Part shown: piece by piece, positions 1 to 64,000 of the stretch | Position numbering within the stretch: position 1 is the stretch's first letter | How the letters are laid out: every line of letters begins with the position of its first letter | Origin: a bacterium | GTDB taxonomy: Bacteria > Patescibacteriota > Minisyncoccia > Phycocordibacterales > CALRBL01 | Assembly (NCBI GenBank): GCA_027487075.1 | Contig: JAIYEG010000002.1 | Coordinates: 1,244-65,243 of the forward strand | Direction of reading: 5' to 3' | DNA: 64,000 nt | Translations under genes and position numbers: made by a program | Notes under the pieces: generated by a model | Database searches by the model: none | The model's input: the letters and a program-made list of their open reading frames with translations, nothing else | What the model was told of the DNA's origin: nothing

Positions 1-3
1 CTG

Positions 4-777
4 TTGTTTCCGAAAAAGGTTCGAGAAGAGGTGTGGGCTCTCTATCAGTTTGTACGTTTTTATGACGAAATAGTTGATACCCAAAAACAAGATCAGGAAG
101 CTACGCTCATTCATCATATTGCTCTATTTACTAACGCGTACGACCAAGGTATTCCCTCAGGTCTGTTTATTATTGATGAATTTGTACAACTCATGCATAA
201 ACACAAGATACCTCGTGAATATGCTGAGAGTTTTTTTGAGGCAATGAAAACAGATCTTTCCAAGGCTCACTATCAAACGTATCAAGAGCTTGAAGACTAT
301 ATGTATGGGTCTGCGACGGTGATTGGCTATATGATGAGTATTTTGATTGGATGTGCAGATCAGAATGCATTGCCCCATGCACGTGCGCTTGCTGAGGCGT
401 TTCAAATGACTAATTTCCTGCGCGATATCAAGAGTGACTATGAAGAACGTCATCGTATATACATGCCACGTGAAGACATGCAACGGTTCGGTGTTACTGA
501 AGAGCATATTAAGCAAGGGATTAATGATGATGCGTGGAAAGCCTTTGTGAAGTTTGAAATAGCACGCATTCGAACGTTATACCAAAAAGGCGTGGATGGC
601 ATTCATTACCTCAGCAAAGATGGACGCAAGGCGGTGTATGCTGCTGCATTGGTGTATGGTTGTATTCAGGAACAGATAGAGAAAGCTGATTATGATGTGT
701 TCTCTCGTCGTATTGTGGTGAGTCCGTTTGATAAGACCATGCTATTATTAAAAGCACTATGGAAAAGAAATCTGTAA
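4..777 (+). CDS. crtB: Phytoene/squalene synthase family protein (CrtB-like). It is 5'-partial, so the true start lies upstream of the window.
   Basis: The ORF runs from the window edge. The translation carries the trans-isoprenyl diphosphate synthase head-to-head fold hallmarks (YxxxRxxDExxD-like 'YQFVRFYDEIVD' and 'MTNFLRDIKSDYEER'). It overlaps the downstream crtI start by 19 bp. Confidence 0.8.
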   Translation: MFPKKVREEVWALYQFVRFYDEIVDTQKQDQEATLIHHIALFTNAYDQGIPSGLFIIDEFVQLMHKHKIPREYAESFFEAMKTDLSKAHYQTYQELEDYMYGSATVIGYMMSILIGCADQNALPHARALAEAFQMTNFLRDIKSDYEERHRIYMPREDMQRFGVTEEHIKQGINDDAWKAFVKFEIARIRTLYQKGVDGIHYLSKDGRKAVYAAALVYGCIQEQIEKADYDVFSRRIVVSPFDKTMLLLKALWKRNL

Positions 778-2264
778 TCATTATTGGGGGAGGAATAGGA
801 GGATTGGCATTGTCTGCGTTACTTGGCAAAAAAGGGTATAAGGTGACCTTGCTCGAAAAGAATGACACGGTCGGTGGACGTGCGCGTATCTTTCGACAAG
901 ATGGATTTTTGTTTGATATGGGACCAAGTTGGTACATGATGCCCGATGTGTTTAAGCATTACTTTGATCTTCTTGGTGAAGATATTTCTGAATACTATAC
1001 CCTCAAAAAGCTTGAGCCTTCATATCAAATAACGCTCAAAAGCGATGGTGCATCATATCTGTTTCACTCTGATATGAAAAAGAATAAAGCGTTCTTTGAA
1101 TCAGTAGAACCTGGTGCAGGAAAGGTGTTTGAGGATTTTATGAATGATACGAAGTATCAATACGAGATCGCAAAGAACGAGTTTATGTACAAAAATTATG
1201 ATTCTATTTTTGATTTTTTGAATCTTCGAGTGATGCGCGAAGGATCACGACTTCCTCTTTTTAAGAAACAAAAAGATATCATAGAGAAGAAATTTAAGAG
1301 TGAAATTCTTCGAAAGGCATTGCAATACCAAACGGTGCTTTTAGGAACTGCCCCTGGAGACACACCCGGTATTTATAGTCTCATGAACTATGTCGATCTC
1401 GTGCTTGGTGAGTGGTATCCCGATGGGGGAATCAGAGCAGTGCCTGAGTCACTTGAAAAAGTGGCACGAAAGTACGGTGTTACGATTCGCACCAACGCTC
1501 CCGTGCGCCGTATTATCATCGAACAAAACAATGCAAAAGGTGTCGAGCTTGAGAATGGCGAAGTGGTGCATGCTGATATGGTCGTTTCAAATGCCGACGT
1601 TGCATTCACCGATATGAAGTTGCTCGATGAAAAACATCGTGTCTATTCTGATGCATACTGGAACAAGCGTGTCTTGGCACCGAGTGCCTTTATCCTCTAT
1701 TTAGGAGTAAAAGACACTATTCCTGGACTCCAGCATCATAACTTATTGTTTACCAAAAATTGGGAACAGGGATTTGGAGAAATTTTCAAAACTCCAACAT
1801 GGCCGCAGGATCCTTCTATGTATATTTGTGTTCCTTCTAAGACTGATCCGACAGTGGCTCCACCTGATCATGAAAACTTGTTTGTGCTTGTGCCGATTGC
1901 CTCAGGACTCGAATACACAGAAGAGTTTGCAAAGGACTATGGTGACAAGGTTATCGATGAGATTGCGAAATACTATAATATTCCAAACCTCAAAGAGCGG
2001 ATTGTGGTGCGACGTCATTACAGTGTTAAAGACTTTATTGCAGACTACAATGCATTCAAGGGTACGGCACTAGGGCTTGCTCATACGCTGACACAAACAG
2101 CAATCTTTCGCCCAAACAATGTACACCCGCGCATTAAAAACCTCCTTTATGTAGGCGCAGGAACAAACCCAGGTATTGGTATGCCTATCTGTCTTATTAG
2201 CGCAGAGATTGCGTATAAGCGTATCGAAGGAATCAAAGATCCTTCACCCCTCAAGGAGTTATAA
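759..2264 (+). CDS. crtI: Phytoene desaturase (FAD-dependent CrtI family)
   Basis: 501 aa. It has the N-terminal Rossmann dinucleotide motif 'VIIIGGGIGGLALSALL' and 'GGRA' and a length and conservation pattern typical of CrtI. It is translationally coupled to crtB. Confidence 0.85.
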   Translation: MEKKSVIIIGGGIGGLALSALLGKKGYKVTLLEKNDTVGGRARIFRQDGFLFDMGPSWYMMPDVFKHYFDLLGEDISEYYTLKKLEPSYQITLKSDGASYLFHSDMKKNKAFFESVEPGAGKVFEDFMNDTKYQYEIAKNEFMYKNYDSIFDFLNLRVMREGSRLPLFKKQKDIIEKKFKSEILRKALQYQTVLLGTAPGDTPGIYSLMNYVDLVLGEWYPDGGIRAVPESLEKVARKYGVTIRTNAPVRRIIIEQNNAKGVELENGEVVHADMVVSNADVAFTDMKLLDEKHRVYSDAYWNKRVLAPSAFILYLGVKDTIPGLQHHNLLFTKNWEQGFGEIFKTPTWPQDPSMYICVPSKTDPTVAPPDHENLFVLVPIASGLEYTEEFAKDYGDKVIDEIAKYYNIPNLKERIVVRRHYSVKDFIADYNAFKGTALGLAHTLTQTAIFRPNNVHPRIKNLLYVGAGTNPGIGMPICLISAEIAYKRIEGIKDPSPLKEL

Positions 2265-3107
2265 AATAAGACGTGCGATGAGTTCGATTGAAAGGATTGC
2301 TCCCATGGCGCTATTGATGGTGGGAAAATATTTGTAGACGTTGAAAAGCGCTTCGCTGTTGTAGGGTAGTTTGTATGATCGCGCCATAAAGTATGAATAC
2401 ACGCAGGCACCAATGATGCTTGCATAAGGAAGAATGGGAAAGATTAAGATAGCACTTCCTACATATAATGCCCAGCAGAAGATAATGGTCGTTCGAGGTC
2501 CACAAAGAATGGCAATTGTTTTTAGGTGTGCGTCTTTGTCAGCATCGATATCGGGTACTGCACTGTAAGCATGCATGGCAATTGCCCACATCATACCTGC
2601 AATGATGCCAAGGTAGGGAATATCAGTGCCACCAGCAAGGTAATAGCCAAATACCCCTGTTGCGACATAGTGACCAGCAGAAAACAGAGAATCAATAAGC
2701 GGTTTTGCTTTTGCTCTGATCGGAGGTGCAGAATAAAACGTTGCACAAAAAAGAAAAACAGAAAACGAAATAATGAGTGGTGTTGTATGAGGTACAAACA
2801 ACAAAAAGGGAAGATTGGTTGCAATAATCCATATCCATAAGGTGCGATGACGCTCCGGCACTACAAGTGCTTCGTATGATTGCTTTTTGGGATTCAGCTT
2901 GTCGGTTTCGTAATCAAAAATATCGTTGATCCCATAAATTAAAATGTTGGCAGGAATGAGAAAGTAAATAAAAAAGATCCAAAACGAACTGTTGGTAAGA
3001 AAATTAAGTGAGGTGTGAGCGGATAAGGTGCCGATAATGCCGAATGTCGCTGCCTCATAGAGCCAAAAGCGAGGGCGGGATATTTTTATTACTTCTGATA
3101 ATTTCAT
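2259..3107 (-). CDS. UbiA-family prenyltransferase, possibly a lycopene elongase-like enzyme (CrtEb/LyeJ analogue)
   Basis: The 283-aa polytopic membrane protein carries the UbiA Asp-rich motif 'NDIFDYETD'. I placed the start at the internal Met 'MKLSEVIK' (ATG 3105-3107). The 136 codons further upstream overlap the divergent DUF2892 gene and look spurious. The gene is convergent with, and abuts, crtI. Confidence 0.7.
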   Translation of the reverse strand: MKLSEVIKISRPRFWLYEAATFGIIGTLSAHTSLNFLTNSSFWIFFIYFLIPANILIYGINDIFDYETDKLNPKKQSYEALVVPERHRTLWIWIIATNLPFLLFVPHTTPLIISFSVFLFCATFYSAPPIRAKAKPLIDSLFSAGHYVATGVFGYYLAGGTDIPYLGIIAGMMWAIAMHAYSAVPDIDADKDAHLKTIAILCGPRTTIIFCWALYVGSAILIFPILPYASIIGACVYSYFMARSYKLPYNSEALFNVYKYFPTINSAMGAILSIELIARLIL

Positions 3108-3129
3108 ATATAAATTGTATACTATATCT

Positions 3130-3330
3130 ATGAAAAAAAATATTGGAACGTTTGATCGGGTGGTGCGCCTTCTTCTTGCAGTAGCAGTAGGTGTTGCTGC
3201 ATATATGTCGACATCAGTGGTAGGACAAATTATTCTTGCGGTGGTTGCACTGTTTACCCTGTACGAGGCTCTCGCAGGTTGGTGCGCACTGTACGCAGTG
3301 ATTGGAAAGAATACCTGTCCGATTGAGTAA
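3130..3330 (+). CDS. DUF2892 (YgaP C-terminal-like) small inner-membrane protein
   Basis: 66 aa with two TM helices and the 'TFDRVVRLLLA...GWCALY' pattern typical of DUF2892. It sits directly upstream of the photolyase gene. Confidence 0.55.
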   Translation: MKKNIGTFDRVVRLLLAVAVGVAAYMSTSVVGQIILAVVALFTLYEALAGWCALYAVIGKNTCPIE

Positions 3331-3353
3331 AAGCTTTGTGATATGCTATACCT

Positions 3354-4727
3354 ATGAAAACGCTTGGTATACATATCTTTCGTCGTGACCTGCGACTCGA
3401 GGACAATACCGCTCTCAATGCGCTCGCTCGGGAAGTCGACACTATTCTTCCCGTGTTTATTTTTGACAAACGACAGGTGAATGAACATCCGTATCGAAGT
3501 GTCCCTGGACTTCAAATGATGTGTGAATCACTTGGCGATCTTGATAGAACGCTCGCAGAACATGGCGCTGCCCTCTATATCGAAAGTGGAGTAGCAGAAG
3601 AAGTAGTAGAAAAACTCATCAAGACACATACACCTCACGCACTTTCTTTCAACAAAGATTACACGCCGTTTTCCGTAGATCGTGATGAGCGGATCACAAA
3701 GGTGTGCGAAACACATGGTGTGAAGGTGATCGCAGAACACGATGTGACCTTGTATGCACCTGGCACTGTACTCACCAAAGATGGCAAGCCTCATAGTGTA
3801 TATACACACTATCGTGTGGCGACAGAAGTATTGCCACTTCCTGCAGTACATCGGCTTGCAGCAAGTGCGGTATTCGCAAGACGTGAAGGTGGTGAATCAC
3901 TCACTGAGTACATTGCTCGACTTGTGCCGCATCCTGCAGGGCTTCGTGTCAAAGGGGGAAGAACGGTAGCAAAAGACATGCTCCGCGCACTCTCTCACAA
4001 CAAGACATATGCAAAAGAGCGAGATTTCCCCGCGATCAACGCCACCTCACTTTTGTCGGCACACATAAAGTTCGGCACGCTTTCAATACGTGAAATATAT
4101 GTGTATGCAAAAACTCACATGCCACACCCCGACGTCTTTTTGAGGGAGCTCCTCTGGCACGACTTCTTCACGACGGTTGCAGCACTCACACCACATGTCT
4201 ATACGGGGGCATATCGAAAAGAATTTGACAAACTCAAGTGGGATAACAACAAAGAGATGTTTGAGCGATGGAAGGAAGGTAAGACAGGATTTCCTATCGT
4301 CGATGCGGGTATGCGCGAGCTTCTCATGACGGGCTACATGCACAATCGCGTGCGTATGATCGTTGCATCATTTCTTATCAAAGATTTACATATCGATTGG
4401 CGATGGGGAGAAAAATATTTTGCTGAACGGCTTACTGACTACGATCCTGCGGTAAACAACGGCAACTGGCAGTGGGTCGCGGGGACGGGGTGTGATGCAT
4501 CGCCGTGGTTTCGTATCTTTAATCCGTGGCTCCAACAGAAAAAATTTGATGCTGAAGGGGTGTATATAAAAAAGTGGGTACCCGAACTCGCAGATCTTAG
4601 TATCGATGATATTCACGACGAGCGAGGTGATGCTCGCCATGCAGTAGGTTATCCACTTCCTCTGTGTAATCATCGTGAGGAAGCGGCGCGGACCAAAGAA
4701 CTATACGGTATCTTAAAAAAGCAATAG
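3354..4727 (+). CDS. phrB: Deoxyribodipyrimidine photolyase (cryptochrome/photolyase family)
   Basis: 457 aa. It has an N-terminal photolyase alpha/beta domain ('IHIFRRDLRLEDNTAL') and a C-terminal FAD-binding domain ('WRWGEKYFAERLTDYDPAVNNGNWQWVAGTG'). Confidence 0.85.
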   Translation: MKTLGIHIFRRDLRLEDNTALNALAREVDTILPVFIFDKRQVNEHPYRSVPGLQMMCESLGDLDRTLAEHGAALYIESGVAEEVVEKLIKTHTPHALSFNKDYTPFSVDRDERITKVCETHGVKVIAEHDVTLYAPGTVLTKDGKPHSVYTHYRVATEVLPLPAVHRLAASAVFARREGGESLTEYIARLVPHPAGLRVKGGRTVAKDMLRALSHNKTYAKERDFPAINATSLLSAHIKFGTLSIREIYVYAKTHMPHPDVFLRELLWHDFFTTVAALTPHVYTGAYRKEFDKLKWDNNKEMFERWKEGKTGFPIVDAGMRELLMTGYMHNRVRMIVASFLIKDLHIDWRWGEKYFAERLTDYDPAVNNGNWQWVAGTGCDASPWFRIFNPWLQQKKFDAEGVYIKKWVPELADLSIDDIHDERGDARHAVGYPLPLCNHREEAARTKELYGILKKQ

Positions 4728-4748
4728 GACGATGATATACTAGTCACT

Positions 4749-6107
4749 ATGAATTTCACAAAAGCATATGTTATTGCCGTCGATATGGGATATGGTCATC
4801 AGCGTGCAGCGTATCCACTAAAAGATATTTCGACCACGCCTGAAAGTTGGAACATCGCTGATCCTTATATTATCTCTGCAAACAATTATCCTGGTATTCC
4901 AAAGAAAGATGTCAAAATGTGGAATAGTGGTCGTGGGGTGTATGAGTGGATCTCTCGTATGCGTGAAATGCCGTTCATCGGAGAGCGATTGTTTGCACTC
5001 ATGAATTATTTTCAGCGTATCGAGCATTTTTATCCCAAGCGCGATCTTTCCAAATCATCATCGCAGTTAGATTACTTATATTTTCTCATTAAAAAACGTG
5101 GACTTGGAAAGCATTTGGTGCATGAGCTCAATAAAAATCCGTTGCCGATGATCACCACCTTCTTCACCCCTGCATTTTCTGCTGAAGTACACGGGTATAA
5201 AGGTGAAATATATTGCTTGTGTACTGATACCGATATTTCTCGAGCGTGGGTACCACAACATCCTGAAAACAGCCGCATCATCTATCTTGCACCGAGTCAC
5301 CGTGTGCAAGAGCGACTTAAAGCATACGGGGTATCACCAGAAAAAATCATCACCACAGGTTTCCCGCTCCCGAAGGAGTTGGTAGCTCCCGACACTGACA
5401 AAGATACACTCCTCAGGTCAGTGGTGCTTCGTCGCATTATGCGTCTTGATCCTACCGGCACATTCCGTGAGAAGTTTAAAGATCAGATCAAGGCTTCGCT
5501 TGGCACTGAAGTGTATGGTTCTCCTGATGAGCCCGTATCAGTGGCATTTGCTATTGGAGGAGCGGCAGCGCAATACCAGATCGGTCTTGATGTGATCAAA
5601 TCACTCGCGCCTGATATTAAAAATGGAAAAGTAAAACTCAACCTCATTGCTGGTGTATCAAATAAGATTTATCGTATTTTTGAGCAGGCACTTAAGAAAG
5701 AAGGGCTCGATTTGTTCCGAGGTAAGGGTGTCGACATTATCTATCATCCACAGAAGATGGATTACTTTAAGGAGTTTAATCATCTTTTGCTCGACACCGA
5801 TATTTTGTGGACAAAGCCGAGCGAGCTTTCGTTCTACGCAGGACTCGGGCTTCCTATCCTTATTGCACCAACACTTGGCTCACAAGAAGAATACAATGAA
5901 GAGTGGCTTCATGTGGTGAATGCGGGTATTGGACAGGGAAATCCAGTGTATACCCGCGAGTGGCTCTTTGATTGGCTTGAGTCGGGTATTCTTGCAAACC
6001 ATGCACTCAACGGATTTCTGAATGTATCAAAACGTGGTGCGTATCATATCGAGAGTGTGGTGATCAAGAACAAGCCAGAACAGATGCAGGATATTCATTT
6101 GGTATAA
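4749..6107 (+). CDS. GT28-family glycosyltransferase (MGDG-synthase/UgtP-like)
   Basis: It has the N-terminal 'VDMGYGHQRAA' G-loop and a C-terminal 'GSQEEYNEEW' motif resembling the UgtP/MurG 'GQEEENA' donor-binding region. Confidence 0.5.
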   Translation: MNFTKAYVIAVDMGYGHQRAAYPLKDISTTPESWNIADPYIISANNYPGIPKKDVKMWNSGRGVYEWISRMREMPFIGERLFALMNYFQRIEHFYPKRDLSKSSSQLDYLYFLIKKRGLGKHLVHELNKNPLPMITTFFTPAFSAEVHGYKGEIYCLCTDTDISRAWVPQHPENSRIIYLAPSHRVQERLKAYGVSPEKIITTGFPLPKELVAPDTDKDTLLRSVVLRRIMRLDPTGTFREKFKDQIKASLGTEVYGSPDEPVSVAFAIGGAAAQYQIGLDVIKSLAPDIKNGKVKLNLIAGVSNKIYRIFEQALKKEGLDLFRGKGVDIIYHPQKMDYFKEFNHLLLDTDILWTKPSELSFYAGLGLPILIAPTLGSQEEYNEEWLHVVNAGIGQGNPVYTREWLFDWLESGILANHALNGFLNVSKRGAYHIESVVIKNKPEQMQDIHLV

Positions 6108-6116
6108 TGTGCGTAT

Positions 6117-7025
6117 ATGATCTTTAGTTCATTCTTCATTGCGATTATCGGCTACGCACTCCTTGCTGTGGTGGCTATTCTCGACAAGCTCATTCTTTCA
6201 AAGGCGCTGAATACGTCTTCTTATACGTTCTATTCAAATCTCTTGTTTGGGTTTGCCTTTGTGATGTTGCCATTTGCGGAGCGTATCTCTTTAGAAGGTT
6301 TTTTGTGGTCTCTCGCATCAGGTTTGGGATTTGGCTTTGCGGCATGGGCAATGTTTATCGCGCTTGAGAAGAATGATGCAACACACATTATTCCATTTAT
6401 TGGTGCGATGACTGCAGTATGTACCTACGCACTTTCGGCGGTGGTACTTGGTGAATCGCTCACTCTTATTCAGACACTTGGTATCGTACTCTTGGTGGTT
6501 GCGAGTTTTTTGTTTGCCTACGAGCGAGATCGTGTGCGAGTGACGGGTATCAGCATGGGAGTGGTATGGGGAATTGTATCTGGATTGTTGTTTGCAATAT
6601 CACATGTCACCGCCAAAGTGGTATATGAACAGTACTCATTTGTCACTGGTTTTGCATGGACTAAGGGACTTGTTGTTCTTGTGGCACTGTGTGTATATCT
6701 CTTTGGTAAGAAAATGGGGCCAGCAAAAACAAAGCAGGTACCACATGCTGCACCTCGAGGACAACATAATAATTTTATACTTATTGCGGTTGATAAAATT
6801 GCAGCATTGCTCGGTATCGTCGCAGTACAGTATGCAATGTCTATTGGGAGTGTGACTATTGTGACGGGGCTTGTGGGACTTCAGTATGCACTCATTCTTA
6901 TCTACGCTCTTATCTTTACTACGTTTACTCCTCGTTTCTTTACCGAATATATTACGCGCAAAGAAATATTATTTGAAGGAACAGCTATTCTGCTTGTTAT
7001 TGGTGGTGCGGTATTACTTGCATAA
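6117..7025 (+). CDS. DMT-superfamily (EamA-like) transporter
   Basis: 302 aa with about 10 predicted TM helices and the duplicated EamA-like architecture. Confidence 0.55.
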   Translation: MIFSSFFIAIIGYALLAVVAILDKLILSKALNTSSYTFYSNLLFGFAFVMLPFAERISLEGFLWSLASGLGFGFAAWAMFIALEKNDATHIIPFIGAMTAVCTYALSAVVLGESLTLIQTLGIVLLVVASFLFAYERDRVRVTGISMGVVWGIVSGLLFAISHVTAKVVYEQYSFVTGFAWTKGLVVLVALCVYLFGKKMGPAKTKQVPHAAPRGQHNNFILIAVDKIAALLGIVAVQYAMSIGSVTIVTGLVGLQYALILIYALIFTTFTPRFFTEYITRKEILFEGTAILLVIGGAVLLA

Positions 7026-7030
7026 AACAT

Positions 7031-8038
7031 ATGAAAAAAGTTCCACGACATATATATCTGAAAAGAATGGGGATAGTGTTTGGCGGACTCGTGGTGGTGT
7101 ATGCATTGATGTGGATCGGATCGCTCAAGACATACCCTACTGACTTCGGTATAAGCTTCAGTCCCGAGTATGCACGTTCGCTCGGTCTTGATGCACAAGA
7201 AACCTTTGATGCTATTTTAGAAGACCTCAAGCCTACCACCGTGCGTTTGGCTGTGCCTTGGAATAAAGTAGAGCCAGAACAGGGGGTGTTTGATTATGCT
7301 GAAGTTGATAGGTTGCTTGAAAAAGCGGGAACTGCAGGAAGTAAGGTGGTACTGACGGTCGGACAAAAAGTGCCACGCTGGCCTGAGTGCTACATTCCCA
7401 CCTGGGCAGCCGCACTTCCTAAAGAAGAGCAAGAACAACAGCTTCTCAACTACGTTGCAACCACTATCAACCGCTATAAAGACAATCCTGCAATCGAACT
7501 GTGGCAAGCAGAAAATGAGGCATTCATCAACTTTCCTTTTGGTGAATGTGATGCATTCGATAGGGATTCGGTCACCAAAGAAATTGCACTTATCAGGCAG
7601 CTTGACCCGACGCGTCAGATTGTAACGACCGATAGTGGAGAATTGTCGACCTATCGCGTGGCATCACGAGAGGGTGATATTCTTGGTACGACGTTATATC
7701 GCACGACACGCGTCTCAGGAGGTTTTATTGTGCGTTATGATTGGCTCCCCCCAGCATTTTATAAGTTGAAAGCACGACTATGGGGAAATGATTATGAACA
7801 TTTTTTTGTATCAGAACTTCAGGCCGAGCCTTGGTTTGAAGGTGGCATGCCAAGCACCCTTGAGGGCTTTATGAAAGAGAAAACCTTTAGTCCAGAACGC
7901 TTTAGAGAAAATATTGCGTATGCTCACAGAGTCGGTGCATCTCGCGTTTACCTGTGGGGAGCGGAGTGGTGGTACTTTATGAAGACAAAGATTGGTGATA
8001 GTCGGTATTGGGAGGTGGCAGAAGAGCTATTTCAATAA
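7031..8038 (+). CDS. Membrane-anchored clan GH-A (TIM-barrel) glycoside hydrolase-like protein
   Basis: It has an N-terminal TM helix and an 'ENE' acid/base-type motif ('WQAENEAF'), with similarity to the GH5/GH42 N-terminal barrel. Confidence 0.45.
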   Translation: MKKVPRHIYLKRMGIVFGGLVVVYALMWIGSLKTYPTDFGISFSPEYARSLGLDAQETFDAILEDLKPTTVRLAVPWNKVEPEQGVFDYAEVDRLLEKAGTAGSKVVLTVGQKVPRWPECYIPTWAAALPKEEQEQQLLNYVATTINRYKDNPAIELWQAENEAFINFPFGECDAFDRDSVTKEIALIRQLDPTRQIVTTDSGELSTYRVASREGDILGTTLYRTTRVSGGFIVRYDWLPPAFYKLKARLWGNDYEHFFVSELQAEPWFEGGMPSTLEGFMKEKTFSPERFRENIAYAHRVGASRVYLWGAEWWYFMKTKIGDSRYWEVAEELFQ

Positions 8039-8053
8039 ATCTTTACAAGTGAC

Positions 8054-8842
8054 ATGGTTCGTACTACGATGCGAGGTATGAAGAAATTATCATACTACAT
8101 CATTGCTCTTATTGGGTTTTCAGTGTTTTTGGTAGCTGTTCCCGCAGAAGCGAGTTCTGTATTTGTACCATGTGCGATTAGTCGTAATTTGACCGTAGGT
8201 TCTCAGGGTCAGGACGTTCGCTGTCTCCAAGACTACCTCCGCTCTCAGGGATATTGGATTACCTACTCAAGCGGATATTTTGGTGAGCAGACTCGTGTTG
8301 CAGTAGCTCAGTGGCAAGCACGCAATGGTATCTATCCAGCCAACGGCTACTTCGTCGTGTCTGGTTACAACGGCGGATATAGCAACACCAACCTCATGCG
8401 GGATGCTCAGAACGCAATCGAGAATGCTATCGATGATATTGAAGACAGCGATGAAAGCGATAATGATATCGAGGATGCTCGTGATGAGCTGTTCGATGCA
8501 GTACGCGCATACTTTGCGGGAGATTACGCTGAAGCAATCGACTATGCAGAAGAAGCTTCAGATATTGCCGCCAATGATCGTCACGGAAACAACGACTACG
8601 ATAAGCAGGATGCAAAAGACGCCATCGAAGATGCAGAGGATGCCATAGAAGACGCTCAAGATGAGATCGATGATGCAGATGATCGAGGTCGCAATGTGCG
8701 CGATGCCGAAGATCTTCTCGATGAAGCACAGGACTATCTCGATGATGCTGAGGATGCCTACGATGATCGTGACTATGATGAAGCAGTGCGCCTCGCTGAA
8801 AAGGCTGAGGATCGAGCAAACGACGCAATTGACGAACTCTAG
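8054..8842 (+). CDS. Secreted peptidoglycan-binding (PG_binding_1) protein with a highly acidic repetitive C-terminal region
   Basis: It has a signal peptide, a PG-binding domain ('GSQGQDVRCLQDYLRSQGY...TRVAVAQWQARNG') and an approximately 140-aa D/E-rich tail with reiterated 'DAIEDAEDA'-type units. Confidence 0.6.
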   Translation: MVRTTMRGMKKLSYYIIALIGFSVFLVAVPAEASSVFVPCAISRNLTVGSQGQDVRCLQDYLRSQGYWITYSSGYFGEQTRVAVAQWQARNGIYPANGYFVVSGYNGGYSNTNLMRDAQNAIENAIDDIEDSDESDNDIEDARDELFDAVRAYFAGDYAEAIDYAEEASDIAANDRHGNNDYDKQDAKDAIEDAEDAIEDAQDEIDDADDRGRNVRDAEDLLDEAQDYLDDAEDAYDDRDYDEAVRLAEKAEDRANDAIDEL

Positions 8843-9020
8843 AAGACCTGCTATAGTAGCAGGGTAACTCAATATCTCTCAGGTTCCCGTTCACGTGGAT
8901 AGAACTCACCTTCAATCGCATGACATTGTCATCGCCTAGAACCTTCGAGACCGAGCCCCGACTTATTATTTAATTGGCTCAAGGTTATAGGGTGTTTACG
9001 TGTAAGCCCTCATATACAGT

Positions 9021-10265
9021 ATGTATTATCGAATCGCGCGAAATGTAGGGAATTTTTCTCGTACAGGCGCACCAGCTACTCGTCCTTCTCGTGGAGGATA
9101 TAAAGGTTCTCGAGGACCATCTCGTGGTAACTCTCGAGGTAATCGTTTCGGAGGAAGTCGTATCGACGTGTCTCGTTATATTAGCAAAGCAGTTGTTTCT
9201 GTAGAAGAGCCTGTTGCGTATGTTCCAAAACATGCCTTTGCAGATTTTCAAGTGATGCCAGGTCTCAAGAAGAATATCGAGGTAAAGGGGTATGTTCTCC
9301 CAACACCAATTCAGGATCAATCAATCCCTGTTATCCTCGAAGGAAAGGATATCGTAGGTATTGCAAACACTGGTACCGGAAAGACCGCTGCCTTTCTTAT
9401 TCCACTTATCAACAAAGTGCTCACCGGAAAGCGTGAGCAGGTCCTTATCGTTGCACCTACGCGCGAGCTTGCACTTCAGATCAATGATGAGCTCGCAGGT
9501 TTTGCTGCAGGACTCCGTATGCACTCAGTGACCTGTGTTGGTGGAATGCCTATCGGTCGTCAGCTTGCAGGACTTCGCTACCACAATGAATTCATCATCG
9601 GAACACCGGGTCGTATCAAAGACCTTATCGAACGAAAGGCGCTTGATCTTTCGGGATTCAAGACCGTCGTGCTCGACGAGGCTGATCGTATGCTCGACAT
9701 GGGATTCATTAATGATATGAAGTTGCTTATGTCGAAGATGTCTAAGGAAAACCGACAGACACTCTTCTTCTCAGCGACGCTTTCACCAGAAATCGATCGT
9801 CTCATTAAGGATTTCCTTAAAGACCCTGTTCGAGTTTCAGTAAAGACTCAGGACACGGCGAAGAATGTCGAACAAGACATTGTGCGCGTTGGTCCTGGTT
9901 CAACCAAGATCGACACCCTTCACGATCTTCTTTCTAAAGAAGACTTCAAGAAGGTGATCGTGTTCGGACAGACCAAGCACGGCGTCGAAAAGCTCACCGA
10001 TCTTCTTCAAAAGCGAGGTCATAAAGCGGTCTCAATTCATGGAGACAAGAATCAGGCTCAGCGACAGCGAGCACTCAACGATTTCAAACAGGATCGTATG
10101 GATATTCTTGTGGCAACAGACGTTGCGGCGCGTGGCCTTGATATTAACGATATCTCACACGTGATCAACTACGAACTTCCCACATCTCACGAAGATTATA
10201 TTCACCGCATCGGTCGAACCGGTCGAGGAAATAAGAAAGGTAAGGCCTTTACGTTCGTAGACTAG
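9021..10265 (+). CDS. DEAD-box ATP-dependent RNA helicase with an N-terminal RG/RGS-rich extension
   Basis: It carries a Q-motif, motif I 'TGTGKT', 'VLDEAD', 'SAT' and 'HRIGRTGR'. Before the Q-motif there is an approximately 60-aa Arg/Gly/Ser-rich stretch. Confidence 0.85.
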   Translation: MYYRIARNVGNFSRTGAPATRPSRGGYKGSRGPSRGNSRGNRFGGSRIDVSRYISKAVVSVEEPVAYVPKHAFADFQVMPGLKKNIEVKGYVLPTPIQDQSIPVILEGKDIVGIANTGTGKTAAFLIPLINKVLTGKREQVLIVAPTRELALQINDELAGFAAGLRMHSVTCVGGMPIGRQLAGLRYHNEFIIGTPGRIKDLIERKALDLSGFKTVVLDEADRMLDMGFINDMKLLMSKMSKENRQTLFFSATLSPEIDRLIKDFLKDPVRVSVKTQDTAKNVEQDIVRVGPGSTKIDTLHDLLSKEDFKKVIVFGQTKHGVEKLTDLLQKRGHKAVSIHGDKNQAQRQRALNDFKQDRMDILVATDVAARGLDINDISHVINYELPTSHEDYIHRIGRTGRGNKKGKAFTFVD

Positions 10266-11997
10266 TTGGTTTTCCTTTCTCAAACTCACTCAGAAAAGCT
10301 CGTATCGACACATGCTCGGTGCGAGCTTTTTCTGTTGTGTGGCGAAGCGGAGTGAGAAGTGAGTGGAGATGACGTGTATCCATGATATGGGTGAGATGAG
10401 AAAGGGCTTGTTCAGCATGTGAAAGATGAGAAGAAATGTCGGTGATGATCAGAGGAAGAACGTGCTCGAAAAAGTGGGTGGTGAGATCGGTCCGACCACA
10501 CATGTGCACACTCGCGCTATTGATAAAACCGCGCTTAAGGTCATCAGGCCAATCGTGTGCGTCATCATTCATTTGACGTGCAATAAGGTAGTGTACAAAG
10601 AACGTGTGGAGGTGCTGGTACTCTGGCGAATCGGGAGTGAAGCCAAGACGTATCATGATGGTGAGTGGGCCACATGCGTGACCGATTGATTTCTCGGCAA
10701 GGACGTGGTGGCTGCCATAGTCGGGGCGGACCGCAGGCTTGTAGCAGTGTTCATATTCCCACCTGTTTGCCTGATCGATTGTGTCGAGGAGTGACAGAAT
10801 GGTGGAAAGGTGTGGTGAGTCTGCGAGTGCTTCACAAAAGAGCGAGGTGGTGGCACGCAGATGTGTGTTTGCTTCAGAGAGCTGTGAGACAGGGGCTTCG
10901 TGATCGAGAATATTGTCATATATGGTATACGCTCTCCATCCATGTTCTGTTGCCTTGCAGAGTGTTGTGATAGTTGCTTTGTTTAGTTGTTTTTTCAGAG
11001 ATGGCACGAGGTGATCGTAGAAAGCTTGTGGTAGAAGATGTGGGGTTTCGATGGTGAGGTGAGCAGGTTTGTTGCACTGTGTGGCGAGGTGTAAAGCTTC
11101 GAGGGTGAGTGCATGGGTAAGCGCGGGATTTCCGACATGTGTGTGCTTTCCACCCTTATCTCGTTCAAGGTAGAGGGGAAATGTTTCCCATGTGTGATTG
11201 CGAGCAAGTGCTTGGATATCTTCGTGAAGAAGGGTGGGTGGATATCCGAAGTTGATGAGAGTGGTCACACGAAGTGCTCGTTCAAGAATATTCTGGGGAG
11301 TGTAAGAAAGTGTGCGGGTGATAAATTCTTGAGTATGTGTTCCTGAATATCCCTTTGATATGAAATAGAGTGCCGAAAGCGGTGGATAATATGCAGAGAT
11401 AAGTGACGTTAGTGCTGATTCTATAAAAGCATTCAGATTCGGAAGCTCAACGTTTTGAAGTTTGAGAATATGTGCAATGTTTGCATTCACCACTACGTCT
11501 ACATCACTCCATTCGGCTGGTCGAGGGTGCGGATGAATCCATGTGTAGTAGGGTCCACCGAGTGTGGTTTCTGATAGAATGAGTATTTTGCTATATGACG
11601 CAAGCTTATTGGTGACAAAATCGGTGTGTCCTGCAAGGTGAAGAGCGGTGAGTGTGACTGAGAGGACGTCAAGATCATCAGGACATCGGTGTGTGAGATA
11701 TTGTGGTGATGAGCGTTTCCAGTAATTTATACATGATGCTTCATTAAATTCTGCCATGAGAAAAGTAGTTGCGCGTTGCAGCATATCTCTGACAGCTAGA
11801 TCGTGTGTGAGTGGTGCAAGTGCAATGACTATGAGACTAGTGATGAAAGTGGTGTGCTCATCGAAGGAACCGTCAGGAAGTTGTAGATGATGCATGTGGA
11901 TAGGGGAATGACATAGTAAATATGGTGCCCGAAGTGCTTGTTGAAACTGAAAGTGTGCCCTGAAAACCTGATTCAACAACATGCTTGGTGGTGGCAA
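10249..11997 (-). CDS. Large uncharacterized protein of about 550-580 aa, possibly with an alpha/alpha-toroid-like fold. It lies downstream of the sensor kinase.
   Basis: It is a long ORF with no recognisable catalytic motif. The annotated start overlaps the kinase gene by 125 bp in another frame, so the real start is probably an internal Met near 11895. Confidence 0.4.
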   Translation of the reverse strand: MPPPSMLLNQVFRAHFQFQQALRAPYLLCHSPIHMHHLQLPDGSFDEHTTFITSLIVIALAPLTHDLAVRDMLQRATTFLMAEFNEASCINYWKRSSPQYLTHRCPDDLDVLSVTLTALHLAGHTDFVTNKLASYSKILILSETTLGGPYYTWIHPHPRPAEWSDVDVVVNANIAHILKLQNVELPNLNAFIESALTSLISAYYPPLSALYFISKGYSGTHTQEFITRTLSYTPQNILERALRVTTLINFGYPPTLLHEDIQALARNHTWETFPLYLERDKGGKHTHVGNPALTHALTLEALHLATQCNKPAHLTIETPHLLPQAFYDHLVPSLKKQLNKATITTLCKATEHGWRAYTIYDNILDHEAPVSQLSEANTHLRATTSLFCEALADSPHLSTILSLLDTIDQANRWEYEHCYKPAVRPDYGSHHVLAEKSIGHACGPLTIMIRLGFTPDSPEYQHLHTFFVHYLIARQMNDDAHDWPDDLKRGFINSASVHMCGRTDLTTHFFEHVLPLIITDISSHLSHAEQALSHLTHIMDTRHLHSLLTPLRHTTEKARTEHVSIRAFLSEFEKGKPTSLRT

Positions 11998-13273
11998 GAC
12001 CTATGCCAATACCTCCCTGTTGTTTGGTGGTGAAGAAGGGGCTGAATATCTGAGGAAGGACATCATCGGGGATTCCCGGACCGTTGTCTTCGACGGTGAG
12101 AGTGATATGGGTATCGGTGTGGGTGAGGCCGACGCGCACCCATTTCTGAGTACTTTGTGTAGATGTGGTTAAGGATGAGGTGGTGTGAGCGTCTATCGCG
12201 TTTGAGATGAGGTTGGTAACGATATGTTGGAATTGAAGAGGGTTATGGAAGATACAAAATGGTTCGATGGTTGCGAGAGTGATATCAACCCCTGCTGCTT
12301 TAGCTTTGTAGTTTAGGAGTAAGATGGAATCTTCGATAACGGTGTTGAGACAGAAGTGTTCTTTGAGTTCATTTACTTTTATTTGTGATTTAATCGCAGA
12401 GAGGTAGCGTTCCATTTTGCTACTTGCTCCGAGTGATCGTTTGAGGTGATCTTTGATTTCTTGTAGTTCAGGATGAAGCGAGTTCTCTACTTGAGACAGA
12501 TTTAAGGAAATACTGAAGAGGGGGTTCACGAGATCGTGGAAGAGTCCTGATGAAAGTTTTCCGAATTCGGCGAAGTGACTGAGTTGGGCGGTGCGCTCGA
12601 CTACTTTGAGTTCGAGGAGGTCGCGCTCGTGTTGGAGTGCTTTTTCTGATGCGCGAGCTCGCTTGAGTGAGGCTTCTGTTTCTCGGTTTGAGAGCCACGA
12701 CACGGTCATGATTGCTGAAAGCATGAATGCGTAGAAGATGGTGTCGAGGATGGTGACGGGTTCGGATTTCCAATGGTATATCATTTGAATTGCAGATTCA
12801 TGAATTCCCATTTTTACAATAGTGGCGAAAATAATTGTTGTTATTAGTAATCCAAATAAATTCCCAATAAGAATACTTGATATGGTGATAACCAAGCTAT
12901 AACTCAATAGGTTTGCTGGAAGACTAACTCCCCATTTTGTTGCTGAGTATGTGGTAATTAAATAATAAGATGCAACAAGAAGTGTGGAAGCGGTATACAA
13001 GTGCCCTCGCTTATGCAGTACATATAAGAAAATGAAATATAAAAGAACAAGAACTATGTGATCAAAAGATGTTCCAGGTTCGTCAAATCCTAATGTTGTA
13101 GATAAATGAAGAACATACAATGAAGCAACAAATAAAAGCGTAATAGTTGAAATCAAAACAATATTTAAGATGTAAGTTCTTCTTGGTCTATTGTCTTCAG
13201 CAACACGAACACTCTCAGCTTTCCATGCTGTATATCGTGCACGATATGTAGCCAAGAGCTCGAGAGTATTCAT
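11873..13273 (-). CDS. Sensor histidine kinase with a multi-TM N-terminal domain
   Basis: It has the H-box 'HDLVNPL', the N/G boxes 'LISNAIDA' and 'VEDNGPGIP' and 'GGIGIGL'. It has about 6 N-terminal TM helices. No response regulator gene is adjacent. Confidence 0.8.
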   Translation of the reverse strand: MNTLELLATYRARYTAWKAESVRVAEDNRPRRTYILNIVLISTITLLFVASLYVLHLSTTLGFDEPGTSFDHIVLVLLYFIFLYVLHKRGHLYTASTLLVASYYLITTYSATKWGVSLPANLLSYSLVITISSILIGNLFGLLITTIIFATIVKMGIHESAIQMIYHWKSEPVTILDTIFYAFMLSAIMTVSWLSNRETEASLKRARASEKALQHERDLLELKVVERTAQLSHFAEFGKLSSGLFHDLVNPLFSISLNLSQVENSLHPELQEIKDHLKRSLGASSKMERYLSAIKSQIKVNELKEHFCLNTVIEDSILLLNYKAKAAGVDITLATIEPFCIFHNPLQFQHIVTNLISNAIDAHTTSSLTTSTQSTQKWVRVGLTHTDTHITLTVEDNGPGIPDDVLPQIFSPFFTTKQQGGIGIGLATTKHVVESGFQGTLSVSTSTSGTIFTMSFPYPHASSTTS

Positions 13274-13502
13274 GGTGATGTTGCTAATCAGCCCACGGCT
13301 GGAAAGCGTCAGATGAGAGGTTTATCTGATCGACGTTTTCACGAGCCTGTTCATTGGTAAGCACATCTTTAAGCAGGGTGCTCATGTGTATGTGTTGATT
13401 GTTCTTATAATATTCGACCTTTGTATGCATATCATACGGATTCGAAATAAAGAAACGTATAAGAACATATCACAAAACTGTGGAGAACTTTTGGAAAATT
13501 CC

Positions 13503-13531
13503 TTGACGGTGAACTAGTGTTCACCTATACT
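13503..13531 (+). promoter_or_regulatory. Sigma70-like promoter with an overlapping LexA (SOS) operator. The promoter is TTGACG, a 17-bp spacer, then TATACT. The operator is GGTGAACTAGTGTTCACC.
   Basis: A perfect 18-bp palindrome with the GAAC-N4-GTTC core (Cheo-box class) at 13508-13525 sits in the spacer between -35 (13503-13508) and -10 (13526-13531). It is 9 bp upstream of the ATG of the small-ORF and lexA operon. Confidence 0.65.
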
Positions 13532-13539
13532 ATATTCAT

Positions 13540-13728
13540 ATGAGCAAGAACAAATACATCAAAGAAATAGAGAGGGAATTACAAAGATTAAACGAAGTGA
13601 TTGATTTCAAGATTTTGCATGGACTTGCGTATAAAGAAGAAACGCGTCAGCATCGCAAGCTCTTGGATCAGATGAATGGTATCCGCCGTCAAAAGCGCAG
13701 TTTTAACCTATTTGGTATACTCTTTTAG
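13540..13728 (+). CDS. Small SOS-box-controlled protein (62 aa) co-transcribed with lexA. It has a basic, coiled N-terminal region and a hydrophobic C-terminus.
   Basis: Its ATG lies immediately downstream of the LexA operator. Its stop is 4 bp before the lexA start. The C-terminal 'SFNLFGILF' is hydrophobic. Confidence 0.5.
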   Translation: MSKNKYIKEIERELQRLNEVIDFKILHGLAYKEETRQHRKLLDQMNGIRRQKRSFNLFGILF

Positions 13729-13731
13729 TAC

Positions 13732-14307
13732 ATGTTTGCCACCTACAAGAAAAAAATAGTCGACTTTTATAAGCAGAACCGTCGTATGCCAAGCTATGGC
13801 GAGATCATGAAGCTCACCGGCTTCAAGTCAAAGAACGCTGTCTACAAACTCATCAATAAGCTCATTGAAGCGGGAGTGGTCAGCAAAGATGCCGATGGAA
13901 AGCTTATTCCCGAAGCTATCTACGGAGAAGTGATGCGCCTCACACAACCTGTCTCTGCAGGTATGGGTGCTGAAGTGCAAGAAGAATCTATTGAAAAGCT
14001 CAACCTCACTGAATGGCTTGTCGATAATGAAAGTCAGACCTACATGGTCGACGTTCAGGGTGATTCGATGAAAGACGCTTGCATCCTCGATGGCGACACA
14101 GTTCTTGTTGAACGATCATCATCATTCCGTGATGGGCAGATTGTGGTAGCTCTTATGCAAGATGGGTACACCATTAAGTATCTTCGCAAACAGGGTAGTA
14201 AGATGCATCTCGAACCCGCAAACTCTCGCTATCGTCCTATCTATCCCACTGAAGATAACCCTATCGAGCTCATTGCCGTGGTCAAAGCGGTAATCCGCAA
14301 GTTGTAG
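13732..14307 (+). CDS. lexA: LexA repressor (S24 peptidase)
   Basis: It has an N-terminal wHTH, an Ala-Gly cleavage site ('VSAGMGAEV'), Ser ('GDSM') and Lys ('IKYLRK') catalytic dyad motifs. Confidence 0.9.
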   Translation: MFATYKKKIVDFYKQNRRMPSYGEIMKLTGFKSKNAVYKLINKLIEAGVVSKDADGKLIPEAIYGEVMRLTQPVSAGMGAEVQEESIEKLNLTEWLVDNESQTYMVDVQGDSMKDACILDGDTVLVERSSSFRDGQIVVALMQDGYTIKYLRKQGSKMHLEPANSRYRPIYPTEDNPIELIAVVKAVIRKL

Positions 14308-14410
14308 GCGTGTCTCACACGCTGGGTGTTGCATATCTTGCACAATGACATGTATACCAAGGAAAGTCTGCTGCCTGAAAAGTTGAAAGGGAAAAAGTAT
14401 TTAAAATAAA

Positions 14411-14446
14411 AAAGCCGCGCCCTGTTGCCAGGGTCGCGGGGTTTAG
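14411..14446. terminator. Bidirectional rho-independent terminator between lexA and the convergent downstream gene
   Basis: The GC-rich hairpin CCGCGCCCTG-TTGC-CAGGGTCGCGG is flanked by an A-run on the 5' side (a T-run on the minus strand) and a short T-run on the 3' side. Confidence 0.55.
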
Positions 14447-14463
14447 TGAGATGAGTAAGCAGA

Positions 14464-14985
14464 TCAACGAAACAGGTAGCCAATGTCGATCATCTTGGTC
14501 AGAGTGCGAACTGAATTTTCGAGAAAATCAGTTTTTTCCACTTGAGTTTCCTTTTCTCCGGCCAACTGATTGTAGATTCGAGCGAGGATCTCACTTTCGC
14601 TCGTAATGATGATGATCTGCAGTCCGCCCTCTTTTTCGATGGCTACCACTCCATGTTTATCGATGTAGTGGTGGGAAGCGTTCATGACATCGTGTACCAC
14701 ATTTTGGCATCGATCTTGGACTGGTGTTCCGTTGTTGCGCGCTAGGTTGGGCAGTGCGTCTGCTTTCATTCCCACCGCGTTGTGCTCCAGCAGAATTTCG
14801 GTCGTCTCCGAAGCACCTCGAACTGAGCTGCAGAAAGCAAGATGAAAAAAGGGGTTAAGAGTGTCATCTCGTAACTTCCTAATTTTACAAACCTGTTCTA
14901 CGTTGAGTTGGTGGTCTGGTCCGTTGTTAGGGCACTTTAAGAAAGTGAATGTGCAGGAAATTGAAAAGAGGACAGTGTAGTCCAT
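14464..14985 (-). CDS. Hypothetical protein
   Basis: 173-aa ORF of reasonable coding appearance with a terminator downstream. No confident family assignment. Confidence 0.4.
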   Translation of the reverse strand: MDYTVLFSISCTFTFLKCPNNGPDHQLNVEQVCKIRKLRDDTLNPFFHLAFCSSVRGASETTEILLEHNAVGMKADALPNLARNNGTPVQDRCQNVVHDVMNASHHYIDKHGVVAIEKEGGLQIIIITSESEILARIYNQLAGEKETQVEKTDFLENSVRTLTKMIDIGYLFR

Positions 14986-15130
14986 AGAGGCATCCTTTCA
15001 GGTTGCGGTTCTTCGGGTGTGAGCTGTCAGTGGGACGAGCTATATAAAGAACCAAGGTTTACACCTTAATATCATTAAAAATAGAATAAGTCAAATAAAA
15101 AAATTACACACTAAAAGAGCCACCCCGTTT

Positions 15131-15649
15131 TCACGAGATGGCTTTTTGTGAGAGCTTCAGTGCTCCAGCAATGGACACGATGGCGCTGGCAATCTGGAAA
15201 TCTGCGAAGAACTGCTGTCCTTTGTGGTATCCAAGATATGCTGCGAGCACGTGTCCCAGAGCGTAGAGCCACCATCCAGCTTTCGGGTGCTGATGAGTGA
15301 GCAAGAATGTCCCAAGGAGAAGCCCGAGTGACGATCCAAGCTCTACGATCGTGATGAGTCCGCTCCAGGCAAAGTAGCCGAGTGCGAGCATCACCATAAT
15401 CGTTATCATTCGAATCCACGTTTCCACCTTCGGGTTTTTGCGTTCCTTCTTCAGGAATGCATAGACCATCAATGCGATGAGTCCAAACTCGAGAGCAGTG
15501 TAGACGTAGAGGTGAATAAGGTAAAAGTAGAAAATTGCGAGTGTTGCTGCAATCGCTCCGAGAAGCCATCCTACTTTCTTTTCAGTGAGTACGAAAACTT
15601 TCTGTGTGAAGAAGATCACTGAGACCAGGATTTGAAGTGTCCAGATCAT
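15131..15649 (-). CDS. pnuC: PnuC-family nicotinamide riboside transporter-like membrane protein
   Basis: 172 aa with multiple TM helices and Trp/Gly-rich loops ('AGWWLYALGHVLAAYLGYHKG') resembling PnuC. An RBS 'GGAGGT' precedes the ATG. Confidence 0.5.
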   Translation of the reverse strand: MIWTLQILVSVIFFTQKVFVLTEKKVGWLLGAIAATLAIFYFYLIHLYVYTALEFGLIALMVYAFLKKERKNPKVETWIRMITIMVMLALGYFAWSGLITIVELGSSLGLLLGTFLLTHQHPKAGWWLYALGHVLAAYLGYHKGQQFFADFQIASAIVSIAGALKLSQKAIS

Positions 15650-15692
15650 GTGAGGTTACCTCCATTTTTGGGTTTTCTACAGCTCTGTGAGT

Positions 15693-15736
15693 GGCTGTAT
15701 CTATAAAAGCACCTCAATGCACTTATAGATACAGCC
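15693..15736. repeat. A 14-bp-stem inverted repeat (GGCTGTATCTATAA...TTATAGATACAGCC) in the pnuC leader
   Basis: A perfect inverted repeat with a 16-nt loop between the methyltransferase stop and the pnuC start. No T-run follows on either strand. Confidence 0.5.
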
Positions 15737-15785
15737 AGATATAAAGAACCATTCTAATTATATCAATATAAATTGTATTTGTCAA

Positions 15786-16505
15786 TTAATACATCCGCTC
15801 CGCATACACCGTCACGCTGCGACGCTTTGCATTCTTGGTCTTGCGCAGGTGTCCGTGCGACTTGAGGACTTTGTGAATCTTGAAATGTGGACTGAGAAGC
15901 TGATCAATTTCCTCTTCGGTGAACACATGCTCTGCCACACCGATTTCGGGATGGATATATGAACCCGCTTCGTCTGCAGGATTTTCTTTCAGAAGACGCT
16001 TGGCATGGCGATCCTCATCGAGAAGGAATGTCTTGAAGAAGAGCCAACCCCCAGGCTTCATGATGCGGGTGAGTTCTGTGAGGAGTTCGGCGCGCTCTTC
16101 GTTGTTTAGGAAGTGCGATACCATCATGTCGAGCACGATGGTGATTGATTCATCCTCGAAGGGAAGATGTCCGGCGATAGAGCGTGCTTCGAAAGTGAGA
16201 GGAAGGTTCGATGTGGCTGCGGTCTTGCGCGCGATAGCGACTGCAGACTGCGCAATGTCATATCCAGTGCCTTTCATGCCGAATTCGCGTGAGAGGTAGA
16301 TGATATTGCGGCCATTGCCACAGCCGAGGTCGAGGACGGTCTCGCGGTGATTCAAAAATTCACCTCCCGACTCACGTTCAAGAAAGCGCACGAACTTCTG
16401 CAAGTCCTCGCTTGGTTCTTCTGAAAGGGTAAGGTGTTGACCACCGCGATACTCCTTGTCCCAGAAGCCTTGTGAACTTTTGGAGCCTTTTCTTCGCTTT
16501 TTCAT
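15786..16505 (-). CDS. Class I SAM-dependent methyltransferase
   Basis: It has the motif I 'VLDLGCGNGRN' and a downstream acidic motif II. The start is placed at 'MKKRRKGS'. Confidence 0.7.
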   Translation of the reverse strand: MKKRRKGSKSSQGFWDKEYRGGQHLTLSEEPSEDLQKFVRFLERESGGEFLNHRETVLDLGCGNGRNIIYLSREFGMKGTGYDIAQSAVAIARKTAATSNLPLTFEARSIAGHLPFEDESITIVLDMMVSHFLNNEERAELLTELTRIMKPGGWLFFKTFLLDEDRHAKRLLKENPADEAGSYIHPEIGVAEHVFTEEEIDQLLSPHFKIHKVLKSHGHLRKTKNAKRRSVTVYAERMY

Positions 16506-16527
16506 TGATTTGAGTATACTACATGCT

Positions 16528-17247
16528 ATGAGCAACAAAATCTATATTCATGGCAAACACGCCGTCAAAGAGGCCCTCGTGCATATTCCTCAGGCTATCA
16601 ATCAGGTTATGACGGCACAAGCATTCGATGACAAAGACATTATGCAGCTCGTGCGCAAAGCCGGCATCGCGCAAGGGAAGTTCGATCCTTCAAGTGCACC
16701 AAAAGGCCACCAAGGCGTGATGGCGCAGGTCCTCATGAACAATCTCGTGCGCCAAGAAAAGGCATTTTTCGAAACGCTCGAGGTGACACCTCGTACGTGT
16801 CTTGTGATATTGGGAGAGCTTCAGGATCCGCACAATGTGGGAGCAGTGATTCGTTCAGCTGCAGCGTTTGGTGCAACGGCCGTGCTCATCCCGGAACATA
16901 ATCAAGCACCGATCAATGGAACGGTGGTGAAGGTGTCTGCGGGTATGGCATTTCGTATTCCGCTTGTTGAAGTGGCAAACATCAACAACACCCTCCGCGA
17001 TCTCAAGAAGAAGGGCTTTTGGATCTACGGTCTTGAAGGGGAATCAAAGACCAGTATTCATGATGAAAAGTTTGAAGCACCAACCGCCATCATTCTCGGC
17101 AACGAAGCCGAAGGTATTCGAGAAAAAACCAAAGCACTTTGCGATGTGCTCCTCTCAATCCCCATGGATCCTCGCTGTGAGTCGCTCAACGCAGCAGCAA
17201 GTGCTGCGGTGGCTTTGTATGCGTGGAGTGTGCGACACGTGAGATAA
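16528..17247 (+). CDS. rlmB: TrmH/SpoU-family RNA 2'-O-methyltransferase (RlmB-like)
   Basis: It has the SPOUT motifs 'LVILGELQDPHNVGAVIRSAAAFG', 'ILGNEAEGI' and 'SLNAAASAAVALY'. The start is at 'MSNKIYIHG'. Confidence 0.8.
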   Translation: MSNKIYIHGKHAVKEALVHIPQAINQVMTAQAFDDKDIMQLVRKAGIAQGKFDPSSAPKGHQGVMAQVLMNNLVRQEKAFFETLEVTPRTCLVILGELQDPHNVGAVIRSAAAFGATAVLIPEHNQAPINGTVVKVSAGMAFRIPLVEVANINNTLRDLKKKGFWIYGLEGESKTSIHDEKFEAPTAIILGNEAEGIREKTKALCDVLLSIPMDPRCESLNAAASAAVALYAWSVRHVR

Positions 17248-17299
17248 AATAAAATGCCCCATCTTTTCAGATGAGGACTTGGTTGAAGTTGTTGAGAAT

Positions 17300-17695
17300 T
17301 CAGGAATGTGCGATGAGTGCAATTCCTCCACTGAGAAATAGAAGGAGTGAAATGGGTATGATAGGTTCCTTCATTATTTGGGCACGAACTTTAGAGAATG
17401 GCGTGCAGGCAATAACGAAGGATCCAACCAATCCACACAGCATACACCCTACATACCATTTCCACGAATGGGAATGATTGAGGATGCCTGAATGTGCGAT
17501 TATGAAAGGACTGATGATCCATATAATCATGATGATGGACCCTACGATTCTCTCCACTGTATTCCAGTGCGCGAATCTTTTTCCTCTTTCAGTGGTCACC
17601 CATTGATGGAGGTGGTACCCACTCACTAAGACCGAGCTGATGATCAATGGCAACAAAGCCAAGATCCCAATGCAGAGAGATGTGTCGAAGAACAT
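17300..17695 (-). CDS. Hypothetical small membrane protein
   Basis: 131 aa with 3-4 TM helices. Confidence 0.35.
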   Translation of the reverse strand: MFFDTSLCIGILALLPLIISSVLVSGYHLHQWVTTERGKRFAHWNTVERIVGSIIMIIWIISPFIIAHSGILNHSHSWKWYVGCMLCGLVGSFVIACTPFSKVRAQIMKEPIIPISLLLFLSGGIALIAHS

Positions 17696-17744
17696 AATTT
17701 AATTTAAAATATAATACTAAATTAAATTTGTCAAATATTCTCAC

Positions 17745-18485
17745 TTACCCCATCCCCAACTCCTCAAACAATCCCGCTAATTCGTCACCTTCAATTTTGC
17801 GGTGTGCATTTGCAGGAAGGGTTCCTAGTCTGATATTCATAATACGTGTGCGTTTCAAGTCCACCACTTCATTGTGCATCACTTCCACCATGCGGCGGAT
17901 TTGGTGTTTCTTTCCTTCGGTGAGGATAATGCTAAAACTTTTTTCATCAAGAATTTTCACTTTGCACGGCTTAGTCTGATAGTCGTCGATCATCAAACCA
18001 TTCTGCATGTATTCTTTGAAGCTTGGTCGAAGCGGATTCTTTACTTTCACCACGTATTCTTTTTCGTGATCGCGGTCGGGGTTTAGGAGTTTGTCGGTGA
18101 GGCGACCGTCATTGGTGAGGAGAATGAGTCCGTGTGAGAGTTTGTCGAGGCGGCCGATAGGGAACACGCCTTTAAGGTTTGCAGATTGCACGATGTCTTT
18201 TTCTCCCATTTGAGGTGAGTGGGTGATGACACCCACCGGCTTATTGTATGCATAGTAGACAAACGGTGTGTGTTTGCCCGAGTGCTTCACCTCCACCTGA
18301 TCGCCCTCCTTTACCTTGCTTCCAAGCTCAGCGAGCACACCGTTAATAAACACCTTCTTTTTGAGAATGAGTTCATCAGCACCGCGTCGGGTGCAGATGT
18401 TTTGGTGAGCGAGGTATTTGTTGATACGCATCGGGTATTCGGGTTTTTCCTCCGAAGTGATCTTTTTGGTAGGTGTTTTCTTCAT
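17745..18485 (-). CDS. rRNA pseudouridine synthase (RsuA/RluB family) with an S4 domain
   Basis: It has an S4-like N-terminus ('RINKYLAHQNICTRRGADELI') and the catalytic 'GRLDKLSHGLILLTNDG'. The start is at 'MKKTPTKK'. Confidence 0.8.
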   Translation of the reverse strand: MKKTPTKKITSEEKPEYPMRINKYLAHQNICTRRGADELILKKKVFINGVLAELGSKVKEGDQVEVKHSGKHTPFVYYAYNKPVGVITHSPQMGEKDIVQSANLKGVFPIGRLDKLSHGLILLTNDGRLTDKLLNPDRDHEKEYVVKVKNPLRPSFKEYMQNGLMIDDYQTKPCKVKILDEKSFSIILTEGKKHQIRRMVEVMHNEVVDLKRTRIMNIRLGTLPANAHRKIEGDELAGLFEELGMG

Positions 18486-18672
18486 GTAGGGTGAGTATAC
18501 ACGGAAAGGTATGTATTGCATAATTTGTTGTAGTTCATGTGTCTTCCTAAAAACCTGCTTGGAAAAAACATTGCGGAGCACGACGGTGCGAGCATAAGAA
18601 TTTTCTAGTAAGAAAATATCTGTGTTTTTGGAAAGCATGGTCTTTTAGGAAGTCACACACTATAATAAATAC

Positions 18673-19284
18673 ATGCTCAACACCTCTACCGGCTACAACG
18701 CAAACAAAGACAATCGCGGTGTCGAGGCTGAGCGCATGAAGCGTGCAAAAGAGCAGCAAGAACGTGCACACAAAATGCATCTTGCGAGTGATATTGCTGC
18801 CAAGAAGAACTTTCTGTTCTCGACGACGACCACGATCAATATGAAATCGTCGGTGATGAAAGGAAAGGAAATGCGCTTGCGTGTCCTCGAAAATGAAATC
18901 GCCGCACTTGAAGCAAAGAAGCGCCAGCTCGAAAGTCATGAGCGTGCGACTCAAACTACCCACGAACAACAACTCCACAAAGAACTTTCTCAGCTTGAAG
19001 CCGATATCATCAGAGTTAAGCAAAACATTGAACGCGAAAAGAAAGAGCTCGCGACACTCGAGAAGAAGGCTCAAGAACTCAAGCAATCAAAAGACAAGCC
19101 GCTACCGACGGGTGCTCATGGAAAAATGGAAATGGAGAGTGTGGATCGCCAAAAGCAACTCAAAGAACGAGAGCTCGAAAATACCAAGCGTGAACACGAT
19201 ACCTTGAAGCACGAAATCGAACAGCTCGAACGTGACAAAGCAAAACTCGAAATGGAGCTTCGAAAGCTTGAAATGGAAAGGTAG
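18673..19284 (+). CDS. Coiled-coil protein (K/E/R/Q-rich), hypothetical
   Basis: 203 aa with an almost entirely heptad-like charged composition. Confidence 0.45.
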   Translation: MLNTSTGYNANKDNRGVEAERMKRAKEQQERAHKMHLASDIAAKKNFLFSTTTTINMKSSVMKGKEMRLRVLENEIAALEAKKRQLESHERATQTTHEQQLHKELSQLEADIIRVKQNIEREKKELATLEKKAQELKQSKDKPLPTGAHGKMEMESVDRQKQLKERELENTKREHDTLKHEIEQLERDKAKLEMELRKLEMER

Positions 19285-19351
19285 AAGCGTATACTGCACG
19301 TATGCGAAGCACCCTTGAGCGCCCGCATTTAATAGCTCTCATTACTTCACC

Positions 19352-19504
19352 ATGCTTACTACCATTGCTACTATCCTTCTTGTTTTGTGGCTGGTCGGTC
19401 TCGTTTCAGGATTTACAATCAATAACCTGATCCATATTCTTTTGGTGGTTGCTATCGTGCTATTCCTCATCCGTATTATTCGAAGTGAAAATCCGTTGAA
19501 GTAG
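19352..19504 (+). CDS. Small hydrophobic membrane protein (50 aa; lmo0937/DUF-like)
   Basis: Reading frame MLTTIATILLVLWLVGLVSGFTINNLIHILLVVAIVLFLIRIIRSENPLK. It is not in the ORF track because it is under 60 aa. Confidence 0.35.
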   Translation: MLTTIATILLVLWLVGLVSGFTINNLIHILLVVAIVLFLIRIIRSENPLK

Positions 19505-19576
19505 AAGAACGCGCGCGTTAGAAAATAGTGAGAGAACCTCGAGGACAGCTTCGAGGTTTTCTTGTATAGTAGATGC

Positions 19577-20332
19577 ATGGAACGAAATATACACGCAGAC
19601 GTGATTGTATTTGATTTGGATAATACGCTGGCACGCAGTAAGACGATCATAGATGAAGAAATGGGTGGACTTCTTGCAGAGCTTCTCACCAAAAAGAAAG
19701 TGGCAGTGGTATCGGGTGGTAGTATGGCGCAGTTTAAGAAAGAGTTGCTCGATCCACTTCCTCCTCCATACGACAATTTACACTTATTCCCAACCGACGG
19801 TACCGCGTATTTTAAGTGGGACACCGCAACTCACGCATGGAAGCCTGTTTACCAAAAATTATTCAGCGAAGATGAAAAGGCAAAAATTCTCGCAGCATTT
19901 GCTGAGGTGTTGCCGGCTGCAGGATTCAGCGCAACAGGTGCAATTGGTAAAATCATCGAAGATCGTGGTTCGCAGATTACGTTCTCTGGACTTGGTCAGG
20001 ATGCGCCACTTGAACGCAAGCAGGTGTGGGATGCCGACAAACAGATTCGTGTAAAGATCGTGGAACTGCTCGCACCGAAACTTCCTGACTACGAACTCAT
20101 GATTGCGGGCACTACCTCAATCGACGTGACCGCAAAAGGCCTCGATAAGGCATATGCCATTCATAAGATCAGCGAGGAGCTTAATGTCGACGTGCCGAAG
20201 ATGGTGTTTATCGGCGATGCAATCTTCGAAGGGGGGAATGATTATCCAGTAGTATCAACAGGTGTGCCGTATATTAAGGTGACCGATCCTGAGGATACAA
20301 AACAGGTGATTCGTGAGATAATAAATATATGA
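19577..20332 (+). CDS. HAD-superfamily hydrolase (sugar-phosphatase-like, subfamily IIB-like)
   Basis: It has the N-terminal 'FDLDNTL' motif I and the C-terminal 'GDAIFEGGNDYP' motif IV. Confidence 0.7.
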   Translation: MERNIHADVIVFDLDNTLARSKTIIDEEMGGLLAELLTKKKVAVVSGGSMAQFKKELLDPLPPPYDNLHLFPTDGTAYFKWDTATHAWKPVYQKLFSEDEKAKILAAFAEVLPAAGFSATGAIGKIIEDRGSQITFSGLGQDAPLERKQVWDADKQIRVKIVELLAPKLPDYELMIAGTTSIDVTAKGLDKAYAIHKISEELNVDVPKMVFIGDAIFEGGNDYPVVSTGVPYIKVTDPEDTKQVIREIINI

Positions 20333-20928
20333 TACAACCATACGCAGCGCGCACACATGAAAAGATGAAAGAAGTTTTGATGGACCCAACCGCGCAAGGT
20401 CCTGAGATTCACTATTACATGATCCGCGGGGGAAGCGACAAGCGCAACGTGACGGTGTGGGAGACGGGAACCGTGGGTGGTGAATACATCAAAACCTATG
20501 GTCACTACCATATCGGCAACTTGTGCGAGATCTATTGGATCAAGCAAGGTGAGGGAATTATTCTGCTTCAAGAACGCGCAAGCACTGACCCCAATGAAAA
20601 GTCGGTGAAGAGTTTCAAGGCAGTGTATGCAAAAGCGGGAGATGAAGTGTTCATTCCTGCTGGTATCGGGCATCTCATGGTCAACACTGGCTCGACATGG
20701 CTCGTGACGGTCGATGATAGTCCGGTGAACTTCGAAGAAAAAGATCCGGTGTCGCTTCCTGGTCATGCTGATTACGAAAGCGTGCATAAGATGAAGGGGT
20801 TTGCATACTATGTGGTGAACAAGGATGGTGTGCCGACATTTGTGAAAAATGAAATGTATGATCAAGTGCCTGAGGTGGAGGTGCTGACCGCGGATGAATA
20901 TCGAGAGAAATATCCGCGGAAAGATTAA
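20329..20928 (+). CDS. pgiA: Cupin-type glucose-6-phosphate isomerase (archaeal-type cPGI)
   Basis: It has 'TYGHYH' and 'IPAGIGHLMVN' metal-binding His motifs equivalent to the Pyrococcus cPGI 'TKGHFH' and 'YWAHRTVN'. Its length is about 200 aa. Confidence 0.65.
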   Translation: MIQPYAARTHEKMKEVLMDPTAQGPEIHYYMIRGGSDKRNVTVWETGTVGGEYIKTYGHYHIGNLCEIYWIKQGEGIILLQERASTDPNEKSVKSFKAVYAKAGDEVFIPAGIGHLMVNTGSTWLVTVDDSPVNFEEKDPVSLPGHADYESVHKMKGFAYYVVNKDGVPTFVKNEMYDQVPEVEVLTADEYREKYPRKD

Positions 20929-20970
20929 ATGTAAATGGGAAGAAGAGTGCTGAATGTGTCTTTTTAGTGA

Positions 20971-21008
20971 TTTTTTTCTAAGGTCACAATTTGTGACCTT
21001 AGAAAAAA
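20971..21008. terminator. A 38-bp perfect palindrome (TTTTTTTCTAAGGTCACAATTTGTGACCTTAGAAAAAA) acting as a bidirectional terminator. This is copy 1 of 2.
   Basis: The 11-12-bp stem is flanked by T7 and A6 runs between convergent genes. It is identical to the element at 27731-27768 except for the loop orientation. Confidence 0.7.
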
Positions 21009-21077
21009 TAGTGAAATGAGTGTGTATAAAAAGAACCGCCTCCTGCACGAAGCAGGAGGCGGGGTTCGTTTGACTGT

Positions 21078-21377
21078 TCAATCGCCACCACGAAGTCGAC
21101 GAATGACGCGCACCATTTTGTCATCGGGATGCACGCCAGCACCAATCTTCGGATCAGGTTTAAGAACCGCATCGTTGTACCAACTGTGATTGAGGTACCG
21201 ACACAGAAGCCAGCAACCATCCTTTCGGACAATTGAATCTCTGTGATGCCTATACCAGTCGGCCGCGAGAGCCGTTTCAGGTGCATCTTGTACTTCATCG
21301 AGATCGACGAGGTACGTGTCGGCACCACCTTCCCAGAGGACGGTGCGTTCTATTAGGCGGTGAGCAATTTCGCTCAT
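21078..21377 (-). CDS. Hypothetical protein
   Basis: 99-aa ORF bounded by the palindromic terminator. No family recognised. Confidence 0.35.
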   Translation of the reverse strand: MSEIAHRLIERTVLWEGGADTYLVDLDEVQDAPETALAADWYRHHRDSIVRKDGCWLLCRYLNHSWYNDAVLKPDPKIGAGVHPDDKMVRVIRRLRGGD

Positions 21378-21523
21378 GGTTGTTCCTTTCTGCGGTGAGG
21401 CAGAAGGATATACCAGAGCTCTACTGTTTATTAATGAGGTATGCTTCTGCCCCGAGTTTATTCAGAGCTTCGAGTGATTTTTATCACATTTATATAATAT
21501 GTCAAGTATCATGTGGAGGTGTA

Positions 21524-22804
21524 CTAAAGCACGTCTTTTATCTCCCACATCTTCATACTATTACTCCCTTTGATGAGTACTGCCGAGTTTCGGATGCTCG
21601 AAGCGAATGGTGAACCGAGAAAAGCTGCTCGGTCAGGAAATGCAGCATAACGCTTCACGGATTCGTGGGCTTTGGTGAATGCGGGGCCGATGAGAACGAC
21701 ATTAGTGAATCCATAGAAAGAAATGTCGTTGAGAATGTTTGCATGTTCTTTTTCTTCGTACGCGCCGAGTTCCTTCATGTCGCCAAGGATAAGCCACTTT
21801 GGTTTTGTGGTGGTGTAGCGAGAAAATGATTCGATAACAGCGTGCATGCTCGAAGGGTTGGCATTGTATGCATCGAGAATGATGTCATTGCCTTTTGAGG
21901 TGCTGATGATCTGGCTGCGCATGTTGGTCGGCACGTAGTTTCGGAGTGCTTTGTTAATGGTCACGGTCGGCACTTTGAAATGCTTGCCGATTGCATATGC
22001 CGTGCGCATGTTTTCCTTATTGTAGTCGCCGAAGAGGTTTGGATTCTCGGGAACTACCTCCTGGCCGTAGCGGATAGTGACGGCACTGCACCCTGGGTCG
22101 ATGGAATACAACAGAGAGGTAAGAGATGGGTCGGTTTCATTGATGAACACGATCGCCATATGATCGCGGAGGTATTCATAGAGTTCACCATTTGCTATGG
22201 CAACATTTTCTTTTGAGCCGAAGCCTTCGAGGTGGTCGCTGCCGTTGTTGGTGATGACGCCATGTGTTGGTGCTACGATTTCGCAAAGTGCCGCAGTTTC
22301 TTTGAGGTGGTTGGCGCCAATTTCGATGACGGCAATCTCGGTGCTTTTTTTGATGCGCAGGAGCGTGAGTGGTACGCCGATATGATTGTTGTGATTGTCT
22401 TCGGTCTTCACGATGAGATACTTTTCGGAGAGGACCGCAGCGGTGAGCTCTTTGGTGGTGGTTTTGCCGTTTGATCCACAAATAGCGATCACGGGCATGG
22501 AATATTGCATGCGATGGTGGTGCGCGAGTGTCTGGAGTGCCGTGAGTGCGTCGTGAGTGGCACCTTCGTGCTCGAAGTAGATGATGCGATCTGCGTTCTT
22601 TTCAAAGCGCGGGTCAGCCTTGAGTGAGAGGTCGTCGACTACTGCCGCAGCAGCGCCTTTGTCGAGTGCCTCGAATGCAAACTGATTGCCATCAAAGCTC
22701 TCGCCCTTGAGAGCAAAAAACAGGGAATTGCGGGCGATCTTGCGGGTATCGGTCGACACGCTGTCGCATTCTTTGAAGAGGTGATACAGCTCAGTGAGAT
22801 TCAT
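21524..22804 (-). CDS. murF: UDP-N-acetylmuramoyl-tripeptide--D-alanyl-D-alanine ligase
   Basis: It has the Mur ligase P-loop 'ICGSNGKTTTKE' and the typical MurF domain order and length. Confidence 0.85.
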   Translation of the reverse strand: MNLTELYHLFKECDSVSTDTRKIARNSLFFALKGESFDGNQFAFEALDKGAAAAVVDDLSLKADPRFEKNADRIIYFEHEGATHDALTALQTLAHHHRMQYSMPVIAICGSNGKTTTKELTAAVLSEKYLIVKTEDNHNNHIGVPLTLLRIKKSTEIAVIEIGANHLKETAALCEIVAPTHGVITNNGSDHLEGFGSKENVAIANGELYEYLRDHMAIVFINETDPSLTSLLYSIDPGCSAVTIRYGQEVVPENPNLFGDYNKENMRTAYAIGKHFKVPTVTINKALRNYVPTNMRSQIISTSKGNDIILDAYNANPSSMHAVIESFSRYTTTKPKWLILGDMKELGAYEEKEHANILNDISFYGFTNVVLIGPAFTKAHESVKRYAAFPDRAAFLGSPFASSIRNSAVLIKGSNSMKMWEIKDVL

Positions 22805-22867
22805 GTGAATATCGTAGCATATCTTTCTCGTTGATTATGTGAATAAATATTGTGGAACATTTGATGA

Positions 22868-23332
22868 GTGAGATGGGAGGATGGGGTGATGGAGGAATAT
22901 GATGTGTGGAATGAAGATAAGAAGCAACTTGCGAAAATAAGTAAGCGATTCATGTTCAAAGTGGGTGAAATCTGGTGGTGTTCTGTTGGCTTAAATATCG
23001 GAACTGAAGTGAGGGGAAAAGGTGATAAATTTCGTCGTCCGATTCTTATACTTAAGAAACTTTCGTATGATTCTTGTGTTGGATTGCCTTTGACTACTCA
23101 ACCAAAGAAAGGAAGTTGGTATCTAGAGGTGTGCATTCCTGAGGGAAGAAGGTGGATTATGCTTCACCAAATTAAAATGGTGCATGTTAAAAGATTTCAA
23201 AAGAAACTCTCACAAATTTCCCAAGAAGATTTCCAAAAGACAAAAGAAAAACTCGGGCAGTTGCTCGAGTTGTTAGATCATCACCCAGCCGTCGCTGGGA
23301 TCGATGGGATGGCTCCCCAAAATGTGCCGTAA
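22868..23332 (+). CDS. PemK/MazF-fold (Kid-like) endoribonuclease-toxin homologue, orphan
   Basis: 'VGEIWWCSVGLNIGTEVRG...RRPILIL...GLPLTT' follows the MazF/Kid pattern GEIW..G.E..G.RP.LVL..TT. No antitoxin-sized ORF lies upstream. Confidence 0.55.
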   Translation: MRWEDGVMEEYDVWNEDKKQLAKISKRFMFKVGEIWWCSVGLNIGTEVRGKGDKFRRPILILKKLSYDSCVGLPLTTQPKKGSWYLEVCIPEGRRWIMLHQIKMVHVKRFQKKLSQISQEDFQKTKEKLGQLLELLDHHPAVAGIDGMAPQNVP

Positions 23333-23371
23333 CGTTATTTCAGCACGATTAAACTATATACCAAATCAAAC

Positions 23372-25087
23372 ATGAGTCAATGCGTAAATAAATCAAAACT
23401 AATATATAATCCTCCCATGACCCAAAAGGAAGCATTCGACATACTGAAGACTGGAGTAAACGTGTATATCACGGGTGCTGCTGGCGCAGGCAAGACGCAC
23501 CTTCTCAATATGTATATCGACTATCTGCGCGAGCACGACGTGGCCTTCGGCATCACCGCATCCACGGGTATCGCAGCAACACACATGGGTGGAGTGACAA
23601 TTCACTCATGGACAGGGCTTGGGGTGCGAAGCGAGCTCACACCCTATGATCTCGAGTCACTTCAAGAAAAACAATATCTGTACCGGCGTATCGAAAAAGC
23701 GAGTGTGCTTATTATCGACGAGGTATCGATGCTCCACCATTTTCGTCTCGATATGATTGATCAGGTACTCCGCGCATTCAAGCGTGTGGATGCACCCTTT
23801 GGTGGGATGCAGGTGGTGCTGTGTGGAGACTTTTTCCAGCTCCCGCCAGTGTCGCGCATGGGTGAACCTGATCCAAAATTTATCTACCATTCTCGTGCAT
23901 GGAAAGAAGGGCAGTTTAAGGTCTGCTACCTCGAAGAGCAGTTTCGTCACAATGATGATGTGGCGGTGCGTGTACTCAACGATATCCGCAATGATCGCGT
24001 CGATCGTGGCACTATGCAACATATCGAACATCGCTTCACGACTGAGCGTTCAGAGATGTCGCCGCTTCGTTTGTACACACACAATGTTGATGTCGACAAG
24101 GTGAATGACCAAGAGCTCTACCGACTTCGTGGTGACATGATGACCTACGACATGGAAACACGTGGTAATGCAACACTCGTCGATATATTGAAGAAGAGCT
24201 GTTTGGCTCCAGAATTTTTGAAGCTCAAGGTGGGAGCGAAGGTAATGTTCGTGAAGAATAATTTTGAGGCAGGATATGCAAACGGTACGCTTGGTATCGT
24301 CAAAGAGCTCGAGGGCTTTAGTGGTGGTCCCGTAGTGGAGACGTACGGAGGCAAAACCATTGAAGTACCTGTCGAGAGTTGGGTCATCGAAGAAGATGGC
24401 AAAATAAAAGCAGAGCTCAAGCAATATCCACTTCGTTTGGCATGGGCAATCACCATCCACAAGAGTCAGGGAATGAGTTTGGATATGGTGGAGGTGGATT
24501 TGTCACGCTCCTTCGAAAAGGGTATGGGATATGTGGCGCTGTCGCGTGTGCGTTCGTGGGATGGGCTGTCGATTCTTGGTTTCAACGATGAAGCACTTGC
24601 GGTGGATGGTGAGGTACTTGCGTATGATAAGCAACTACGAGCGCAATCGAATAAAGCAAAGGCACAACTCTACGAAATGAAGGAAAGTAGCACACTCGCC
24701 AAAAAGCAGGAAACATTCTTGAAGCGTATTTCGCCAAAAGCGAATCCAAAGCAGAAAGTGGTAAAGCCCTCGACATTCCAAAAGACGCTCGCACTCCTTC
24801 AGGAGCAGGTATCACTTGCTCAGATTGCAAAACATCGTGGTGTCACTGAAGAGACGGTACTCTCGCATATCGAAACATTGCTCGAAGAAGGACAGATTAC
24901 GAAAGGCGCGATTGAATATTTGATTAAAGGATTTTCAAAAAAGAAATATGATGAGATTGCCGCCCTTCTTAAGAAATTTCACTCGGAAAATGATGATTGG
25001 CGCCTAGCGCCGGTACGTGCTGCGCTTGGTGACCGTCCGAGCTATCGAGATATTCAGCTGGTGAGGTTGTTTGTGAGGAAGTGGTAG
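23372..25087 (+). CDS. Pif1/RecD-family ATP-dependent DNA helicase with a C-terminal HTH domain
   Basis: It has Walker A 'GAAGAGKT', helicase motifs ('IDEVSMLHH', 'VVLCGDFFQLPPV') and a C-terminal HTH ('IAKHRGVTEETVLSHIETLLEEG'). Confidence 0.8.
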   Translation: MSQCVNKSKLIYNPPMTQKEAFDILKTGVNVYITGAAGAGKTHLLNMYIDYLREHDVAFGITASTGIAATHMGGVTIHSWTGLGVRSELTPYDLESLQEKQYLYRRIEKASVLIIDEVSMLHHFRLDMIDQVLRAFKRVDAPFGGMQVVLCGDFFQLPPVSRMGEPDPKFIYHSRAWKEGQFKVCYLEEQFRHNDDVAVRVLNDIRNDRVDRGTMQHIEHRFTTERSEMSPLRLYTHNVDVDKVNDQELYRLRGDMMTYDMETRGNATLVDILKKSCLAPEFLKLKVGAKVMFVKNNFEAGYANGTLGIVKELEGFSGGPVVETYGGKTIEVPVESWVIEEDGKIKAELKQYPLRLAWAITIHKSQGMSLDMVEVDLSRSFEKGMGYVALSRVRSWDGLSILGFNDEALAVDGEVLAYDKQLRAQSNKAKAQLYEMKESSTLAKKQETFLKRISPKANPKQKVVKPSTFQKTLALLQEQVSLAQIAKHRGVTEETVLSHIETLLEEGQITKGAIEYLIKGFSKKKYDEIAALLKKFHSENDDWRLAPVRAALGDRPSYRDIQLVRLFVRKW

Positions 25088-25218
25088 TAGGGTGAAAATA
25101 GAGAAATAAAAAACCGCCTGCCCCACAATCAGTTACGATGGGGACAGACGGCATATGCTTGTGGGGTCATTGACCTACCTCAAGCTTTGTTAAGGGTTTG
25201 GTTTGCGAAGTTATCGTG

Positions 25219-25578
25219 TCACTGGCGTGAGCTGGTGCGGTCCGATGCCGCAGGCTCGCGCACGTGCGCGATCATCACAGTGTTGCTTTCGCCGAGGTCG
25301 AAGCCGAAGCTCCCGACCCGATACCAGCAGTCAGAGACCGCCGGAGTGTCTTCCTTGAGACGCTCAGTAGCGAAACACTCACACGGTGGTGGAGGTTTCC
25401 CAGTAGAACGAATGAAGGAAAATGTGTCTGGAGGGGGCATAGGTCCGAGAGTGAGTACATCATGGTACTCAAATTCTGGAACAAGCACCTCTCCGAAATT
25501 GGCATCACATTCCTCGGGAATGACGATAACAAGAGATGGTCCGAGGGCCATCAAAACCGCGAAACGAAGAGAACTCAT
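25219..25578 (-). CDS. Small predicted secreted Cys/Pro-containing protein, hypothetical
   Basis: 119 aa with a signal-peptide-like N-terminus. It lies in a locally GC-rich segment and has a terminator hairpin downstream on the minus strand at about 25110-25150. A competing antisense ORF 25187..25597(+) exists. Confidence 0.3.
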   Translation of the reverse strand: MSSLRFAVLMALGPSLVIVIPEECDANFGEVLVPEFEYHDVLTLGPMPPPDTFSFIRSTGKPPPPCECFATERLKEDTPAVSDCWYRVGSFGFDLGESNTVMIAHVREPAASDRTSSRQ

Positions 25579-25655
25579 TGCTTGCGTACGAATGTAGCAC
25601 GATTATGAAAAATGTAAATTTTGTGGTGTGAAGACGAGAAGCATATACTTACGGT

Positions 25656-26060
25656 ATGAATGAAGAAGATATCAAGAAAAAATTGACCTCAGAAGAATAT
25701 ACGGTGCTCCGACAAAAAGGCACCGAAGCTCCTTTTTCTGGAAAGTATGTGAATAGCAAAGAAAAGGGTGTGTATGTGTGTAAGGTGTGCGGACAAAAAT
25801 TATTTTCATCTGATACTAAGTTTGATTCTGGTACCGGATGGCCGAGCTTCTATGATGCGGTGCCTGGAAGTGTCGAGTTTGTACACGATGATACGCATGG
25901 GATGCGACGTACGGAAGTAGTGTGTTCAAAGTGTAAGTCACATCTTGGGCATGTGTTTGATGATGGATTTGGAACACCGACGAATAAACGCGATTGCATG
26001 AACTCGGTGTGTTTGGATTTGTTGCCTGAGTCTGAAGAAAATAAAAACGCCAATAATTAA
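25656..26060 (+). CDS. msrB: Peptide-methionine (R)-S-oxide reductase
   Basis: It has two CxxC zinc motifs and the catalytic 'RxCxN'-region ('GHVFDDG') typical of SelR/MsrB. Confidence 0.85.
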   Translation: MNEEDIKKKLTSEEYTVLRQKGTEAPFSGKYVNSKEKGVYVCKVCGQKLFSSDTKFDSGTGWPSFYDAVPGSVEFVHDDTHGMRRTEVVCSKCKSHLGHVFDDGFGTPTNKRDCMNSVCLDLLPESEENKNANN

Positions 26061-26063
26061 CTA

Positions 26064-26333
26064 ATGTCTAAAACATTTTCTGAAAAAGTGCGAGATGTGG
26101 TGTCAAAGATTCCGAAAGGAAGCGTGATGACCTATAAAGAAGTTGCTAAGAAAGCGGGAAATGAAAAAGCTGCTCGTGCAGTGGGTACGGTGATGCGCAA
26201 AAACTATGACCTTGCCGTATTTTGTCATCGGGTCATCAAAAGTGATGGAACGGTGGGGAATTATAATCGCGGAGGTGCGAAGGTGAAACAAAAGATGCTT
26301 ATTAAAGAAGGAGTGTTAATTGAGCGTATATGA
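26064..26333 (+). CDS. MGMT-family (Ogt C-terminal domain-only) DNA-binding protein
   Basis: 89 aa. It has 'AARAVGTVMRKN' and the active-site-like 'FCHRVI' (the PCHRV variant). Confidence 0.6.
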   Translation: MSKTFSEKVRDVVSKIPKGSVMTYKEVAKKAGNEKAARAVGTVMRKNYDLAVFCHRVIKSDGTVGNYNRGGAKVKQKMLIKEGVLIERI

Positions 26334-26686
26334 ATAACCATGAACAACAGCGTCAGATCAATAGAGAAGAAGTGGTAAGGGAAATTCAGGAATCACATGG
26401 TGATTCAGAATATTTTGATGATGCTCTTAGAGAGTTGATTAGTGCGTGGGCTGAACAAGAATATTATAAACTAGGTTCAGATGCTGAAAGTGTGGTTGGT
26501 CAAATAGGAATTATAATTAGTGAGGCAGAGTTGTTTGCTGATGCTGGTCATCCAAGGATTGCAATAAGTTGCTTGTGGAATGCTTTGCAATGGGCTGAAC
26601 AGTATGATGATGAAAATTTGGAGCGCAGTATAAAGAGTAAAATGCTAGATATTGATCCTTCGTTGGAGTTCGAACCTAAGCAATAA
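26330..26686 (+). CDS. Hypothetical acidic protein
   Basis: 118-aa ORF wedged between the MGMT-like gene and msrA with 4-bp overlaps. Confidence 0.4.
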   Translation: MNNHEQQRQINREEVVREIQESHGDSEYFDDALRELISAWAEQEYYKLGSDAESVVGQIGIIISEAELFADAGHPRIAISCLWNALQWAEQYDDENLERSIKSKMLDIDPSLEFEPKQ

Positions 26687-26691
26687 CCACT

Positions 26692-27234
26692 ATGACATCA
26701 CCAACACAAACAGCAATATTCGCCGGAGGATGCTTTTGGTGTACAGAGGCACTTCTCAAAGGTCTTAAGGGAGTGCTTTCGGCAGAGCCCGGCTATGTCG
26801 GCGGTTCAACACCGAAGCCGACATATGAGCAAGTATGCACGGGAAACACCGGTCACGCTGAAGCAGTGCGTATCAACTTTGATCCGAGTGTCATCAGCTA
26901 TGGTCAGCTCCTGTCGGTGTTCTTTAATACTCACGACCCGACAACGCTCAATCGCCAAGGAAATGATGTGGGTACGCAGTATCGTTCAGCGATTTTCTAC
27001 ACAAGTGATGAGCAAAAAGAAGAAGCTGAGAAACTCATCACTGAACTTAACTCAAGTGGTGCGTATGACAAGCCAGTGGTGACCGAAGTGACACCAGCAA
27101 CTGAGTTTTATGTTGCTGAAACCTACCACCACGACTACTATGAGCGAAACAAAGACAAGGCATATTGTCAGATTATTATCGAACCTAAATTAGAAAAACT
27201 TCAAAAGACTTACCATGAACTACTGGCTCGTTAA
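26692..27234 (+). CDS. msrA: Peptide-methionine (S)-S-oxide reductase
   Basis: It has the N-terminal 'GGCFWC' catalytic motif. Confidence 0.85.
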   Translation: MTSPTQTAIFAGGCFWCTEALLKGLKGVLSAEPGYVGGSTPKPTYEQVCTGNTGHAEAVRINFDPSVISYGQLLSVFFNTHDPTTLNRQGNDVGTQYRSAIFYTSDEQKEEAEKLITELNSSGAYDKPVVTEVTPATEFYVAETYHHDYYERNKDKAYCQIIIEPKLEKLQKTYHELLAR

Positions 27235-27673
27235 AAGTGAAGGGGATTGCTACTCGATTGCAGATTTGAAACGCGACAAACGCACGGCGTGGACGGGAAT
27301 TCGCAACTATCAAGCGCGCAACTTTATGAGAGACGGCATGAAGAAAGGAGATCTCGTGCTTTTTTATCATTCACAATCTGAACCGTCAGGTATCTACGGT
27401 CTTGCAAAAGTAGTGAGTGAGCCGCATCCCGACGAGACAGCGTTCGATAAAAAAGATGAGCACTATGATCCGAAATCAAAACGTGAAGCCCCAACATGGA
27501 TGTGTGTCGATCTGCAGTACGTAAAGACATACAAAGAGCCACTCAGTTTGGCGGATATAAAGCGTGACACAAAGCTCGAAGGTATGTGGGTGACACGAAA
27601 AGGAGATCGTCTGTCGGTCCAACCGGTGTCGGAGAAACATTTTAAGTGGATTGAGAAGTTGTTGAGTAAATAA
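27215..27673 (+). CDS. EVE-domain (PUA-like) protein
   Basis: 'NYWLVKSEGDCYSIADL...ARNFMRDGMKKGDLVLFYHS' matches the EVE/Thy28 fold. Confidence 0.7.
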   Translation: MNYWLVKSEGDCYSIADLKRDKRTAWTGIRNYQARNFMRDGMKKGDLVLFYHSQSEPSGIYGLAKVVSEPHPDETAFDKKDEHYDPKSKREAPTWMCVDLQYVKTYKEPLSLADIKRDTKLEGMWVTRKGDRLSVQPVSEKHFKWIEKLLSK

Positions 27674-27730
27674 AAAGCCGCCGATGGTAGGTCGACTGTG
27701 AGTTCTTCCGGTAGAGTATTACAAATCGTG

Positions 27731-27768
27731 TTTTTTTCTAAGGTCACAAATTGTGACCTTAGAAAAAA
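27731..27768. terminator. A 38-bp perfect palindrome (TTTTTTTCTAAGGTCACAAATTGTGACCTTAGAAAAAA), copy 2 of 2, acting as a bidirectional terminator
   Basis: It lies between the convergent EVE and nuclease genes. It is the reverse-complement version of the 20971 element. Confidence 0.7.
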
Positions 27769-27771
27769 GCA

Positions 27772-28383
27772 TCATTCACACACTCCCTCCGCCCACAACC
27801 CTCGCTTTTCGCGCTGTGCTTCTTTCTCCGCCGCCTTAAACTCAGCCTGATACTTGTAAGGGATCTTATTGTAGGTGTATTCGTGCGCGTATCCTTGCTC
27901 GATGAGCACTTTGTTGAAGTTTGTGCCGTCTTCAAGGATGATGTAGCCAAGGTCGCGACCGTACTTGTCTGGGCCCGGATTGCGCTCATCGCTCTCTATG
28001 CGCACGTGCTTTCCGGCGAGCATCATTTTGGTGAATTCAGACGCTTCTTTACCAAAACACTGCACGGGTTTTCGTGGGTCTACCGTCTCTGGTGTATCAA
28101 CACCGATCATGCGCACGGTGACGGGCTTGCAATCACGACTTACCGTGATGGTGTCGCCATCACTCACCTCGACGACTTCGAGTGAGCTTGTTGCGCTTGT
28201 AGTCGATGCCGCACCTTCTTCGATGATGCAGGTATCAAAATACATCGTCTTCTTGATGTTCTTGTTGAATGGACCAAACACCTCTTTCTGAAGTGATCCA
28301 TCGGGATCAAAAAAGACCACGAGTAATACAAAAAGACAAGCGAGGAGGGTAGAAATAAGCTTCTTTGCGTGCTTTTGGGGCAT
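27772..28383 (-). CDS. Membrane-anchored thermonuclease (SNase-like)
   Basis: It has an N-terminal TM helix and the SNase motifs 'VSDGDTI', 'VRMIGVDTPE' and 'DKYGRDLGYI'. Confidence 0.75.
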   Translation of the reverse strand: MPQKHAKKLISTLLACLFVLLVVFFDPDGSLQKEVFGPFNKNIKKTMYFDTCIIEEGAASTTSATSSLEVVEVSDGDTITVSRDCKPVTVRMIGVDTPETVDPRKPVQCFGKEASEFTKMMLAGKHVRIESDERNPGPDKYGRDLGYIILEDGTNFNKVLIEQGYAHEYTYNKIPYKYQAEFKAAEKEAQREKRGLWAEGVCE

Positions 28384-28443
28384 CTTGCTTATGATACGAC
28401 AAACCGCGTATAATGGACACATTAGTAATAAGATCGAAATAAA

Positions 28444-28986
28444 ATGAACTCTACAGACAATAACAATAAGACCGCAGGACAGCAGATGGTGTTCGACAAG
28501 TACGTAGCGATTGCGCTCGTGGTGGGTATCGTCGCTGGTTTTATCATTGGTAACAGCGTAGGAAGTAACAGAGCGAAGATGAGTAACACCGCATCAAGCA
28601 CCGATAAAATGATGCTCGCAAGCTCAACTGATTCAATGATGGAAGCGAATAACGAATCTTCAATGATGATGAGTGGTGATTGGATTAGTGTTGAAGAACA
28701 AAAGGCGGGTAATATGGTAAAAGTTTCTAAGCTTACACTCGATGGTACCTATTGGGTAGCAGTTCGTGACGATCACAGTACTACCAAGAATCCCTACGTA
28801 CTTGGTGCAAAGAAACTCATGAAGGGAACATACACTGATGAGTCGATCTATGTATCACGCGCAACTGAAGCAGGAAAGAGCTACGAAGTAGTGCTCTTCA
28901 AAGATGCTCCAGACTTCAACTACAGCGCTTCAATGCTCATCAAGGATGGGGATCATCCAAAGGGTGCAACCTTCAAGGCTAACTAG
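28444..28986 (+). CDS. Membrane-anchored Met-rich protein, hypothetical. It is the first gene of the ABC/FN3 operon.
   Basis: It has one TM helix, then a Ser/Met-rich linker ('DKMMLASSTDSMMEANNESSMMMSGDW') and a beta-rich domain of about 100 aa. Its stop is 9 bp before ABC gene 1. Confidence 0.4.
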   Translation: MNSTDNNNKTAGQQMVFDKYVAIALVVGIVAGFIIGNSVGSNRAKMSNTASSTDKMMLASSTDSMMEANNESSMMMSGDWISVEEQKAGNMVKVSKLTLDGTYWVAVRDDHSTTKNPYVLGAKKLMKGTYTDESIYVSRATEAGKSYEVVLFKDAPDFNYSASMLIKDGDHPKGATFKAN

Positions 28987-28994
28987 CCTTACGC

Positions 28995-30695
28995 ATGCTT
29001 GAGGCCCTAAAGCCCTACCGACTTCATATTAGTGCGATAGCCCTTTTGTCCACTGTGGCAAATGGGCTTTCGTTATATTTCCCTAAAAAGACGGGAGAGT
29101 ATATTGATATGTATCAAAGTGGTACGGGAGATGTGTGGCTCTTTTTGTCGGTGCTTGGTGGGATTGCGGTCGCAATACTCGTCGCAACACTCCTCCAGGC
29201 ATTTATTTCAGTGTATGCATCAGAGCGTATTGCGTTCGATATCCGCCAACTCCTCATTAAGACATTAAAAGATCGGTCATTCTCGTATATTCGCGACATG
29301 TCGGGCGGACGTCTCATTACGGTGCTCACCTCTGATGTTGATGCAATTAAAAATCTAGTGGCTTCAGGTATTGCATCGCTTCTTATGTCGGCAATTACGC
29401 TCGTCGGTGCCATTATCTTTCTTCTCACTATCAACTGGAAGATGGCACTTCTCACACTGTCGGTGATGCCGTTTATTCTGATTGTCTTCGCACTGGTATT
29501 TCGTCGGCTGGGGCCGCTCTTTGGTATGAGTCAAGCGAATCTTGATGGTATTAACCGTGTGATTAATGAAAGTATCGTCTCCGCACCGCTCGTGCGTGTT
29601 CTGAATGCAAAGCAAGCAGAAGTGCAAAAGTTTGATGTGGTGAATAAGCGAAGTAACGATATTGGTATTCAGATTGCGACATTTTTTGCGGCACTGATTC
29701 CGGTTATTACATTGCTTGGTCAGGGTGCGGTGCTTGTGGTGTTGTGGTTCGGAGGAAAGAATGTGGTGGCAGGTACGTTGAGTTTGGGAGAGATGAGTGC
29801 GTTCTTTGCGTATACATCAGCGTTTATTTGGCCATTTTTTGTTTTGTCATTTGCGAGTACGTTTATATCTCGCGCTCAGGTATCGTGGAAGCGCATTAAA
29901 GAAGTGCTCGATAGTGATGACAAGGCTGTCGCGAAAGAAGCACATGAGGGAACGCACCGAAGTGAGCTCAAAGGAGAGATTGTATTCAAGAATGTCACCC
30001 TTCGCTATGGTGAAAAAGAAATTCTCAAAAATATTTCATTTGCCATCAAACCTCACACCAAGACGGCGATTCTTGGTCCTACCGGAGCCGGAAAAACAGA
30101 GCTGGTGTATCTTCTTGCGGGGCTTGCCACACCGACTGAGGGATCAATCCATATTGATGGTGTGTCGGTGAGTGAGTGGGATCAAGAGGCGCTACTTTCA
30201 AAGATGGGGATCGTGTTTCAGGACAGTATTGTGTTCAATGCATCGCTCAAAGAAAATATTTTGTTCAAACACGGTGCTGATGAACGTCGACTCACCTCTG
30301 CACTTGAAGTGGCAGAGCTATCAGGACTCATCGATGAATTACCACAGGGAATCGATACTGATGTGAGTGAGCGCGGTACTAGTCTTTCTGGAGGGCAGAA
30401 GCAACGCCTCATGCTGGCGCGCGCACTCGCAATCAATCCCTCAGTCTTGCTTCTTGATGACTTTACGGCGCGTGTCGACGCAGGTACCGAAGCACGCATT
30501 CTCTCAAATATACGGCACGCGTTCCCGAACCTAACACTTATTTCGATCACCCAAAAGATTGAACCTATTAAGGATTATGATCATATCATCGTACTTATGG
30601 AGGGAGAGTTGATTGCACAAGGAAGACATGACGAGCTCATCAAAAACTCGCTTGAGTACCAGCAAATATATGCGTCACAACAAACCGCATCATAA
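28995..30695 (+). CDS. ABC exporter ATP-binding/permease subunit (type I exporter half-transporter)
   Basis: It has a 6-TM domain plus an NBD with Walker A 'GPTGAGKT', signature 'LSGGQKQR' and Walker B 'LLLDD'. Confidence 0.85.
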   Translation: MLEALKPYRLHISAIALLSTVANGLSLYFPKKTGEYIDMYQSGTGDVWLFLSVLGGIAVAILVATLLQAFISVYASERIAFDIRQLLIKTLKDRSFSYIRDMSGGRLITVLTSDVDAIKNLVASGIASLLMSAITLVGAIIFLLTINWKMALLTLSVMPFILIVFALVFRRLGPLFGMSQANLDGINRVINESIVSAPLVRVLNAKQAEVQKFDVVNKRSNDIGIQIATFFAALIPVITLLGQGAVLVVLWFGGKNVVAGTLSLGEMSAFFAYTSAFIWPFFVLSFASTFISRAQVSWKRIKEVLDSDDKAVAKEAHEGTHRSELKGEIVFKNVTLRYGEKEILKNISFAIKPHTKTAILGPTGAGKTELVYLLAGLATPTEGSIHIDGVSVSEWDQEALLSKMGIVFQDSIVFNASLKENILFKHGADERRLTSALEVAELSGLIDELPQGIDTDVSERGTSLSGGQKQRLMLARALAINPSVLLLDDFTARVDAGTEARILSNIRHAFPNLTLISITQKIEPIKDYDHIIVLMEGELIAQGRHDELIKNSLEYQQIYASQQTAS

Positions 30696-30699
30696 CAAT

Positions 30700-32457
30700 A
30701 TGAAAAATTATCACCTCACCAATGACATACAAAACAATGAAGCGTATCTCAAACGTGTATTTCGTAGTATTAAAGAGATAGGCTCGTATCTCAATAAAAA
30801 ATCATTTTTTACAGCGGTATTTCTTGCCTTATTGACCTCAGCTGCTGCGGTGCTGACACCATACCTTCTTGCTCATGCGATTGATACCTATATTGCGAAG
30901 AATGATCTTGCGGGGCTTTTACGTCTCATCTTCCTTCTTGCAGTGGTGTATGTGGTATCTTCGGTGACGCAGTACTTCCAGCAGATGATTATGGGGCGCG
31001 CCAGCATGAAAGCGTTGTATAAGATACGCGGAGTGATATTTGCGAAGATTCAGTCATTACCGATTGCCTTTTTTAATCAAAATAAAGCAGGAGACTTAAT
31101 GTCGCGTATCAATAATGACTCCGACAAGCTTAGTCAATTTCTCTCAGAAAGTATTCTCCGCTTTACCGGAAGTGTATTTACTCTTTTGGGTATTGCGATT
31201 TTTGTACTGTATTTGAACTGGAAACTTGGGCTTGTATTACTTTCTTCTACGGTCTTTTTGGTGATCGTGACAAGATTCGTGTCGCCACAACTTGAGAAAG
31301 CAAACAAGCAAAGCTCTGGCGCGCTTGGGCAGTTTACCGCAGGGGTGTCTGAGCAGCTTTCAAACTTTAAAGCGATCATCGCATTCAATCGACGTAACTT
31401 CTTTGATGAATTCCTGAATAGGCTTAATAGTGAAAATTACATGCGTTCGCGTAAGGCAGGCTTTCTTAATCAGATATTCTCACCACTGTATGACTTTGCT
31501 GGCTATATCGCCCAGGCAGTCGTACTAGTGTATGGACTGTATCTTATAAGTCAGGGAGAACTTACGGTAGGTCTTCTTATTGGTTTTCTTACCTTCGCTC
31601 TCCGTTTTTACGATCCACTCCGCTTTATCGCAAACATCTTCGGGGAAATTCAGGTATCGCTTGCGTCGTGGGGACGCATTAAAGATATTTTAACACTCGA
31701 TTCGGATATTGTGACACTTCCCGCACAAGCTGCACAAGGTGTGACGCCACCACCTCCTTTAGTGCGTCTTGCATTCAAAGAGGTGAGTTTTACATACGGT
31801 GAGGATCATGTGGTGCTCGACAAGGTGTCGTTTGCACTTGAAAAAGGGAAGACGTATGCGCTTGTTGGTCCAACAGGAGGAGGAAAGTCGACGATTGCGA
31901 GTCTTATGGCACGTCTCTACGACCCAACAGATGGTGTCATCGAATGGGAAGGGCGAGACATGCGCACACTCACTGAAGCAGAACGTGCCGAGCGGATTGG
32001 GGTAATTCTTCAGGAGCCGTACCTTTTTTCGGGTACGGTAGAGGAAAATATCCGCTATGGTAACGCGAAGGTGCATGACAAAACCGAAATCACTGATACC
32101 GAATTGCTTGGATTGCTGTCACGCCTACCAGATGGTTTGGCAACTAAGGTAGAAACAGGAGGAGAATCAATCTCCATCGGACAGCGTCAGCTTATTTCGT
32201 TCGTGCGTACCGTGCTTCGCAAGCCAGACCTCCTTATTCTCGACGAGGCGACTGCAAATATCGATACAGTGACCGAATCCGCACTGCAAGAACTTATCAA
32301 CTCACTTCCACCGTCTACTACGAAAGTGATCATTGCACATCGTCTCAATACCATCACGCAGGCAGATGAAATCCTTTTTGTGCGTGGTGGGAAGGTGCAA
32401 CGAGTATCAAATGAGAAGGAGGTGCTCAAGCTTCTCACCGCAGAATCTGCCAGCTAA
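30700..32457 (+). CDS. ABC exporter ATP-binding/permease subunit, the heterodimer partner
   Basis: It has a TM domain plus an NBD ('GPTGGGKST', 'ISIGQRQL', 'LILDEAT'). It starts 5 bp after the partner stop. Confidence 0.85.
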   Translation: MKNYHLTNDIQNNEAYLKRVFRSIKEIGSYLNKKSFFTAVFLALLTSAAAVLTPYLLAHAIDTYIAKNDLAGLLRLIFLLAVVYVVSSVTQYFQQMIMGRASMKALYKIRGVIFAKIQSLPIAFFNQNKAGDLMSRINNDSDKLSQFLSESILRFTGSVFTLLGIAIFVLYLNWKLGLVLLSSTVFLVIVTRFVSPQLEKANKQSSGALGQFTAGVSEQLSNFKAIIAFNRRNFFDEFLNRLNSENYMRSRKAGFLNQIFSPLYDFAGYIAQAVVLVYGLYLISQGELTVGLLIGFLTFALRFYDPLRFIANIFGEIQVSLASWGRIKDILTLDSDIVTLPAQAAQGVTPPPPLVRLAFKEVSFTYGEDHVVLDKVSFALEKGKTYALVGPTGGGKSTIASLMARLYDPTDGVIEWEGRDMRTLTEAERAERIGVILQEPYLFSGTVEENIRYGNAKVHDKTEITDTELLGLLSRLPDGLATKVETGGESISIGQRQLISFVRTVLRKPDLLILDEATANIDTVTESALQELINSLPPSTTKVIIAHRLNTITQADEILFVRGGKVQRVSNEKEVLKLLTAESAS

Positions 32458-32536
32458 TCGGCAGTGCTTGTTATCCACAGAAGCATGATTTCTGCTTCAT
32501 TGTGTCTTCATTTTGGTCTATACTTAAAGTATATAT

Positions 32537-35500
32537 ATGAAAAAACATGCTGTGCTCGGATCAGGCATCCTTTTTATTCTTTCGGGTATTATTGCATTAG
32601 TAGCATTCTCTGGTGTGGTATCTGCGGCAACACTTGCGACACCTGTGGTTACCACAAAGACAAGTGCATTATGTGGTGGATCAATAGAGCTTTCGCTCAC
32701 GCGTCCGGTTGGTAGTGCAACAAGTTTTGCAATATATCGTGCTCCATCTACAGGTGGAGCACTTACCCTCATCGCCACAGTCCCCTCAACATCGGGGACA
32801 TTTTTGTATACAGATAGAAATCTCACTCCATCAACTTTATATTCTTATAGGGTACAAGCAAGAAGTAGTAAGCTTACTTCAGCCCAGAGCGCAACTAAAA
32901 GTGCAATGTCATCAGCAAGGTGTCCGGACGCACCAGTTAATCCCGTTAACCCAGTGCCACCACCTCCACCAGAAATTAACCTGAGCAAAGTAGAGGGTTG
33001 TGCCGATAATGCTCTAGTTAATGTTGCAATTTATGATACAACAAGAGTGTATGAACGTGCGTCAACCACTTTTCAAATCTACCGAGCAGTTGCTGGCTCG
33101 TCGTCGTATACGCTCATAGGGTCAATACCTTACGAGAGCTATATCACACATTATCGAGATAGGTCTTTTGTACCTGGTACTAACTATAGTTACTATGTCG
33201 TGGCAACGCTCAGAGGTCTTGCATCATCACAGGGTAGTCCAAAATCAGTGACTGCTCCCGCGGTATGTCAAAAAATTGAGACACCAACTAACTTCAAAGT
33301 GTCACCAGCACCTTCGTGTGGTAATAGAGTAACCCTTACTTGGGATGCGCCGAAGAACGGACGTGGGTACAATTATCAAATATATCGTTCACTGTATCCG
33401 CAAGATGACAATCGTTTCCAAGTGGTTGTAGAGAATAGTGTAAACCTTATACCATACAGTACTTCGACATACTCTTTTACTCTTAGTACTCCGCCAACTG
33501 GTACCGTCTACTATAAAATTAGGGCGACGGATCCAACGAATGCCAAACAACCCGCATCTGATTTCACCCCAATTGTAGGATCTGTCGGGTCAGGAAAATG
33601 TTTAACAGCCCCTGTTGTTAGGGCCGCAACTGCTTCATCGTGTGGTGGTAAAACAAACGTAAGCTGGAATGCAATTGCTGGAGCAACAGGATATAGAGTT
33701 TACGCCTCACCAGTATCTACAGGTGCTTATAAGGCCATTGGAGTGGTGACAAGTACTACTTTTGTTGCGAGTTCAGCGCCGCGCACCATACAGTATTATA
33801 AAGTTGCTCCTATGATTGGAGTGTCAGAGTCACCAACAAATTCAGTAGGGGTAAGTGCGCCCTCGTCTATTGAGTGCTCTACCGGTCAGACATTACAACT
33901 ACGTTCTAGTGGATCGCTCGAACAGTGCTCATTTTCTACACGACTCTCTTGGGATACCGTTCCTGGGGTAGCTGAATATCGATTGTATCGAGTCATTGGG
34001 CCAAATTCTGCAGTAGTATATACAGGTGATCAAACCAGCTTTGATGTTATGACATATTTTGGGGATTATTCTTTCTATGTTGTGTATGTGGATGATACAG
34101 GTAAAGAAAATGGTAAAAGTAATATTGTCAGAGTCCCTTCATCAAATTTTAATTGCCCACTGACGACGAACGTTTCTTTGGGAGGATGGAATGAAAGTGT
34201 CTATGAACCATACATTGAGGCGGCTTCTGGGATTGATGAGTCTTGGTCGGGAGATGGAGATACAAATGGAAATGGATACTGTGAATTTGGAGAGCGATGT
34301 TATCCTTCAGCAGAGGGTGAGTCAGATAATAATGTATTTGATAATTCCGGATTAAATTCTTCTCTTGATAGAGTTGGAGATACCGATATTGGTATTGCTC
34401 CGATCGCGCTTAACCCATCGATACGTAGTAGTGGGATTGATAGAGGTAAGCGATATCTTAACTTCATTGCAGATTTTGGAACAGAACCATCGAGACAGCT
34501 TCCACCTGATTGTTTTGAATCGATGACATCTTACAAAGATAGTAAGGGAAGATATCTTCCATCGGCTACTTCTTCGCGTATGATTGAAGATGCAACTACT
34601 AAGTTTGATTTAGGTGGTAATAATAAATTTTTTGGAGTACTCATGAAGCTTGATACAGGCAAATGTAAAGATAAGACACTTGCTCAACAACTCACTACAT
34701 TCTCGTACCCACCTTCTCAGCCTTTCTCTGATAAAGCAACGTTTAACAATAATGTGATGCTCACTGATGATAGTATTCGATTAAATTATAATGCATATGA
34801 TTGGGGTTCGGGAACCTTTGCAAACTTTCCACAAGGAGTAAGTGCTGATATTCCTTGGGCAGACAAATATCAATTTGGAGTTAAGAGTTTCAAGGCACGT
34901 TATTCTGGTGAATTAACTCAAAAGTATATTTCCGGATACACTGATTATGAGCCTGATGGTACAGAAAAGTGGATAAAAACAGAAGGTAGTCTTTCAATGA
35001 CCGTTGCAGGGCTTACGAATCTTACTGAGGTTCTTGAACCAGGTAATGCTCAAGAAGAGTTAAGGAAAACAGGTATATTTAAAGGTACTGGTGTGGGTAG
35101 TGTGTCAGTTACATACCCCAAGAATTTTGTTAGTTGTGAGAGTTCATCATACTCGGGTACGTTTCCAGTTGAAATCACTGTAGATCTTACTAAAGCAGAA
35201 AAAGTTGCGGCGGGTAATTCAGTTTATCCATATACGGTAGATTTTACTGCGCCGATTAACGTAAAGGGTAGCGCTGTAGTTAAGGAAATTGAACGATGTG
35301 ATGGTGAAAGCGAACGGGCATATGAGCATTATCCTGAATTCAGCACCCAAAATAATTCAAATCCGAAAAATAATATACCTTATTATTCAGCACAAGGTAC
35401 TATAGGTGGTAAAACTACTGAGCTCCGCTTTGTTAAGAAGGCGGTTGATGGTTATCCTTGGACAGATTGTCCTCCTCCATGGAGTGGTTCCGCAGAGTGT

Positions 35501-35725
35501 CCAGTGACAACAACCTCATTTAATTTCACTATCGATGTTGTTCCTGAAAGATGCTACACCTATGCACTTGACGGTGTTGCAAAGTATAACGATGATTGTA
35601 CCCCTACTCTCGATAATCAAGGTTTGTCGAAAGAAGAATCAAAAAACTGGCTTGCTCTCATATGGGAAAACATGAAAAGCTTTGTGGGATTTGCTGCAGG
35701 TTTAATCATTAATATATTGTCATGA
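32537..35725 (+). CDS. Giant secreted protein (1062 aa) with five FN3-like repeats, a Cys-rich unknown C-terminal domain and a C-terminal hydrophobic anchor
   Basis: It has a signal peptide. There are five repeats of about 90 aa, each starting with a Cys-containing strand and ending in a 'Y(R/Q)(I/V)YR' motif. The C-terminal segment of about 500 aa is of unknown function. The last 22 aa are hydrophobic. The gene is AT-richer than its neighbours. Confidence 0.7.
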   Translation: MKKHAVLGSGILFILSGIIALVAFSGVVSAATLATPVVTTKTSALCGGSIELSLTRPVGSATSFAIYRAPSTGGALTLIATVPSTSGTFLYTDRNLTPSTLYSYRVQARSSKLTSAQSATKSAMSSARCPDAPVNPVNPVPPPPPEINLSKVEGCADNALVNVAIYDTTRVYERASTTFQIYRAVAGSSSYTLIGSIPYESYITHYRDRSFVPGTNYSYYVVATLRGLASSQGSPKSVTAPAVCQKIETPTNFKVSPAPSCGNRVTLTWDAPKNGRGYNYQIYRSLYPQDDNRFQVVVENSVNLIPYSTSTYSFTLSTPPTGTVYYKIRATDPTNAKQPASDFTPIVGSVGSGKCLTAPVVRAATASSCGGKTNVSWNAIAGATGYRVYASPVSTGAYKAIGVVTSTTFVASSAPRTIQYYKVAPMIGVSESPTNSVGVSAPSSIECSTGQTLQLRSSGSLEQCSFSTRLSWDTVPGVAEYRLYRVIGPNSAVVYTGDQTSFDVMTYFGDYSFYVVYVDDTGKENGKSNIVRVPSSNFNCPLTTNVSLGGWNESVYEPYIEAASGIDESWSGDGDTNGNGYCEFGERCYPSAEGESDNNVFDNSGLNSSLDRVGDTDIGIAPIALNPSIRSSGIDRGKRYLNFIADFGTEPSRQLPPDCFESMTSYKDSKGRYLPSATSSRMIEDATTKFDLGGNNKFFGVLMKLDTGKCKDKTLAQQLTTFSYPPSQPFSDKATFNNNVMLTDDSIRLNYNAYDWGSGTFANFPQGVSADIPWADKYQFGVKSFKARYSGELTQKYISGYTDYEPDGTEKWIKTEGSLSMTVAGLTNLTEVLEPGNAQEELRKTGIFKGTGVGSVSVTYPKNFVSCESSSYSGTFPVEITVDLTKAEKVAAGNSVYPYTVDFTAPINVKGSAVVKEIERCDGESERAYEHYPEFSTQNNSNPKNNIPYYSAQGTIGGKTTELRFVKKAVDGYPWTDCPPPWSGSAECPVTTTSFNFTIDVVPERCYTYALDGVAKYNDDCTPTLDNQGLSKEESKNWLALIWENMKSFVGFAAGLIINILS

Positions 35726-36477
35726 AACGAATAACAAAACTTAGCATCATCTTGGTATTTGTTGTATGTATATTTGCAGCAGCAGGGTATCTTCAAGGTG
35801 CTTCAAAAAAATCGATAGTAGGTCAAATCGATGATCCTGCGTTGCATAAGGCTCTTCTTGAGTGGAGAATGAATAAAAATTATATTACTTACTATGGGAC
35901 AGAGTGGGATCCAACCAGAGGCACATCAACAATCACAGGATTACCATTTAGAGATCACAAATTAATTCCAGAGAATCCTGTTACTAAAATAAAATATCCT
36001 CGCTCAATTACGATGTACTGTGCATTTCCTATGGCTGAGTTTCTACCGCGGAATCTAATGAAATATTGGAATCATGTTACCCCAACGCAAGACCCTGAGG
36101 GAAAACAAATTGTAGGGGGGGTTAATCTTGTTAGTTATGTGGTAGGACGATATTATTACATGGAAGTAACTCGTCTTACGCCACCTGAGTCTGACTTGGA
36201 TCCACAACCTGAGAGCGATAAAGTTTATGCAATTATCGATGATCGTGGTCCTGACTATGCGGGAACACTTGATTGTTCTCCTGCGGTATTGAGAACATTG
36301 GGGGTTAAATCAATAAAAATTAAGGATAGAAATATGAATAGTAAAGATCTTGATAATAGAGTAAGTGCACGTCTTGTACCAAAAGATAGGTTTATGAGTG
36401 GTGAGTATGATGCTGCGTTTAAGTTCCAAAAAATTATTTACCCTGTAAGGAGAGAAGAGATTAACGTGAATCAGTGA
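35722..36477 (+). CDS. RlpA-like double-psi beta-barrel (DPBB/3D-domain-like) protein, membrane-anchored
   Basis: It has an N-terminal TM or signal segment. 'YAIIDDRGPDYAGTLDCSPAVLRTLG' resembles the RlpA/expansin 'DRGP...IDLS' core. It overlaps the giant gene by 4 bp. Confidence 0.45.
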   Translation: MKRITKLSIILVFVVCIFAAAGYLQGASKKSIVGQIDDPALHKALLEWRMNKNYITYYGTEWDPTRGTSTITGLPFRDHKLIPENPVTKIKYPRSITMYCAFPMAEFLPRNLMKYWNHVTPTQDPEGKQIVGGVNLVSYVVGRYYYMEVTRLTPPESDLDPQPESDKVYAIIDDRGPDYAGTLDCSPAVLRTLGVKSIKIKDRNMNSKDLDNRVSARLVPKDRFMSGEYDAAFKFQKIIYPVRREEINVNQ

Positions 36478-36484
36478 TATCAAA

Positions 36485-36949
36485 TCACACCCCCTCCGCA
36501 TTGCGGTAGGGGGTGGTTGAGGTGATTTTTGGTTTCTTGTGAAGAGCGTGCAGGAGTATGAATCCCGTGCGCACCTCACCGGTCTTGGTGTTGGTAATAG
36601 TGCATTCCGCCACCACAATGACTTCGCCAACAGAAGGACTGTCATCAAAAGCGAATGACTTTTTGAGGGGCATCATCCGGTCATTGATGAACGCGGTTAC
36701 ATCGCCGTTGCGTGCAACAACGAGTGCGGTCGTGGTGTGGAGCTTGATGATTCGATAAGAAAGAGAATCTTTCCGATCGGGCGGGTTGAGGAACTCCGTG
36801 TAAGCGCTCTCGTGGAGTACTATGGGAGGTACATCAAACTCCATGCCAGGAATGAGTTCGACTGTCGGTGTTGCTTCGGTGGCGAACGACGCCGAAGTAG
36901 TTGTCAGCATCGCGACAACAGCGCAAAAGATGGAAAGAGCAGTATTCAT
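36485..36949 (-). CDS. Predicted secreted protein, hypothetical
   Basis: 154 aa with a signal peptide. It is convergent with the DPBB gene. A GC hairpin (CCCCCTCCGCA/TGCGGTAGGGGG) overlaps its 3' end. Confidence 0.4.
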   Translation of the reverse strand: MNTALSIFCAVVAMLTTTSASFATEATPTVELIPGMEFDVPPIVLHESAYTEFLNPPDRKDSLSYRIIKLHTTTALVVARNGDVTAFINDRMMPLKKSFAFDDSPSVGEVIVVAECTITNTKTGEVRTGFILLHALHKKPKITSTTPYRNAEGV

Positions 36950-36970
36950 TCATCATAATTATACCATTTT

Positions 36971-38512
36971 TTATCTCAAAATCAAGCTCTTGCCCGTCAT
37001 GAAAGCAGGCTTATCTAGAGCCATCAAACCAAGCACCGTAGGAGCAAGGTCGGCAATTGTTCCAGACGCTGCAATGTGCGTAGCTGTTTTGTCGGAGCCA
37101 GCAAGAATGCAGGGAACAGGATTAATGGTGTGTGCAGTGTGCTTTTTGCCAGTCTCCTGATCAATATTTACTTCAGCATTGCCGTGGTCGGCGGTGACGA
37201 TAGCAACGCCTCCACGCGCGATAAGTGCATCGACGACACGGCCGAGCTGTGTGTCTGTTTCTTCGATGGCTTCGATGATGGCGGGAACATTTGCGGTATG
37301 TCCGACCATGTCAGGGTTTGCAAAGTTAATGAAAATAAAGTCAGTGCCGGCAGCAATTTCTTCGAGCGCTTTATCCGCTATGGCTTCTGCACGCATCTTT
37401 GGTGCGAGGTCGTGTGTAGCAACATCTTTGCGGCTATCAAGAAGAATGTGTTTCTCTTTTTCGTAGGGAGTTTCAACACCGCCATTCAAAAAGTATGTAG
37501 CATGAGGGAATTTTTCAGTCTCCGCGATGTGTGCTTGGCTCTTGCCTGCGTGCGCGATTTCTTTTGCGAGAGTGGTCTCAATAGCGAGCTTTGGAAACGC
37601 AATCTGCACGTGTTCTGCATCTGCTTTGTCGTATTCGGTGAGGGTGACATAGCACAAATTGCGTGATGTTTTCTGGTCACTGATTTTCTTTGAGAGCATG
37701 CGTGCCCGGTCAGAACGGAAATTGAAAAAGAAAATACCGTCATTGTCTTCGACTTTGTATGATGCGCCATTGCTGTCGAGAAAGACAATTGGCTCGATAT
37801 GTTCATCGAGCATTCCAGCAGCATAGAGTTCTTCGAGGACTTCTGATGGAGTCTGACCGCTTTTGGTGTGGCCTTTGCCGTGAAAGATGGCGTCTTCTGC
37901 CTTTGCGAGACGATCCCAGTTGTTGTCACGGTCCATGGCATAGAAACGGCCGGACATGGTAGCGATAAAGCCGATACCCACTTCTTCAAGCACGCTTTCA
38001 ATTTCTTTGAGATACGATGCTGCGCTTTGTGGAGGCACATCTCGACCATCGGTGAAGACATGAAGAGCGAGTTTTTCGACGCCAGCATTCTTTGCAGCTT
38101 TGAGAAATGCAATAAGATGATCTTGATGGCTATGCACTCCTCCTTTAGATACAAGACCCTTCACATGAAGTGTCGAATTATATTCCTTCACATGATTGAA
38201 AAGGGAAATAAATGCGGGATTCTGTGCAAATGCACCACTGTCGATTGCTTTTGCAATACGCACGAGGTCAGTATCAAGGGCGCGTCCTGCACCGATGGTG
38301 GTGTGGCCGATTTCTGAGTTGCCCATCTGACCATCGGGAAGTCCTACTGCAAGTCCTGATGCTTCAAGAAGTGTGTGTGGGTAGGTATTCCAATAGCGAT
38401 CAAAATTCGGGGTTTTTGCCTGAGCAACGGCGTTGTCCTTGCTGTCTTCGCGGTATCCCCAGCCATCGAGCACAATGAGGGCGGTCTGAGTCGCAGTTTG
38501 TGTTTTTGTCAT
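36971..38512 (-). CDS. gpmI: 2,3-bisphosphoglycerate-independent phosphoglycerate mutase
   Basis: 513 aa. It has 'LIVLDGWG', 'MGNSEIGHTTIGAGR' and 'TADHGN' iPGM motifs. Confidence 0.9.
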   Translation of the reverse strand: MTKTQTATQTALIVLDGWGYREDSKDNAVAQAKTPNFDRYWNTYPHTLLEASGLAVGLPDGQMGNSEIGHTTIGAGRALDTDLVRIAKAIDSGAFAQNPAFISLFNHVKEYNSTLHVKGLVSKGGVHSHQDHLIAFLKAAKNAGVEKLALHVFTDGRDVPPQSAASYLKEIESVLEEVGIGFIATMSGRFYAMDRDNNWDRLAKAEDAIFHGKGHTKSGQTPSEVLEELYAAGMLDEHIEPIVFLDSNGASYKVEDNDGIFFFNFRSDRARMLSKKISDQKTSRNLCYVTLTEYDKADAEHVQIAFPKLAIETTLAKEIAHAGKSQAHIAETEKFPHATYFLNGGVETPYEKEKHILLDSRKDVATHDLAPKMRAEAIADKALEEIAAGTDFIFINFANPDMVGHTANVPAIIEAIEETDTQLGRVVDALIARGGVAIVTADHGNAEVNIDQETGKKHTAHTINPVPCILAGSDKTATHIAASGTIADLAPTVLGLMALDKPAFMTGKSLILR

Positions 38513-38591
38513 GGGTGTATTATAACGTATTTTGAATCCCCGATGAACAAGGGCACAATGCCTACGAGAAAGGGTAAGAGTTTAAGATATT

Positions 38592-38747
38592 ATGATGGGA
38601 AATTTTACTAACCTTCAGCTCCAAGCTGATGATGAGAAGTCCGCCGCGGATTCGTGGTTCTGGACCATCTTCATTCTTTTGGTGGTTGCCGTGCTGGGCA
38701 TCATGAGTTACCTGAGCGACATCAAGCTCGTGGAGGTGATCAAATGA
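38592..38747 (+). CDS. Small single-TM peptide (51 aa), hypothetical
   Basis: This short ORF ends in an ATGA overlap with the next small ORF. Confidence 0.3.
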   Translation: MMGNFTNLQLQADDEKSAADSWFWTIFILLVVAVLGIMSYLSDIKLVEVIK

Positions 38748-38941
38748 AGACCTGGGTAATCCAAGTTATCAAGAAGCTTCCACGTCGGTGGCATACGCTC
38801 TTGGTTGGCCCGATTATCATGGCGCTCATGTGCTTCTTGCTCGGAGCGACCGCAGCAGTGTGGGCTATCCTTTGCTCGATCGGCTTGGCAGCGAGCTGGC
38901 TTTTTCGCAAGAGCGAAATCAAGTCGATCGATGGGCCGTAA
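38744..38941 (+). CDS. Small two-TM membrane peptide (65 aa), hypothetical
   Basis: 'MKTWVIQVIKKLPRRWHTLLVGPIIMALMCFLLGATAAVWAILCSIGLAASWLF'. A strong terminator follows. Confidence 0.35.
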   Translation: MKTWVIQVIKKLPRRWHTLLVGPIIMALMCFLLGATAAVWAILCSIGLAASWLFRKSEIKSIDGP

Positions 38942-38945
38942 AAAA

Positions 38946-38978
38946 CCCCGCGCCATCACGGCGCGGGGTTCCTTTGTT
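38946..38978 (+). terminator. Rho-independent terminator
   Basis: CCCCGCGCC-ATCAC-GGCGCGGGG followed by TTCCTTTGTT. Confidence 0.7.
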
Positions 38979-39200
38979 CTTGGTTTACACAAATATTTGG
39001 TATTATATCTCAGGGAAGTATCTTAGAGCGTACGAGCATCTAGACTCTCGACCCGTGTGCGAATTTATGCGTCAGGATGAAATTCCTGAGCAACCGGACG
39101 TTGTCGCACCACGTGTGCTTCGCCAGTCTTATCGATTCAGCGAGGTTTGGCTGGCGAATCTGGATAAGCTCGTAAACGTCACGCTCACAACGGTGGACCC

Positions 39201-39248
39201 AAAAAGCCCACATCAACCCAATGAGGATAAAGGATGATGTGGGCTTTT
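39201..39248 (-). terminator. Rho-independent terminator downstream of eno
   Basis: Hairpin GCCCACATCA...TGATGTGGGC with an A5 run on plus (T-run on minus) after the eno stop. Confidence 0.6.
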
Positions 39249-39262
39249 GCTGTGGAAGGCTG

Positions 39263-40570
39263 TTATGCCTTGAATGCACCTTTTCCAGCAAACACCGCTT
39301 TCTTTCCAAGCGCTTCTTCGATGCGAAGGAGTTCGTTGTATTTTGCAACACGTTCTGAACGGCAGAGTGATCCGGTCTTGATCTGTCCGCATCCGAGTCC
39401 GACCACGAAGTGTGAGATGGTAGTGTCTTCGGTTTCTCCTGAGCGGTGTGACACCACTGCGGTCATACCAGCCTTGTGAGCCATCTTGATGGCGTCGATA
39501 GTTTCAGACACCGTTCCGATCTGATTGAGCTTGATAAGAATCGAGTTCCCAGCCTTTTCATTGATTCCTCGTTCAAGTCGCTTGATGTTGGTCACGAAGA
39601 GGTCGTCTCCCACGATCTGCACTTTCTTTCCAATGTTCTTGGTCATGAGCTTCCAACCATCCCAGTCATCTTCTGAAAATCCGTCTTCGATAGACACGAT
39701 AGGATACTTCTGAAGCCACTTTGAATAGAATTCCACCATCTCAGCTGATGAAAGCTTTCGTTTCTCGCTGGCGAGATCGTAGATGCCAACACCGTTTTCT
39801 TGCTTGTACAGCTCAGTTGCTGCACCATCGATGGCGATAGCAATATCTTTTCCTGGCTTGTATCCCGCAGCTTGTGCTGCTTCGAGGATCACCTCGATAG
39901 CCGCTTCGTTTGAAGGAAGAGAAGGAGCAAAACCTCCTTCATCTCCCACTGAGGTGTTGAGTCCTCGCTTGTGAAGGATTTTCTTGAGAGCGTGGAATAC
40001 CTCGGTTCCCATCTGAAGCGCCTGTGAGAAATTTTTGGCACCAACGGGCATCACCATGAATTCCTGAAGGTCGGTAGACTGTTCTGCATGCTTTCCGCCG
40101 TTCAAGATATTCATCATCGGAAGAGGAAGTGACATAGGCTTTCCGGTCTTCGCGATCTTTGCAAAGTATTTGTAAAGAGGAATGCCTTCAGCGGCTGCTG
40201 CGGCGTGTGCGAAGGCGAGGGATACGCCAAGAATAGCATTTGCTCCGAGCTTTCCTTTGTTTTCTGTGCCATCGAGCTCGATCATCTTGTCATCGAGGCT
40301 CTTCTGGTTGAAAGCTTTATTCTTGAGAGACTTCGAGATCATGGTGTTCACGTTGGTAACGGCTTTCACTACACCCTTTCCTCCGTAGCGTGTTCCGCCG
40401 TCTCGAAGCTCGATTGCTTCGTGAGAACCAGTCGAAGCTCCGGAAGGGACGGCAGCTCGTCCGCGCACCTCCTTTCCTTTGCCGTCTTTAAGGATAACGT
40501 CTACTTCGACTGTCGGATTGCCGCGCGAATCGAGGATCTCTCGTCCAATGATGTTTTTGATTGTATGCAT
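39263..40570 (-). CDS. eno: Enolase (phosphopyruvate hydratase)
   Basis: 435 aa with the classic N-terminus '[19 protein letters not shown]' and C-terminal '[12 protein letters not shown]'. Confidence 0.9.
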
Positions 40571-40604
40571 AGACTGGCATTATATATGGTGACTGAAAAA
40601 ATAC

Positions 40605-40645
40605 AAAAAAAGCCTCCGTCGCGTTTGCGACGGAGGTCTTTGTTG
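40605..40645 (-). terminator. Rho-independent terminator for the 40662-41021 gene
   Basis: CCTCCGTCG-CGTTTG-CGACGGAGG with an A7 run on plus, which is a T7 run on minus. Confidence 0.65.
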
Positions 40646-40661
40646 AGGGGGTTGGTGTTCT

Positions 40662-41021
40662 TCAGTTGACGGGTATCACTTCCAAACCCGCTGGGCGAAT
40701 CTTCACTTTGAAACGGCTTTCTACCGGCATGTCAGTGATCTGCGGGAAAATCGCGTGATCGCTGGCTAGGATAGTATAGCGTTTCGCGGGCGAGACAATC
40801 CCTTCGATGGTCGGGTACTTCGCGAGGTGCTCGCGATAGCTCACGACGCTGAATCCTTTGTCAACGAACTGGCGTTGAGCCTCGATCGTGAACGTGCGGC
40901 TTTCAAGATCCGGCGGCAAGGTGTTCGCAAGCCAGATTGTCGGATCGGGCTTGAGATAGAGGCCGGCAGCAAAGGAGGCGAGGATGATGATGGACGTTAC
41001 GATGAATGTGCGTGCTTTCAT
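40662..41021 (-). CDS. Small membrane-anchored or secreted protein, hypothetical
   Basis: 119 aa with an N-terminal TM or signal segment. Confidence 0.4.
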   Translation of the reverse strand: MKARTFIVTSIIILASFAAGLYLKPDPTIWLANTLPPDLESRTFTIEAQRQFVDKGFSVVSYREHLAKYPTIEGIVSPAKRYTILASDHAIFPQITDMPVESRFKVKIRPAGLEVIPVN

Positions 41022-41089
41022 TTCACTGTGAAAATATCATTGATTTTTTGCGTGGTCAATGGATATGAAAAAGTAAAAAATGCTACTAT

Positions 41090-41641
41090 ATGAGCATGCC
41101 TGAAACATCAAAAAACAAATGGATTGCGGTGGTGGTAGCCCTCGTTATCGTCGCTCTTTTCTTTGGAGCATTTTTTATTTATTCATTTACAAACAAGTCG
41201 CCTAGCATGACTGATACATCTCTTGAAACTCAGTCACAGCCAGTTGAGCCTGTAGACAGTTTGACTAATAATCCTAATTCGCTTACAACAACTACTATGA
41301 CAACAACACAAGAACCAACAAAGCTCGTGATCGAGGATGAGCGCATCGGAACAGGTGCTGAAGCAAAGGCTGGCCAGCAGGTATCAGTAAATTATGTCGG
41401 AACCCTTACCGATGGAACAAAGTTCGACAGCTCATATGACCGCGGTGAACCAATCGTCTTTACGCTCGGAGTCGGACAGGTGATCCAGGGATGGGATCAG
41501 GGACTTCTCGGTATGAAAGTCGGTGGAAAGCGAAAGCTTGTCATCCCGTCTGACATGGCATACGGAGCACGCGGAGCAGGAAATATCATCCCACCTAATG
41601 CAGCGCTTGTATTTGAAGTCGAATTGGTCGGAGTAAAATAA
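41090..41641 (+). CDS. Membrane-anchored FKBP-type peptidyl-prolyl cis-trans isomerase
   Basis: It has an N-terminal TM helix, a Thr-rich linker and the FKBP domain ('[24 protein letters not shown]', '[20 protein letters not shown]'). Confidence 0.8.
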
Positions 41642-41655
41642 TTTAGAAAAGAAAA

Positions 41656-41688
41656 GCAATGCGACGTGCGTCGCATTGCTTTTTTTCT
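41656..41688 (+). terminator. Rho-independent terminator
   Basis: GCAATGCGACG-TGC-GTCGCATTGC followed by T7. Confidence 0.7.
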
Positions 41689-41712
41689 TGGTGAATTGGC
41701 GGTGTTTCGGAT

Positions 41713-41991
41713 TTAGAGGTTGAGCGCGGTGTGAGCAGCTCGAATCATGTCCCATTGTTCTGGTGTGATACCACATGCCCCAGGATCACAGGCCATGAGG
41801 TGCTTTTTCAGTTCAGAGTGTTCGTAATCTGCTGTATTTGCCAGCCACCATCGAGGGGGATTTCCTTTTTTGATGGCAAACCTCATGCATGTGGGTTTAT
41901 TCTTGCCGAAGATGACAATGTGAACGCCGCTAGAGCGTGAGGGTACGCCAACTTGGTAAATTATGCTAGGGTTGATTTTCGGAATATTCAT
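41713..41991 (-). CDS. Hypothetical protein
   Basis: 92-aa ORF with no family assigned. Confidence 0.3.
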   Translation of the reverse strand: MNIPKINPSIIYQVGVPSRSSGVHIVIFGKNKPTCMRFAIKKGNPPRWWLANTADYEHSELKKHLMACDPGACGITPEQWDMIRAAHTALNL

Positions 41992-42040
41992 GACTAAGGG
42001 TGCTTGAATTCTTGTTCATATAATCATATAACTGTAGTAC

Positions 42041-43258
42041 GTGCCAGCTATAACATTCACTATCAATAAAAAGCTCGAAGGTACGCTCGGACGTGCCGGA
42101 GTACTCGAAACAAAACACGGAAGTCTACAGACTCCGTGTTTTGTGACGGTCGGTACGAAGGCCGCTGTAAAAGCGGTGATACCAGAACAGGTAAAAGATA
42201 CCGGTGCTCAAGTGGTGCTTTCAAACACGTACCATTTATATCTTCAGCCAGGTCACGAACGTATCGAGAAAGCTGGTGGGCTCGGCAAATTCATGAATTG
42301 GCAAGGCCCCACCATGACCGACTCGGGAGGTTTTCAGGTGTTCTCACTCGGTTCTGCATATGGAAAGGGAATTGGAAAGCTTCTCAAGCCCTCAACCGAA
42401 CCTATTCTTTCTGCTGCTCCTGAAGATGCAAAGCCGAAGCTCGTCGACATCGACCATGATGGTGCGATGTTTCGTTCGCACCTGGATGGATCCGCACACT
42501 ACTTCACGCCAGAAAAGTCGATCGAGATCCAGCATGCGATCGGCGCCGACATGATTTTTGCGTTCGATGAGTGCACCTCTCCTATGGAACCGTTCACCTA
42601 CCAGCGCCAAGCGCTTGATCGAACACATCGTTGGGGAAAGCGCAGCTTGGAATATCACAAGAGCAAGCCGATTTCTGAAGTGCAGGCATTGTTTGGAATC
42701 GTGCAAGGAGGACGTCACGAAGAGTTGCGTAAAGAAAGCGCGAAGGTGACTGCGGAGACGGTCGCTTCAAATGGCGAAGGCTTTGATGGGTTCGGTATTG
42801 GGGGATCGTTTGCAAAAGAGGATATGGAAACTGCGGTGCGTTGGGTGAATGAGATTCTCCCTGAAGAAAAGCCTCGACACCTTCTTGGTATTGGCGAGCC
42901 TGAAGATCTTTTTATGGCTGTTGAGAATGGGTGTGATCTCTTTGATTGCACTGGTCCCACACGTCTTGGTCGCACGGGAACGGTCTACACCAGCACTGGT
43001 AAGATGCATCTTCACAATGCGGAGTTTCGTGATGATTTTACGAAGCTCGATGCTGCCTGCGATTGCTATACCTGCACCAACTATACGCGTGCATACCTCT
43101 CACATCTATTCCATGCAAAGGAAATGGAGGCAGGAACCCTCGCTTCAATTCATAACATCCATTTCATTGTGAATCTTGTTGATCGTATGCGTGAGGGAAT
43201 CCTCGATGGGACATTCCATGCGATCAAAGAAAATTTTTTGAAAAAGTATAAGGGATAA
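42041..43258 (+). CDS. tgt: Queuine tRNA-ribosyltransferase
   Basis: It has a TIM barrel ('LQTPCFVTVGT', 'DSGGFQV') and the Zn motif 'CDCYTCTNYTRAYLSHL'. Confidence 0.9.
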   Translation: MPAITFTINKKLEGTLGRAGVLETKHGSLQTPCFVTVGTKAAVKAVIPEQVKDTGAQVVLSNTYHLYLQPGHERIEKAGGLGKFMNWQGPTMTDSGGFQVFSLGSAYGKGIGKLLKPSTEPILSAAPEDAKPKLVDIDHDGAMFRSHLDGSAHYFTPEKSIEIQHAIGADMIFAFDECTSPMEPFTYQRQALDRTHRWGKRSLEYHKSKPISEVQALFGIVQGGRHEELRKESAKVTAETVASNGEGFDGFGIGGSFAKEDMETAVRWVNEILPEEKPRHLLGIGEPEDLFMAVENGCDLFDCTGPTRLGRTGTVYTSTGKMHLHNAEFRDDFTKLDAACDCYTCTNYTRAYLSHLFHAKEMEAGTLASIHNIHFIVNLVDRMREGILDGTFHAIKENFLKKYKG

Positions 43259-43313
43259 GGTAGTGTGGGGTAAAACCTTAACCTCTAACCAAAGAAAGGA
43301 AATTGTTCATAAT

Positions 43314-43813
43314 ATGAGTCTTGAAATTGAAAGGAAGTTTCTCTTCATCAATTTTGATGAAGTGCTTCCTCGTGCCACATCTTTCGTCGACATCGAACAG
43401 ACGTATCTTAGTTGTGGTGATGAAACTGACGTCGAGTGTCGGGTAAGGAAGGTGACCTCACAAACTGGTGAAGTAACATTTACCTACACGGAAAAAAGGA
43501 AAACCCCAAAAGAGGGTAAGAGGGAAGAGGATGAAATCTCTATCATTAGTGATCAGTATGTGAAGTATCTGAGAAGCCAGGATCCAATGCGCAGACCATT
43601 CAAAAGCGTCGCTACTTGGTAACTCAGAATCTAAATGTGCTGGAAATTGATGTCTATGAGGGTCGACTTAGCGGGCTCGTCGTGCTTGAGGTGGAGTTTC
43701 AGAATAGCGAAGAGTCGGTACAGTTTGTTCCACCACCCGAGTTCAATCTCATTGAAGTTACGGGTGACAAACGCTACTCGAATAAGCAGCTCGCAAGGAA
43801 TGGTCTTCCTTAG
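43314..43813 (+). pseudogene. CYTH-domain (triphosphate tunnel metalloenzyme) gene interrupted by a frameshift near 43585-43615
   Basis: The N-terminal frame gives the CYTH hallmark 'EIERKFL'. The downstream frame, which is shifted, continues with the CYTH 'KRRYLV...LEIDVYEG...VLEVEF' motifs. The two ORFs, 43263..43622 and 43616..43813, together equal one CYTH domain of about 180 aa. Confidence 0.6.
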
Positions 43814-43823
43814 CATTGAGCAA

Positions 43824-43862
43824 AAACAAGCGCCGGCGGAGTGAATCCGCCGGCGCTTTTTT
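43824..43862. terminator. Bidirectional rho-independent terminator
   Basis: GCGCCGGCGGA-GTGAA-TCCGCCGGCGC flanked by A-rich and T6 runs. Confidence 0.7.
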
Positions 43863-44285
43863 GTGAGACATTAGGGTCTTAGGCGGGTTCTCCCACTAGG
43901 AAACCCCATCCGCTCGCTTTTCCATAGAATGGGCAAAGGAGGTATTCTGTTTTGTTTTCCCGAACGACCATTGTCGATATGTGATGGCTTGAGGCGGTGT
44001 TCCGGTACGCAGCTATAGGGCGATGCAGAAGAAGCTCTCTTCTTTCCCACCCAAGTCGCTTTATAGCGGGGGCAACACAGAGTAGACTTTCGGTGCTCTC
44101 ATGTTCAAAATGGTATTGGAGAGCGAGAGATGTGATATCGGCGATATCCCACACTCCTTTTCCTACAATGATCATCATCCTCCTCCTGCCTTTGGATCCG
44201 AAGCAGCCAAGGTCGGTTGTAATAAAAGAACTCATGATGACTACCATAGAGTAATCATGAGCTAATATCAAGAAAATGTATAAAT

Positions 44286-44320
44286 AAAAAACAGCGGGCG
44301 GAGAGTGTATCTCCGCCCGC
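44286..44320 (-). terminator. Rho-independent terminator for the small minus-strand gene
   Basis: GCGGGCGGAGA-GTGT-TCTCCGCCCGC with an A6 run on plus. Confidence 0.6.
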
Positions 44321-44338
44321 GACGTTCTGATCCTGGAT

Positions 44339-44539
44339 TCACGTTTGGTAAATGTGGTTGGTCCACCGCGGAATCGGGTAAATTGTGCCCCGTGGTGGTT
44401 GGGGCAACTTCCTGCTTCTCTTGAATCGATGACGAATTTGATCGAAGAAAGATTCACCAGGAATTTCATCCAGCGACGGGACATCATGGTCGGGGTCAAG
44501 CTCGAACTCATTTTTCCAGGCACGCGGAATTTCGATCAT
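44339..44539 (-). CDS. Small hypothetical protein (66 aa)
   Basis: A strong RBS (AAAGGAGAG) lies 6 nt before the ATG. A terminator lies downstream. Confidence 0.45.
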   Translation of the reverse strand: MIEIPRAWKNEFELDPDHDVPSLDEIPGESFFDQIRHRFKRSRKLPQPPRGTIYPIPRWTNHIYQT

Positions 44540-44614
44540 AGAACTCTCCTTTCTTTTGGCTAAGGGTTAAGGGCTTACCATGACAATACCACTCATATAC
44601 GCTATTATCAATCC

Positions 44615-46777
44615 ATGCCAAAAGCTTCAAAAGCATCTCACAACAATGATTCGCCATTCACCATCAGCACGGCATTTGCTCCAGCAGGTGATCAGCCAAA
44701 GGCAATCGCTAGTCTTGTTGATGGACTCAAGAAGGGGTTGCGACACCAGACGCTTCACGGTGTAACGGGGTCCGGAAAGACCTACACCGCCTCACAGGTC
44801 ATTCAACAACACGGCAAGCCAACACTTGTGATCGCGCACAACAAAACGCTCGCAGCGCAGCTCGCTCAAGAGTATCGAGAATTTTTCCCGAACAATGCGG
44901 TGCATTACTTCGTGTCCTACTATGACTACTATCAGCCGGAGGCATACATGCCGCACACTGATACCTATATCGAGAAAGAAGCACAGATCAATGCCGAGAT
45001 CGATCGTCTTCGTCATGCATCTACCCAAGCACTCCTTACCCGCAAAGATGTGATCATTGTTGCGTCAGTGTCATGTATATACGGTTTGGGAAGCCCAGAA
45101 GAATATGAGAAGTCTCACCTCAAGATCGCAAAGGGTGCAACGATGGATCGTGCTGAACTCATTCGACGTCTTATTCATATTTATTTCGATCGTACGAATG
45201 CAGACATGATGCCGGGAAAGTTTCGTGCGCTCGGCAACTCAATGGAAATCATGCCGGTGAACGAACGTGTCATCTATCGCATCGACTTTGGTATCGAAGG
45301 TGCGACGCCAATCATCAAAAGCATTATCAAGATCGACGAAATTACGCGCGCCATCATCGGTGAGATAGACGCATTCTTTTTGTTTCCCGCAAAGCACTTC
45401 GTGACCCCTGAAGATGAGCGTGAACGAGCGATTAAGGATATCAAACACGAACTCGATGAGCGTCTTGAGGTACTCAAGGCAGAAGGAAAACTTCTTGAAG
45501 CAGATCGCTTGAAGCGCCGCACCACCTATGACCTCGCGCTTATCAAAGAAGTGGGATACTGCAACGGTATCGAAAACTATTCACGACATTTTTCTGGTAA
45601 GGCACCTGGCGAAGCGCCGGATACGTTGCTTTCATATTTCCCACACAAGAAAGATGAGAAGGGAAATCTAGTTCCCGATTTCCTTACTATCATCGACGAG
45701 TCGCATGTGACGGTGCCACAGCTCAATGGAATGTATGCTGGTGATCAGTCGCGCAAGCAGAGTTTGGTGGATTTCGGTTTTCGTTTGCCTTCTGCTCGTG
45801 ACAACCGCCCGCTCAAGTTCCCTGAGTTTCTCGAACGTACCGGTCAGATTGTGTACACCACGGCAACACCCGGAAAATACGAACTTGAACACTCACAAAA
45901 TATCGCAGAGCAGGTCATTCGTCCGACCGGTCTTCTTGATCCTGAGGTTGAAGTGCGACCGATTATTTCGATGGCGCCCTTCGAAGGGCGCCATTACAAG
46001 GGTCAAATTTTCGACTTTATTGATGAAGCAGAGCGCACGATTGCAAAGGGATTTCGCGTGATCGCAACGACGCTCACCAAGAAGATGGCAGAGGACTTGA
46101 GCGAATTTCTGAAAGAGCGAAAGATCAAAGCTGCGTACATCCACAGCGACATCGAAACACTGGAACGTATCCAGATCCTCACTGAGCTTCGCAAGGGTAC
46201 CTACGACATCATTGTGGGAGTGAACTTGCTTCGTGAAGGACTTGATCTTCCTGAGGTGGCGCTCATCGGTATTCTCGATGCTGATAAGGAAGGCTTTTTG
46301 CGCTCGGAGTCGGCACTCATTCAGACGATTGGTCGTGCCGCGCGAAACTCTGAGGGAAAAGTGATTTTGTATGCCGAACATATAACCGGCTCGATGGAAC
46401 GCGCACTGAATGAGACAAATCGCCGTCGTACGCTGCAAATCGCATACAACAAAGAGCACGGCATCACACCAAAGACGATCATTAAGCGTATCAAGGATAT
46501 TACAGAAGACATCGAGAACGAACATCAGAAGACCATCAAGACACTCCTCACGATGGACGCTGAAGCATTTGCCAAAGATCCGAAGAAAGTGATTAAGATG
46601 AAAGAGCAAGAAATGCAGGAAGCGGTGAAGGAACTCGATTTCGAAACGGCAGCGTTGTTGCGAGATGAAATTAAAGCACTTATGGAGGGAACAGTGAAAG
46701 CAGAAAAGAAAGCTGCAAAAGCAAAGAAGGAGGCGAATAAAGGAATTCGTGGAAAGAAACAGGATTTGCGCGGATGA
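44615..46777 (+). CDS. uvrB: Excinuclease ABC subunit B
   Basis: 720 aa. It has 'GVTGSGKT', a beta-hairpin region, helicase motifs and the C-terminal UVR domain ('DFETAALLRDEI'). Confidence 0.9.
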   Translation: MPKASKASHNNDSPFTISTAFAPAGDQPKAIASLVDGLKKGLRHQTLHGVTGSGKTYTASQVIQQHGKPTLVIAHNKTLAAQLAQEYREFFPNNAVHYFVSYYDYYQPEAYMPHTDTYIEKEAQINAEIDRLRHASTQALLTRKDVIIVASVSCIYGLGSPEEYEKSHLKIAKGATMDRAELIRRLIHIYFDRTNADMMPGKFRALGNSMEIMPVNERVIYRIDFGIEGATPIIKSIIKIDEITRAIIGEIDAFFLFPAKHFVTPEDERERAIKDIKHELDERLEVLKAEGKLLEADRLKRRTTYDLALIKEVGYCNGIENYSRHFSGKAPGEAPDTLLSYFPHKKDEKGNLVPDFLTIIDESHVTVPQLNGMYAGDQSRKQSLVDFGFRLPSARDNRPLKFPEFLERTGQIVYTTATPGKYELEHSQNIAEQVIRPTGLLDPEVEVRPIISMAPFEGRHYKGQIFDFIDEAERTIAKGFRVIATTLTKKMAEDLSEFLKERKIKAAYIHSDIETLERIQILTELRKGTYDIIVGVNLLREGLDLPEVALIGILDADKEGFLRSESALIQTIGRAARNSEGKVILYAEHITGSMERALNETNRRRTLQIAYNKEHGITPKTIIKRIKDITEDIENEHQKTIKTLLTMDAEAFAKDPKKVIKMKEQEMQEAVKELDFETAALLRDEIKALMEGTVKAEKKAAKAKKEANKGIRGKKQDLRG

Positions 46778-47478
46778 TTGATAAGAGTGGTTTGGTGTGG
46801 TATTTTGAGAAAGAAACCGTGCCCAGTAAGCACGGATTTGTTCACTTCAGTCTTATGATACCCACTATTGTTTTTGCTGGCCCTCCCTGTGGCGGCAAAG
46901 AAACCCTTCAGCGAATACTGCTTTCGCAGTTCATGATCGATAAGCCCATAGGTGTCGGTGATCTGTGCCGGCGTGAGGAGGACGAACAATCAGACCTTTG
47001 GAAAGCTGCATCAGCCCACATGAGCAAGACTCGTTCCACACTTTGGCCTGACGAGCTCATTGCTCAACTTTTGGGAAATGTAATCGAGACAAGCTTACGG
47101 GAAAGTACCGCGCTGGTTTTTGATGGCTTTCCTCGGAGCCGACGTCAGATCAGTCTTTTTACGGGTGTTGCTAAATCTCACGGGCTTACGAACGTCTTGC
47201 TCGTGCACATCCATGCGAAGGATAGTGCATGTATCGAGCGTGCGGAGAAACGGAAACGTCCTGATGATGTGAGGATTGTTGAGCGGCTTGCTGAGTACAA
47301 CTCGGAAACCGTTCCAGCAATCGAGCAGCTTCTCGGAATGAATTCTATCCTCCCAGTGCAATACCTGCGTTTCGACGGGAATCAACCTAAGCAGCAGGCA
47401 CTCGAGAAGGGTGCGAAGTTCTGTCGAACAATCGGCGAATTGCTTGAGTTGGTTCCTCGGCCAGTTATGGCTCTCTGA
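46774..47478 (+). CDS. Adenylate kinase/NMP-kinase-like protein with an atypical P-loop (GPPCGGKET)
   Basis: It has 'IVFAGPPCGGKET' and 'FDGFPRSRRQ', which correspond to the Adk 'GPPGSGKGT' and 'LDGFPRT' motifs. The true start may be the internal Met at about 46855. Confidence 0.5.
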   Translation: MIDKSGLVWYFEKETVPSKHGFVHFSLMIPTIVFAGPPCGGKETLQRILLSQFMIDKPIGVGDLCRREEDEQSDLWKAASAHMSKTRSTLWPDELIAQLLGNVIETSLRESTALVFDGFPRSRRQISLFTGVAKSHGLTNVLLVHIHAKDSACIERAEKRKRPDDVRIVERLAEYNSETVPAIEQLLGMNSILPVQYLRFDGNQPKQQALEKGAKFCRTIGELLELVPRPVMAL

Positions 47479-47501
47479 GTCTCGTTAGCCCTGACTGTAT
47501 T

Positions 47502-47541
47502 GCGCCGCCCCACCGAAAGGTAGGGCGGCGCTTTTCTTTTT
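47502..47541 (+). terminator. Rho-independent terminator
   Basis: GCGCCGCCC-CACCGAAAGGTA-GGGCGGCGC followed by a T-run. Confidence 0.7.
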
Positions 47542-47617
47542 TAAAAAGCAGGAGTATGATTTTATTTTAGACCAGTTGCAGTCCGCACACTGGCTTGAAC
47601 CTGTCACCAAAATATCA

Positions 47618-47836
47618 ATGCACGAAATTACTGCTTCCCTCAGTGGACACGAAGATGATATCCATCACGGAAAAGAAGTCAAAGGGAGCTTGGTCGATCC
47701 TCAACCACGCCCCGCAGGTACGGACCATCTTAAGCCCCACACTCCACCACGGATGAAATTTCCCCCAGCTGGTCGTCGACCTGCTGGTGGCGATGATCAT
47801 CCTCGTGTCCCATTTGGTGCTGTCCCCACCAATTAG
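47618..47836 (+). CDS. Questionable small His/Pro-rich ORF
   Basis: It lies between terminators. An ATG-started frame 'MHEITASLSGHEDDIHHGKEV...' is followed by a GC hairpin and a T-run (47858-47897). An antisense ORF competes. Confidence 0.2.
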   Translation: MHEITASLSGHEDDIHHGKEVKGSLVDPQPRPAGTDHLKPHTPPRMKFPPAGRRPAGGDDHPRVPFGAVPTN

Positions 47837-47950
47837 CCTTTTCATGGGCACCACCCTCTCTCCTGCACGCGATGTGTACGGGGAGGGGGTGGCTCTTTTT
47901 ATATAAATATACATGCAATACAGAGCGCTTCGTGCTACCATACCCCTGAT

Positions 47951-50587
47951 ATGAAAAAATCTCCTGAAAACAAGTCGCACGATGAACACAATGGGTCTAT
48001 TGTGGTAAAAGGAGCTCGAACCCACAATCTCAAGGATATTACGGTTGAGATGCCACGCAACAAGATGATCGTGATCACGGGTCTTTCTGGTTCCGGAAAA
48101 TCATCGCTTGCTTTCGACACGATCTTCGCTGAAGGACAGCGACGCTACGTCGAGTCTCTTTCATCATATGCTCGACAATTCCTTCGCCAGATGCAGAAAC
48201 CAGACGTCGATGAGATCACCGGCCTTTCTCCTGCTATCTCAATCGATCAGAAATCTCGCTCGAACAACCCGCGTTCGACGGTGGCGACCATCACCGAAAT
48301 CTACGACTATCTCCGTATTTTGTTTGCGCGTGTGGGTAAGCCACATTGTTTGGTGTGCGGCCGCGAAATCAAAAAACTCTCGAAGGAGGAAATTCTTGAG
48401 AGTATTATCAAAACAGTGAACGCAATCGACACCTCGAAGAAAAAGGTGATGGGTGTCGAACTCACTGATGCGACGTTCTCAGTGTACGCGCCAGTGGTGG
48501 TAGGACGAAAAGGTGAATACTACCAGCTTCTCTACGATCTGCTTGGTAAAGGATATGAAGAAGTGCGTATTGATGGCAAACCTCACAAACTTCGTGAGCA
48601 AATCGTACTTACCAAAACTCATAAACATGATATCGACGTGCTTGTTGATCGATTCTACGTGTCTGAGCTCGCCACAAAAGATAAAAAGCAAAAGGAGAGC
48701 TTCGATGAACGTTTGAATGAAGCAATTGAAAAAGCGCTCGATCAAGCTGAGGGATTGCTTCGTATTGTTGCTGATGGAGTGGAGGGAAGTGATCACCTCA
48801 TTTCTTCGAAGTTTATGTGTCCGTTTGATGGATTTTCATATCCTGAAATCGAGCCGCGTTTGTTCTCATTCAACTCACCATACGGTGCGTGTCCTGAATG
48901 TAATGGTCTTGGTACACGTGGATTTTTTGTGAATGAGGCATGCCCCGTATGTCACGGTGCACGTCTTCGACCCGAAGCCCTCCATGTGTTCTTGATGAGT
49001 GGTGATGGATCTGAAGCAGGGCATAAAGTAAATATTATTGAATTGGTGGACCGTTCAATCAAAGATGCGATTGGTTTCTTCAAGTCACTCAAACTTTCAC
49101 CAAAAGATAAAGAAATTTCTAAAGTGGTGATAAAGGAAATTCAGAACCGTCTCACCTTCATGAATGATGTAGGTATTGAATATCTTTCATTGTCGCGTAA
49201 AGCAAACACGCTTTCAGGAGGAGAGGCGCAGCGTATTCGTCTTGCATCACAACTTGGTTCGGGGCTCGTAGGTGCACTCTACGTGCTCGACGAACCCACA
49301 ATCGGCCTTCATCAGCGCGACAACGATCGCCTCATCAAGACACTTCTTAGCTTGCGTGATGCAGGGAATACGATCGTAGTGGTAGAGCACGATGAAGATA
49401 CGATCTACGCCGCAGACTATATTGTCGACATTGGTCCAGGGGCAGGTGTACACGGTGGAGACGTGGTGGTGTCAGGATGGCTTGAAGATCTGCTCACCAC
49501 AAAGAAGAATGATTCAGGTTCGCTCACGCTCGGCTATCTTCGCAAAGAGAATGAAGTTCCCGTACCTGAAAAGCGACGTGATCACGATGCGGGTAAGATC
49601 ATGATTCGTGGGGGAAATATTTTTAATATCAAAAACCTCAGCGTTGATATTCCGCTTGGTCGCCTCATCACGGTCACTGGTGTGTCGGGATCAGGCAAGT
49701 CATCATTCGTGTACGAACTCCTCTACAAAAATCTTCAAGCACGACTCGAAAAGCGCAAGCGCACCGCACAGCTCTTCAATGTGGGAAGCTTCAGTGGTAC
49801 CGAGTATGTTGGTCGCTCAATTCTCATCGATCAATCTGCGATCGGGCGTACGCCTCGCTCAAACCCGGTGACCTACACTGGAGCCTTCAGTCATATTCGT
49901 GATATGTTTGCCACTACCTCAGAAGCAAAAGCACGAGGGTGGTCTGCGAGTCGCTTCTCATTCAACGTAAAAGGTGGGCGATGTGAGACCTGCCAAGGAA
50001 ACGGCATGATCGAAGTGGAAATGCACTTCTTGCCGACGGTGTTTGTGACGTGCGATGTTTGCAACGGCAAGCGCTTCATGAAAGAAACACTCGAAGTGAA
50101 ATACAAAAAGAAGAGTATTTACGATGTGCTCGAGATGACTGTTGAAGAAGGTCTCGCATTCTTTGAGGACATTCCGTCTATTTATGATCGCTTAAAGACG
50201 CTTGATGAGGTGGGTCTCGGATATCTCAAGCTCGGTCAGTCTGCAACCACACTCTCTGGTGGAGAAGCGCAGCGTGTGAAAATTGCTTCAGAGCTTTATC
50301 GTCCACATGTGCAGAAGACGATCTACATTCTCGATGAACCAACCATCGGACTTCACTACGAAGACGTACGCAAGCTCATCGAAATTCTTCAGAAGTTGGT
50401 GAACAAGGGGAACACCGTGCTTGTGATTGAGCACAACATGGATCTCATCAAATGTTCAGACTACATCATCGATATTGGTCCTGAAGGAGGAATTGGTGGA
50501 GGACAGATTGTGGCGAAGGGAACTCCTGAGGAGGTGGCGAATAGTCCGAAGAGCTTTACGGGGAAGTATCTTAAAAAAATTTTGTAA
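47951..50587 (+). CDS. uvrA: Excinuclease ABC subunit A (short form, 878 aa)
   Basis: It has two ABC NBDs (Walker A 'GLSGSGKSS' and 'GVSGSGKSS'; signatures 'LSGGEAQR' twice) and Zn-finger cysteines ('CPECNGLG', 'CETCQGNG'). It is about 60-70 aa shorter than canonical UvrA. Confidence 0.9.
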
Positions 50588-50720
50588 ATAATATCTCTCT
50601 TCAGAAGCACGGATATTTTCTTGCTAGAAAATTCCTCGTGCTCGCTCCGTCGAGCCTCGCAAGGCTTCTTCCGAGAAATATTATGTACAAAATTTTCTTT
50701 CGCTTTTCTCCTTATCACAC

Positions 50721-50757
50721 AAAAGTCGCCCCGGGGTTTCCAGGGCGACGTAGTTTT
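50721..50757. terminator. Terminator hairpin between uvrA and the convergent phosphatase gene
   Basis: GTCGCCC-CGGGGTTTCCA-GGGCGAC followed by GTAGTTTT. Confidence 0.5.
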
Positions 50758-50776
50758 GGGTCGGTGATCTTGCCGA

Positions 50777-51595
50777 CTAGACGATAACAGCGGGGACTTG
50801 GCGAGCCCGTTCAAGAAGCTCGTCGTTGGTGTAGCGTTTGCGCTGGATCTTCCTCCACTTTCCATCACCGGACAGATCAAGTTGCCAAGGGCAGATTGAC
50901 CGCATCCAATTCAGGTGTGGGTGTGGCGCCGTCGTTCCACTGGTGTGCGGATCGGTGCGAGTGTAGTGAATCACTTGGCAGTTGTGAATTCGGTGATACG
51001 GCTTTTTGGAGCCGTCGAGCTTGCGGAATTTTTCTTGGGACATCCGCTCGAGTCTGACGCGAAACGCCCACATCACTTCGCCGTGACAGACGATAATGAC
51101 GTTCTTTCCTTCGCATTCGCGATGGAGGGTGTCGATCACGCGGTCGATTCGCAAGCAGAGGTCCGCAAGAGAAGTTCCGTTCGGAGGCACCCAGTAAAAT
51201 GGGTCTACCTTGCGTTCCTTCATTGCCACCGCGAACTTTTGTTCACGCTCCTCTACGGAAACGCGATCGAGAGCACCCCAATCACGCTCGCGCAGATAAA
51301 AGTCTTCATACCACTGCGCATCCGGAAGAGCAAGGAGACCTGCGGTTTCCATCGCGCGAATGTAGGCAGAGGTGTAATGACGATCAAACCGCAGACCGAG
51401 GTTGGCAGTGATCCACCTTCCTGTTTCTGTTGCTTGGGCGACTCCCTTTGCAGAGAGACGCCAGAGTGAACTGTGGCGGCTGGTGAATTTCGGATCGTTG
51501 AACGCGCTGTGGTCGCCCTTCTTGGAGCGATCGACAGCAACGTTACCTTCTGATTCGCCGTGGCGTACCAGAACAAGGTTGAGAGGCATTGACAT
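50777..51595 (-). CDS. Histidine-phosphatase (PGAM-like) superfamily protein
   Basis: It has the 'LVLVRHGESEGN' RHG motif and a later 'CHGEVM' motif, plus a C-terminal extension of about 70 aa. Confidence 0.7.
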   Translation of the reverse strand: MSMPLNLVLVRHGESEGNVAVDRSKKGDHSAFNDPKFTSRHSSLWRLSAKGVAQATETGRWITANLGLRFDRHYTSAYIRAMETAGLLALPDAQWYEDFYLRERDWGALDRVSVEEREQKFAVAMKERKVDPFYWVPPNGTSLADLCLRIDRVIDTLHRECEGKNVIIVCHGEVMWAFRVRLERMSQEKFRKLDGSKKPYHRIHNCQVIHYTRTDPHTSGTTAPHPHLNWMRSICPWQLDLSGDGKWRKIQRKRYTNDELLERARQVPAVIV

Positions 51596-51660
51596 TGTGT
51601 AAGGTTCTTCCTATTGTTAGTTGTTCATTTTCACCATACATAAGATATTTAATTTTGTCA

Positions 51661-51692
51661 AAAAAAGCGGCGACCCGAGGTGGGTCGCCGCT
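51661..51692 (-). terminator. Rho-independent terminator with stem GCGGCGACCC/GGGTCGCCGC
   Basis: The hairpin lies immediately after the stop of the 51692-52156 gene, with an A6 run on plus. The same stem recurs at 55796. Confidence 0.6.
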
Positions 51693-52156
51693 CATGGATT
51701 GGGTTTGAATCGTTCTTGTTGGTTCGGGGGAGTAGCGTGGAGTGTTCCACAGCTTGCACACTTCCATCGGTGAGCATGGGTCATGGGTGTGATAATGAGT
51801 GTGGTCACGGCACACCTACAAATGTACACTCTGAGCGCTGGTCTCGCTGGTCCGTGTGGCATCAACCCCTGTTGCCTGCGAAATGCTCTGTCATCCGCAA
51901 GTTCTTGAAGTTTCTGCAGTAGACGTTCCCATAGAGAGTGTAGTCCACAGGAAACCAAGGTAGCCATGAGGGTTACAGCGGATAACCCGATCCAAAATGC
52001 GCTGTGTGATGTGAAGCCGTAGTCTTCCAAGAGCCTCGTAAGGTCTTCAGTGAAAGCGCAGATCCGCAATGCCACACAAAGAACGATACCAAACGCAATC
52101 CAATCAGCTTTTTGTTTGAACATGATGTCCTTTCTGGTTGGTTGAGTTTTTTGCAT
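51692..52156 (-). CDS. Hypothetical membrane protein with a C-terminal Cys cluster (possible zinc ribbon)
   Basis: It has two TM helices and a C-terminal 'CRC...CASCG' motif. Confidence 0.35.
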   Translation of the reverse strand: MQKTQPTRKDIMFKQKADWIAFGIVLCVALRICAFTEDLTRLLEDYGFTSHSAFWIGLSAVTLMATLVSCGLHSLWERLLQKLQELADDRAFRRQQGLMPHGPARPALRVYICRCAVTTLIITPMTHAHRWKCASCGTLHATPPNQQERFKPNP

Positions 52157-52181
52157 ATAAAAGTATAATCATTTTGCATAT

Positions 52182-53405
52182 ATGTCAATCGATATCTCTG
52201 CTATTAAGGAACTGCCTGATTCGCCTGGAGTATATTTCTTCAAGCGAGGCAAGGAGATCCTCTATATAGGAAAGGCAACGTCACTGCGCGATCGTGTGCG
52301 AAGTTATTTTGCTAAGAATCTGTTTAAGACCAGAAGCGAGCTTATTGCCGACATGGTAGTGCTTGCGGATACTATCGACTATCAGCAAACAGACTCAGTA
52401 CTCGAGGCTCTTATCCTCGAAGCTGAACTCATTCGCAAATATCGCCCGTATCACAACACCAAAGAGAAAGATGATAAGAGCTTCATGTTTGCGGTTATCA
52501 CTGAAGAAGAATTTCCTATGGTGATCATGGAGCGTGGTCGTGATCTTGAAGATCGCAAGATTCGTGGGGAGGTAAAGACCCGACATCAGTTCGGACCATT
52601 CATGAGTGGGCCTTCACTACGTGAGGGTCTTAAGATTATTCGACGCATCTTTCCGTATCGCGATGAGAAGTGTAAAGCAGGATCAGGTATGCCGTGCTTC
52701 AACTATCAAATCGGCTTGTGTCCTGGAACATGTGTCGGCACGGTAAGTAAGACAGAGTATGCAAGAACGATGCGTAATATCACTCTGTTTTTTCAGGGTA
52801 AGAAGGGAGCGCTTCTCACCAAGCTTCGTGCTGAGATGAAGGCATATGCTAAGCAGCAGGAGTTCGAAAAAGCCGACAAGATCAAGCGACAAATCTTCGC
52901 ACTCGAACATATTCGTGATGTGTCGCTCATCAAGCGCGAGAACATTCAAGAAAAGGGAACAGAGGAAGCTGGTGCGTTTCGTATCGAAGCGTATGACATC
53001 GCACACATGCAAGGAGCAAGTATGACAGGAGTGATGGTAGTGATCGAAGATGGTATCGCAAAGAAAAGTGACTATCGTATGTTCAAGGTTCGTCGTAAGG
53101 GGATCAACGATGTGGCGAGTCTGAAAGAAGTGCTCATGCGTCGGGTGAAGCATGAGGAGTGGCGCATGCCGGATCTTATCGTTACCGACGGAGGAATGCC
53201 ACAATATAAGGTAGCGAAAGAACTATTTCCGAATACTCCTGTTATCGGAGTCGTCAAAAATATCAAACACCAACCCGAACGTCTTATCGGTGACGAAGAG
53301 CTTATTAAAAGGCATCAGACTGCGGTACTTCTTGCCAACGCCGAAGCCCACCGATTCACGCTCAAATACCATCGGAAGCTCCGGAGCAAGGATCTACTGG
53401 GGTAG
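52182..53405 (+). CDS. uvrC: Excinuclease ABC subunit C (short form, 407 aa, lacking the C-terminal HhH domain)
   Basis: It has GIY-YIG ('GVYFFKRGKEILYIGKA'), a UVR motif ('EFEKADKIKRQIFALE') and an RNase H-like endonuclease region. The ORF ends before any (HhH)2 module. Confidence 0.8.
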   Translation: MSIDISAIKELPDSPGVYFFKRGKEILYIGKATSLRDRVRSYFAKNLFKTRSELIADMVVLADTIDYQQTDSVLEALILEAELIRKYRPYHNTKEKDDKSFMFAVITEEEFPMVIMERGRDLEDRKIRGEVKTRHQFGPFMSGPSLREGLKIIRRIFPYRDEKCKAGSGMPCFNYQIGLCPGTCVGTVSKTEYARTMRNITLFFQGKKGALLTKLRAEMKAYAKQQEFEKADKIKRQIFALEHIRDVSLIKRENIQEKGTEEAGAFRIEAYDIAHMQGASMTGVMVVIEDGIAKKSDYRMFKVRRKGINDVASLKEVLMRRVKHEEWRMPDLIVTDGGMPQYKVAKELFPNTPVIGVVKNIKHQPERLIGDEELIKRHQTAVLLANAEAHRFTLKYHRKLRSKDLLG

Positions 53406-53981
53406 GATCATGATGCGAGTTTTTGGATTTGCTGCAGTACCTTCACTCCAATTTAAGCTCGCCCAACATGCTGGCTGTGCATATGTAGAATCGGGCTTTA
53501 CGTCGGTAGTTTCCTTCCAAGCGAGTATTGCATACTTTCCAGTTGGTGATCCGCATTCAGTATTCGGAGTAGTACTATTTCCGCCTGTTTGAATATTGAC
53601 GTAACGATATACACACTCGTTACCCATATTCCTTTCGTAAGGCATTTTTGAAATATATCCTCCTGTTTCAAGTACTTCAAGCCAATTGAAACCACCATTT
53701 ATATTTCCGGATTGCCACCCATTCCAACAATTCAATCCATAACCTTCACCGCTTGGTATGCTTGGCAAGCCTTCTGCGTCCAAATGGGGATACATGCCAT
53801 CATGGTCATTTGCATAAAGCAAAAGTGCGTTTTTAACAGCTTGCATGTCTGATTGACGCTTAGCATCAAGGGCTTTGTTGCGTGCGCTATTGAGTGACGC
53901 CATGACAACAGATGAAAGAAGGCCGATGATGGCAATCACGACCAATAATTCAATGAGGGTAAAGCCTCTCTGTAGCTTCAT
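53394..53981 (-). CDS. Type IV pilin-like protein (prepilin-type N-terminal cleavage/methylation domain)
   Basis: 'MKLQRGFTLIELLVVIAIIGLL' is a class III signal peptide with Gly-1, Phe+1 and Glu+5. Confidence 0.75.
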   Translation of the reverse strand: MKLQRGFTLIELLVVIAIIGLLSSVVMASLNSARNKALDAKRQSDMQAVKNALLLYANDHDGMYPHLDAEGLPSIPSGEGYGLNCWNGWQSGNINGGFNWLEVLETGGYISKMPYERNMGNECVYRYVNIQTGGNSTTPNTECGSPTGKYAILAWKETTDVKPDSTYAQPACWASLNWSEGTAANPKTRIMILPQ

Positions 53982-54064
53982 TGCTACAAGTGTGACATTT
54001 TGCAATTTTAATAGCAATAGGTATACTAGTGCTTGTCTGTTTTATGCGGCTTAGGTCGTAAAAT

Positions 54065-54137
54065 GGGCCCCTAGCTCATCTGGTAGAGCGCCTCATTTGC
54101 ACTGAGGAGGTGAGCGGTTCGAGTCCGCTGGGGTCCA
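54065..54137 (+). tRNA. tRNA-Ala (anticodon UGC)
   Basis: It folds as a cloverleaf. The acceptor stem GGGCCCC/GGGGTCC carries the diagnostic G3:U70 pair. The anticodon stem-loop CCTCA-TTTGCAC-TGAGG gives anticodon TGC. The T-arm is GGTTCGAGTCC. CCA is not encoded. Confidence 0.85.
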
Positions 54138-54145
54138 CAAAATGA

Positions 54146-54176
54146 AAAAGACTTGGCTTCGGCCAGGTCTTTTTCA
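54146..54176 (+). terminator. Rho-independent terminator with a UUCG tetraloop after the tRNA
   Basis: AGACTTGGC-TTCG-GCCAGGTCT followed by T5. Confidence 0.7.
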
Positions 54177-54319
54177 TTTCTGGAGGGGAGCACAGTGGAC
54201 GAGAAAGCCGGACTGAGTTCTGGTGTGAGTCTAGCGAACCAGAACGAGGGAGGCGGGGTCGCGGAAATTTTGAGAAGCAAAATTATCAGTGACCGAGTCC
54301 TGTCGGGTCCACTAGAGTA

Positions 54320-54348
54320 TTGACATATTATCTATTACGTGATAATAT
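54320..54348 (+). promoter_or_regulatory. Consensus-like sigma70 promoter (TTGACA, a 17-bp spacer, TAATAT)
   Basis: It lies about 55 bp upstream of the 54404 ORF. Confidence 0.5.
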
Positions 54349-54403
54349 GATTATTAGGTTACAACCACACACCGAAACTCCTTCAACCCAGAAAAACTGA
54401 CTC

Positions 54404-54766
54404 ATGGACATCAAAGCACTTAAACAAATCATCGCAGCCCAGAAGCCTGTTAACGAAGCTTTCAAGAGCATCGGCCAGCAGATTGTCGAAAGCGGACGGC
54501 CCTACAACGAACTCAGCAATGACGAAATCGAGGCCGCACTCCGCTACATCATCGAAACCTCCGAGACCGAGGACGAAATCAAACTTCGCTTCAAAGAAGA
54601 GTTCCACTATCCCTACACCCCTTCTATCCACTCGCTCACGGCCCTTACGGCTGCAGCGGGAGAAGCGAAGACGCTCTGTCAGGCGATGGGCGGGCTCACG
54701 ATGAAAAACGGCACCCTCGTTCAACTCATGATCTGGAGCCCTCGCGGTAAAATGATCATGATGTAA
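54404..54766 (+). CDS. Hypothetical protein
   Basis: 120-aa ORF with its own promoter and terminator. Confidence 0.4.
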   Translation: MDIKALKQIIAAQKPVNEAFKSIGQQIVESGRPYNELSNDEIEAALRYIIETSETEDEIKLRFKEEFHYPYTPSIHSLTALTAAAGEAKTLCQAMGGLTMKNGTLVQLMIWSPRGKMIMM

Positions 54767-54876
54767 GTTCGAAAATCGAACCCACCATCAAAGCACGGAA
54801 ACCCACCGTCGCATGATGGTGGGTTTTCTTTTTATATAAATTCGTGATAGTTTTTTCGTAAGAAAGGAATAGTTCT

Positions 54877-55788
54877 ATGAAATTTATCATGCAGGAAGAT
54901 GTGCGACGCTGGTACCATCTGTTTTGGGATCTCGAGAAAGGTGGGTTATTTCTCAGGATTCATCGCGAGTACATCGCAAGTATGCCCCACAAAGATTTCA
55001 GTGTGTACTTCGAGGGTAAGGAAGAAGAGCTATCTCTTTTGCCTTTGTTTGATCGGTACGAGCCAATAGTGGGAAGTCAGACGTTCGGAATCAATGATTC
55101 GCTGATCTTGGTGGGGAGCGATGCAGACTGGCTTACGTATCAGATTCGCATACCGCACATGGTTTTGCGAACAGGCATGTCCTGTCCCGATTGTGACGGG
55201 ACGGGAAAAAGACTGTGGCTTGGTGAGGTGGGCGAAGATATCTGCGACGCTTGTGGTGGTACGAAGAGCGAACGCTACTACTGCTATCATGAAGTGAAGC
55301 ACGTCTGCTACTCTCTGCAGGTGCTACTTGGAGCGATTGCGTATCCGCACGATCATGATATGCCGACAACATCGCAGCAGGTGCTCTCGATCACATCCTG
55401 TTCTGTTCCGGGTGGACACGGTCACTCGGTTGGTGGATATGCCAGCCCCTCCTTGGTGAAGTTTTGGAGGCGCCTATCTCCTGATGAACGTAGTACTATG
55501 CGTGTGGACGATGCTGAACGAGCGATGTATGAGGCGCATCGACAACTTCATGGAGAAGTAAAGTCGTACTACGATCATGGCTTCAATGCGTTTGTGTCCA
55601 ATGGCCAGCTATTGCTCAGGTGTCCAGAGAATGCGTGTGAAATTCACTCCGACCACCTCGGGGAGTCAGACAGAGGAAGAGGTACGAACATTACGTGCCA
55701 CAACCTTGACTCTGGTGTGCAGCAATTGACGCTTCTTGCTGGTTTGGGAGTGATTGCGAGTTTGTATGATAACCACGTCGAGTCCTGA
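54877..55788 (+). CDS. Hypothetical protein with a DnaJ-type CxxCxGxG zinc-finger pair
   Basis: 'CPDCDGTGK' and 'CDACGGTKS' lie 18 aa apart. The rest of the protein is unassigned. Confidence 0.4.
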   Translation: MKFIMQEDVRRWYHLFWDLEKGGLFLRIHREYIASMPHKDFSVYFEGKEEELSLLPLFDRYEPIVGSQTFGINDSLILVGSDADWLTYQIRIPHMVLRTGMSCPDCDGTGKRLWLGEVGEDICDACGGTKSERYYCYHEVKHVCYSLQVLLGAIAYPHDHDMPTTSQQVLSITSCSVPGGHGHSVGGYASPSLVKFWRRLSPDERSTMRVDDAERAMYEAHRQLHGEVKSYYDHGFNAFVSNGQLLLRCPENACEIHSDHLGESDRGRGTNITCHNLDSGVQQLTLLAGLGVIASLYDNHVES

Positions 55789-55795
55789 AAACAGA

Positions 55796-55828
55796 GCGGC
55801 GACCCACCACGGGTCGCCGCTTTTCTTT
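55796..55828. terminator. Rho-independent terminator with stem GCGGCGACCC/GGGTCGCCGC, second copy
   Basis: It has the same 10-bp stem as 51667-51691 with a different loop (ACCAC). A T-run follows, and an A-rich run precedes it. Confidence 0.65.
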
Positions 55829-56651
55829 ATTTCAAATATTGTTCAATACCTTTCTTATGCTCATCGTATGTTTTTGAACAGTGAATTTTGCGGTTTTTGT
55901 CGTGGAAATAGAAGAGGCATGAAGTCTTTTCAGGATTATATGCTGCGTTGATCGCCGCAAGGCTCGGGCTTGCGATGGGTGTTGGTGGTAGACCAATCGT
56001 CTTATACGTATTATAGGGCGAAGCGATATTCTTATCCGATGAAAGTACCTGTGGCCACCACTTATTTTCTGCGGAACCCTTTGCGTATTGGAGTGTTGCA
56101 TCAATATCAAGACTCATACCACTCCATATACGATTCCAAATAATGCCGGAGATGAGATTCATGTCATGTTTACCCGCAGCCTCTCGTTGAATCAATGACG
56201 CAACCTTAAGAGCAGTGTCGATGTTTACCTTATTCTTGCTGAGAATTGAGCTTGGTGACGGTTTTGCCGTGACAACTTTTTTATTAAAGGTCTCGATCAT
56301 CTTATTGCGCACCTCTTCTCCGCTTGCATCAAGAGGGAGGACATAGGTGGTGGGGAAGTAGTAACCCTCAAGATCAGTTTTGGTACCGCTTGATTCGTTG
56401 AGGAAATCTCGAACATCTTGGTCATTCCAGGCAAGTACTTTTGAATAGATAGAAGCAACTTCTTCCTTGCGGAGGCCAGGGGGGATGTGGACATATCGAA
56501 TGTATGGATTACCGAGATTTTGATACATCGAAAAGATGTCAAAATTGTCAAAGATATATGAAAAACGCTCAGATCGGGAAGCATAGAAAAAAGCACCTCC
56601 GACTACTAGAAATAAGGCAAAAAGTGCTATAATAACGCGAACCCCTTTCAT
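55827..56651 (-). CDS. mltG: Endolytic murein transglycosylase MltG (YceG-like)
   Basis: It has an N-terminal TM helix and the 'YYFPTTYVLP' and 'GLPPTPIASPSLAAINAA' YceG motifs. Confidence 0.75.
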   Translation of the reverse strand: MKGVRVIIALFALFLVVGGAFFYASRSERFSYIFDNFDIFSMYQNLGNPYIRYVHIPPGLRKEEVASIYSKVLAWNDQDVRDFLNESSGTKTDLEGYYFPTTYVLPLDASGEEVRNKMIETFNKKVVTAKPSPSSILSKNKVNIDTALKVASLIQREAAGKHDMNLISGIIWNRIWSGMSLDIDATLQYAKGSAENKWWPQVLSSDKNIASPYNTYKTIGLPPTPIASPSLAAINAAYNPEKTSCLFYFHDKNRKIHCSKTYDEHKKGIEQYLK

Positions 56652-56720
56652 AATGCTCAAAGTATAGCATATATGGTAGCTAAAGGGTGTAATAAACCGT
56701 CCAACACTGCGTCTTAAATT

Positions 56721-57227
56721 ATGACAAGCGAAAAAGCACAAAAAGCTGAATTTCTCACCCTTTATGAGAAGCACGCCGATGAACTTTTTCGGTATTGTTA
56801 CTTCAAGACGAGTAATAGGGAGCAATCACTCGAAATTGTCCAGGAAGTATTTATGAAGGCCTGGATTACCATTACCAAAGAAACGGTCATGGAAAACCCT
56901 CGAGCCTTCCTCTATGCGGCCACCCGAAATGCTATCACCGACTGGTATCGCAAGAAAAAGGTGGTATCCCTCGATGATCTTCATGATGTGGGCTTCGATG
57001 CCCCTGTCGAGCACTCGGGTCATCACACAGATCGTGTCGAGGTAGAGCGTATTCTCGAAAAGACCTCAAAACTTGAAGAAAAATATCGCGAAGTTATTAT
57101 TTTGCGCTTCGTGAACGATCTCTCGGTTACCGAGATAGCGGAGCTCCTCAAAGAGACCGAAAACAATATTTCTGTACGTCTCCATCGAGCACTCGAAAAA
57201 CTTCGAAAATTGTATATAAAAAAATGA
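56721..57227 (+). CDS. ECF-type RNA polymerase sigma factor (sigma-70 regions 2 and 4)
   Basis: It has region 2 ('LFRYCYFKT...EIVQEVFMKAW') and region 4 HTH ('LSVTEIAELLKETENNISVRLHRALEKL'). Confidence 0.8.
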   Translation: MTSEKAQKAEFLTLYEKHADELFRYCYFKTSNREQSLEIVQEVFMKAWITITKETVMENPRAFLYAATRNAITDWYRKKKVVSLDDLHDVGFDAPVEHSGHHTDRVEVERILEKTSKLEEKYREVIILRFVNDLSVTEIAELLKETENNISVRLHRALEKLRKLYIKK

Positions 57228-58147
57228 AAACAACCTGGATCAAAAAATTCTCAAAGACTGCTCGCGAAGTGAAACTCACTGCGCGTGATAAGCGTGCCAT
57301 GTTGAATGCAATTCTCGGACCAAAAAACATCCCTTCACCATATGGCTTTTTCCTCACGGTTATGGAGTACCGCACGCGTATTGCGGTGGCGGCATTCACT
57401 TTCATGCTCATTATCACGAGTGGTGGTACGTCGTATGCAGCATCGGCAGCACTTCCTGGAGATGCACTTTATCCTATTAAGACCAACATCAACGAAGGGC
57501 TTCAGACTCTTGTCGCGGTGACACCTGATGCAAAAGTAAAAGTAGAAGTGCAACATACCAAAAATCGTCTCGCTGAAGCAGAGATACTTTCAAAAAAAGG
57601 AAAGCTCACCGAAGAAACTCAGGCTATTATTGAAACTAAAATCACCGAGCATACCGAATCTATCAAGGCGGGCATTGCAGAGCTTACGTCTGAGCAGGCT
57701 ACGACGACCGTAAAAGAAGTAATTGCTGACCTCAAGAGTACGCTTGATGAGCACGCTGCGGTACTTTCTGATCTTGCCTCATCGTCATCATCCGCCACAA
57801 CAACTGTCGAAGCAAGCTCTACGCTGGCTGTGGAGGCACGTATAGCAACTATGGCAGCTCCTGTTGAACAAACTGAACAAGATAAGCATATCGATGCTCT
57901 TATTACTAAGGTAAATGAAGTTAAGAGTACGATTGAAGATATTGAAAAAGCTATTGACGACTCCGCTCAGGCTCAAGCTCAGGCACAAGTAACTGCAACC
58001 AGCACAGCTGAAGTGGATAATGTTATAATCAACACATGGACATCATCATCTTCGGAATCTCAGGTAATCTCGCCGAACGCAAGCTCATCCCAGCCCTCAT
58101 CGACCTCTACGGTAGAGGTAGGCTCCCCAAAAATACAAGGCTTATAG
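57224..58147 (+). CDS. DUF5667-like membrane protein, a putative anti-sigma factor partner, with a Ser/Thr-rich tail
   Basis: It overlaps the sigma stop by 4 bp. It has a single TM helix, a helical extracytoplasmic region and a low-complexity S/T tail. It overlaps the zwf-like start by 112 bp. Confidence 0.5.
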   Translation: MKTTWIKKFSKTAREVKLTARDKRAMLNAILGPKNIPSPYGFFLTVMEYRTRIAVAAFTFMLIITSGGTSYAASAALPGDALYPIKTNINEGLQTLVAVTPDAKVKVEVQHTKNRLAEAEILSKKGKLTEETQAIIETKITEHTESIKAGIAELTSEQATTTVKEVIADLKSTLDEHAAVLSDLASSSSSATTTVEASSTLAVEARIATMAAPVEQTEQDKHIDALITKVNEVKSTIEDIEKAIDDSAQAQAQAQVTATSTAEVDNVIINTWTSSSSESQVISPNASSSQPSSTSTVEVGSPKIQGL

Positions 58148-59070
58148 GCTTCTCTCGTTCACCCAAGCTGTTTGATCAGCTTCCTTTTGAGTATCAACAC
58201 ATCGTAGGTGCTTATGATGATCCTGCATCATTTAAAACACTCGAACAAGCGCTTCGCCTAGATGTAAAACACCTTGCATATCTTGCATTGCCACCTACTG
58301 CATCAAAACAGGTGCTCCGTATGATGCATCACCTCAAGGTGTTTACACTTATTGAAAAACCTTTTGGTGAAGGATTCAAGGACGCTCAAGGTCTCGCAAG
58401 ATTTTTGGAGACATCAGCGATTGATACGTGTCATGTAAAAGTAGATCACTATGCTGGCAAAAAAGAGTTGCGCGCACTACAAAAGGAAGATCCTGCGCAC
58501 ATACAATCACTTACGATTGAAATTCTTGAGACCGCCACGGTAGATCATCGTGCAGGCTTTTATGATGCAGTTGGGGCGCTTCGCGATGTTGGTCAAAACC
58601 ACCTGCTTTTTATGCTTGCACGCATTTTTCATGCCACACACTCACGCTCGTATATTTTGTCTCGACTTGTGCCTGCGCAAGATCACGATGCACATCACTT
58701 TGCACGATACGATGGCAGAGAAGGAAAAGAAACCTATCTTTCAGTGAAGGCCCACATCGATGATCCAGAGCTTCGGCATATCGATATCACACTACGAAGT
58801 GGTAAGGCACTCGCTGAAAATCGGGTGGCAATCATAGTTACCTACACCTCAGGAGAAACTAAAGAAATCGTACTCGAAGGGGGGCATGAGGCATATATGA
58901 ATATCCTCGAAGACGCCATAGAAGGCCGCCTAGAGGGCTTTTTGTCGACTGAGGAGGTGCTCGCAGCATGGAAGTTTATTGAGGAGGTAGAGCGCATCAA
59001 GGAAAAAAAAGAAATCCTATGCTATCCTATAGGCTATGATCAAAGATTTTTTAATGAGAAAGCTGCTTGA
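58036..59070 (+). CDS. zwf: Glucose-6-phosphate dehydrogenase family protein (short form, 344 aa)
   Basis: It has the N-terminal 'IFGISGNLAERKLIPAL', 'EKPFGEGFKDAQGL', 'KVDHYAGKKEL' and 'LRDVGQNHLLFML' Zwf signature motifs. It is about 140 aa shorter than typical Zwf. Confidence 0.55.
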   Translation: MDIIIFGISGNLAERKLIPALIDLYGRGRLPKNTRLIGFSRSPKLFDQLPFEYQHIVGAYDDPASFKTLEQALRLDVKHLAYLALPPTASKQVLRMMHHLKVFTLIEKPFGEGFKDAQGLARFLETSAIDTCHVKVDHYAGKKELRALQKEDPAHIQSLTIEILETATVDHRAGFYDAVGALRDVGQNHLLFMLARIFHATHSRSYILSRLVPAQDHDAHHFARYDGREGKETYLSVKAHIDDPELRHIDITLRSGKALAENRVAIIVTYTSGETKEIVLEGGHEAYMNILEDAIEGRLEGFLSTEEVLAAWKFIEEVERIKEKKEILCYPIGYDQRFFNEKAA

Positions 59071-59263
59071 ACGCCAGCTCAAAAACGTTCCCAAAGAACA
59101 GCAAGAACAGATGATTGCCATGATAACCAAGAATCCAGAGCTGTTCCAGAAGATTGGTATGGAGGTCAAAAAGCGTACTGATAGCGGTATGGATCAGATG
59201 AAGGCAACAATGGAAGTGATGCGTATGTACGAAAGTGAGCTTCGCGCACTTCAACAAAAATAA
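59036..59263 (+). CDS. Small helical hypothetical protein
   Basis: 75-aa ORF overlapping the zwf-like 3' end. Its start is uncertain. Confidence 0.3.
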   Translation: MIKDFLMRKLLERQLKNVPKEQQEQMIAMITKNPELFQKIGMEVKKRTDSGMDQMKATMEVMRMYESELRALQQK

Positions 59264-60755
59264 TATGCTCAACACAATCGACCGATTCCTCAACAACATC
59301 ACCATGTATCGCTTGGTGTTGTATGGTCTAGCACTACTCGCCGCGTACTCAATGGCTCTTGCTCTCTCAGGGAGTTTGTCGTTTGGCGTCTTCTCCTATG
59401 TTGCGACATTGCTTGCAGTGCTTGCGGGGTGTGGTATTTCAAACGTCATTCTTTCGAAATGTTTTGGAGCTCCGGTGAATATTGAGTCATGGCTCATCAC
59501 GGGATTTATTTTGTACTTTATTTTGTTCCCGTCATATCAGGTTGCTGATCTGATCACTGCTTTTGCGGTAGGTTTTTTTGCAATGGCATCAAAGTACTTA
59601 CTTGCTACGAATGCACGGCATATCTTCAACCCTGTAGCCGCAGGACTCTTCATCATGAGCATATTCCCCACACTTCAGAATGGAAATGGGGTATGGTGGG
59701 TAGGCACTTCTGTGATGCTTCCTCTCGTGCTTATGGTCGGTCTTTTGATTGTGCGTAAGATTCGTAAATTCGCGATGTTCGGGGCATTTGTAGCAAGTGC
59801 GCTGGTGGTAACAGCCGTATTTCACTGGTCAGAAGTGGGTGTAGCACTTCGAGAGCAGTTTCTTTCATGGCCACTCATCTTTTTCGGTACCATTATGCTT
59901 ACCGAGCCTCTTACGATGCCGTCTCGTCGAACGTTTCAAGTCGTGTTTGGAGTAATCGTGGGAGCGCTATTTGCAAGCTCGTATTCATTTGGTCCGATTC
60001 ATTCTTCTCCAGAGCTTGCACTGCTTATTGGTAATATTTTTGCATACACAGTGAGCATGAAGCGACGCTTAATGCTCAAGCTTAAAGAAAAGAAGTTAAT
60101 ATCAAAGGAAACGTATGAATTTACGTTTACTTCTGATGCGCCGTTTACCTTTACGCCAGGTCAGTACATTGAGTGGACATTGTCTGAAGCTCGAGCAAAG
60201 ACCGCGCCTGATAATCGTGGAAATCGCCGCTACTTCACCATTGCATCATCACCCACTGAAAAAGAGCTAAAGCTCGGGGTAAAATTCTATACCCCCTCAA
60301 GTACCTTCAAGCAACATTTACTTAACATGAAAGAAGGAGAAATGATTGCTGCGGGTCAGCTCGGTGGAGATTTTGTGATGCCGAAAGATACTTCAAAGAA
60401 GCTGGTGTTTATTGCGGGAGGAATTGGTGTCACGCCGTTTCGTAGTATGGTGAAGTATCTTTCAGATAGTGGAGAACAACGCAAAGTCACTCTTATCTAT
60501 AGCGTGAAAGAGGAAGCTGAAATTGCGTATAAAGATATTTTTGAAGAAGGAGCGCAGAAGTTTGGATTAAGAACCGAATGCCTTATTAAAGATTTTCTCA
60601 CCAAGGAAGTGGTAGAAAAGATGGTCCCAGACTGGAAGGATTGTATGTTCTATCTCTCAGGGCCCAACGCAATGGTAGAGAATTATAAAACTATGCTTTT
60701 GCGCATGGGGCTTCCACGCGCCTCTATCAAAACTGATTATTTCCCAGGCTTTTAG
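59235..60755 (+). CDS. Membrane oxidoreductase with an NqrB/RnfD-like polytopic N-terminal domain fused to an FNR-like FAD/NAD(P)-binding reductase domain
   Basis: It has about 8 TM helices with 'FNPVAAG' and a 'TEPLTMPS' flavinylation-type motif. The C-terminal domain carries 'RRYFTIASSP' (RxYS FAD-binding) and 'LVFIAGGIGVTPFRSM' (NAD(P)-binding). Confidence 0.6.
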   Translation: MSFAHFNKNNMLNTIDRFLNNITMYRLVLYGLALLAAYSMALALSGSLSFGVFSYVATLLAVLAGCGISNVILSKCFGAPVNIESWLITGFILYFILFPSYQVADLITAFAVGFFAMASKYLLATNARHIFNPVAAGLFIMSIFPTLQNGNGVWWVGTSVMLPLVLMVGLLIVRKIRKFAMFGAFVASALVVTAVFHWSEVGVALREQFLSWPLIFFGTIMLTEPLTMPSRRTFQVVFGVIVGALFASSYSFGPIHSSPELALLIGNIFAYTVSMKRRLMLKLKEKKLISKETYEFTFTSDAPFTFTPGQYIEWTLSEARAKTAPDNRGNRRYFTIASSPTEKELKLGVKFYTPSSTFKQHLLNMKEGEMIAAGQLGGDFVMPKDTSKKLVFIAGGIGVTPFRSMVKYLSDSGEQRKVTLIYSVKEEAEIAYKDIFEEGAQKFGLRTECLIKDFLTKEVVEKMVPDWKDCMFYLSGPNAMVENYKTMLLRMGLPRASIKTDYFPGF

Positions 60756-60769
60756 CTGATGGCACTGCT

Positions 60770-61639
60770 ATGTACACCTTTGCTTACGAATCGATGGGAA
60801 CTCACTGGGAAGTGACGTTTGATCCACATGAGGTGAAGAGTGGGGTGAGCGCAGAAGACATGAAGCATGAGATTATTGCTCGTTCTCAACGTTTTGATGA
60901 GACCTACTCACGTTTTATTCGTTCGTCGTTAGTGTGGAGGATTGCAGAGCAGGCAGGAGTGTACAAAATTCCTGATGATTTTCGAGCGATGCTAGAGCTC
61001 TACCTCAAGTTCTATGAACCATCAGGGTATAAGCTTAATCCGCTCATTGGGTTTACGATCAGTGACCTTGGATATGATGATGTCTATTCTTTGACCGAGC
61101 AAGAAGTGGTGCGTTTTACTCCAGATCTCATTGAAACGATAACCCTTGAGGGAAATACCCTTATTACTTCCGCCCCGGTACTTTTTGATGTGGGAGCACT
61201 TGGTAAAGGATATTTCGTTGATCGTATAGTTGCTTACCTCAAAGAACAGGGTTGTGAGTCAATGCTCGTGAATGGTAGCGGTGATGTGTACTACCAAGGC
61301 ACCGAACCTACTACCATAGGTCTCGAAGATCCGCGTAATGCATCAAAGGTGATCGGTACCACGACCCTTCAAAAAGGTGCATTGTGTGCATCGGGTATTA
61401 ACAAGCGTACATGGCGTGATCATCATCATGTGATTGATCCTCATACACGTGCTTCGGTTGATAATGAAGTGTTGGCAACCTGGGTAGTTGCAGGTGACAC
61501 AGCCACTGCAGATGCGCTCGCAAGCTGTCTTTTTTTTGTGTCACCCGAAGCACTTCACGAGTGGAAATTCGAGTACGTCATCATGAACAAACAGGGCTAC
61601 ATAAAAAAATCCCCCGGATGGGTGGGAGATTTTTTCTAG
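60770..61639 (+). CDS. apbE: FAD:protein FMN transferase (ApbE family)
   Basis: It has 'ESMGTHWEV' (the MGT motif) and the conserved C-terminal 'DPHTRAS' region. Confidence 0.8.
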   Translation: MYTFAYESMGTHWEVTFDPHEVKSGVSAEDMKHEIIARSQRFDETYSRFIRSSLVWRIAEQAGVYKIPDDFRAMLELYLKFYEPSGYKLNPLIGFTISDLGYDDVYSLTEQEVVRFTPDLIETITLEGNTLITSAPVLFDVGALGKGYFVDRIVAYLKEQGCESMLVNGSGDVYYQGTEPTTIGLEDPRNASKVIGTTTLQKGALCASGINKRTWRDHHHVIDPHTRASVDNEVLATWVVAGDTATADALASCLFFVSPEALHEWKFEYVIMNKQGYIKKSPGWVGDFF

Positions 61640-61658
61640 TTTGTTTGACGCGTCGAGA

Positions 61659-62162
61659 TTATGCCTTCGCTTCAGCTTTGATAGTCACAAGGGCATCCAT
61701 GAAGCTCTTGGTAGTGAGAGATGCTCCACTTACGATGCTTAGGTTGATACTGTCAACGGATTTTCCTACGACTTGTGTGCGGTATTCTTCTGCAAACCCC
61801 TGCTGGTAGCGCTTACTTGCTTCGGGTTTTGCCTGAATATCGAATGAGGTACTTACGACTTTATCATCTTTGATAGTAATAGTGAGTCCAAACGTATCCG
61901 TGCCTGCTGGTGAGCGATATGATCCAATGGTGTTGTACGTGCCATCTTTGTAGGTGCGCTGAGGTGGAGGAGTTGTGGTGGTTGTTGTGGTTGTTGTTGA
62001 CACCGCGCTAGAGGTAGTTGCATTCTCTGAAGTGGTGTCAATATTGGTATTAGTAGGGGTAGCTACTTCATTGTTTGAAGGGGTATTGAGTCGTGCGAGG
62101 GCAACGCCAGCGACAACGATCACTACAATACCGCCGATTACTTTTTTTGTTGTTGGTTGCAT
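61659..62162 (-). CDS. Membrane-anchored FMN-binding-domain protein, a likely ApbE flavinylation substrate, with a poly-Thr/Pro linker
   Basis: It has an N-terminal TM helix, a 'TTTTTTTTTPPP' linker and an FMN_bind domain whose flavinylation-type motif is 'SGASLTT'. Confidence 0.6.
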   Translation of the reverse strand: MQPTTKKVIGGIVVIVVAGVALARLNTPSNNEVATPTNTNIDTTSENATTSSAVSTTTTTTTTTPPPQRTYKDGTYNTIGSYRSPAGTDTFGLTITIKDDKVVSTSFDIQAKPEASKRYQQGFAEEYRTQVVGKSVDSINLSIVSGASLTTKSFMDALVTIKAEAKA

Positions 62163-62192
62163 AAGTGAAAGTGTATCAAGAAAGCGTTATAC

Positions 62193-63293
62193 TTGTCTAA
62201 CATGAGAGACTTTATTGCCTATATCTACAAATACCTAGCAAAACCGGTGCTTTTTAAGTTTGATCCTGAAGACGTACACGATCGTATGGTGATGGTGGGC
62301 AAACTCTTGGGCAAGCTCACACCCGCTCGCTATATTACCAAAAAAATTTTTACCTATGAGGATTCTATTCTTGCTCAAGATGTGTGCGGGCTTCATTTCT
62401 CGAACCCCATTGGACTCTCGGCAGGATTCGATAAGAATGCTGAGCTTACGCAGATCATGTCCGCTATCGGATTCGCCTTCGAGGAGGTGGGTTCAGTAAC
62501 AGGAAAGCTCTGTGCAGGTAATCCCAAACCTCGTTTGTGGCGAGTGCCAGAGCAAAAGGGAATCCGCGTGTACTACGGACTCAAAAATGATGGGTGTGAG
62601 GTGATTGCAGATCGTTTGGCACACACACGTCGCATTGAAAAAGATTTCCAGCTCGGCATCAGTGTTGCAATGACTAACTGCGAAGCAAATCTCGATATCG
62701 ACAATGCGGTGCGAGACTATCAGAAGGCATTTCGCACTATGGAACCTCATGCTGACTATCTCACTATCAATATCAGCTGTCCGAATACGCTCGGTGGCCA
62801 GCCGTTTACTGATCCATTAAAGCTTGAGAAACTGCTTTCTGCTCTTGAAGAGGATGGCGCCCTTCGAAGGGCGCCATCCAAGCCGATCTTCATAAAAATG
62901 TCACCCGATATGTCGATGGAGCAGGTAGATGCAGTGCTTGCGGTACTGCAGGTGCATCGCGTGCATGGTATTATATGTACTAACCTCACTAAGAAGAAGG
63001 AGGTGAAAGGTGGATATAGTGGAAAGATGGTGCAGGAGCAGTCAGATAAGCTTCTTGCCCATATCTACCGAAGTTGTGGTTCGCGTTTTGTGTTGGTGGG
63101 ATGTGGAGGGGTGTTTAGTGCCGAAGATGCCTATCGAAAGATTCGTCTTGGTGCAACGCTCATTCAGATGATCACCGGCATGATATACGAGGGACCTCAG
63201 GTGGTAGGTACTATCAATCGCGATCTCGCCACACTTCTTCGACGAGACGGTTTTACCCACATTAGCCAAGCCATAGGCATCGATAATCGATAA
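62193..63293 (+). CDS. pyrD: Dihydroorotate dehydrogenase (quinone), class 2
   Basis: It has an N-terminal membrane-association helix, then 'NPIGLSAGFDKN' and 'CGGVFSAEDAYRKIRLGATLIQMITGMIYEGP'. Confidence 0.9.
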   Translation: MSNMRDFIAYIYKYLAKPVLFKFDPEDVHDRMVMVGKLLGKLTPARYITKKIFTYEDSILAQDVCGLHFSNPIGLSAGFDKNAELTQIMSAIGFAFEEVGSVTGKLCAGNPKPRLWRVPEQKGIRVYYGLKNDGCEVIADRLAHTRRIEKDFQLGISVAMTNCEANLDIDNAVRDYQKAFRTMEPHADYLTINISCPNTLGGQPFTDPLKLEKLLSALEEDGALRRAPSKPIFIKMSPDMSMEQVDAVLAVLQVHRVHGIICTNLTKKKEVKGGYSGKMVQEQSDKLLAHIYRSCGSRFVLVGCGGVFSAEDAYRKIRLGATLIQMITGMIYEGPQVVGTINRDLATLLRRDGFTHISQAIGIDNR

Positions 63294-63298
63294 CATTA

Positions 63299-64000
63299 TG
63301 ACCAAACGAGTTTTTATTACCCGCGAGATTCCAAAGTTGGGCATCGATATGCTCACACAGAAAGGATACGAAGTAGATGTCTATCCGAAAGACAAGGTGC
63401 CGAGTCAGCGTGAGCTCATCACATACCTCAAGAAAAAGCCCTATGATGCGGTGATGTGTTTGCTCACTGATGATATCAATGCACAGGTGTACGATGCTGC
63501 ACCGAGTGTGAAGCTTTTTGCAAGTTATACGGTGGGTTATAACAATATCGATGTTGTGGAAGCAACTAAGCGTGGCATTACCGTCACCAACACCGCAGGA
63601 TCTTCGAATGCTCCTGTGGCCGAGCAAGCTATCGCACTCATGCTTGGTCTCACTACACGTATGGTAGAAGCAGATGCTTTTACCCGAAAGGGAAAATATA
63701 AGGGCTGGTCACCTATGGCGTTCATGGGAACTGATATGAAGGGTAAAACGTTGGGACTTGTCGGAAGTGGTGCAATTGGTTGTGAAGTGGCACGTATTGC
63801 ACATCATGGGTTCGGCATGAAAATTATCTACACCGATCTTGTGGCACATCCTGATATTGAGACTGATTGTGGTGCCACAAAAATGGCATCACTGGATGCT
63901 CTCCTTGCTGAAGCAGATATTGTGAGTGTGCATGTGCCTCTCCTTCCAGCAACGCATCACCTTATCAATGAAAAAACCTTGTCGCTGATGAAGAAGACGG
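63299..64000 (+). CDS. D-isomer-specific 2-hydroxyacid dehydrogenase (3'-partial, running off the window)
   Basis: It has the NAD-binding 'LGLVGSGAIGCEVARIA' motif and a catalytic-domain pattern. There is no stop before the window end. Confidence 0.8.

Follow-up and report, generated by a model that had tools for sequence, protein, structure and literature searches.

By the prevailing view, Patescibacteria cannot make most lipids and secondary metabolites and obtain the lipids of their membranes from host cells. Among the described C50 carotenoid systems, the haloarchaeal bacterioruberin cluster of Haloarcula japonica and Halobacterium, compared here via Halarchaeum (L083) and Halocatena (L085), comprises crtB, the crtI/crtD gene C0507, lyeJ and cruF, and C0507 has been demonstrated experimentally to act as both CrtI and CrtD (PMC11946383). 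In Ca. Patescibacteria from Lake Baikal, lyeJ, crtD and cruF were reported in 2023, and membrane adaptation was proposed as the role of the C50 carotenoid (Haro-Moreno et al., PMC9948471). The actinobacterial decaprenoxanthin-type cluster has the composition crtE-crtB-crtI-crtYe/Yf-crtEb; its stand-in here was an Arthrobacter stretch without listed annotation (L084), whose cluster type was inferred from gene order, the PRK13105 score and a weak upstream Lycopene_cyc match (E 6.8e-4; 20.6 bits against a cut-off of 27), consistent with a C50-cyclase subunit. Furthermore, carotenoid genes are co-located with photolyase or UV-damage endonuclease genes around zinc-finger heliorhodopsins (PMC8612252).

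The locus at the left edge of the window (the whole stretch of 64,000 nucleotides analysed here) resembles the haloarchaeal cluster in that the same three enzyme families adjoin one another, CrtID is the best desaturase match, the PRK12875 model is passed, and Asp-rich and signature motifs are held in common. It differs in sequence, with identities of only 32–34% for LyeJ, 42–43% for CrtI and 33–38% for CrtB, in having no cruF nearby, in its lyeJ-like gene being convergent to crtI (co-directional in haloarchaea), in the inclusion of crtE in the operon, and in its host, a reduced bacterial genome. With the Baikal Patescibacteria it shares the phylum and the gene families; however, genes are scattered in the Baikalibacteria bins and cruF was reported in the Baikal genomes (PMC9948471), whereas in the present locus the genes are packed into one crtE-crtB-crtI/lyeJ module, no cruF occurs in the 64 kb, and UV-repair genes beside the module are recorded here over a set of 77 loci. 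The actinobacterial cluster likewise combines crtE-crtB-crtI with a UbiA-family lycopene elongase giving a C50 backbone, but its elongase scores 450 bits on PRK13105 against 156 for the window protein (cut-off 217), C50 cyclase subunits are not among the conserved neighbours of the CPR loci, and the Arthrobacter CrtI ranks crtI_fam over CrtID, the reverse of the window enzyme. As around the heliorhodopsins, carotenoid biosynthesis and UV-repair genes occur together, but the window genes scanned include neither a rhodopsin nor a light-sensing regulator. The crt/lyeJ cluster type has already been reported in Patescibacteria, and what the present locus contributes is further detail, not a new general principle.

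A compact crtE-crtB-crtI operon

The window opens with the 3' two-thirds of a compact crtE-crtB-crtI operon (Table 1). All five genes listed in the earlier note were found at the positions it gave, each with a strong family match. That note had regarded the pathway as incomplete within the window, having seen neither crtE nor a cyclase. Yet crtE is present: directly upstream of crtB, on the same NCBI contig of 153,077 nt, lies a gene for a 332-aa polyprenyl synthase (P0298, PF00348), which ends 6 nt before crtB and whose C-terminus is matched by the last 20 crtE codons directly upstream of crtB in locus record L001. A cyclase, for its part, is not expected for the acyclic route proposed below. 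The crtE product scores below every equivalog cut-off, and its homologues carry the JGI name geranylgeranyl diphosphate synthase.

Table 1. Genes at the left edge of the window
Feature	Position (nt)	Strand	Remarks
crtB, phytoene synthase-like, SQS_PSY	1..777	+	5' end beyond window edge
crtI, CrtI/CrtD ('CrtID')-type phytoene desaturase, 501 aa	759..2264	+	
lyeJ-like UbiA-family prenyltransferase, 282 aa, putative lycopene elongase/1,2-hydratase	2259..3107	-	
YgaP-like/DUF2892 small membrane protein, 66 aa	3130..3330	+	PF11127 YgaP-like_TM, E 2.6e-18
DNA photolyase/cryptochrome family protein, 457 aa	3354..4727	+	PF00875 + PF03441
DUF6938 glycosyltransferase-like, EamA transporter and glycoside-hydrolase-like genes	4749..8038	+	Pfam matches

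In full, crtB codes for 280 aa, and its start lies 66 nt upstream of the first window position (L001 67–909 and the NCBI contig). Its product matches PF00494 (SQS_PSY) with an E-value of 6.1e-60 and contains two DxxxD motifs, DEIVD and DIKSD. The crtI start codon (ATG at 759) lies 19 nt inside crtB, whose stop codon occupies 775–777, in agreement with the translational coupling suggested earlier. The crtI product is an Amino_oxidase-family protein, has an N-terminal FAD-binding GxGxxG motif (IIGGGIGG, residues 8–15) and scores 495.5 bits on TIGR02734 crtI_fam, above the subfamily cut-off of 238.1, and 606.6 bits on NF058655 CrtID, narrowly under the equivalog cut-off of 640. Desaturases of the CPR relatives reach 486–642 bits on CrtID, one of them above the cut-off. 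The ranking of the two models is that of the haloarchaeal cluster enzymes (754 bits on CrtID, 489 on crtI_fam) and opposite to that of the ordinary Arthrobacter CrtI (453 and 553 bits, respectively). By these scores the enzyme is a phytoene-type desaturase, in line with the crtI of the earlier note, and belongs to the haloarchaeal CrtI/CrtD type. An HpnE-type desaturase was rejected (42.6 bits on HpnE), and no CrtN-specific model occurred among the NCBIfam matches.

On the other side of the block, the convergence of the UbiA gene on crtI described in the earlier note was confirmed, the two genes overlapping by 6 nt at their stops; the gene is best read as 3107..2259 rather than as the 418-aa maximal ORF. 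The DUF2892 gene starts 22 nt from, and divergently to, the lyeJ-like gene; the same 66-aa call is present in L001, and a homologous DUF2892 domain stands before phr-UbiA in a related locus (L059). Both the DUF2892 gene and the photolyase gene were confirmed directly beside the block, at the positions in Table 1. The photolyase carries DNA_photolyase (PF00875, E 1e-34) and FAD_binding_7 (PF03441, E 3e-76) domains and appears nearest to the class I CPD photolyases, with the best class models below cut-off (8-HDF type, 327.9 bits; PRK10674, 315.2 bits); the DASH score is 235.6 bits. The co-directional genes after phr follow at spacings of 5–21 nt and probably belong to one transcription unit with it; in no other locus compared do the DUF6938, EamA and GH genes adjoin the carotenoid module.

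The UbiA-family enzyme and the proposed product

The UbiA-family protein (PF01040, E 5e-19) scores 225.1 bits on NF009516 PRK12875, above the cut-off of 205; the genes between crtI and cruF in Halarchaeum and Halocatena reach 397–426 bits on the same model. The second-best NCBIfam match, PRK13105, stays below its cut-off (156.3 bits against 217). Both Asp-rich motifs of the UbiA superfamily, N61-D62-xx-D65-xxx-D69 and D186-xxx-D190, are fully conserved across the CPR family, LyeJ, CrtEb and Escherichia coli UbiA, while SRPRFW, YSAPP and SAxPDI are common to the window protein and the haloarchaeal lyeJ genes and absent from CrtEb. In a distance-based neighbour-joining tree that included a single CrtEb reference, the protein formed a clade with haloarchaeal LyeJ, to the exclusion of CrtEb, UbiA and MenA, with a bootstrap value of 93/100. 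A reciprocal CPR profile gave LyeJ 161–177 bits and the sole CrtEb-type sequence 152 bits, barely separating the two, whereas E. coli UbiA received 12 bits and MenA was undetected. An Acidobacteriota homologue with 49% identity (L063) adjoins a CruF (PF04240) gene, and natural CrtB-UbiA fusion proteins occur in the family. The earlier link to C50 lycopene elongases is thereby strengthened, both by the PRK12875 cut-off and by the tree, and the protein is set apart from the quinone prenyltransferases with which it might have clustered. For LyeJ-type over CrtEb-type chemistry the evidence is moderate, because the profile margin is small and a single CrtEb reference was available.

The LyeJ grouping, together with the preference of the desaturase for CrtID over crtI_fam, points to an acyclic bacterioruberin-type C50 pathway, for which a cyclase would be unneeded. 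In the proposed route, CrtE would supply geranylgeranyl diphosphate, two molecules of which CrtB would condense to phytoene; the single CrtI-family desaturase would convert this to lycopene and, as the nearest characterised enzymes of H. japonica do, probably perform the subsequent 3,4-desaturations as well. The UbiA-family enzyme would then, by the C-2 addition that characterises LyeJ-type elongases, extend lycopene at both ends by a DMAPP-derived C5 unit and hydrate the 1,2 bond, yielding a hydroxylated C50 carotenoid that is acyclic and of the bisanhydrobacterioruberin type. A CruF gene was found neither in the window nor within ±10 kb in any CPR locus; therefore, a bisanhydrobacterioruberin-like end product is likely and full bacterioruberin is not predicted from the locus. 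The pigment may serve in the membrane as a screen against photo-oxidative and UV damage and as a membrane stiffener, and the divergent photolyase operon would mend UV lesions. We thus consider it probable that crtE-crtB-crtI and the convergent lyeJ-like gene make a bisanhydrobacterioruberin-type C50 carotenoid and, with the photolyase, form a joint light-protection neighbourhood.

Conservation in Patescibacteria and the UV-repair genes

Homologues of the UbiA protein were found in 80 genome loci, 77 of which belong to Patescibacteria-labelled MAGs, counted as separate species-level genomes; among the 120 best homologues listed, the named ones are Paceibacteria, Taylorbacteria or Pacebacteria MAGs. 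The DEAD helicase and SpoU methylase genes of the window, unconnected with carotenoids, also recur in Patescibacteria loci, and the 'CPR-like' origin read from the sequence is supported by these records. The four-gene module is conserved in this group and is no oddity: crtI is present in 70, crtB in 65 and crtE in 49 of the 77 loci, and approximately 70 keep the convergent UbiA/crtI pairing. The commonest crtB/crtI overlap is again 19 nt (16 loci), most others measuring 4–31 nt, and the commonest convergent overlap of UbiA and crtI is 4 nt (23 loci). The earlier view that carotenoid synthesis is not expected in Patescibacteria is outdated, given the module in at least 70 species-level genomes and the Baikal report (PMC9948471). 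In some lineages a small hydrophobic protein, probably with membrane-spanning segments, is encoded between lyeJ and crtI.

UV-repair genes recur near the module in these relatives, namely uvrC in 13 loci, uvrA in 12, uvrB in 10 and nth in 7; in the present genome uvrA/B/C lie some 40–50 kb from the block and do not adjoin it. A photolyase gene stands 10–64 nt from the UbiA gene in seven related loci, in a divergent or a co-directional arrangement, and these UbiA-adjacent photolyases are of two types (31–33% against 65–71% identity). Because photolyase, uvrA/B/C and nth recur beside the module, although in varying arrangements, the reading of the region as a light/UV-protection island is supported.

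Competing explanations and significance

Products derived from squalene or of C30 type (HpnC/HpnD or CrtM/CrtN) instead of C40-based carotenoids might be suspected from crtB, for which HpnC is the top NCBIfam match (156.3 bits), marginally over CrtB (150) and HpnD (149), and from crtE, which passes no equivalog model and whose product may differ in chain length. However, all three crtB matches are far under cut-off, and the same mixed HpnC/CrtB pattern is seen for a haloarchaeal crtB in an annotated crtB-crtI-prenyltransferase-cruF cluster. The neighbouring crtE and the CrtI-type desaturase speak for CrtB, the desaturase scores far higher on CrtID and crtI_fam than on HpnE, the crtE homologues are named by JGI as noted above, and hpnE and shc were not seen among the window genes scanned; we therefore regard such products as very improbable. 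Equally improbable is that the UbiA gene encodes a quinone or lipid prenyltransferase with no tie to the carotenoid genes beyond its position next to crtI. Many sources do label the family '4-hydroxybenzoate polyprenyltransferase', but neither the MenA nor the ubiA_proteo model matched the protein at E≤1e-3, and the profile scores of E. coli UbiA and MenA, the crtI pairing kept in about 70 loci and the CrtB-UbiA fusions all speak against it. A stronger competitor, though still improbable, is a CrtEb-like or other lycopene-modifying prenyltransferase, without hydratase activity or halting at C45, in which case the pigment would be a different C45/C50 carotenoid, e.g., flavuxanthin-like. The second rank of PRK13105, the model on which the Arthrobacter gene scores so highly, the 35.8% tblastn identity to that gene, similar to the LyeJ identity, and the close reciprocal profile scores are in its favour. 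On the other side are the position of the protein under the PRK13105 and over the PRK12875 cut-off, the signature motifs agreeing with LyeJ, the bootstrap value for a clade without CrtEb, the partner desaturase of the LyeJ-associated CrtI/D type, and the neighbour-family listing of the CPR loci, which has no crtYe/Yf among the conserved families.

With respect to the photolyase, the adjacency may be a side effect of common descent and of the compaction of the genome, the two gene sets being coupled neither in regulation nor in function, an explanation that we find unlikely but weightier than any of the preceding ones. A phr gene lies within 10 kb of the module in only 9 of the 77 loci, those with the divergent phr-UbiA arrangement are close relatives (63–68% UbiA identity), and the DUF6938, EamA and GH operon partners are not kept near the module; furthermore, no regulator shared by the crt block and phr was found, and promoter and terminator scans stayed at chance level. 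Against this, phr and the UbiA gene also lie side by side in a distant clade (approximately 50% UbiA identity; L059, L060 and L079), in a different orientation and with a different photolyase type, uvrA, uvrB, uvrC and nth flank the module in many loci, and clustering of carotenoid and photolyase genes is a known light-response theme (PMC8612252).

Returning to the C50 pathway with its light-protection neighbourhood, a broader proposal, to which we give slightly less than an even chance, is that some ultra-small Patescibacteria possess a four-gene C50 pathway without CruF, in which the desaturase serves as CrtI and CrtD, that this module travels and is selected together with photolyase and uvrABC as a portable island for survival in sunlight, that these host-dependent, lipid-scavenging cells are pigmented and able to tune their own membranes, and that the small protein between lyeJ and crtI adds a new modification step in some lineages. 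Rivers, lakes or ponds appear in many of the record titles, suggesting that surface-freshwater members carry the module. The compact four-gene set could also be a minimal C50 pathway for engineering. If the proposed pathway is true, its product, a membrane-spanning C50 carotenoid from a conserved and apparently self-contained set of genes, would be among the few membrane components made by Patescibacteria themselves, and the locus provides the concrete hypothesis that pigmentation and adaptation to sunlight occur in part of the CPR.

The gene block and its upstream neighbour

The five genes that the earlier note had described at the left edge of the window were confirmed there by the ORF map, the raw sequence and Pfam/NCBIfam scans (see table). 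crtI starts 19 nt within crtB. As the note had also stated, the UbiA-family gene converges on crtI; the two stops overlap by 6 nt. For the UbiA-family gene, a maximal ORF of 418 aa was considered and discarded, as the lengths of homologues and a separate gene call favoured the 282-aa form.

Positions of the features in the window and in two related loci
Feature	Position	Strand	Basis or remark
crtB, phytoene-synthase-like (SQS_PSY)	runs off left window edge, stop at 777	+	ORF map, Pfam/NCBIfam
crtI-family desaturase, 501 aa	759-2264	+	ORF map, Pfam/NCBIfam
UbiA-family (lyeJ-like) gene, 282 aa	3107-2259	-	homologue lengths, independent gene call
Sigma-70-like match, weak	3095-3123	+	overlaps UbiA start
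YgaP-like/DUF2892 membrane protein, 66 aa	3130-3330	+	ORF map, Pfam
Photolyase (phr), 457 aa	3354-4727	+	ORF map, Pfam
DUF6938 protein	4749-6107	+	starts 21 nt past phr
ORF without Pfam match	10249-11997	-
ORF without Pfam match	20242-21081	-
ORF without Pfam match	32537-35725	+
ORF without Pfam match	35722-36477	+
uvrB	44615-46777
uvrA	47951-50587
uvrC	52182-53405
tRNA-Ala	54065		tRNA scan
ORF without Pfam match	54877-55788	+
NQR2/RnfD-like and NAD-binding oxidoreductase protein	59235-61639		followed by ApbE gene
CruF-NUDIX fusion in L063 (Acidobacteriota MAG)	8339-9694	-	Caroten_synth, PF04240
Small hydrophobic protein in L020 (Patescibacteria locus)	8128-8538

Between the start codon of the UbiA gene and that of the divergent DUF2892-phr operon there are only 22 nt (3108-3129), so that both promoters must sit within adjacent coding sequences; the divergent phr-UbiA gap compared in relatives was 10-17 nt. 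Promoter and terminator scans of positions 1-9000 gave counts equal to the shuffled expectation (20 vs 18.2 and 7 vs 6.8, respectively), and no regulatory claim was therefore drawn. Rfam and tRNA scans recovered the tRNA-Ala as their sole find, with no riboswitch near the block.

Downstream of phr follows a plus-strand trio with gaps of 5-21 nt, encoding DUF6938 glycosyltransferase-like, EamA transporter and glycoside-hydrolase-like proteins. The NCBIfam model PRK13609 (diglucosyl-diacylglycerol synthase) matches the DUF6938 protein faintly, at E 9e-4, and its substrate as a glycosyltransferase could be a glycolipid or a carotenoid; such a protein was found near the carotenoid module in none of the other loci.

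The earlier note had seen no crtE, and this gene was located just upstream of the window. Logan contigs matching crtI, UbiA or crtE were L001/L002 (7,790 nt) and L088 (1,719 nt), with a view of 87 nt upstream of crtE. L001 equals the window sequence over 7,658 nt and reaches 132 nt further left, which gives a full crtB of 280 aa and, ending 6 nt ahead of its start, a gene tail ...AVVEGGVWGDIATMVYKRTS followed by a stop. The tail resembles the C-termini of polyprenyl synthases preceding crtB in relatives, and is exactly the C-terminus of P0298, a 332-aa PF00348 protein retrieved by homology search with a relative's crtE and encoded on the same 153,077-nt NCBI contig. As L088 carries crtE followed by crtB after 3 nt, these data together define a crtE-crtB-crtI operon. 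Family models leave the product chain length of CrtE unread; the JGI name of its homologues is geranylgeranyl diphosphate synthase.

The curated CrtB, HpnC and HpnD models did not separate the window crtB, every score being under its cut-off, and crtB from an annotated haloarchaeal bacterioruberin-type cluster gave the same ambiguous pattern. Since its partner enzymes are CrtI-type and not HpnE-type, we read the window crtB as a probable phytoene synthase.

The UbiA-family protein, the desaturase and the predicted product

The top curated match of the UbiA-family protein was NCBIfam PRK12875 (225 bits vs a cut-off of 205), the meaning of which was sought via haloarchaeal replicons found by tblastn. 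The matching gene of Halarchaeum and Halocatena has crtI on one side and cruF on the other, in an annotated crtB-crtI-prenyltransferase-cruF order, and the proteins score 397-426 bits on this model. Both Asp-rich motifs are present in the window protein. Neither the MenA nor the UbiA equivalog model matched at E<=1e-3. The earlier note had proposed a UbiA phylogeny as a check: in a neighbour-joining tree with one CrtEb reference, the CPR, haloarchaeal LyeJ, Acidobacteriota and Alphaproteobacteria sequences formed a clade without CrtEb, UbiA and MenA in 93/100 bootstrap replicates. Furthermore, the natural CrtB-UbiA fusions P0205, P0218 and P0260 (559-630 aa; N-terminal SQS_PSY, C-terminal LyeJ-like UbiA domain) are Rosetta-stone evidence tying phytoene synthase to putative LyeJ-like activity. 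Another tie to carotenoids is the CruF-NUDIX gene next to the Acidobacteriota homologue in L063, described below. Assignment of the window protein as a predicted lycopene elongase is thus well supported. Its family comprises 359 clusters at 50% identity (E<=1e-30).

The other elongase type to be weighed is CrtEb. The second model matched was PRK13105 (156 bits, under its 217 cut-off), on which an Arthrobacter gene scores 450 bits; this gene, in a crtE-crtB-crtI-like order and with a Lycopene_cyc match ahead of it that is weak (E 6.8e-4, under the Pfam gathering score), is read as probably CrtEb-type. Reciprocal profile scores were close (LyeJ 161-177 bits, CrtEb 152 bits, the latter from a single reference). 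The LyeJ-like signatures SRPRFW, YSAPP and SAxPDI occur in the alignment and are absent from the CrtEb-type sequence. A LyeJ-type rather than CrtEb-type protein is moderately supported by these comparisons.

The window holds only one crtI-family gene, the product of which scored 606.6 bits (cut-off 640) on NF058655, 'bifunctional phytoene desaturase/3,4-desaturase CrtID', and 495.5 bits on the generic crtI_fam. The corresponding scores were 750-754 and 489-491 bits for the desaturases of the haloarchaeal clusters and 453.5 and 553.3 bits for Arthrobacter CrtI; CPR relatives ranged from 486 to 642 bits on CrtID. Literature under the name 'CrtID' yielded nothing relevant. For the haloarchaeal C0507, CrtI and CrtD activities were both demonstrated by knockout and complementation (PMC11946383), and this work is probably the basis of the model name. 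We infer that one bifunctional desaturase is the economical reading.

Neither tblastn with two haloarchaeal CruF proteins nor a three-sequence HMM, run against six-frame ORFs, found CruF (PF04240) in the 64 kb of the window or in any of the CPR loci (+/-10 kb); the sole match was in the Acidobacteriota locus L063. By haloarchaeal pathway logic, CrtE, CrtB, CrtI/D and LyeJ would lead to bisanhydrobacterioruberin or its dihydro forms, not bacterioruberin. Bisanhydrobacterioruberin has the formula C50H72O2 and a mass of about 705 Da. With an acyclic product a cyclase is not expected; of the incomplete pathway suggested in the earlier note, the missing cyclase thus stands, without being a gap, and the missing crtE does not. 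In Baikal Patescibacteria genomes cruF was reported in 2023, lying far from lyeJ and crtD in a Saccharibacteria MAG (PMC9948471), and it could lie elsewhere in this genome, beyond the window. A retinal reading (rhodopsin or blh) was rejected for the window, there being no such Pfam family among its scanned genes, several small ORFs and the five without a Pfam match aside. Overall, we consider an acyclic C50 carotenoid module beside a photolyase the likely explanation of the block.

In L063, the CruF gene also encodes a fused NUDIX domain, perhaps IPP-isomerase-like, and is divergent from a lyeJ-like gene whose product is 49% identical to that of the window. crtB, crtI, lyeJ and cruF are thereby all present in this locus, and a crtE-like gene lies close by on the other strand.

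Distribution in Patescibacteria and the UV-repair neighbourhood

The best 120 UbiA homologues listed (52-68% identity) were metagenomic, those with names being Paceibacteria, Taylorbacteria or Pacebacteria. When each GTDB species was represented by a single genome, scanning gave 80 loci, 77 labelled as Patescibacteria-type MAGs and the others as Acidobacteriota, Hyphomicrobiales and Alphaproteobacteria. The window proteins looked up were each a singleton at 90% identity, from one 153,077-nt NCBI contig. The rest of the window is housekeeping (among others enolase, iPGM, TGT, Mur ligase, ABC exporters, type IV pilin-like, uvrB, uvrA and uvrC). Origins, loci and gene content all support the 'CPR-like' label given earlier. 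Sizeable ORFs without a Pfam match are typical of CPR genomes, and five of 251-1062 aa (E<=1e-5) occur here. The NQR2/RnfD-like fusion with its ApbE flavin transferase gene is a redox module unusual in a reduced genome.

Among the 77 Patescibacteria-labelled loci, many of them incomplete, crtI was found in 70 (usually convergent on the UbiA gene), crtB in 65 and crtE in 49. In 23 loci the crtI and UbiA genes share 4 nt at their convergent stops, and the crtB/crtI overlap is most often 19 nt (16 loci). The four-gene module is conserved and evidently under selection; neither stray transfer nor a binning error accounts for it.

At least eight Patescibacteria loci (L020, L011, L017, L018, L019, L036, L039 and L043) encode small proteins of about 135-160 aa with hydrophobic, probably membrane-spanning segments; their genes sit on the UbiA strand, with the lyeJ-like gene and crtI to either side. 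The proteins fall into two sequence clusters, which hhalign relates at a probability of 86.6%, and have no Pfam match. The window lacks this family, which may act in the carotenoid pathway as an accessory or modifying protein that has so far escaped recognition.

The earlier note's light/UV-protection island fits both the adjoining DUF2892 and photolyase genes and their surroundings in relatives. In four close relatives (L006, L017, L018 and L019) the photolyase is 65-71% identical and divergent from the UbiA gene (gap 10-64 nt). In a distant clade (L059, L060 and L079; about 50% UbiA identity) another photolyase (31-33% identity) is co-directional and directly upstream of the UbiA gene; in L059 a protein containing a DUF2892-like region comes before it. 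Of the other UV-repair genes no more than 10 kb from the module, uvrC was found in 13 loci, uvrA in 12, uvrB in 10 and endonuclease III, by sequence motifs without a profile scan, in 7. This recurrence in differing arrangements argues for a real association of the module with UV protection; co-regulation is only putative, the consensus promoter scan being at chance. In the window, the three uvr genes span less than 9 kb and lie 40-50 kb from the carotenoid block; TGT comes shortly before uvrB. In close relatives these same genes directly flank the module, which suggests an ancestral UV island split by rearrangement in the window genome.

Among known systems, the bacterioruberin cluster of haloarchaea comes closest; the window module differs from it by low identity and another gene orientation, and in that it includes crtE but lacks cruF. 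Two further CPR ecogenomics papers mention neither carotenoids nor photolyase. Bacterioruberin genes have already been reported in Lake Baikal Patescibacteria, where they were proposed to serve membrane adaptation (PMC9948471). To this our analysis adds the tight packing of the four genes and how widely it occurs in Patescibacteria, the prediction of a CruF-less product, and the recurring neighbourhood of UV-repair genes.

Follow-up and report, generated by a model that had tools for sequence, protein, structure and literature searches.

Results

A promoter with an embedded inverted repeat precedes a small gene and lexA

The window analysed here, a stretch of 64,000 nucleotides, comes from an organism of the Patescibacteria (Paceibacteria) and carries on its forward strand a promoter followed by two closely spaced genes. 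The promoter comprises a -35 hexamer, TTGACG (positions 13503..13508), and a -10 hexamer, TATACT (13526..13531), which in a promoter scan matched the consensus at 10 of 12 positions with a spacer of 17 nt. This spacer is filled by a putative LexA operator, GGTGAAC-TAGT-GTTCACC (GGTGAACTAGTGTTCACC; 13508..13525, + strand), proposed on comparative grounds, whose first G doubles as the last G of the -35 hexamer. Its 7-bp inverted arms (GGTGAAC, 13508-13514; GTTCACC, 13519-13525) surround a 4-nt centre, TAGT, and contain the inverted tetramers GAAC and GTTC, 4 nt apart, as in the LexA box of the Gram-positive type. An earlier, sequence-only reading of this DNA had described a dyad occupying the space between TTGACG and TATACT, and each of these elements lies exactly where it was placed. 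The assignment of the dyad to the GAAC-N4-GTTC type also held, but its description as a perfect 18-bp palindrome did not, since the centre is not self-complementary and the element is a 7+7 repeat.

The first gene behind this promoter is a small ORF of 62 aa (13540..13728, + strand, in the ORF listing; TAG stop at 13726-13728), which belongs to an unnamed lexA-linked family, and the second is lexA (13732..14307, + strand), whose 191-aa product is a repressor of the S24 autoprotease class. Both ORFs were confirmed, and with them the claim that the first gene under the control of the promoter is the small one and that lexA comes second in the same operon; the distance between the two, given as 4 bp in the claim that they are co-transcribed, had to be corrected to the three bases (TAC) that separate the TAG stop from the ATG of lexA. 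A simple scan found no terminator-like site between the two genes.

The identity of the second gene is supported by a match to the S24 peptidase family (PF00717, E 9.4e-26) that covers residues 73-184 of the protein, and by a full-length alignment with the lexA model TIGR00498 over residues 9-190, at 94.4 bits against a cutoff of 110.95. The match of the N-terminal domain to PF01726, the Pfam model of the LexA DNA-binding domain, was weak (E 0.028, 14.6 bits; cutoff 23.7). Alignment with relatives placed the cleavage site at Ala76-Gly77 (13957-13962, + strand) and the catalytic residues at Ser112 (14065-14067, + strand) and Lys149 (14176-14178, + strand), and all four residues were invariant in an alignment of 30 relatives. 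The relatives of this protein, which derive from Patescibacteria, Parcubacteria and Paceibacterota assemblies, are named LexA by their sources.

Because the -10 hexamer ends 8 nt before the ATG of the small ORF, we infer that transcription starts near 13538 with a leader of 0-2 nt, and that the mRNA is leaderless or nearly so; in seven relatives, the corresponding distance from the -10 element to the start codon is 6-7 nt. Beyond lexA, folding predicted a GC-rich hairpin between convergent genes (14415..14439), with an energy of -20.3 kcal/mol on the + strand (z -3.0) and of -19.5 kcal/mol on the - strand (z -4.5), where a U-run follows the stem. This hairpin, which the simple terminator scan did not call, likely marks the end of the operon and resembles a bidirectional terminator.

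A further promoter element may lie within the operon. A possible extended -10 sequence (TGGTATACT; 13713..13721, + strand), speculative in itself, falls within the 3' end of the small ORF, and the ATG of lexA follows 10 nt later. Hexamers resembling a -10 element were found within the last 40 nt ahead of lexA in 25 of 69 loci (background rate, 0.046 per 40 nt), and the majority end 6-10 nt before the lexA start codon. In one sub-clade, lexA appears to have a promoter of its own, with the operator box directly preceding the small ORF only.

Conservation marks the inverted repeat as a probable LexA operator

Within the window, the inverted repeat is unexceptional as a sequence pattern. The GAAC-N4-GTTC core occurs twice (1.28 copies expected), the second copy, at 51233, falling inside a histidine-phosphatase gene, and perfect 7+4+7 inverted repeats are common, with 10 occurrences as compared with 3.8 +/- 1.9 in shuffled sequences. 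With core counts at chance level and such repeats frequent, the inverted repeat alone is not significant, and its significance comes from conservation. These counts would fit a fortuitous palindrome, or a hairpin of DNA or RNA, unrelated to LexA, a reading that we weighed against the comparative data.

We collected 80 genome loci via LexA, and the architecture proved conserved across about 75 Paceibacteria loci. In 74 of the 76 informative ones, the same layout was seen, with a -35 element, GGTGAAC-N4-GTTCAC(C) and TATA(C/A)T in succession and a matrix match of at least 18 bits, a figure that is circular to the extent that the same sites trained the matrix. Independent metagenome loci, which lay outside the training of the matrix, also carried an operator match in 35 of 36 cases. 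Of 82 related loci, 70 carry an exact GAAC-N4-GTTC core in the 200 nt ahead of the operon, and the remaining 399 kb of these loci held only three exact cores, or about 0.0015 per 200 nt.

Across the 75 sites of the position matrix (the sites of the relatives plus that of the window), arm positions are 93-98% conserved, with the GAAC and GTTC positions at 0.93 or above, and the centre is free. The bases flanking the core are T and A (GGTGAAC...GTTCACC) in 97%, and conservation is lower at the outer edges, at 85% for the first G of the left arm and 64% for the last C of the right arm. The same pattern is visible at short range: in two to three close relatives, whose small ORF is 76-81% identical to that of the window, TTGACA, GGTGAAC-N4-GTTCACC and TATACT are all kept and the four central bases differ. 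The -35 elements of the relatives, TTGAC(A/T/G) or TTGCA(G), lie in the same place, the spacer measuring 17 or 18 nt at 61 of the 71 loci, and a -10 element follows directly after the operator, reading TATACT in 44 loci and TATAAT in 28.

Conserved arms, a free centre and a fixed position within the promoter are, as judged from these alignments, the signature of a site at which a dimeric repressor occludes the promoter. The comparison across more than 100 loci, with arms kept, loop varying, and the element invariably preceding lexA at a fixed place between the -35 and -10 hexamers, effectively refutes this reading. With a transcription start near 13538 the repeat would also lie outside the transcript, and we consider the whole reading exceedingly improbable. 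That the dyad is a LexA operator and the promoter autoregulated is, on the comparative evidence, well supported.

The operator of the window scored 28.0 bits with the position matrix, for which real sites score at least 21 bits, and no other site in the window exceeded 10.4 bits. The site at 10.4 bits, at 43466, falls between two genes that converge on it, and neither this site nor the core match at 51233 is credible as an operator. The sequence-only reading had named uvrB (44615-46777), uvrA (47951-50587), the photolyase gene (3354-4727) and the Pif1 gene (23372-25087) as likely LexA targets, and this expectation failed: with the best other site of the window at 10.4 bits as against at least 21 for real ones, none of these genes has a box. 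Nor did about 400 kb of sequence flanking the related loci yield any further site at 15 bits or more. A LexA motif and regulon for Patescibacteria have already been published (Sanchez-Osuna, Barbe and Erill 2017, Environ Microbiol 19:3465, as cited in PMC8565304 and PMC7739468), and the operator with its autoregulated lexA is ordinary and of an already known kind.

The small ORF is a conserved gene linked to lexA

The sequence-only reading had also staked its case on the small ORF being conserved upstream of lexA in relatives, and this is what we found. A tblastn search of the LexA loci detected the small ORF, at 30-50% identity, as a neighbour of lexA in 70 of the 79 genome loci that were informative; of these, 69 carry it immediately upstream and one is cut by the end of a contig. 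The linkage is reciprocal: all 31 metagenome loci that were reached via the small protein and had room for a downstream gene have lexA there, and three further look-ups agree. The distance between the two genes in relatives has a median of 10 nt, with some 4-nt overlaps.

Departures from this arrangement are few and varied. In one locus (L013) the order is reversed, the box being followed by lexA and then by the small ORF; in another (L088) a DUF5680 gene is inserted between the small ORF and lexA; and in some loci the small ORF lies 100-450 nt away from lexA and is still kept. Nine loci keep LexA and the box with no small ORF nearby, and these are spread over about three LexA clades or more. 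The LexA residue four positions ahead of the catalytic Lys (Lys-4) follows this division, being Gly in 68 of the 72 loci that have the small ORF and Q, K or E in nine of the nine that lack it.

The small ORF could in principle be a mere leader or coupling ORF, whose translation serves the expression of lexA and whose peptide is functionless. A Shine-Dalgarno-like sequence precedes lexA in just 2 of 59 loci, and in the window lexA starts 3 nt after the stop codon of the small ORF; given these two features, translation of lexA may depend on ribosomes that complete the small ORF. Against this reading, the amino-acid sequence encoded here is conserved throughout the family, with nine residues invariant in 113 sequences (E13, N18, I21, D22, I25, G28, Y31, H38 and L41), a fold is predicted for it with confidence, and the ORF is kept even where it lies downstream of lexA or 100-450 nt from it. 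The dN/dS ratio, measurable between L001 and L002, is 0.076, synonymous sites being otherwise saturated. On this sequence evidence the small ORF is a real gene under purifying selection, and we regard a functionless peptide as very improbable. The protein it encodes is conserved to a degree similar to LexA itself (about 45% as compared with about 50% identity).

The small protein is predicted to be a basic helical hairpin with a hydrophobic tail

A first word-index search for relatives of the small protein returned two only. Profile searches showed the family to be of considerable size: a representative library clustered at 50% identity yielded 225 representatives (E <= 1e-3) and a word-indexed collection 236 proteins. 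All of them are small, and those members that carry a name are all called 'hypothetical'. The consensus of the family reads MSKxxxxxxIxxEIxxLNxxIDLKIIKGLSYxxEARRHKFLxxQLxxL...SWFxRSLSFxSxFMF. Neither Pfam nor NCBIfam holds a significant family for the window protein or for the members scanned, and the best matches in PHROGs, with E-values of 0.09, were not significant. The protein is probably undescribed, and the small ORF defines, on the sequence comparisons given above, an unnamed lexA-linked family that extends across a class-level lineage.

An AlphaFold2 model of the window protein shows with confidence (pLDDT 87.7) a helical hairpin whose two helices span residues 3-26 and 32-61. For a typical family member, the model has the second helix stopping at residue 48, after which come a linker of low confidence and a short helix in the tail. 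The small protein is therefore predicted to consist of a basic alpha-helical hairpin and a short, flexible, aromatic and hydrophobic C-terminal tail. The basic character lies in the first 50 residues, whose net charge averages +6.6 in the family and is +4 in the window protein. At the C-terminus, the tail follows the consensus SWF-x-[RK]-[ST]-hydrophobic-[SGN]-hydrophobic-hydrophobic-S-x-F-hydrophobic-hydrophobic, with its hydrophobic and aromatic residues on one face of the helix, making it amphipathic. The segment [ST]-hydrophobic-[SGN]-hydrophobic-hydrophobic reads SFNLF in the window protein and SLSFV elsewhere, and in its loose form it is found in 50% of 172 family members as compared with 13% of shuffled tails.

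The hydrophobic C-terminus noted by the sequence-only reading is thus present, yet in the window protein it amounts to just 9 uncharged residues. A transmembrane peptide was rejected: over the family, the highest Kyte-Doolittle mean of any 19-residue stretch has a median of 0.20 and never exceeds 1.16, and the median length of the uncharged run at the C-terminus is 10 residues. Several other identities were examined for the protein. It shows a local resemblance to ribosomal protein S20 (bS20), in the form KGL..K..A.RHK, but a divergent S20 was rejected at a PDB profile E of 0.63 and an hhalign probability of 8.6%, and with no match to Pfam S20. No LysM match was obtained in Pfam among 71 members scanned. 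Of the 26 Pfam families that matched these 71 members weakly (E <= 1), 25 were listed, and neither SulA, for which 62 aa would be too short, nor DUF896 is one of the 25. A profile search of PDB sequences gave nothing below E 0.5, and a fold search of PDB and viral models returned only generic helical hairpins, such as SSV1 D-63 and the arms of seryl-tRNA synthetase, with best E-values of 0.4-0.5. A phage origin was likewise rejected, with no tblastn match in 50,697 phage records and none in viral contigs.

Discussion

A model for a LexA-autorepressed operon encoding two proteins

The features described above suggest a LexA-autorepressed, damage-inducible two-gene operon, a regulatory reading that we hold to be very probably correct. 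According to this model, a LexA dimer would bind GGTGAAC-N4-GTTCACC and, because the site fills the spacer between the -35 and -10 elements, would block RNA polymerase. DNA damage would activate RecA, leading LexA to cleave itself at Ala76-Gly77 by means of the Ser112/Lys149 dyad, an activity suggested by the conservation of these residues. The derepressed promoter would then yield a leaderless bicistronic mRNA, from which the 62-aa protein would be made first and fresh LexA second.

What the first product of this operon does is a separate question, for which we advance a tentative answer: the 62-aa protein may plausibly be an SOS-induced effector that serves as the damage checkpoint protein of the lineage, inhibiting or delaying division. 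Its tail would bring it to a partner in the divisome or to the inner surface of the membrane, and it would delay division until LexA is restored. In favour of this proposal, a division inhibitor is a core SOS member and sits beside lexA in Gram-positive bacteria; an amphipathic tail would suit peripheral membrane or divisome targeting; and in one sub-clade the box appears to serve the small ORF alone.

Other features sit less easily with a checkpoint role. The protein has no transmembrane helix and no LysM or SulA domain, and therefore resembles no known division inhibitor. If co-transcribed with lexA, its gene would also be expressed at a basal level in cells free of damage, an awkward property for a potent inhibitor. 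The protein is conserved to a degree similar to LexA, unlike the fast-evolving inhibitors of Gram-positive bacteria, and this would equally suit a fixed intracellular partner such as LexA. Alternatively, the tail might serve as a degron or bind some other protein.

The small protein might instead be a partner of LexA, acting as a co-repressor or as a modulator of self-cleavage that binds LexA or the LexA-operator complex and so tunes repression. The near-obligate linkage to lexA in both directions and the conservation on a par with LexA would fit such a partner, and tight packing of the two genes would suit stoichiometric synthesis. The charges of the window proteins are complementary, at +6 for the small protein and -6 for the C-terminal domain of LexA, and the Lys-4 residue covaries with the presence of the small ORF, although this covariation is based on few clades. 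There are also precedents, in DdrR (PMC7273328) and gp7 (PMC4551915). Against these points, the protein has no sequence likeness or specific fold likeness to gp7 or to any solved structure, its conserved hydrophobic tail would have no obvious role, and LexA can evidently act alone, given the nine loci that keep LexA and the box with no small ORF nearby. We regard a LexA partner as the main rival to a checkpoint role, if rather unlikely on balance. A stronger form of the same proposal, in which the SOS switch of the Paceibacteria would be a two-protein device and the hairpin protein an obligate partner of LexA, translated from the same mRNA, that sets its operator affinity or self-cleavage rate, strikes us as similarly doubtful; it would make the Gly at Lys-4, in the catalytic core of LexA, a co-adapted change.

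A third role, which we judge improbable, is that of an SOS effector acting on DNA or the replisome, either as a sliding-clamp binder whose C-terminal peptide would slow replication or as a basic hairpin that binds nucleic acid. The strongly positive charge of the first 50 residues would suit the latter, and the fold search returned the tRNA-binding arms of seryl-tRNA synthetase among its generic hairpins, but neither the fold matches, with a best E of 0.54 among these, nor the likeness to S20 were significant. A sliding-clamp binder would accord with the recurrent tail motif, which loosely resembles the clamp-binding motif QL[SD]LF; the motif lacks the usual Gln, however, and its enrichment over shuffled tails shows only that positions in the tail are conserved.

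Of the readings set out here, the checkpoint proposal is the one that we carry forward. The finding as a whole is larger than was first noticed, since the 62-aa protein stands for an entire unnamed family with a link to lexA. Across a lineage of class rank, we know of no SOS accessory gene so tightly tied to lexA. The genomes of Paceibacteria are tiny, and most of these bacteria cannot be cultured; that such genomes keep a small gene together with lexA suggests that it is likely central to how these cells handle DNA damage. Should it encode a checkpoint protein, it would open a first way into how the cell cycle is controlled in this radiation, and should it encode a LexA partner, helper proteins of SOS repressors would extend beyond phages and Acinetobacter. 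Either way, a new family would be added to a short list.

Comparison with known LexA systems

Bacillus LexA recognizes the consensus CGAAC...GTTCG. The operator described here shares with the Gram-positive-type LexA (DinR) operator, or Cheo box, the GAAC-N4-GTTC dyad, autoregulation at the lexA promoter and a repressor of the S24 autoprotease type. It differs in the bases beside the core, which are C and G in the Bacillus box and T and A here, as well as in its 7-bp conserved arms (GGTGAAC) and in being fused exactly between the -35 and -10 elements, unlike the Cheo box. An example of the flanks of the Bacillus-type box is dinBox1 (PMC4551915).

Genes of small division inhibitors adjoin lexA in several lineages, namely yneA in Bacillus, sosA in Staphylococcus, chiZ in Mycobacterium and divS in Corynebacterium, and in Pseudomonas lexA is co-transcribed with sulA. 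The 62-aa protein is like YneA, SosA, ChiZ and DivS in being small, lineage-specific, encoded beside lexA and, as its operator would imply, controlled by LexA. It is unlike them and SulA in that it lacks a transmembrane helix, a LysM or extracellular domain and the SulA fold, and its gene is far better conserved across the lineage and is presumably co-transcribed ahead of lexA, in contrast to inhibitor genes that are divergent from it. The proposal of the sequence-only reading that the ORF encodes a membrane peptide comparable with SidA or YneA accordingly found no support, the family having no transmembrane segment at its median hydropathy of 0.20. A different small neighbour of lexA is YnzC of Bacillus (DUF896), a short helical hairpin encoded in a LexA-regulated operon next to lexA; the size of the hairpin and the lexA-adjacent operon under LexA control are alike in the two cases, and the C-terminal part of the 62-aa protein sets it apart. 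A cell-division inhibitor has been described as belonging to the core SOS regulon of Gram-positive bacteria (PMC7739468), and SOS division inhibitors in general are treated elsewhere (PMC6851548, PMC13396833, PMC7739468).

Further parallels come from small proteins that act together with an SOS repressor. In Acinetobacter, DdrR is a co-repressor of 78-81 aa that is always encoded beside umuDAb, with an operator common to both genes (PMC7273328). Like DdrR, the 62-aa protein is lineage-restricted, similar in size, encoded beside the gene of an S24 repressor under one operator and, if the regulatory model holds, induced by damage. Co-location with the repressor gene under a single operator, a trait expected of a partner of this kind, was seen here in 70 of 79 genome and 31 of 31 metagenome loci. 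The two systems differ in that ddrR is divergent from umuDAb, and the small ORF and lexA are co-directional and presumably on one transcript. The gp7 protein of phage GIL01 enhances DNA binding by Bacillus LexA and slows its RecA-mediated cleavage (PMC4551915). It is very small and acts on a LexA of the GAAC-N4-GTTC type, and the 62-aa protein could act likewise; gp7 is encoded by a phage, whereas the small ORF is chromosomal and lineage-wide, with no phage relatives found in the phage records and viral contigs searched. If the small protein were a LexA partner, it would be the chromosomal, lineage-wide counterpart of the phage protein gp7 and of DdrR in Acinetobacter.

Organization and inferred expression of the small ORF-lexA operon

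In the two closest relatives (L001 and L002), the operon is preceded by a divergently transcribed 78-aa DUF5665 gene (L001:5656-5892, L002:861-1097), and lexA is followed by a gene encoding an MgsA/RarA-type AAA ATPase. A histidine kinase gene lies upstream of the operon in the window, in place of the relatives' DUF5665 gene, and conservation of the neighbourhood is therefore limited to the two-gene unit.

The regions preceding the two start codons in the window are 13532-13539 (small ORF) and 13729-13731 (lexA). No Shine-Dalgarno-like motif was detected upstream of the small ORF in any of 70 related loci, and just 2/59 carried such a motif upstream of lexA. The distance from the -10 element to the start codon of the small ORF was 6-7 nt in seven relatives and 8 nt in the window. 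Given the rarity or absence of these motifs and the short gaps, leaderless or Shine-Dalgarno-independent initiation seems usual in these loci.

A -10-like hexamer was found at the end of the small ORF, before the lexA ATG (window 13713-13721). Such hexamers occurred within the final 40 nt upstream of lexA in 25/69 related loci, greatly exceeding the background of 0.046 per 40 nt, an enrichment that is overstated because the background is mostly coding sequence. Their presence suggests a second promoter, lacking a LexA box, from which a leaderless lexA mRNA would be produced. The hexamer mostly ends 6-10 nt upstream of the lexA ATG and often overlaps the stop codon of the small ORF (...CTATAAT).

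In one sub-clade (L018, L057, L061, L070, L074, L077 and L126), the two genes are separated by a spacer of 114-250 nt containing a conserved hairpin of ~75 nt (e.g., L061:2400-2480), which does not occur in the window. The structure has a predicted stability of -33.5 kcal/mol, with compensatory changes in 16/32 pairs (RNAalifold) and an invariant loop region, UUUCCCCGA; an Rfam search with it returned no family match. Possible roles for this hairpin are those of a processing site, attenuator or small RNA.

Other inverted repeats and LexA-box matches

The window contains 10 perfect 7+4+7 inverted repeats including the operator, versus ~3.8 in shuffled sequences. None of the nine others (at 9926, 18219, 18600, 40616, 41659, 43344, 45974, 50615 and 62857) resembles the LexA box. 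The window's second-best match to the matrix built from LexA boxes, TGGTGAAGTAACATTTACCT (43466-43485; 10.4 bits), falls within the 620 nt that separate the end of tgt (42041-43258) from that of a gene converging on it (43879-44523). This is not a promoter position, and the match is probably due to chance.

A LexA residue near the catalytic lysine

The LexA column four positions N-terminal of the catalytic Lys149 (Gly145 in the window; 14164-14166) was occupied by Gly in 68/72 loci bearing the small ORF, and by Gln, Lys or Glu in all nine loci without it. This position is equivalent to E152 of E. coli LexA, where substitutions change the cleavage rate.

Follow-up and report, generated by a model that had tools for sequence, protein, structure and literature searches.

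The REP/BIME sequences, together with the RAYT genes with which they are associated (REPtrons), are short extragenic palindromes that are dispersed between genes, often at gene 3' ends, and they are tied to one gene family, the members of which have the repeats on either side. Within these repeats a sub-motif is conserved while the rest of the stem is variable, and they are not classical terminators. The palindrome described in this work, which is associated with genes for ORF6N-domain proteins and is present twice in the 64-kb stretch of DNA from a patescibacterial MAG that was analysed as a whole (referred to below as the window), resembles them in all of these regards. However, REPs are imperfect and species-specific, whereas the ORF6N palindrome is perfect, has an odd centre and contains a core that is identical across phyla. 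Also, in contrast to the RAYT partner, which is HUH/Y1 transposase-like, the ORF6N protein is no transposase and is predicted by modelling to combine a coiled coil with a winged-helix-like domain of the DNA-binding type, and its palindrome lies inside the coding sequence of the partner gene itself. Lastly, REPs are present in many copies per genome, whereas two copies are known here, both within the window, and no RAYT gene was found among the window ORFs that were examined.

Two other systems share some of these characteristics. The Rickettsia palindromic elements (RPEs) are also in-frame palindromes that are tolerated in a surface or disordered loop of the protein, they vary in number within genes (as is seen for the RSQxVT repeats, of which some ORF6N genes have 1–3) and they have non-coding copies as well. 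RPEs, however, are 100–150 bp long, lineage-restricted and found in many unrelated genes, whereas the ORF6N palindrome is 21–47 bp long, essentially limited to one gene family and to one position within it, and conserved across phyla. The IS200/IS605 elements and the gene-less PATEs derived from them likewise consist of a single small gene with hairpins at or near both ends that matter at the DNA level, with gene-less derivatives and without target-site duplications. Unlike these elements, the ORF6N loci lack a Y1/HUH transposase, their left- and right-end hairpins are not distinct, a conserved target tetranucleotide was not seen at the palindromes, and the hairpin is also found within coding sequence.

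The two window copies and the features around them are listed in Table 1. The original prediction had described a perfect palindrome of 38 bp at these two sites; both were recovered exactly, but strict symmetry is limited to 37 bp (18-nt arms and one central base), the first T of the 38-mer lying outside it. The proposed identity of the copies apart from loop orientation was borne out, as they match at 37/37 positions as reverse complements and at 37/38 as direct copies, the inverted central T/A being the sole difference. Both contain the exact 21-bp core AAGGTCACAAWTTGTGACCTT, the 25-bp core did not occur in any of 100 dinucleotide-preserving shuffles, and the arms of all other palindromes in the window are 14 nt or shorter. 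Their placement between convergent stop codons was also confirmed, the four stops being 3–69 nt away: copy 1 lies 42 nt past the stop of the cupin-type gene and 69 nt ahead of that of the 99-aa ORF, and copy 2 lies 57 nt past the stop of the EVE gene and 3 nt from that of the SNase gene, in intergenic regions of 149 and 98 bp, respectively. The 6.76-kb stretch between the copies encodes a MurT-like ligase, MazF, PIF1 helicase, MsrB, MsrA and the EVE protein. A segmental duplication of the flanking genes, which the original prediction had named as the contrary case, was not observed: in BLAST searches of ±1.5 kb around both copies similarity was restricted to the palindrome (37–42 bp), and since the flanks are unrelated beyond it, such a duplication is ruled out. 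The genome is reproduced by two independent Logan assemblies from other runs, which are 100% (L121) and 99.98% (L308) identical to it; copy 2 is present in the former, where it reaches the contig end. When folded as single-stranded DNA, copy 1 forms a hairpin of -16.4 kcal/mol (z = -9.7) and copy 2 one of -17.9 kcal/mol. The G+C content is about 42% for the core 12-bp stem and 28% for the full 18-bp stem. Using Rfam 15 at the gathering threshold, the only match in the window was one tRNA (54065–54137), with none at the palindromes.

Table 1. Palindrome copies, neighbouring genes and terminator-like hairpins, in window coordinates.
Feature	Position	Strand	Sequence	Details
Cupin-type glucose-6-phosphate-isomerase-like gene	20329-20928	+		Pfam PF06560, E = 1e-17; 3' end toward copy 1
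Palindrome copy 1	20971-21008		TTTTTTTCTAAGGTCACAATTTGTGACCTTAGAAAAAA	Strict symmetry 20972-21008, centre T at 20990
Canonical GC-rich intrinsic terminator	21036-21062	-	TTCTTTTTAT (after the stem)	11-bp stem, 9 G-C pairs
99-aa ORF	21078-21377	-		Without family match; convergent on copy 1
EVE (PUA-like) domain gene	27215-27673	+		Pfam PF01878, E = 3e-56; 3' end toward copy 2; patescibacterial origin of the DNA indicated by its homologues
Weak terminator-like hairpin	27680-27696	-	TTTTTAT (tail)	Downstream of SNase gene and copy 2
Palindrome copy 2	27731-27768		TTTTTTTCTAAGGTCACAAATTGTGACCTTAGAAAAAA	Strict symmetry 27732-27768, centre A at 27750
Staphylococcal-nuclease-domain (SNase) gene	27772-28422	-		Pfam PF00565; PADLOC C3a212 'SNc+LTD', E = 3e-38

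The suggestion that conservation of the stem sequence indicates a dispersed repeat family, either REP-like or protein-binding, is supported by database searches. Searches for the core AAGGTCACAA-W-TTGTGACCTT (also written GGTCACAA-W-TTGTGACC) gave at least 120 genome loci, which represent most phyla, against a chance expectation of about 0.5 matches. Carriers among the matches listed include Bacteroidota, Planctomycetota, Verrucomicrobiota, Omnitrophota, Patescibacteria, Nitrospirota, Pseudomonadota, Bacillota, Methanosarcinales and Nanoarchaeota, and 88 of the 126 matches listed sit inside ORF6N-like ORFs, whose identity was confirmed with Pfam PF10543 (E ~1e-32 to 1e-35). Of 87 metagenome loci with a 29-bp version (TTCT..AGAA), about 70 have it within an ORF6N gene. 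For the genome and metagenome loci together, some 70–80% are at one fixed position within ORF6N-domain genes, a proportion that is biased toward the exact core as both samples were picked by the DNA pattern itself. The ORF6N family (PF10543; anti-repressor under transcription regulation in PHROGs; candidate defence system PDC-S05 in PADLOC) is very large, with at least 8000 relatives scored in one search. It has been proposed to function in anti-phage defence, and in one case this was tested; PDC-S05 reportedly protects E. coli against T7, T5 and T4. The palindrome, of 21–47 bp, is conserved base-for-base from Bacteroidota to Nanoarchaeota and is part of the protein-coding DNA of this very large family. 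In a complete Legionella pneumophila plasmid, the host gene, annotated as 'ORF6N domain-containing protein', has one copy inside and another 18 nt past its stop. A full-text search of the literature returned incidental mentions of ORF6N and did not find a published description of the palindrome or of its ORF6N link, which so far as we could find appears undescribed.

Based upon these results, we consider it somewhat probable (about 55%) that the window copies are solo, non-coding, REP-like members of an ORF6N-associated family of DNA palindromes, probably as relics or insertions, and that the home of this family is in the genes for ORF6N-domain proteins, viz. the phage anti-repressor-like and PDC-S05 proteins. 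The window copies have the exact core, a W centre, and symmetry that reaches past the core into unconserved sequence, but no ORF6N gene contains them or lies a few hundred bp or less away. Other solo copies are known, as 18 of the matches listed have no ORF6N gene within the ≤8 kb available per locus; these include a copy between der and proS (L020) and one from Parcubacteria (L057). A different account, that an AT-rich hairpin unrelated to ORF6N arose once by coincidence and was copied locally to the second site, is consistent with the presence of the 21-mer in phage contigs without ORF6N context, and with the recurrence of stems within this genome, where two terminators in the window have the common stem AGCGGCGACCC. 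In the IMG/VR phage contigs the 21-mer is mostly the stem of an ordinary terminator of A-run/stem/T-run form, and therefore the sequence alone is no proof of family membership. Nevertheless, the left arm of the window copies, TTTTTTCTAAGGTCACAA, is also that of a Parcubacteria ORF6N gene (L106, encoding P0121), where it provides the codons D-F-F-L-R-S-Q; the window copies show the hallmarks of the family, viz. a W centre, perfect odd symmetry and extended arms, and the 18 other solo copies occur in diverse genomes. Coincidence with local copying is the least credible of the explanations considered here.

The symmetry of the family is shown to be held at the DNA level, by strict Watson-Crick pairing without G.U tolerance and with a centre that is limited to A or T (278 of 284 copies). 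The arms run at least 3 bp past the searched pattern in 75% of the matches, compared to 1.6% expected. In a sample of ORF6N genes that was chosen by other motifs, the palindrome arms exceeded the synonymous-codon null in 30 of 37 genes, and positions 1–6 and 9–13 from the centre were paired in 85–100% of the genes, with compensatory pair types. Among the first mismatches G.T was not in excess over A.C (31 vs 36). The family is characterized by an invariant CAAWTTG centre and by variable but self-complementary (covarying) outer arms, which are 10–23 nt long in the family as a whole and 18 nt in the window copies; the central 13 bp, TCACAAWTTGTGA, is the most conserved portion.

The original prediction had interpreted both copies as bidirectional terminators. 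Bidirectional Rho-independent terminators are likewise stable hairpins between convergent genes with A and T runs alongside, and such runs are indeed present on each side of the window palindromes; however, their polarity is opposite to that of a terminator on both strands, with the T-run 5' and the A-run 3' of a stem that is AT-rich. An intrinsic terminator requires a U-tract 3' of the stem. In the window copies the stem is followed on both strands by A6–A7 and then by non-T sequence, and the predicted fold has this A-run paired to the T-run on the 5' side, so that the hairpin becomes 18 bp long. Because an A-run comes after the stem on both strands, no U-tail follows and the hairpin is not a canonical terminator. 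Both copies are located just 3' of a stop codon, they lack a 3' U/T tract and a G+C-rich stem, and neither was called by a consensus terminator scan. The window copies do not terminate transcription canonically, and identity of the palindromes as intrinsic terminators is rejected on polarity and stem composition. The terminator-shaped hairpins of the window, by comparison, have 8–12-bp stems, mostly of G-C pairs, and A-run/stem/T-run polarity. The canonical terminator between copy 1 and the 99-aa gene, a strong one, lies 27 nt from the palindrome and serves this gene and perhaps, more weakly, the + strand. These observations remove a plausible mis-annotation and indicate the need for caution in calling terminators from palindromes that are flanked by A and T runs.

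The hairpins could still act on RNA, either by terminating transcription in both directions despite the missing U-tract, or by serving the convergent transcripts as stabilisers of their 3' ends or as blocks to exonucleases. Their location just past the stop codons of convergent genes accords with such a role, and the RNA hairpins are very stable (intergenic z-scores of -5 to -9). Copy 1, which is between the stop of the + strand gene and the canonical terminator, and copy 2, between the SNase stop and the weak terminator, may each be within a 3' UTR; the same stem is used in canonical terminators of phage contigs, and solo copies elsewhere are mostly 3' of some gene. We nonetheless regard this explanation as improbable. 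The polarity is reversed on both strands and no U-tract comes after the stem, although canonical, GC-rich and correctly polarised terminators are in use in this organism; the palindrome family shows no G.U tolerance; the same palindrome is found mid-coding sequence and upstream of genes; and it is missing from the same junction in relatives, the junction being just 24 bp in one of them (L312). An RNA-level structure in the sense transcript was also rejected, as there was no G.U excess and pairing was not continued past wobble positions.

Within ORF6N genes the palindrome is at a fixed site, about +240 nt from the start of the ORF6N domain, where it encodes L-RSQ(I/F)VT-L (codons L-R-S-Q-(I/F)-V-T-L). 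The residues that it encodes (76–92) form a low-pLDDT loop in the AlphaFold model, and the 1–3 RSQxVT repeats of some ORF6N genes (2–3 tandem palindrome-coded) are in this same loop. Truncated ORF6N genes often end exactly at the palindrome. Copies outside the genes are found 0–350 nt upstream and 12–270 nt downstream of them, and the upstream ones cluster 40–250 nt before the start codons, often in twos or threes. At one locus (L034) a non-coding array of 6 units with a 51-bp period is present, at another (L047) an ORF6N gene is bracketed by identical palindromes, and in a third (L131) the internal and upstream copies have the same rare variant; arrays also include units with different stems. 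A comparison of two 94% identical loci (L010 and L029) showed that the upstream palindrome has been swapped for another family member (GCGGTTCCA vs GAGGTCACAA), that an 89-bp insertion brings a further copy, and that the internal copies differ by the central T/A alone, as is also the case between the window copies. The 150 neighbours of ORF6N genes fell into 152 Pfam families, none of which was enriched, and thus provided no indication of a conserved partner enzyme. A shufflon with alternative C-termini was rejected, as the ORFs that cross the palindrome in antisense are short. Likewise, no cassette boundaries could be defined from ORF6N genes in different contexts, since homology stops where the coding region does and palindromes do not flank every gene.

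The ORF6N protein has no recognisable catalytic domain. In the AlphaFold2 model of P0121, a small alpha/beta winged-helix-like domain is followed by a long coiled-coil helix, and the best fold matches, which are weak and not significant, are the Ski/Dachshund DNA-binding domain and MarR/MerR regulators. Such a modelled architecture would suit a dimer on a two-fold symmetric site, and the palindromes could accordingly be bound by a dimeric DNA-binding protein of ORF6N type, encoded elsewhere in the genome or by an invading phage or plasmid, for which they would serve as operators, decoys or roadblocks; the copy in the ORF6N gene would then be an internal operator and the flanking copies autoregulatory ones. 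The lac O2 and gal OI operators provide a precedent for palindromic sites that are upstream of and inside a coding region and can be bridged by one multimeric regulator. Those internal operators, however, are in a structural gene of the regulated operon rather than in the regulator's own DNA-binding domain, and they are imperfect and about 20 bp long, whereas an operator role for the ORF6N palindrome is putative. The assignment of the family to transcription regulation (anti-repressor) in PHROGs, the clusters of palindromes ahead of ORF6N start codons, the strictly Watson-Crick symmetry with its most conserved central 13 bp, and the rare variant common to the internal and upstream copies of L131 are all consistent with this explanation. 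In contrast, the window copies are between convergent 3' ends and not at promoters, and the window has no ORF6N gene. Perfect symmetry over 18–23-nt arms of unconserved sequence goes well past a typical operator; near-identical ORF6N proteins in the 94%-identical genomes have quite different upstream half-sites; arrays combine units with different stems; and DNA binding is itself predicted from fold matches that are not significant. The operator explanation is thus possible but doubtful.

When a profile of 63 ORF6N ORFs was searched against the six-frame translation of the window (ORFs of ≥25 aa, filters off), no ORF6N gene or remnant was found, its sole match being the 11 palindrome-encoded residues themselves. 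A decayed ORF6N gene in the window was rejected on this basis, and the intergenic regions with the copies are just 149 and 98 bp long. The orthologous EVE/SNase junction was compared in relatives whose EVE proteins are 76–85% identical to that of the window. The palindrome was absent from L122, L123 and L124 (scan of the whole locus) and from L310 and L312 (read at the junction), and its sole other carrier at this junction is the same-species contig L121. The junction is empty in L312, whereas L310, L311, L122 and L124 have different small ORFs at this position; it is a variable accessory slot. A conserved local regulatory site is rejected, as the palindrome is missing in L122–L124, L310 and L312 and the gene content of the junction varies in L310–L312.

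These comparisons also bear upon the explanation that the two copies are working recombination sites, either for crossover by a site-specific recombinase or for homologous recombination that inverts or excises the segment between them. Identical palindromes bracket this segment and their centres are T and A, as expected after inversion through the palindrome; among the genes of the segment are accessory or defence-like ones, viz. PemK/MazF and a PIF1/RecD-like helicase that has PADLOC hits, and elsewhere ORF6N genes are bracketed by identical palindromes (L047) or truncated, often exactly at the palindrome. However, the order and orientation of PIF1-MsrB-...-EVE followed by the convergent SNase gene are kept across the right-hand copy in palindrome-free relatives, and thus the segment as a whole is not a cassette. 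The inverted arrangement was not seen, none of the ORFs examined was noted as a recombinase, and a T/A difference has a chance expectation of 50%. We therefore consider active recombination at these sites to be very unlikely.

If the window copies are solo members of the ORF6N-associated family, the family may persist and spread by hairpin- or cruciform-dependent DNA processes, in which intrastrand template switching would perfect and extend the arms, and gene conversion or replacement and recombination would occur between palindrome copies. Such events would have left the window copies, as insertions or relics, in slots for accessory genes where convergent genes end. By one possible route, an ORF6N cassette with palindromes on both sides would be lost when these recombine, and one palindrome would be left behind in a manner comparable to a solo LTR. 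In their present place, the copies are probably neutral or at most hairpin or roadblock elements. The absence of an ORF6N gene from the 64 kb of the window counts against this relic or insertion reading. Moreover, the window copies agree at all 18 arm positions, including a T6/A6 extension that is found in full in no other locus, and for two independent relics to be cut back exactly to the palindrome, a hypothetical palindrome-directed process would be required. No presence/absence polymorphism of a solo copy was found between near-identical genomes.

It is also conceivable, although we regard it as rather unlikely, that the ORF6N protein works as a pair with the hairpin- or cruciform-forming palindrome by which its own gene encodes the disordered loop, i.e., a previously unrecognised system of many phyla in which the palindrome is the cis element. 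In such a system, which would follow a REP-RAYT logic without a HUH enzyme, the protein would act on the hairpin of its own coding sequence by recognising, regulating or mobilising it; the wobble positions of one arm would be locked by the second-codon positions of the other; and the solo hairpins would be dispersed cis sites or footprints in host chromosomes, including the ultra-small genomes of Patescibacteria. A functional palindrome would provide a concrete and testable handle on how PDC-S05/ORF6N proteins work, whereas a selfish or mutationally self-maintaining one would be a clean natural case of 'locking' of a palindrome by codon constraints that interleave. The palindrome covaries, flips at its centre, duplicates, is swapped between close relatives and leaves solo copies, and it would add a REP-like element to the poorly known repeats of Patescibacteria.

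Classical transposition, including that of a MITE, was rejected as a source of these copies, as target-site duplications were not consistent. At 36 solo or flanking copies, direct repeats of 0–3 nt were observed, which is at chance level, and none was consistent between copies. The one exception is copy 1 of the window, which has TAGTGA on both sides if the element is taken to be 38 bp long.

The two palindromes in the window were found, on reading its sequence, exactly where the original prediction had placed them (see table). Their strict symmetry extends over 37 bp, comprising 18-nt arms and one central base, and they are identical at 37 of 37 positions as reverse complements and at 37 of 38 as direct repeats. 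No other palindrome with arms longer than 14 nt, and no other CAAWTTG-centred palindrome with arms longer than 4 nt, is present in the window, and the 25-bp core did not occur in 100 dinucleotide-preserving shuffles. A segmental duplication as the source of the two copies was ruled out, as BLAST comparison of 1.5 kb on each side revealed no similarity beyond the palindrome. The window is matched at 100% and 99.98% identity by two Logan contigs, which are independent assemblies from other sequencing runs, and since copy 2 is present in one of these (L121), the palindrome is not an assembly artefact. This contig ends inside copy 2, as is expected of a de Bruijn graph at a self-complementary repeat. 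The hexamer TAGTGA directly abuts the 38-bp copy 1 on either side and resembles a 6-bp target-site duplication, of which nothing comparable is seen at copy 2 and 34 solo or flanking copies from other loci; it is probably due to chance. No pattern of target-site duplication, the defining feature of transposons and MITEs, was found across these 36 copies.

Coordinates of the features in the window and in compared loci
Feature	Sequence	Coordinates	Strand	Remark
Copy 1	window	20971-21008		reads TTTTTTTCTAAGGTCACAATTTGTGACCTTAGAAAAAA; strict symmetry 20972-21008
Copy 2	window	27731-27768		as TTTTTTTCTAAGGTCACAATTTGTGACCTTAGAAAAAA except central A for T; strict symmetry 27732-27768
TAGTGA pair	window	20965-20970, 21009-21014		abuts copy 1
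Cupin-type GPI-like gene	window	20329-20928	+	left neighbour of copy 1
99-aa ORF	window	21078-21377	-	right neighbour of copy 1
PemK/MazF	window	22868-23332		defence-like
PIF1/RecD-like helicase with HTH_40	window	23372-25087		matches PADLOC PDC-S68/RecD-like models
EVE-domain gene	window	27215-27673	+	left neighbour of copy 2
Staphylococcal-nuclease-domain gene	window	27772-28422	-	right neighbour of copy 2
Accessory-rich region	window	21524-28422		palindrome-bracketed interval and right neighbour
Terminator-shaped GC-rich hairpin	window	21036-21062		strong
Terminator-shaped GC-rich hairpin	window	40613-40636		
Terminator-shaped GC-rich hairpin	window	43828-43858		
Terminator-shaped GC-rich hairpin	window	51666-51692		stem AGCGGCGACCC/GGGTCGCCGCT
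Terminator-shaped GC-rich hairpin	window	55795-55821		stem AGCGGCGACCC/GGGTCGCCGCT
GC-rich coding palindrome	window	45971-45994		ATGGCGCCCTTCGAAGGGCGCCAT
GC-rich coding palindrome	window	62852-62879		ATGGCGCCCTTCGAAGGGCGCCAT, extended to 28 bp
Six-palindrome array	L034	1228-1510		non-coding, 51-bp period
Legionella plasmid copy	L309 (NZ_CP048619.1)	5292-5316		in ORF6N gene
Legionella plasmid copy	L309 (NZ_CP048619.1)	6006-6028		18 nt past stop
Compared upstream region	L010	6720-6760		
Compared upstream region	L029	2540-2660		

An intrinsic terminator requires a U-tract 3' of its hairpin. At both copies a T-run precedes the stem and an A-run follows it, and as the element is palindromic, this order holds on both strands. 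RNA and DNA folding both predict that the two runs pair with each other to form a single 17-20-bp hairpin with no U-rich tail, and a consensus terminator scan of 17-32 kb of the window recovered 20 terminator-like sites without the palindrome among them. The terminator-shaped hairpins of the window have GC-rich stems in A-run/stem/T-run polarity; at a distance of 27 nt from copy 1, a strong one serves the 99-aa gene, and a weak one is located just past copy 2. Due to the reversed polarity, the negative scan and the different nature of these hairpins, the proposal that the palindromes are bidirectional terminators is unsupported, and the window copies lack the shape and defining features of intrinsic terminators. 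They may still have a role at the RNA level, e.g., as a 3' stabiliser or a roadblock. The last two terminators in the table have an 11-bp stem in common with different loops (GAGGT, ACCAC), and this is another hairpin stem that recurs in the genome.

The suggestion of a dispersed repeat family was borne out by a scan with the pattern AAGGTCACAANTTGTGACCTT of one genome per prokaryotic species, which identified at least 120 loci where about 0.5 chance matches are expected. The loci listed include Bacteroidota, Planctomycetota, Verrucomicrobiota, Omnitrophota, Patescibacteria, Nitrospirota, Acidobacteriota, Pseudomonadota, Bacillota, Spirochaetota, Methanosarcinales, and Nanoarchaeota. Most of the matches listed are coding, their flanks specifying ...FQLTxEE..L-RSQ(I/F)VT-LK.GRGQH.KYLPYAFTEQG..., and the host family is the ORF6N domain (Pfam PF10543, E ~1e-32 to 1e-35), within which the palindrome occupies a constant position, ~+240 nt from the domain start. 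The family is thus tied to ORF6N genes across phyla: 88 of the 126 matches listed lie inside ORFs recognised by a profile of this protein family, and about 70 of 87 metagenome loci with the longer form TTCTAAGGTCACAANTTGTGACCTTAGAA, which has the four extra arm bases of the window copies, lie in ORF6N genes, although both proportions are biased because the loci were selected by the DNA pattern itself. In the ORF6N gene of a Parcubacteria locus (L106, protein P0121), the codons for D-F-F-L-R-S-Q (GAC TTT TTT CTA AGG TCA CAA) match the entire left arm of the window copies, T6CTAAGGTCACAA. The palindrome is also inside a gene annotated in RefSeq as 'ORF6N domain-containing protein' on a complete conjugative plasmid of Legionella pneumophila (L309). 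By BLAST it is present at four places in this plasmid, and several other Legionella plasmids have it at two places each; the L309 protein (298 aa) has a C-terminal HDRFLIID...GASLKDL domain, which by its motif is possibly PLD-like. Near-matches to the core of 22-23 nt with one mismatch are found in three E. coli plasmids (H8-H10) and, at an unannotated position, in P1-family phages (P1/P7/SJ46 records, H11-H17). The closest ORF6N relatives in the protein database are mostly on very short contigs (1-3 kb), which fits multi-copy or strain-variable, assembly-breaking genes. As full-text literature searches, whose blank result is not proof of novelty, returned no description of the sequence or of its link to ORF6N, the family is previously undescribed or at least unindexed. 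The bare 21-mer is not diagnostic of it, because phage contigs, unlike the genome loci, mostly carry this 21-mer as a plain A-run/stem/T-run terminator stem; six IMG/VR contigs (L213, L214, L217, L220, L221, L225) have the identical 21-bp core as a canonical terminator stem (..aaggtat-core-atattttttt).

Several tests that are independent of locus selection indicate that the palindrome is constrained as DNA, beyond protein coding. In 75% of the genome matches (1.6% expected) the arms outrun the search pattern by 3 bp or more, and in 44% of the 29-bp metagenome matches (6% expected) by 2 bp or more, these extensions being unconserved yet complementary (cttt/aaag, gttc/gaac, tctct/agaga). In a sample of ORF6N genes drawn from IMG/VR with two other peptide motifs, the longest palindrome of the loop region exceeded a synonymous-codon null, built from the codon usage of each gene itself, in 30 of 37 distinct genes (mean arm 6.8 nt versus 3.6 nt). 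When the centre was placed by profile column alone in 34 sequences of this sample, positions 1-6 and 9-13 from it were complementary in 85-100%, against mostly <30% for slid controls, with compensatory pairs at d = 4 (A-T 26, C-G 6, G-C 2), d = 10 (G-C 26, A-T 6) and d = 11 (T-A 29, G-C 3, C-G 2); in the protein they show up as residue coupling (R..T with K..I; V with A or G). Of the first mismatches that end perfect stems, 31 were G.T and 36 were A.C, and no pairing resumed after wobbles; hence, nothing points to G.U tolerance in the sense RNA, and the symmetry is that of Watson-Crick pairing. Of 284 copies, 278 have A or T as the central base, and the centre residue in the sense orientation is Ile (39), Phe (27), Leu (1) or Val (0), though all four should be acceptable. 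As the reading frame is shifted by one base between the arms, the wobble positions of AGG-TCA-CAA would pair with second-codon positions of xTT-GTG-ACC, and vice versa. Any process that keeps the symmetry would therefore freeze the entire DNA sequence via the amino-acid constraints, which would account for base-for-base identity between proteins that are only ~60-70% identical.

Copies also lie outside the ORF6N coding region. Upstream palindromes, 0-350 nt before ORF6N genes (typically 40-250 nt from the start codon and frequently in twos or threes), keep the CAAWTTG centre while their stems are varied yet self-complementary, and others of this kind lie 12-270 nt past the genes. Between an ORF6N stop and a convergent topA, locus L034 has an array of perfect or near-perfect CAAWTTG-centred units with stems that differ from each other, and at L047 the gene is bracketed by identical 27-bp copies. 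The break point of truncated ORF6N genes is frequently the palindrome. Eighteen of the matches listed have no ORF6N gene within the available sequence (at most 8 kb per locus), e.g., a Parcubacteria solo copy (L057) and two tandem copies between convergent der and proS in a GC-rich planctomycete (L020); the intergenic settings of solo copies are co-directional, convergent or, rarely, divergent. No enriched partner was found next to ORF6N genes, 150 neighbours falling into 152 families of unrelated housekeeping and accessory genes. In two Clostridium MAGs (L010 and L029; ~94% identity over 6.4 kb), the orthologous site upstream of the ORF6N gene reads ATGCGGTTCCA-TTT-TGGAACCGCAT in one and CTTGAGGTCACAA-T-TTGTGACCTCAA in the other, which is a symmetric replacement rather than point mutation. 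L029 has an additional 89 bp bearing a further palindrome, and the internal copies differ solely at the centre (T versus A; Phe versus Ile), like the window copies. Hence, copies are gained, replaced and flipped over short time scales.

An AlphaFold2 model of P0121 (40-sequence alignment, mean pLDDT 74) has a small alpha/beta domain and a long C-terminal coiled-coil helix, and residues 76-92, exactly the palindrome-coded stretch, form an irregular low-confidence loop, so that the encoded peptide looks structurally dispensable. In some ORF6N genes this loop contains the palindrome-coded repeat two or three times in tandem (e.g., LRSQIVTLNEKDIVLRSQNVILNKKSSNSRSQFVILK in L006). Foldseek against the PDB gave weak matches only, to the Ski/Dachshund DNA-binding domain and MarR/MerR regulators, and a sequence search of the PDB gave none. 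PHROGs labels the family as anti-repressor, and in PADLOC it matches PDC-S05, a candidate defence system of a single gene (E = 3e-55); one PDC-S05 representative, described with a RhuM domain, is reported to have lowered plating of T7 and T5 ~1000-fold in E. coli (preprint, 10.1101/2024.09.26.614923). The modelled architecture favours the main alternative, that the palindromes are operators with predicted binding by a dimeric ORF6N protein, as do the clustering of copies upstream of ORF6N genes and the conservation of the central 13 bp. However, the symmetric arms are very long and unconserved, the arrays are heterogeneous, the palindrome exchanged between L010 and L029 has different half-sites, and the window copies are not at promoters, the defining position of promoter operators. 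We favour maintenance and spread of the family by hairpin-dependent DNA processes. Quasipalindrome template switching, an established mutational mechanism, would perfect and lengthen the arms even with no selection acting; other candidates are gene conversion among the copies and recombination of flanking copies with each other. The two explanations are mutually compatible, and their combination, a protein recognising a hairpin encoded in its own gene, seems improbable.

The window copies carry the core of the family, its W centre and extended perfect arms, and no ORF6N gene or remnant was found in the window. Judged from sequence comparison, they are most simply regarded as real, non-terminator, REP-like solo members of the ORF6N-linked family, with uncertain local function, and probably represent solo footprints of, or insertions from, such hairpin-dependent processes. 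The likeness to REP/RAYT systems is one of logic (dispersed extragenic palindromes and a gene flanked by repeats), and that to RPEs lies in palindromic DNA in frame within protein loops; the system fits the definition of neither, as here there is no HUH/Y1 enzyme, and the palindrome is perfect, the same across phyla, and at one fixed position in one gene family. Relatives whose EVE protein is 76-85% identical share the gene order at the copy 2 junction (PIF1-MsrB-...-EVE, a slot, and convergent SNase-DUF7282). This slot is an empty 24-bp spacer in L312, is occupied by an unrelated 88-150-aa ORF in L310, L311, L122/L123, and L124, and measures 98 bp, including the palindrome, in the window. As the palindrome was absent from the junctions read (L122, L123, L124, L310, L312), copy 2 was acquired specifically in this lineage, at an accessory slot that varies, and is no ancestral regulatory site, and because synteny continues across it, the 6.76-kb interval between the copies is not itself a cassette.

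This interval contains a Mur-ligase-family gene, the PemK/MazF toxin, the PIF1-type helicase, MsrB, an MGMT-like DNA-binding protein, MsrA and EVE, and together with the right neighbour, whose SNase-domain protein matches PADLOC 'SNc+LTD' (E = 3e-38), it is rich in accessory or defence-like genes. The G+C content of the window is ~46%, and since the named homologues of its EVE protein are from Patescibacteria (Paceibacterota, Parcubacteria, and Nomurabacteria MAGs), it belongs to an uncultured CPR bacterium; a protein identical to this EVE protein is encoded on a 153-kb NCBI contig. A GC-rich perfect palindrome unrelated to copies 1 and 2 also occurs twice, both times within genes, and the reading frame differs between the two. 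The uvrB copy is inside an 11-aa in-frame insertion (IISMAPFEGRHY) seen on comparison with Bacillus caldotenax UvrB, and in the class-2 dihydroorotate dehydrogenase gene, where it is also found in an independent assembly (L308), the palindrome takes the place of an equally long loop (EDGALRRAPS); by analogy, it looks like an RPE-like palindromic insertion in coding loops.
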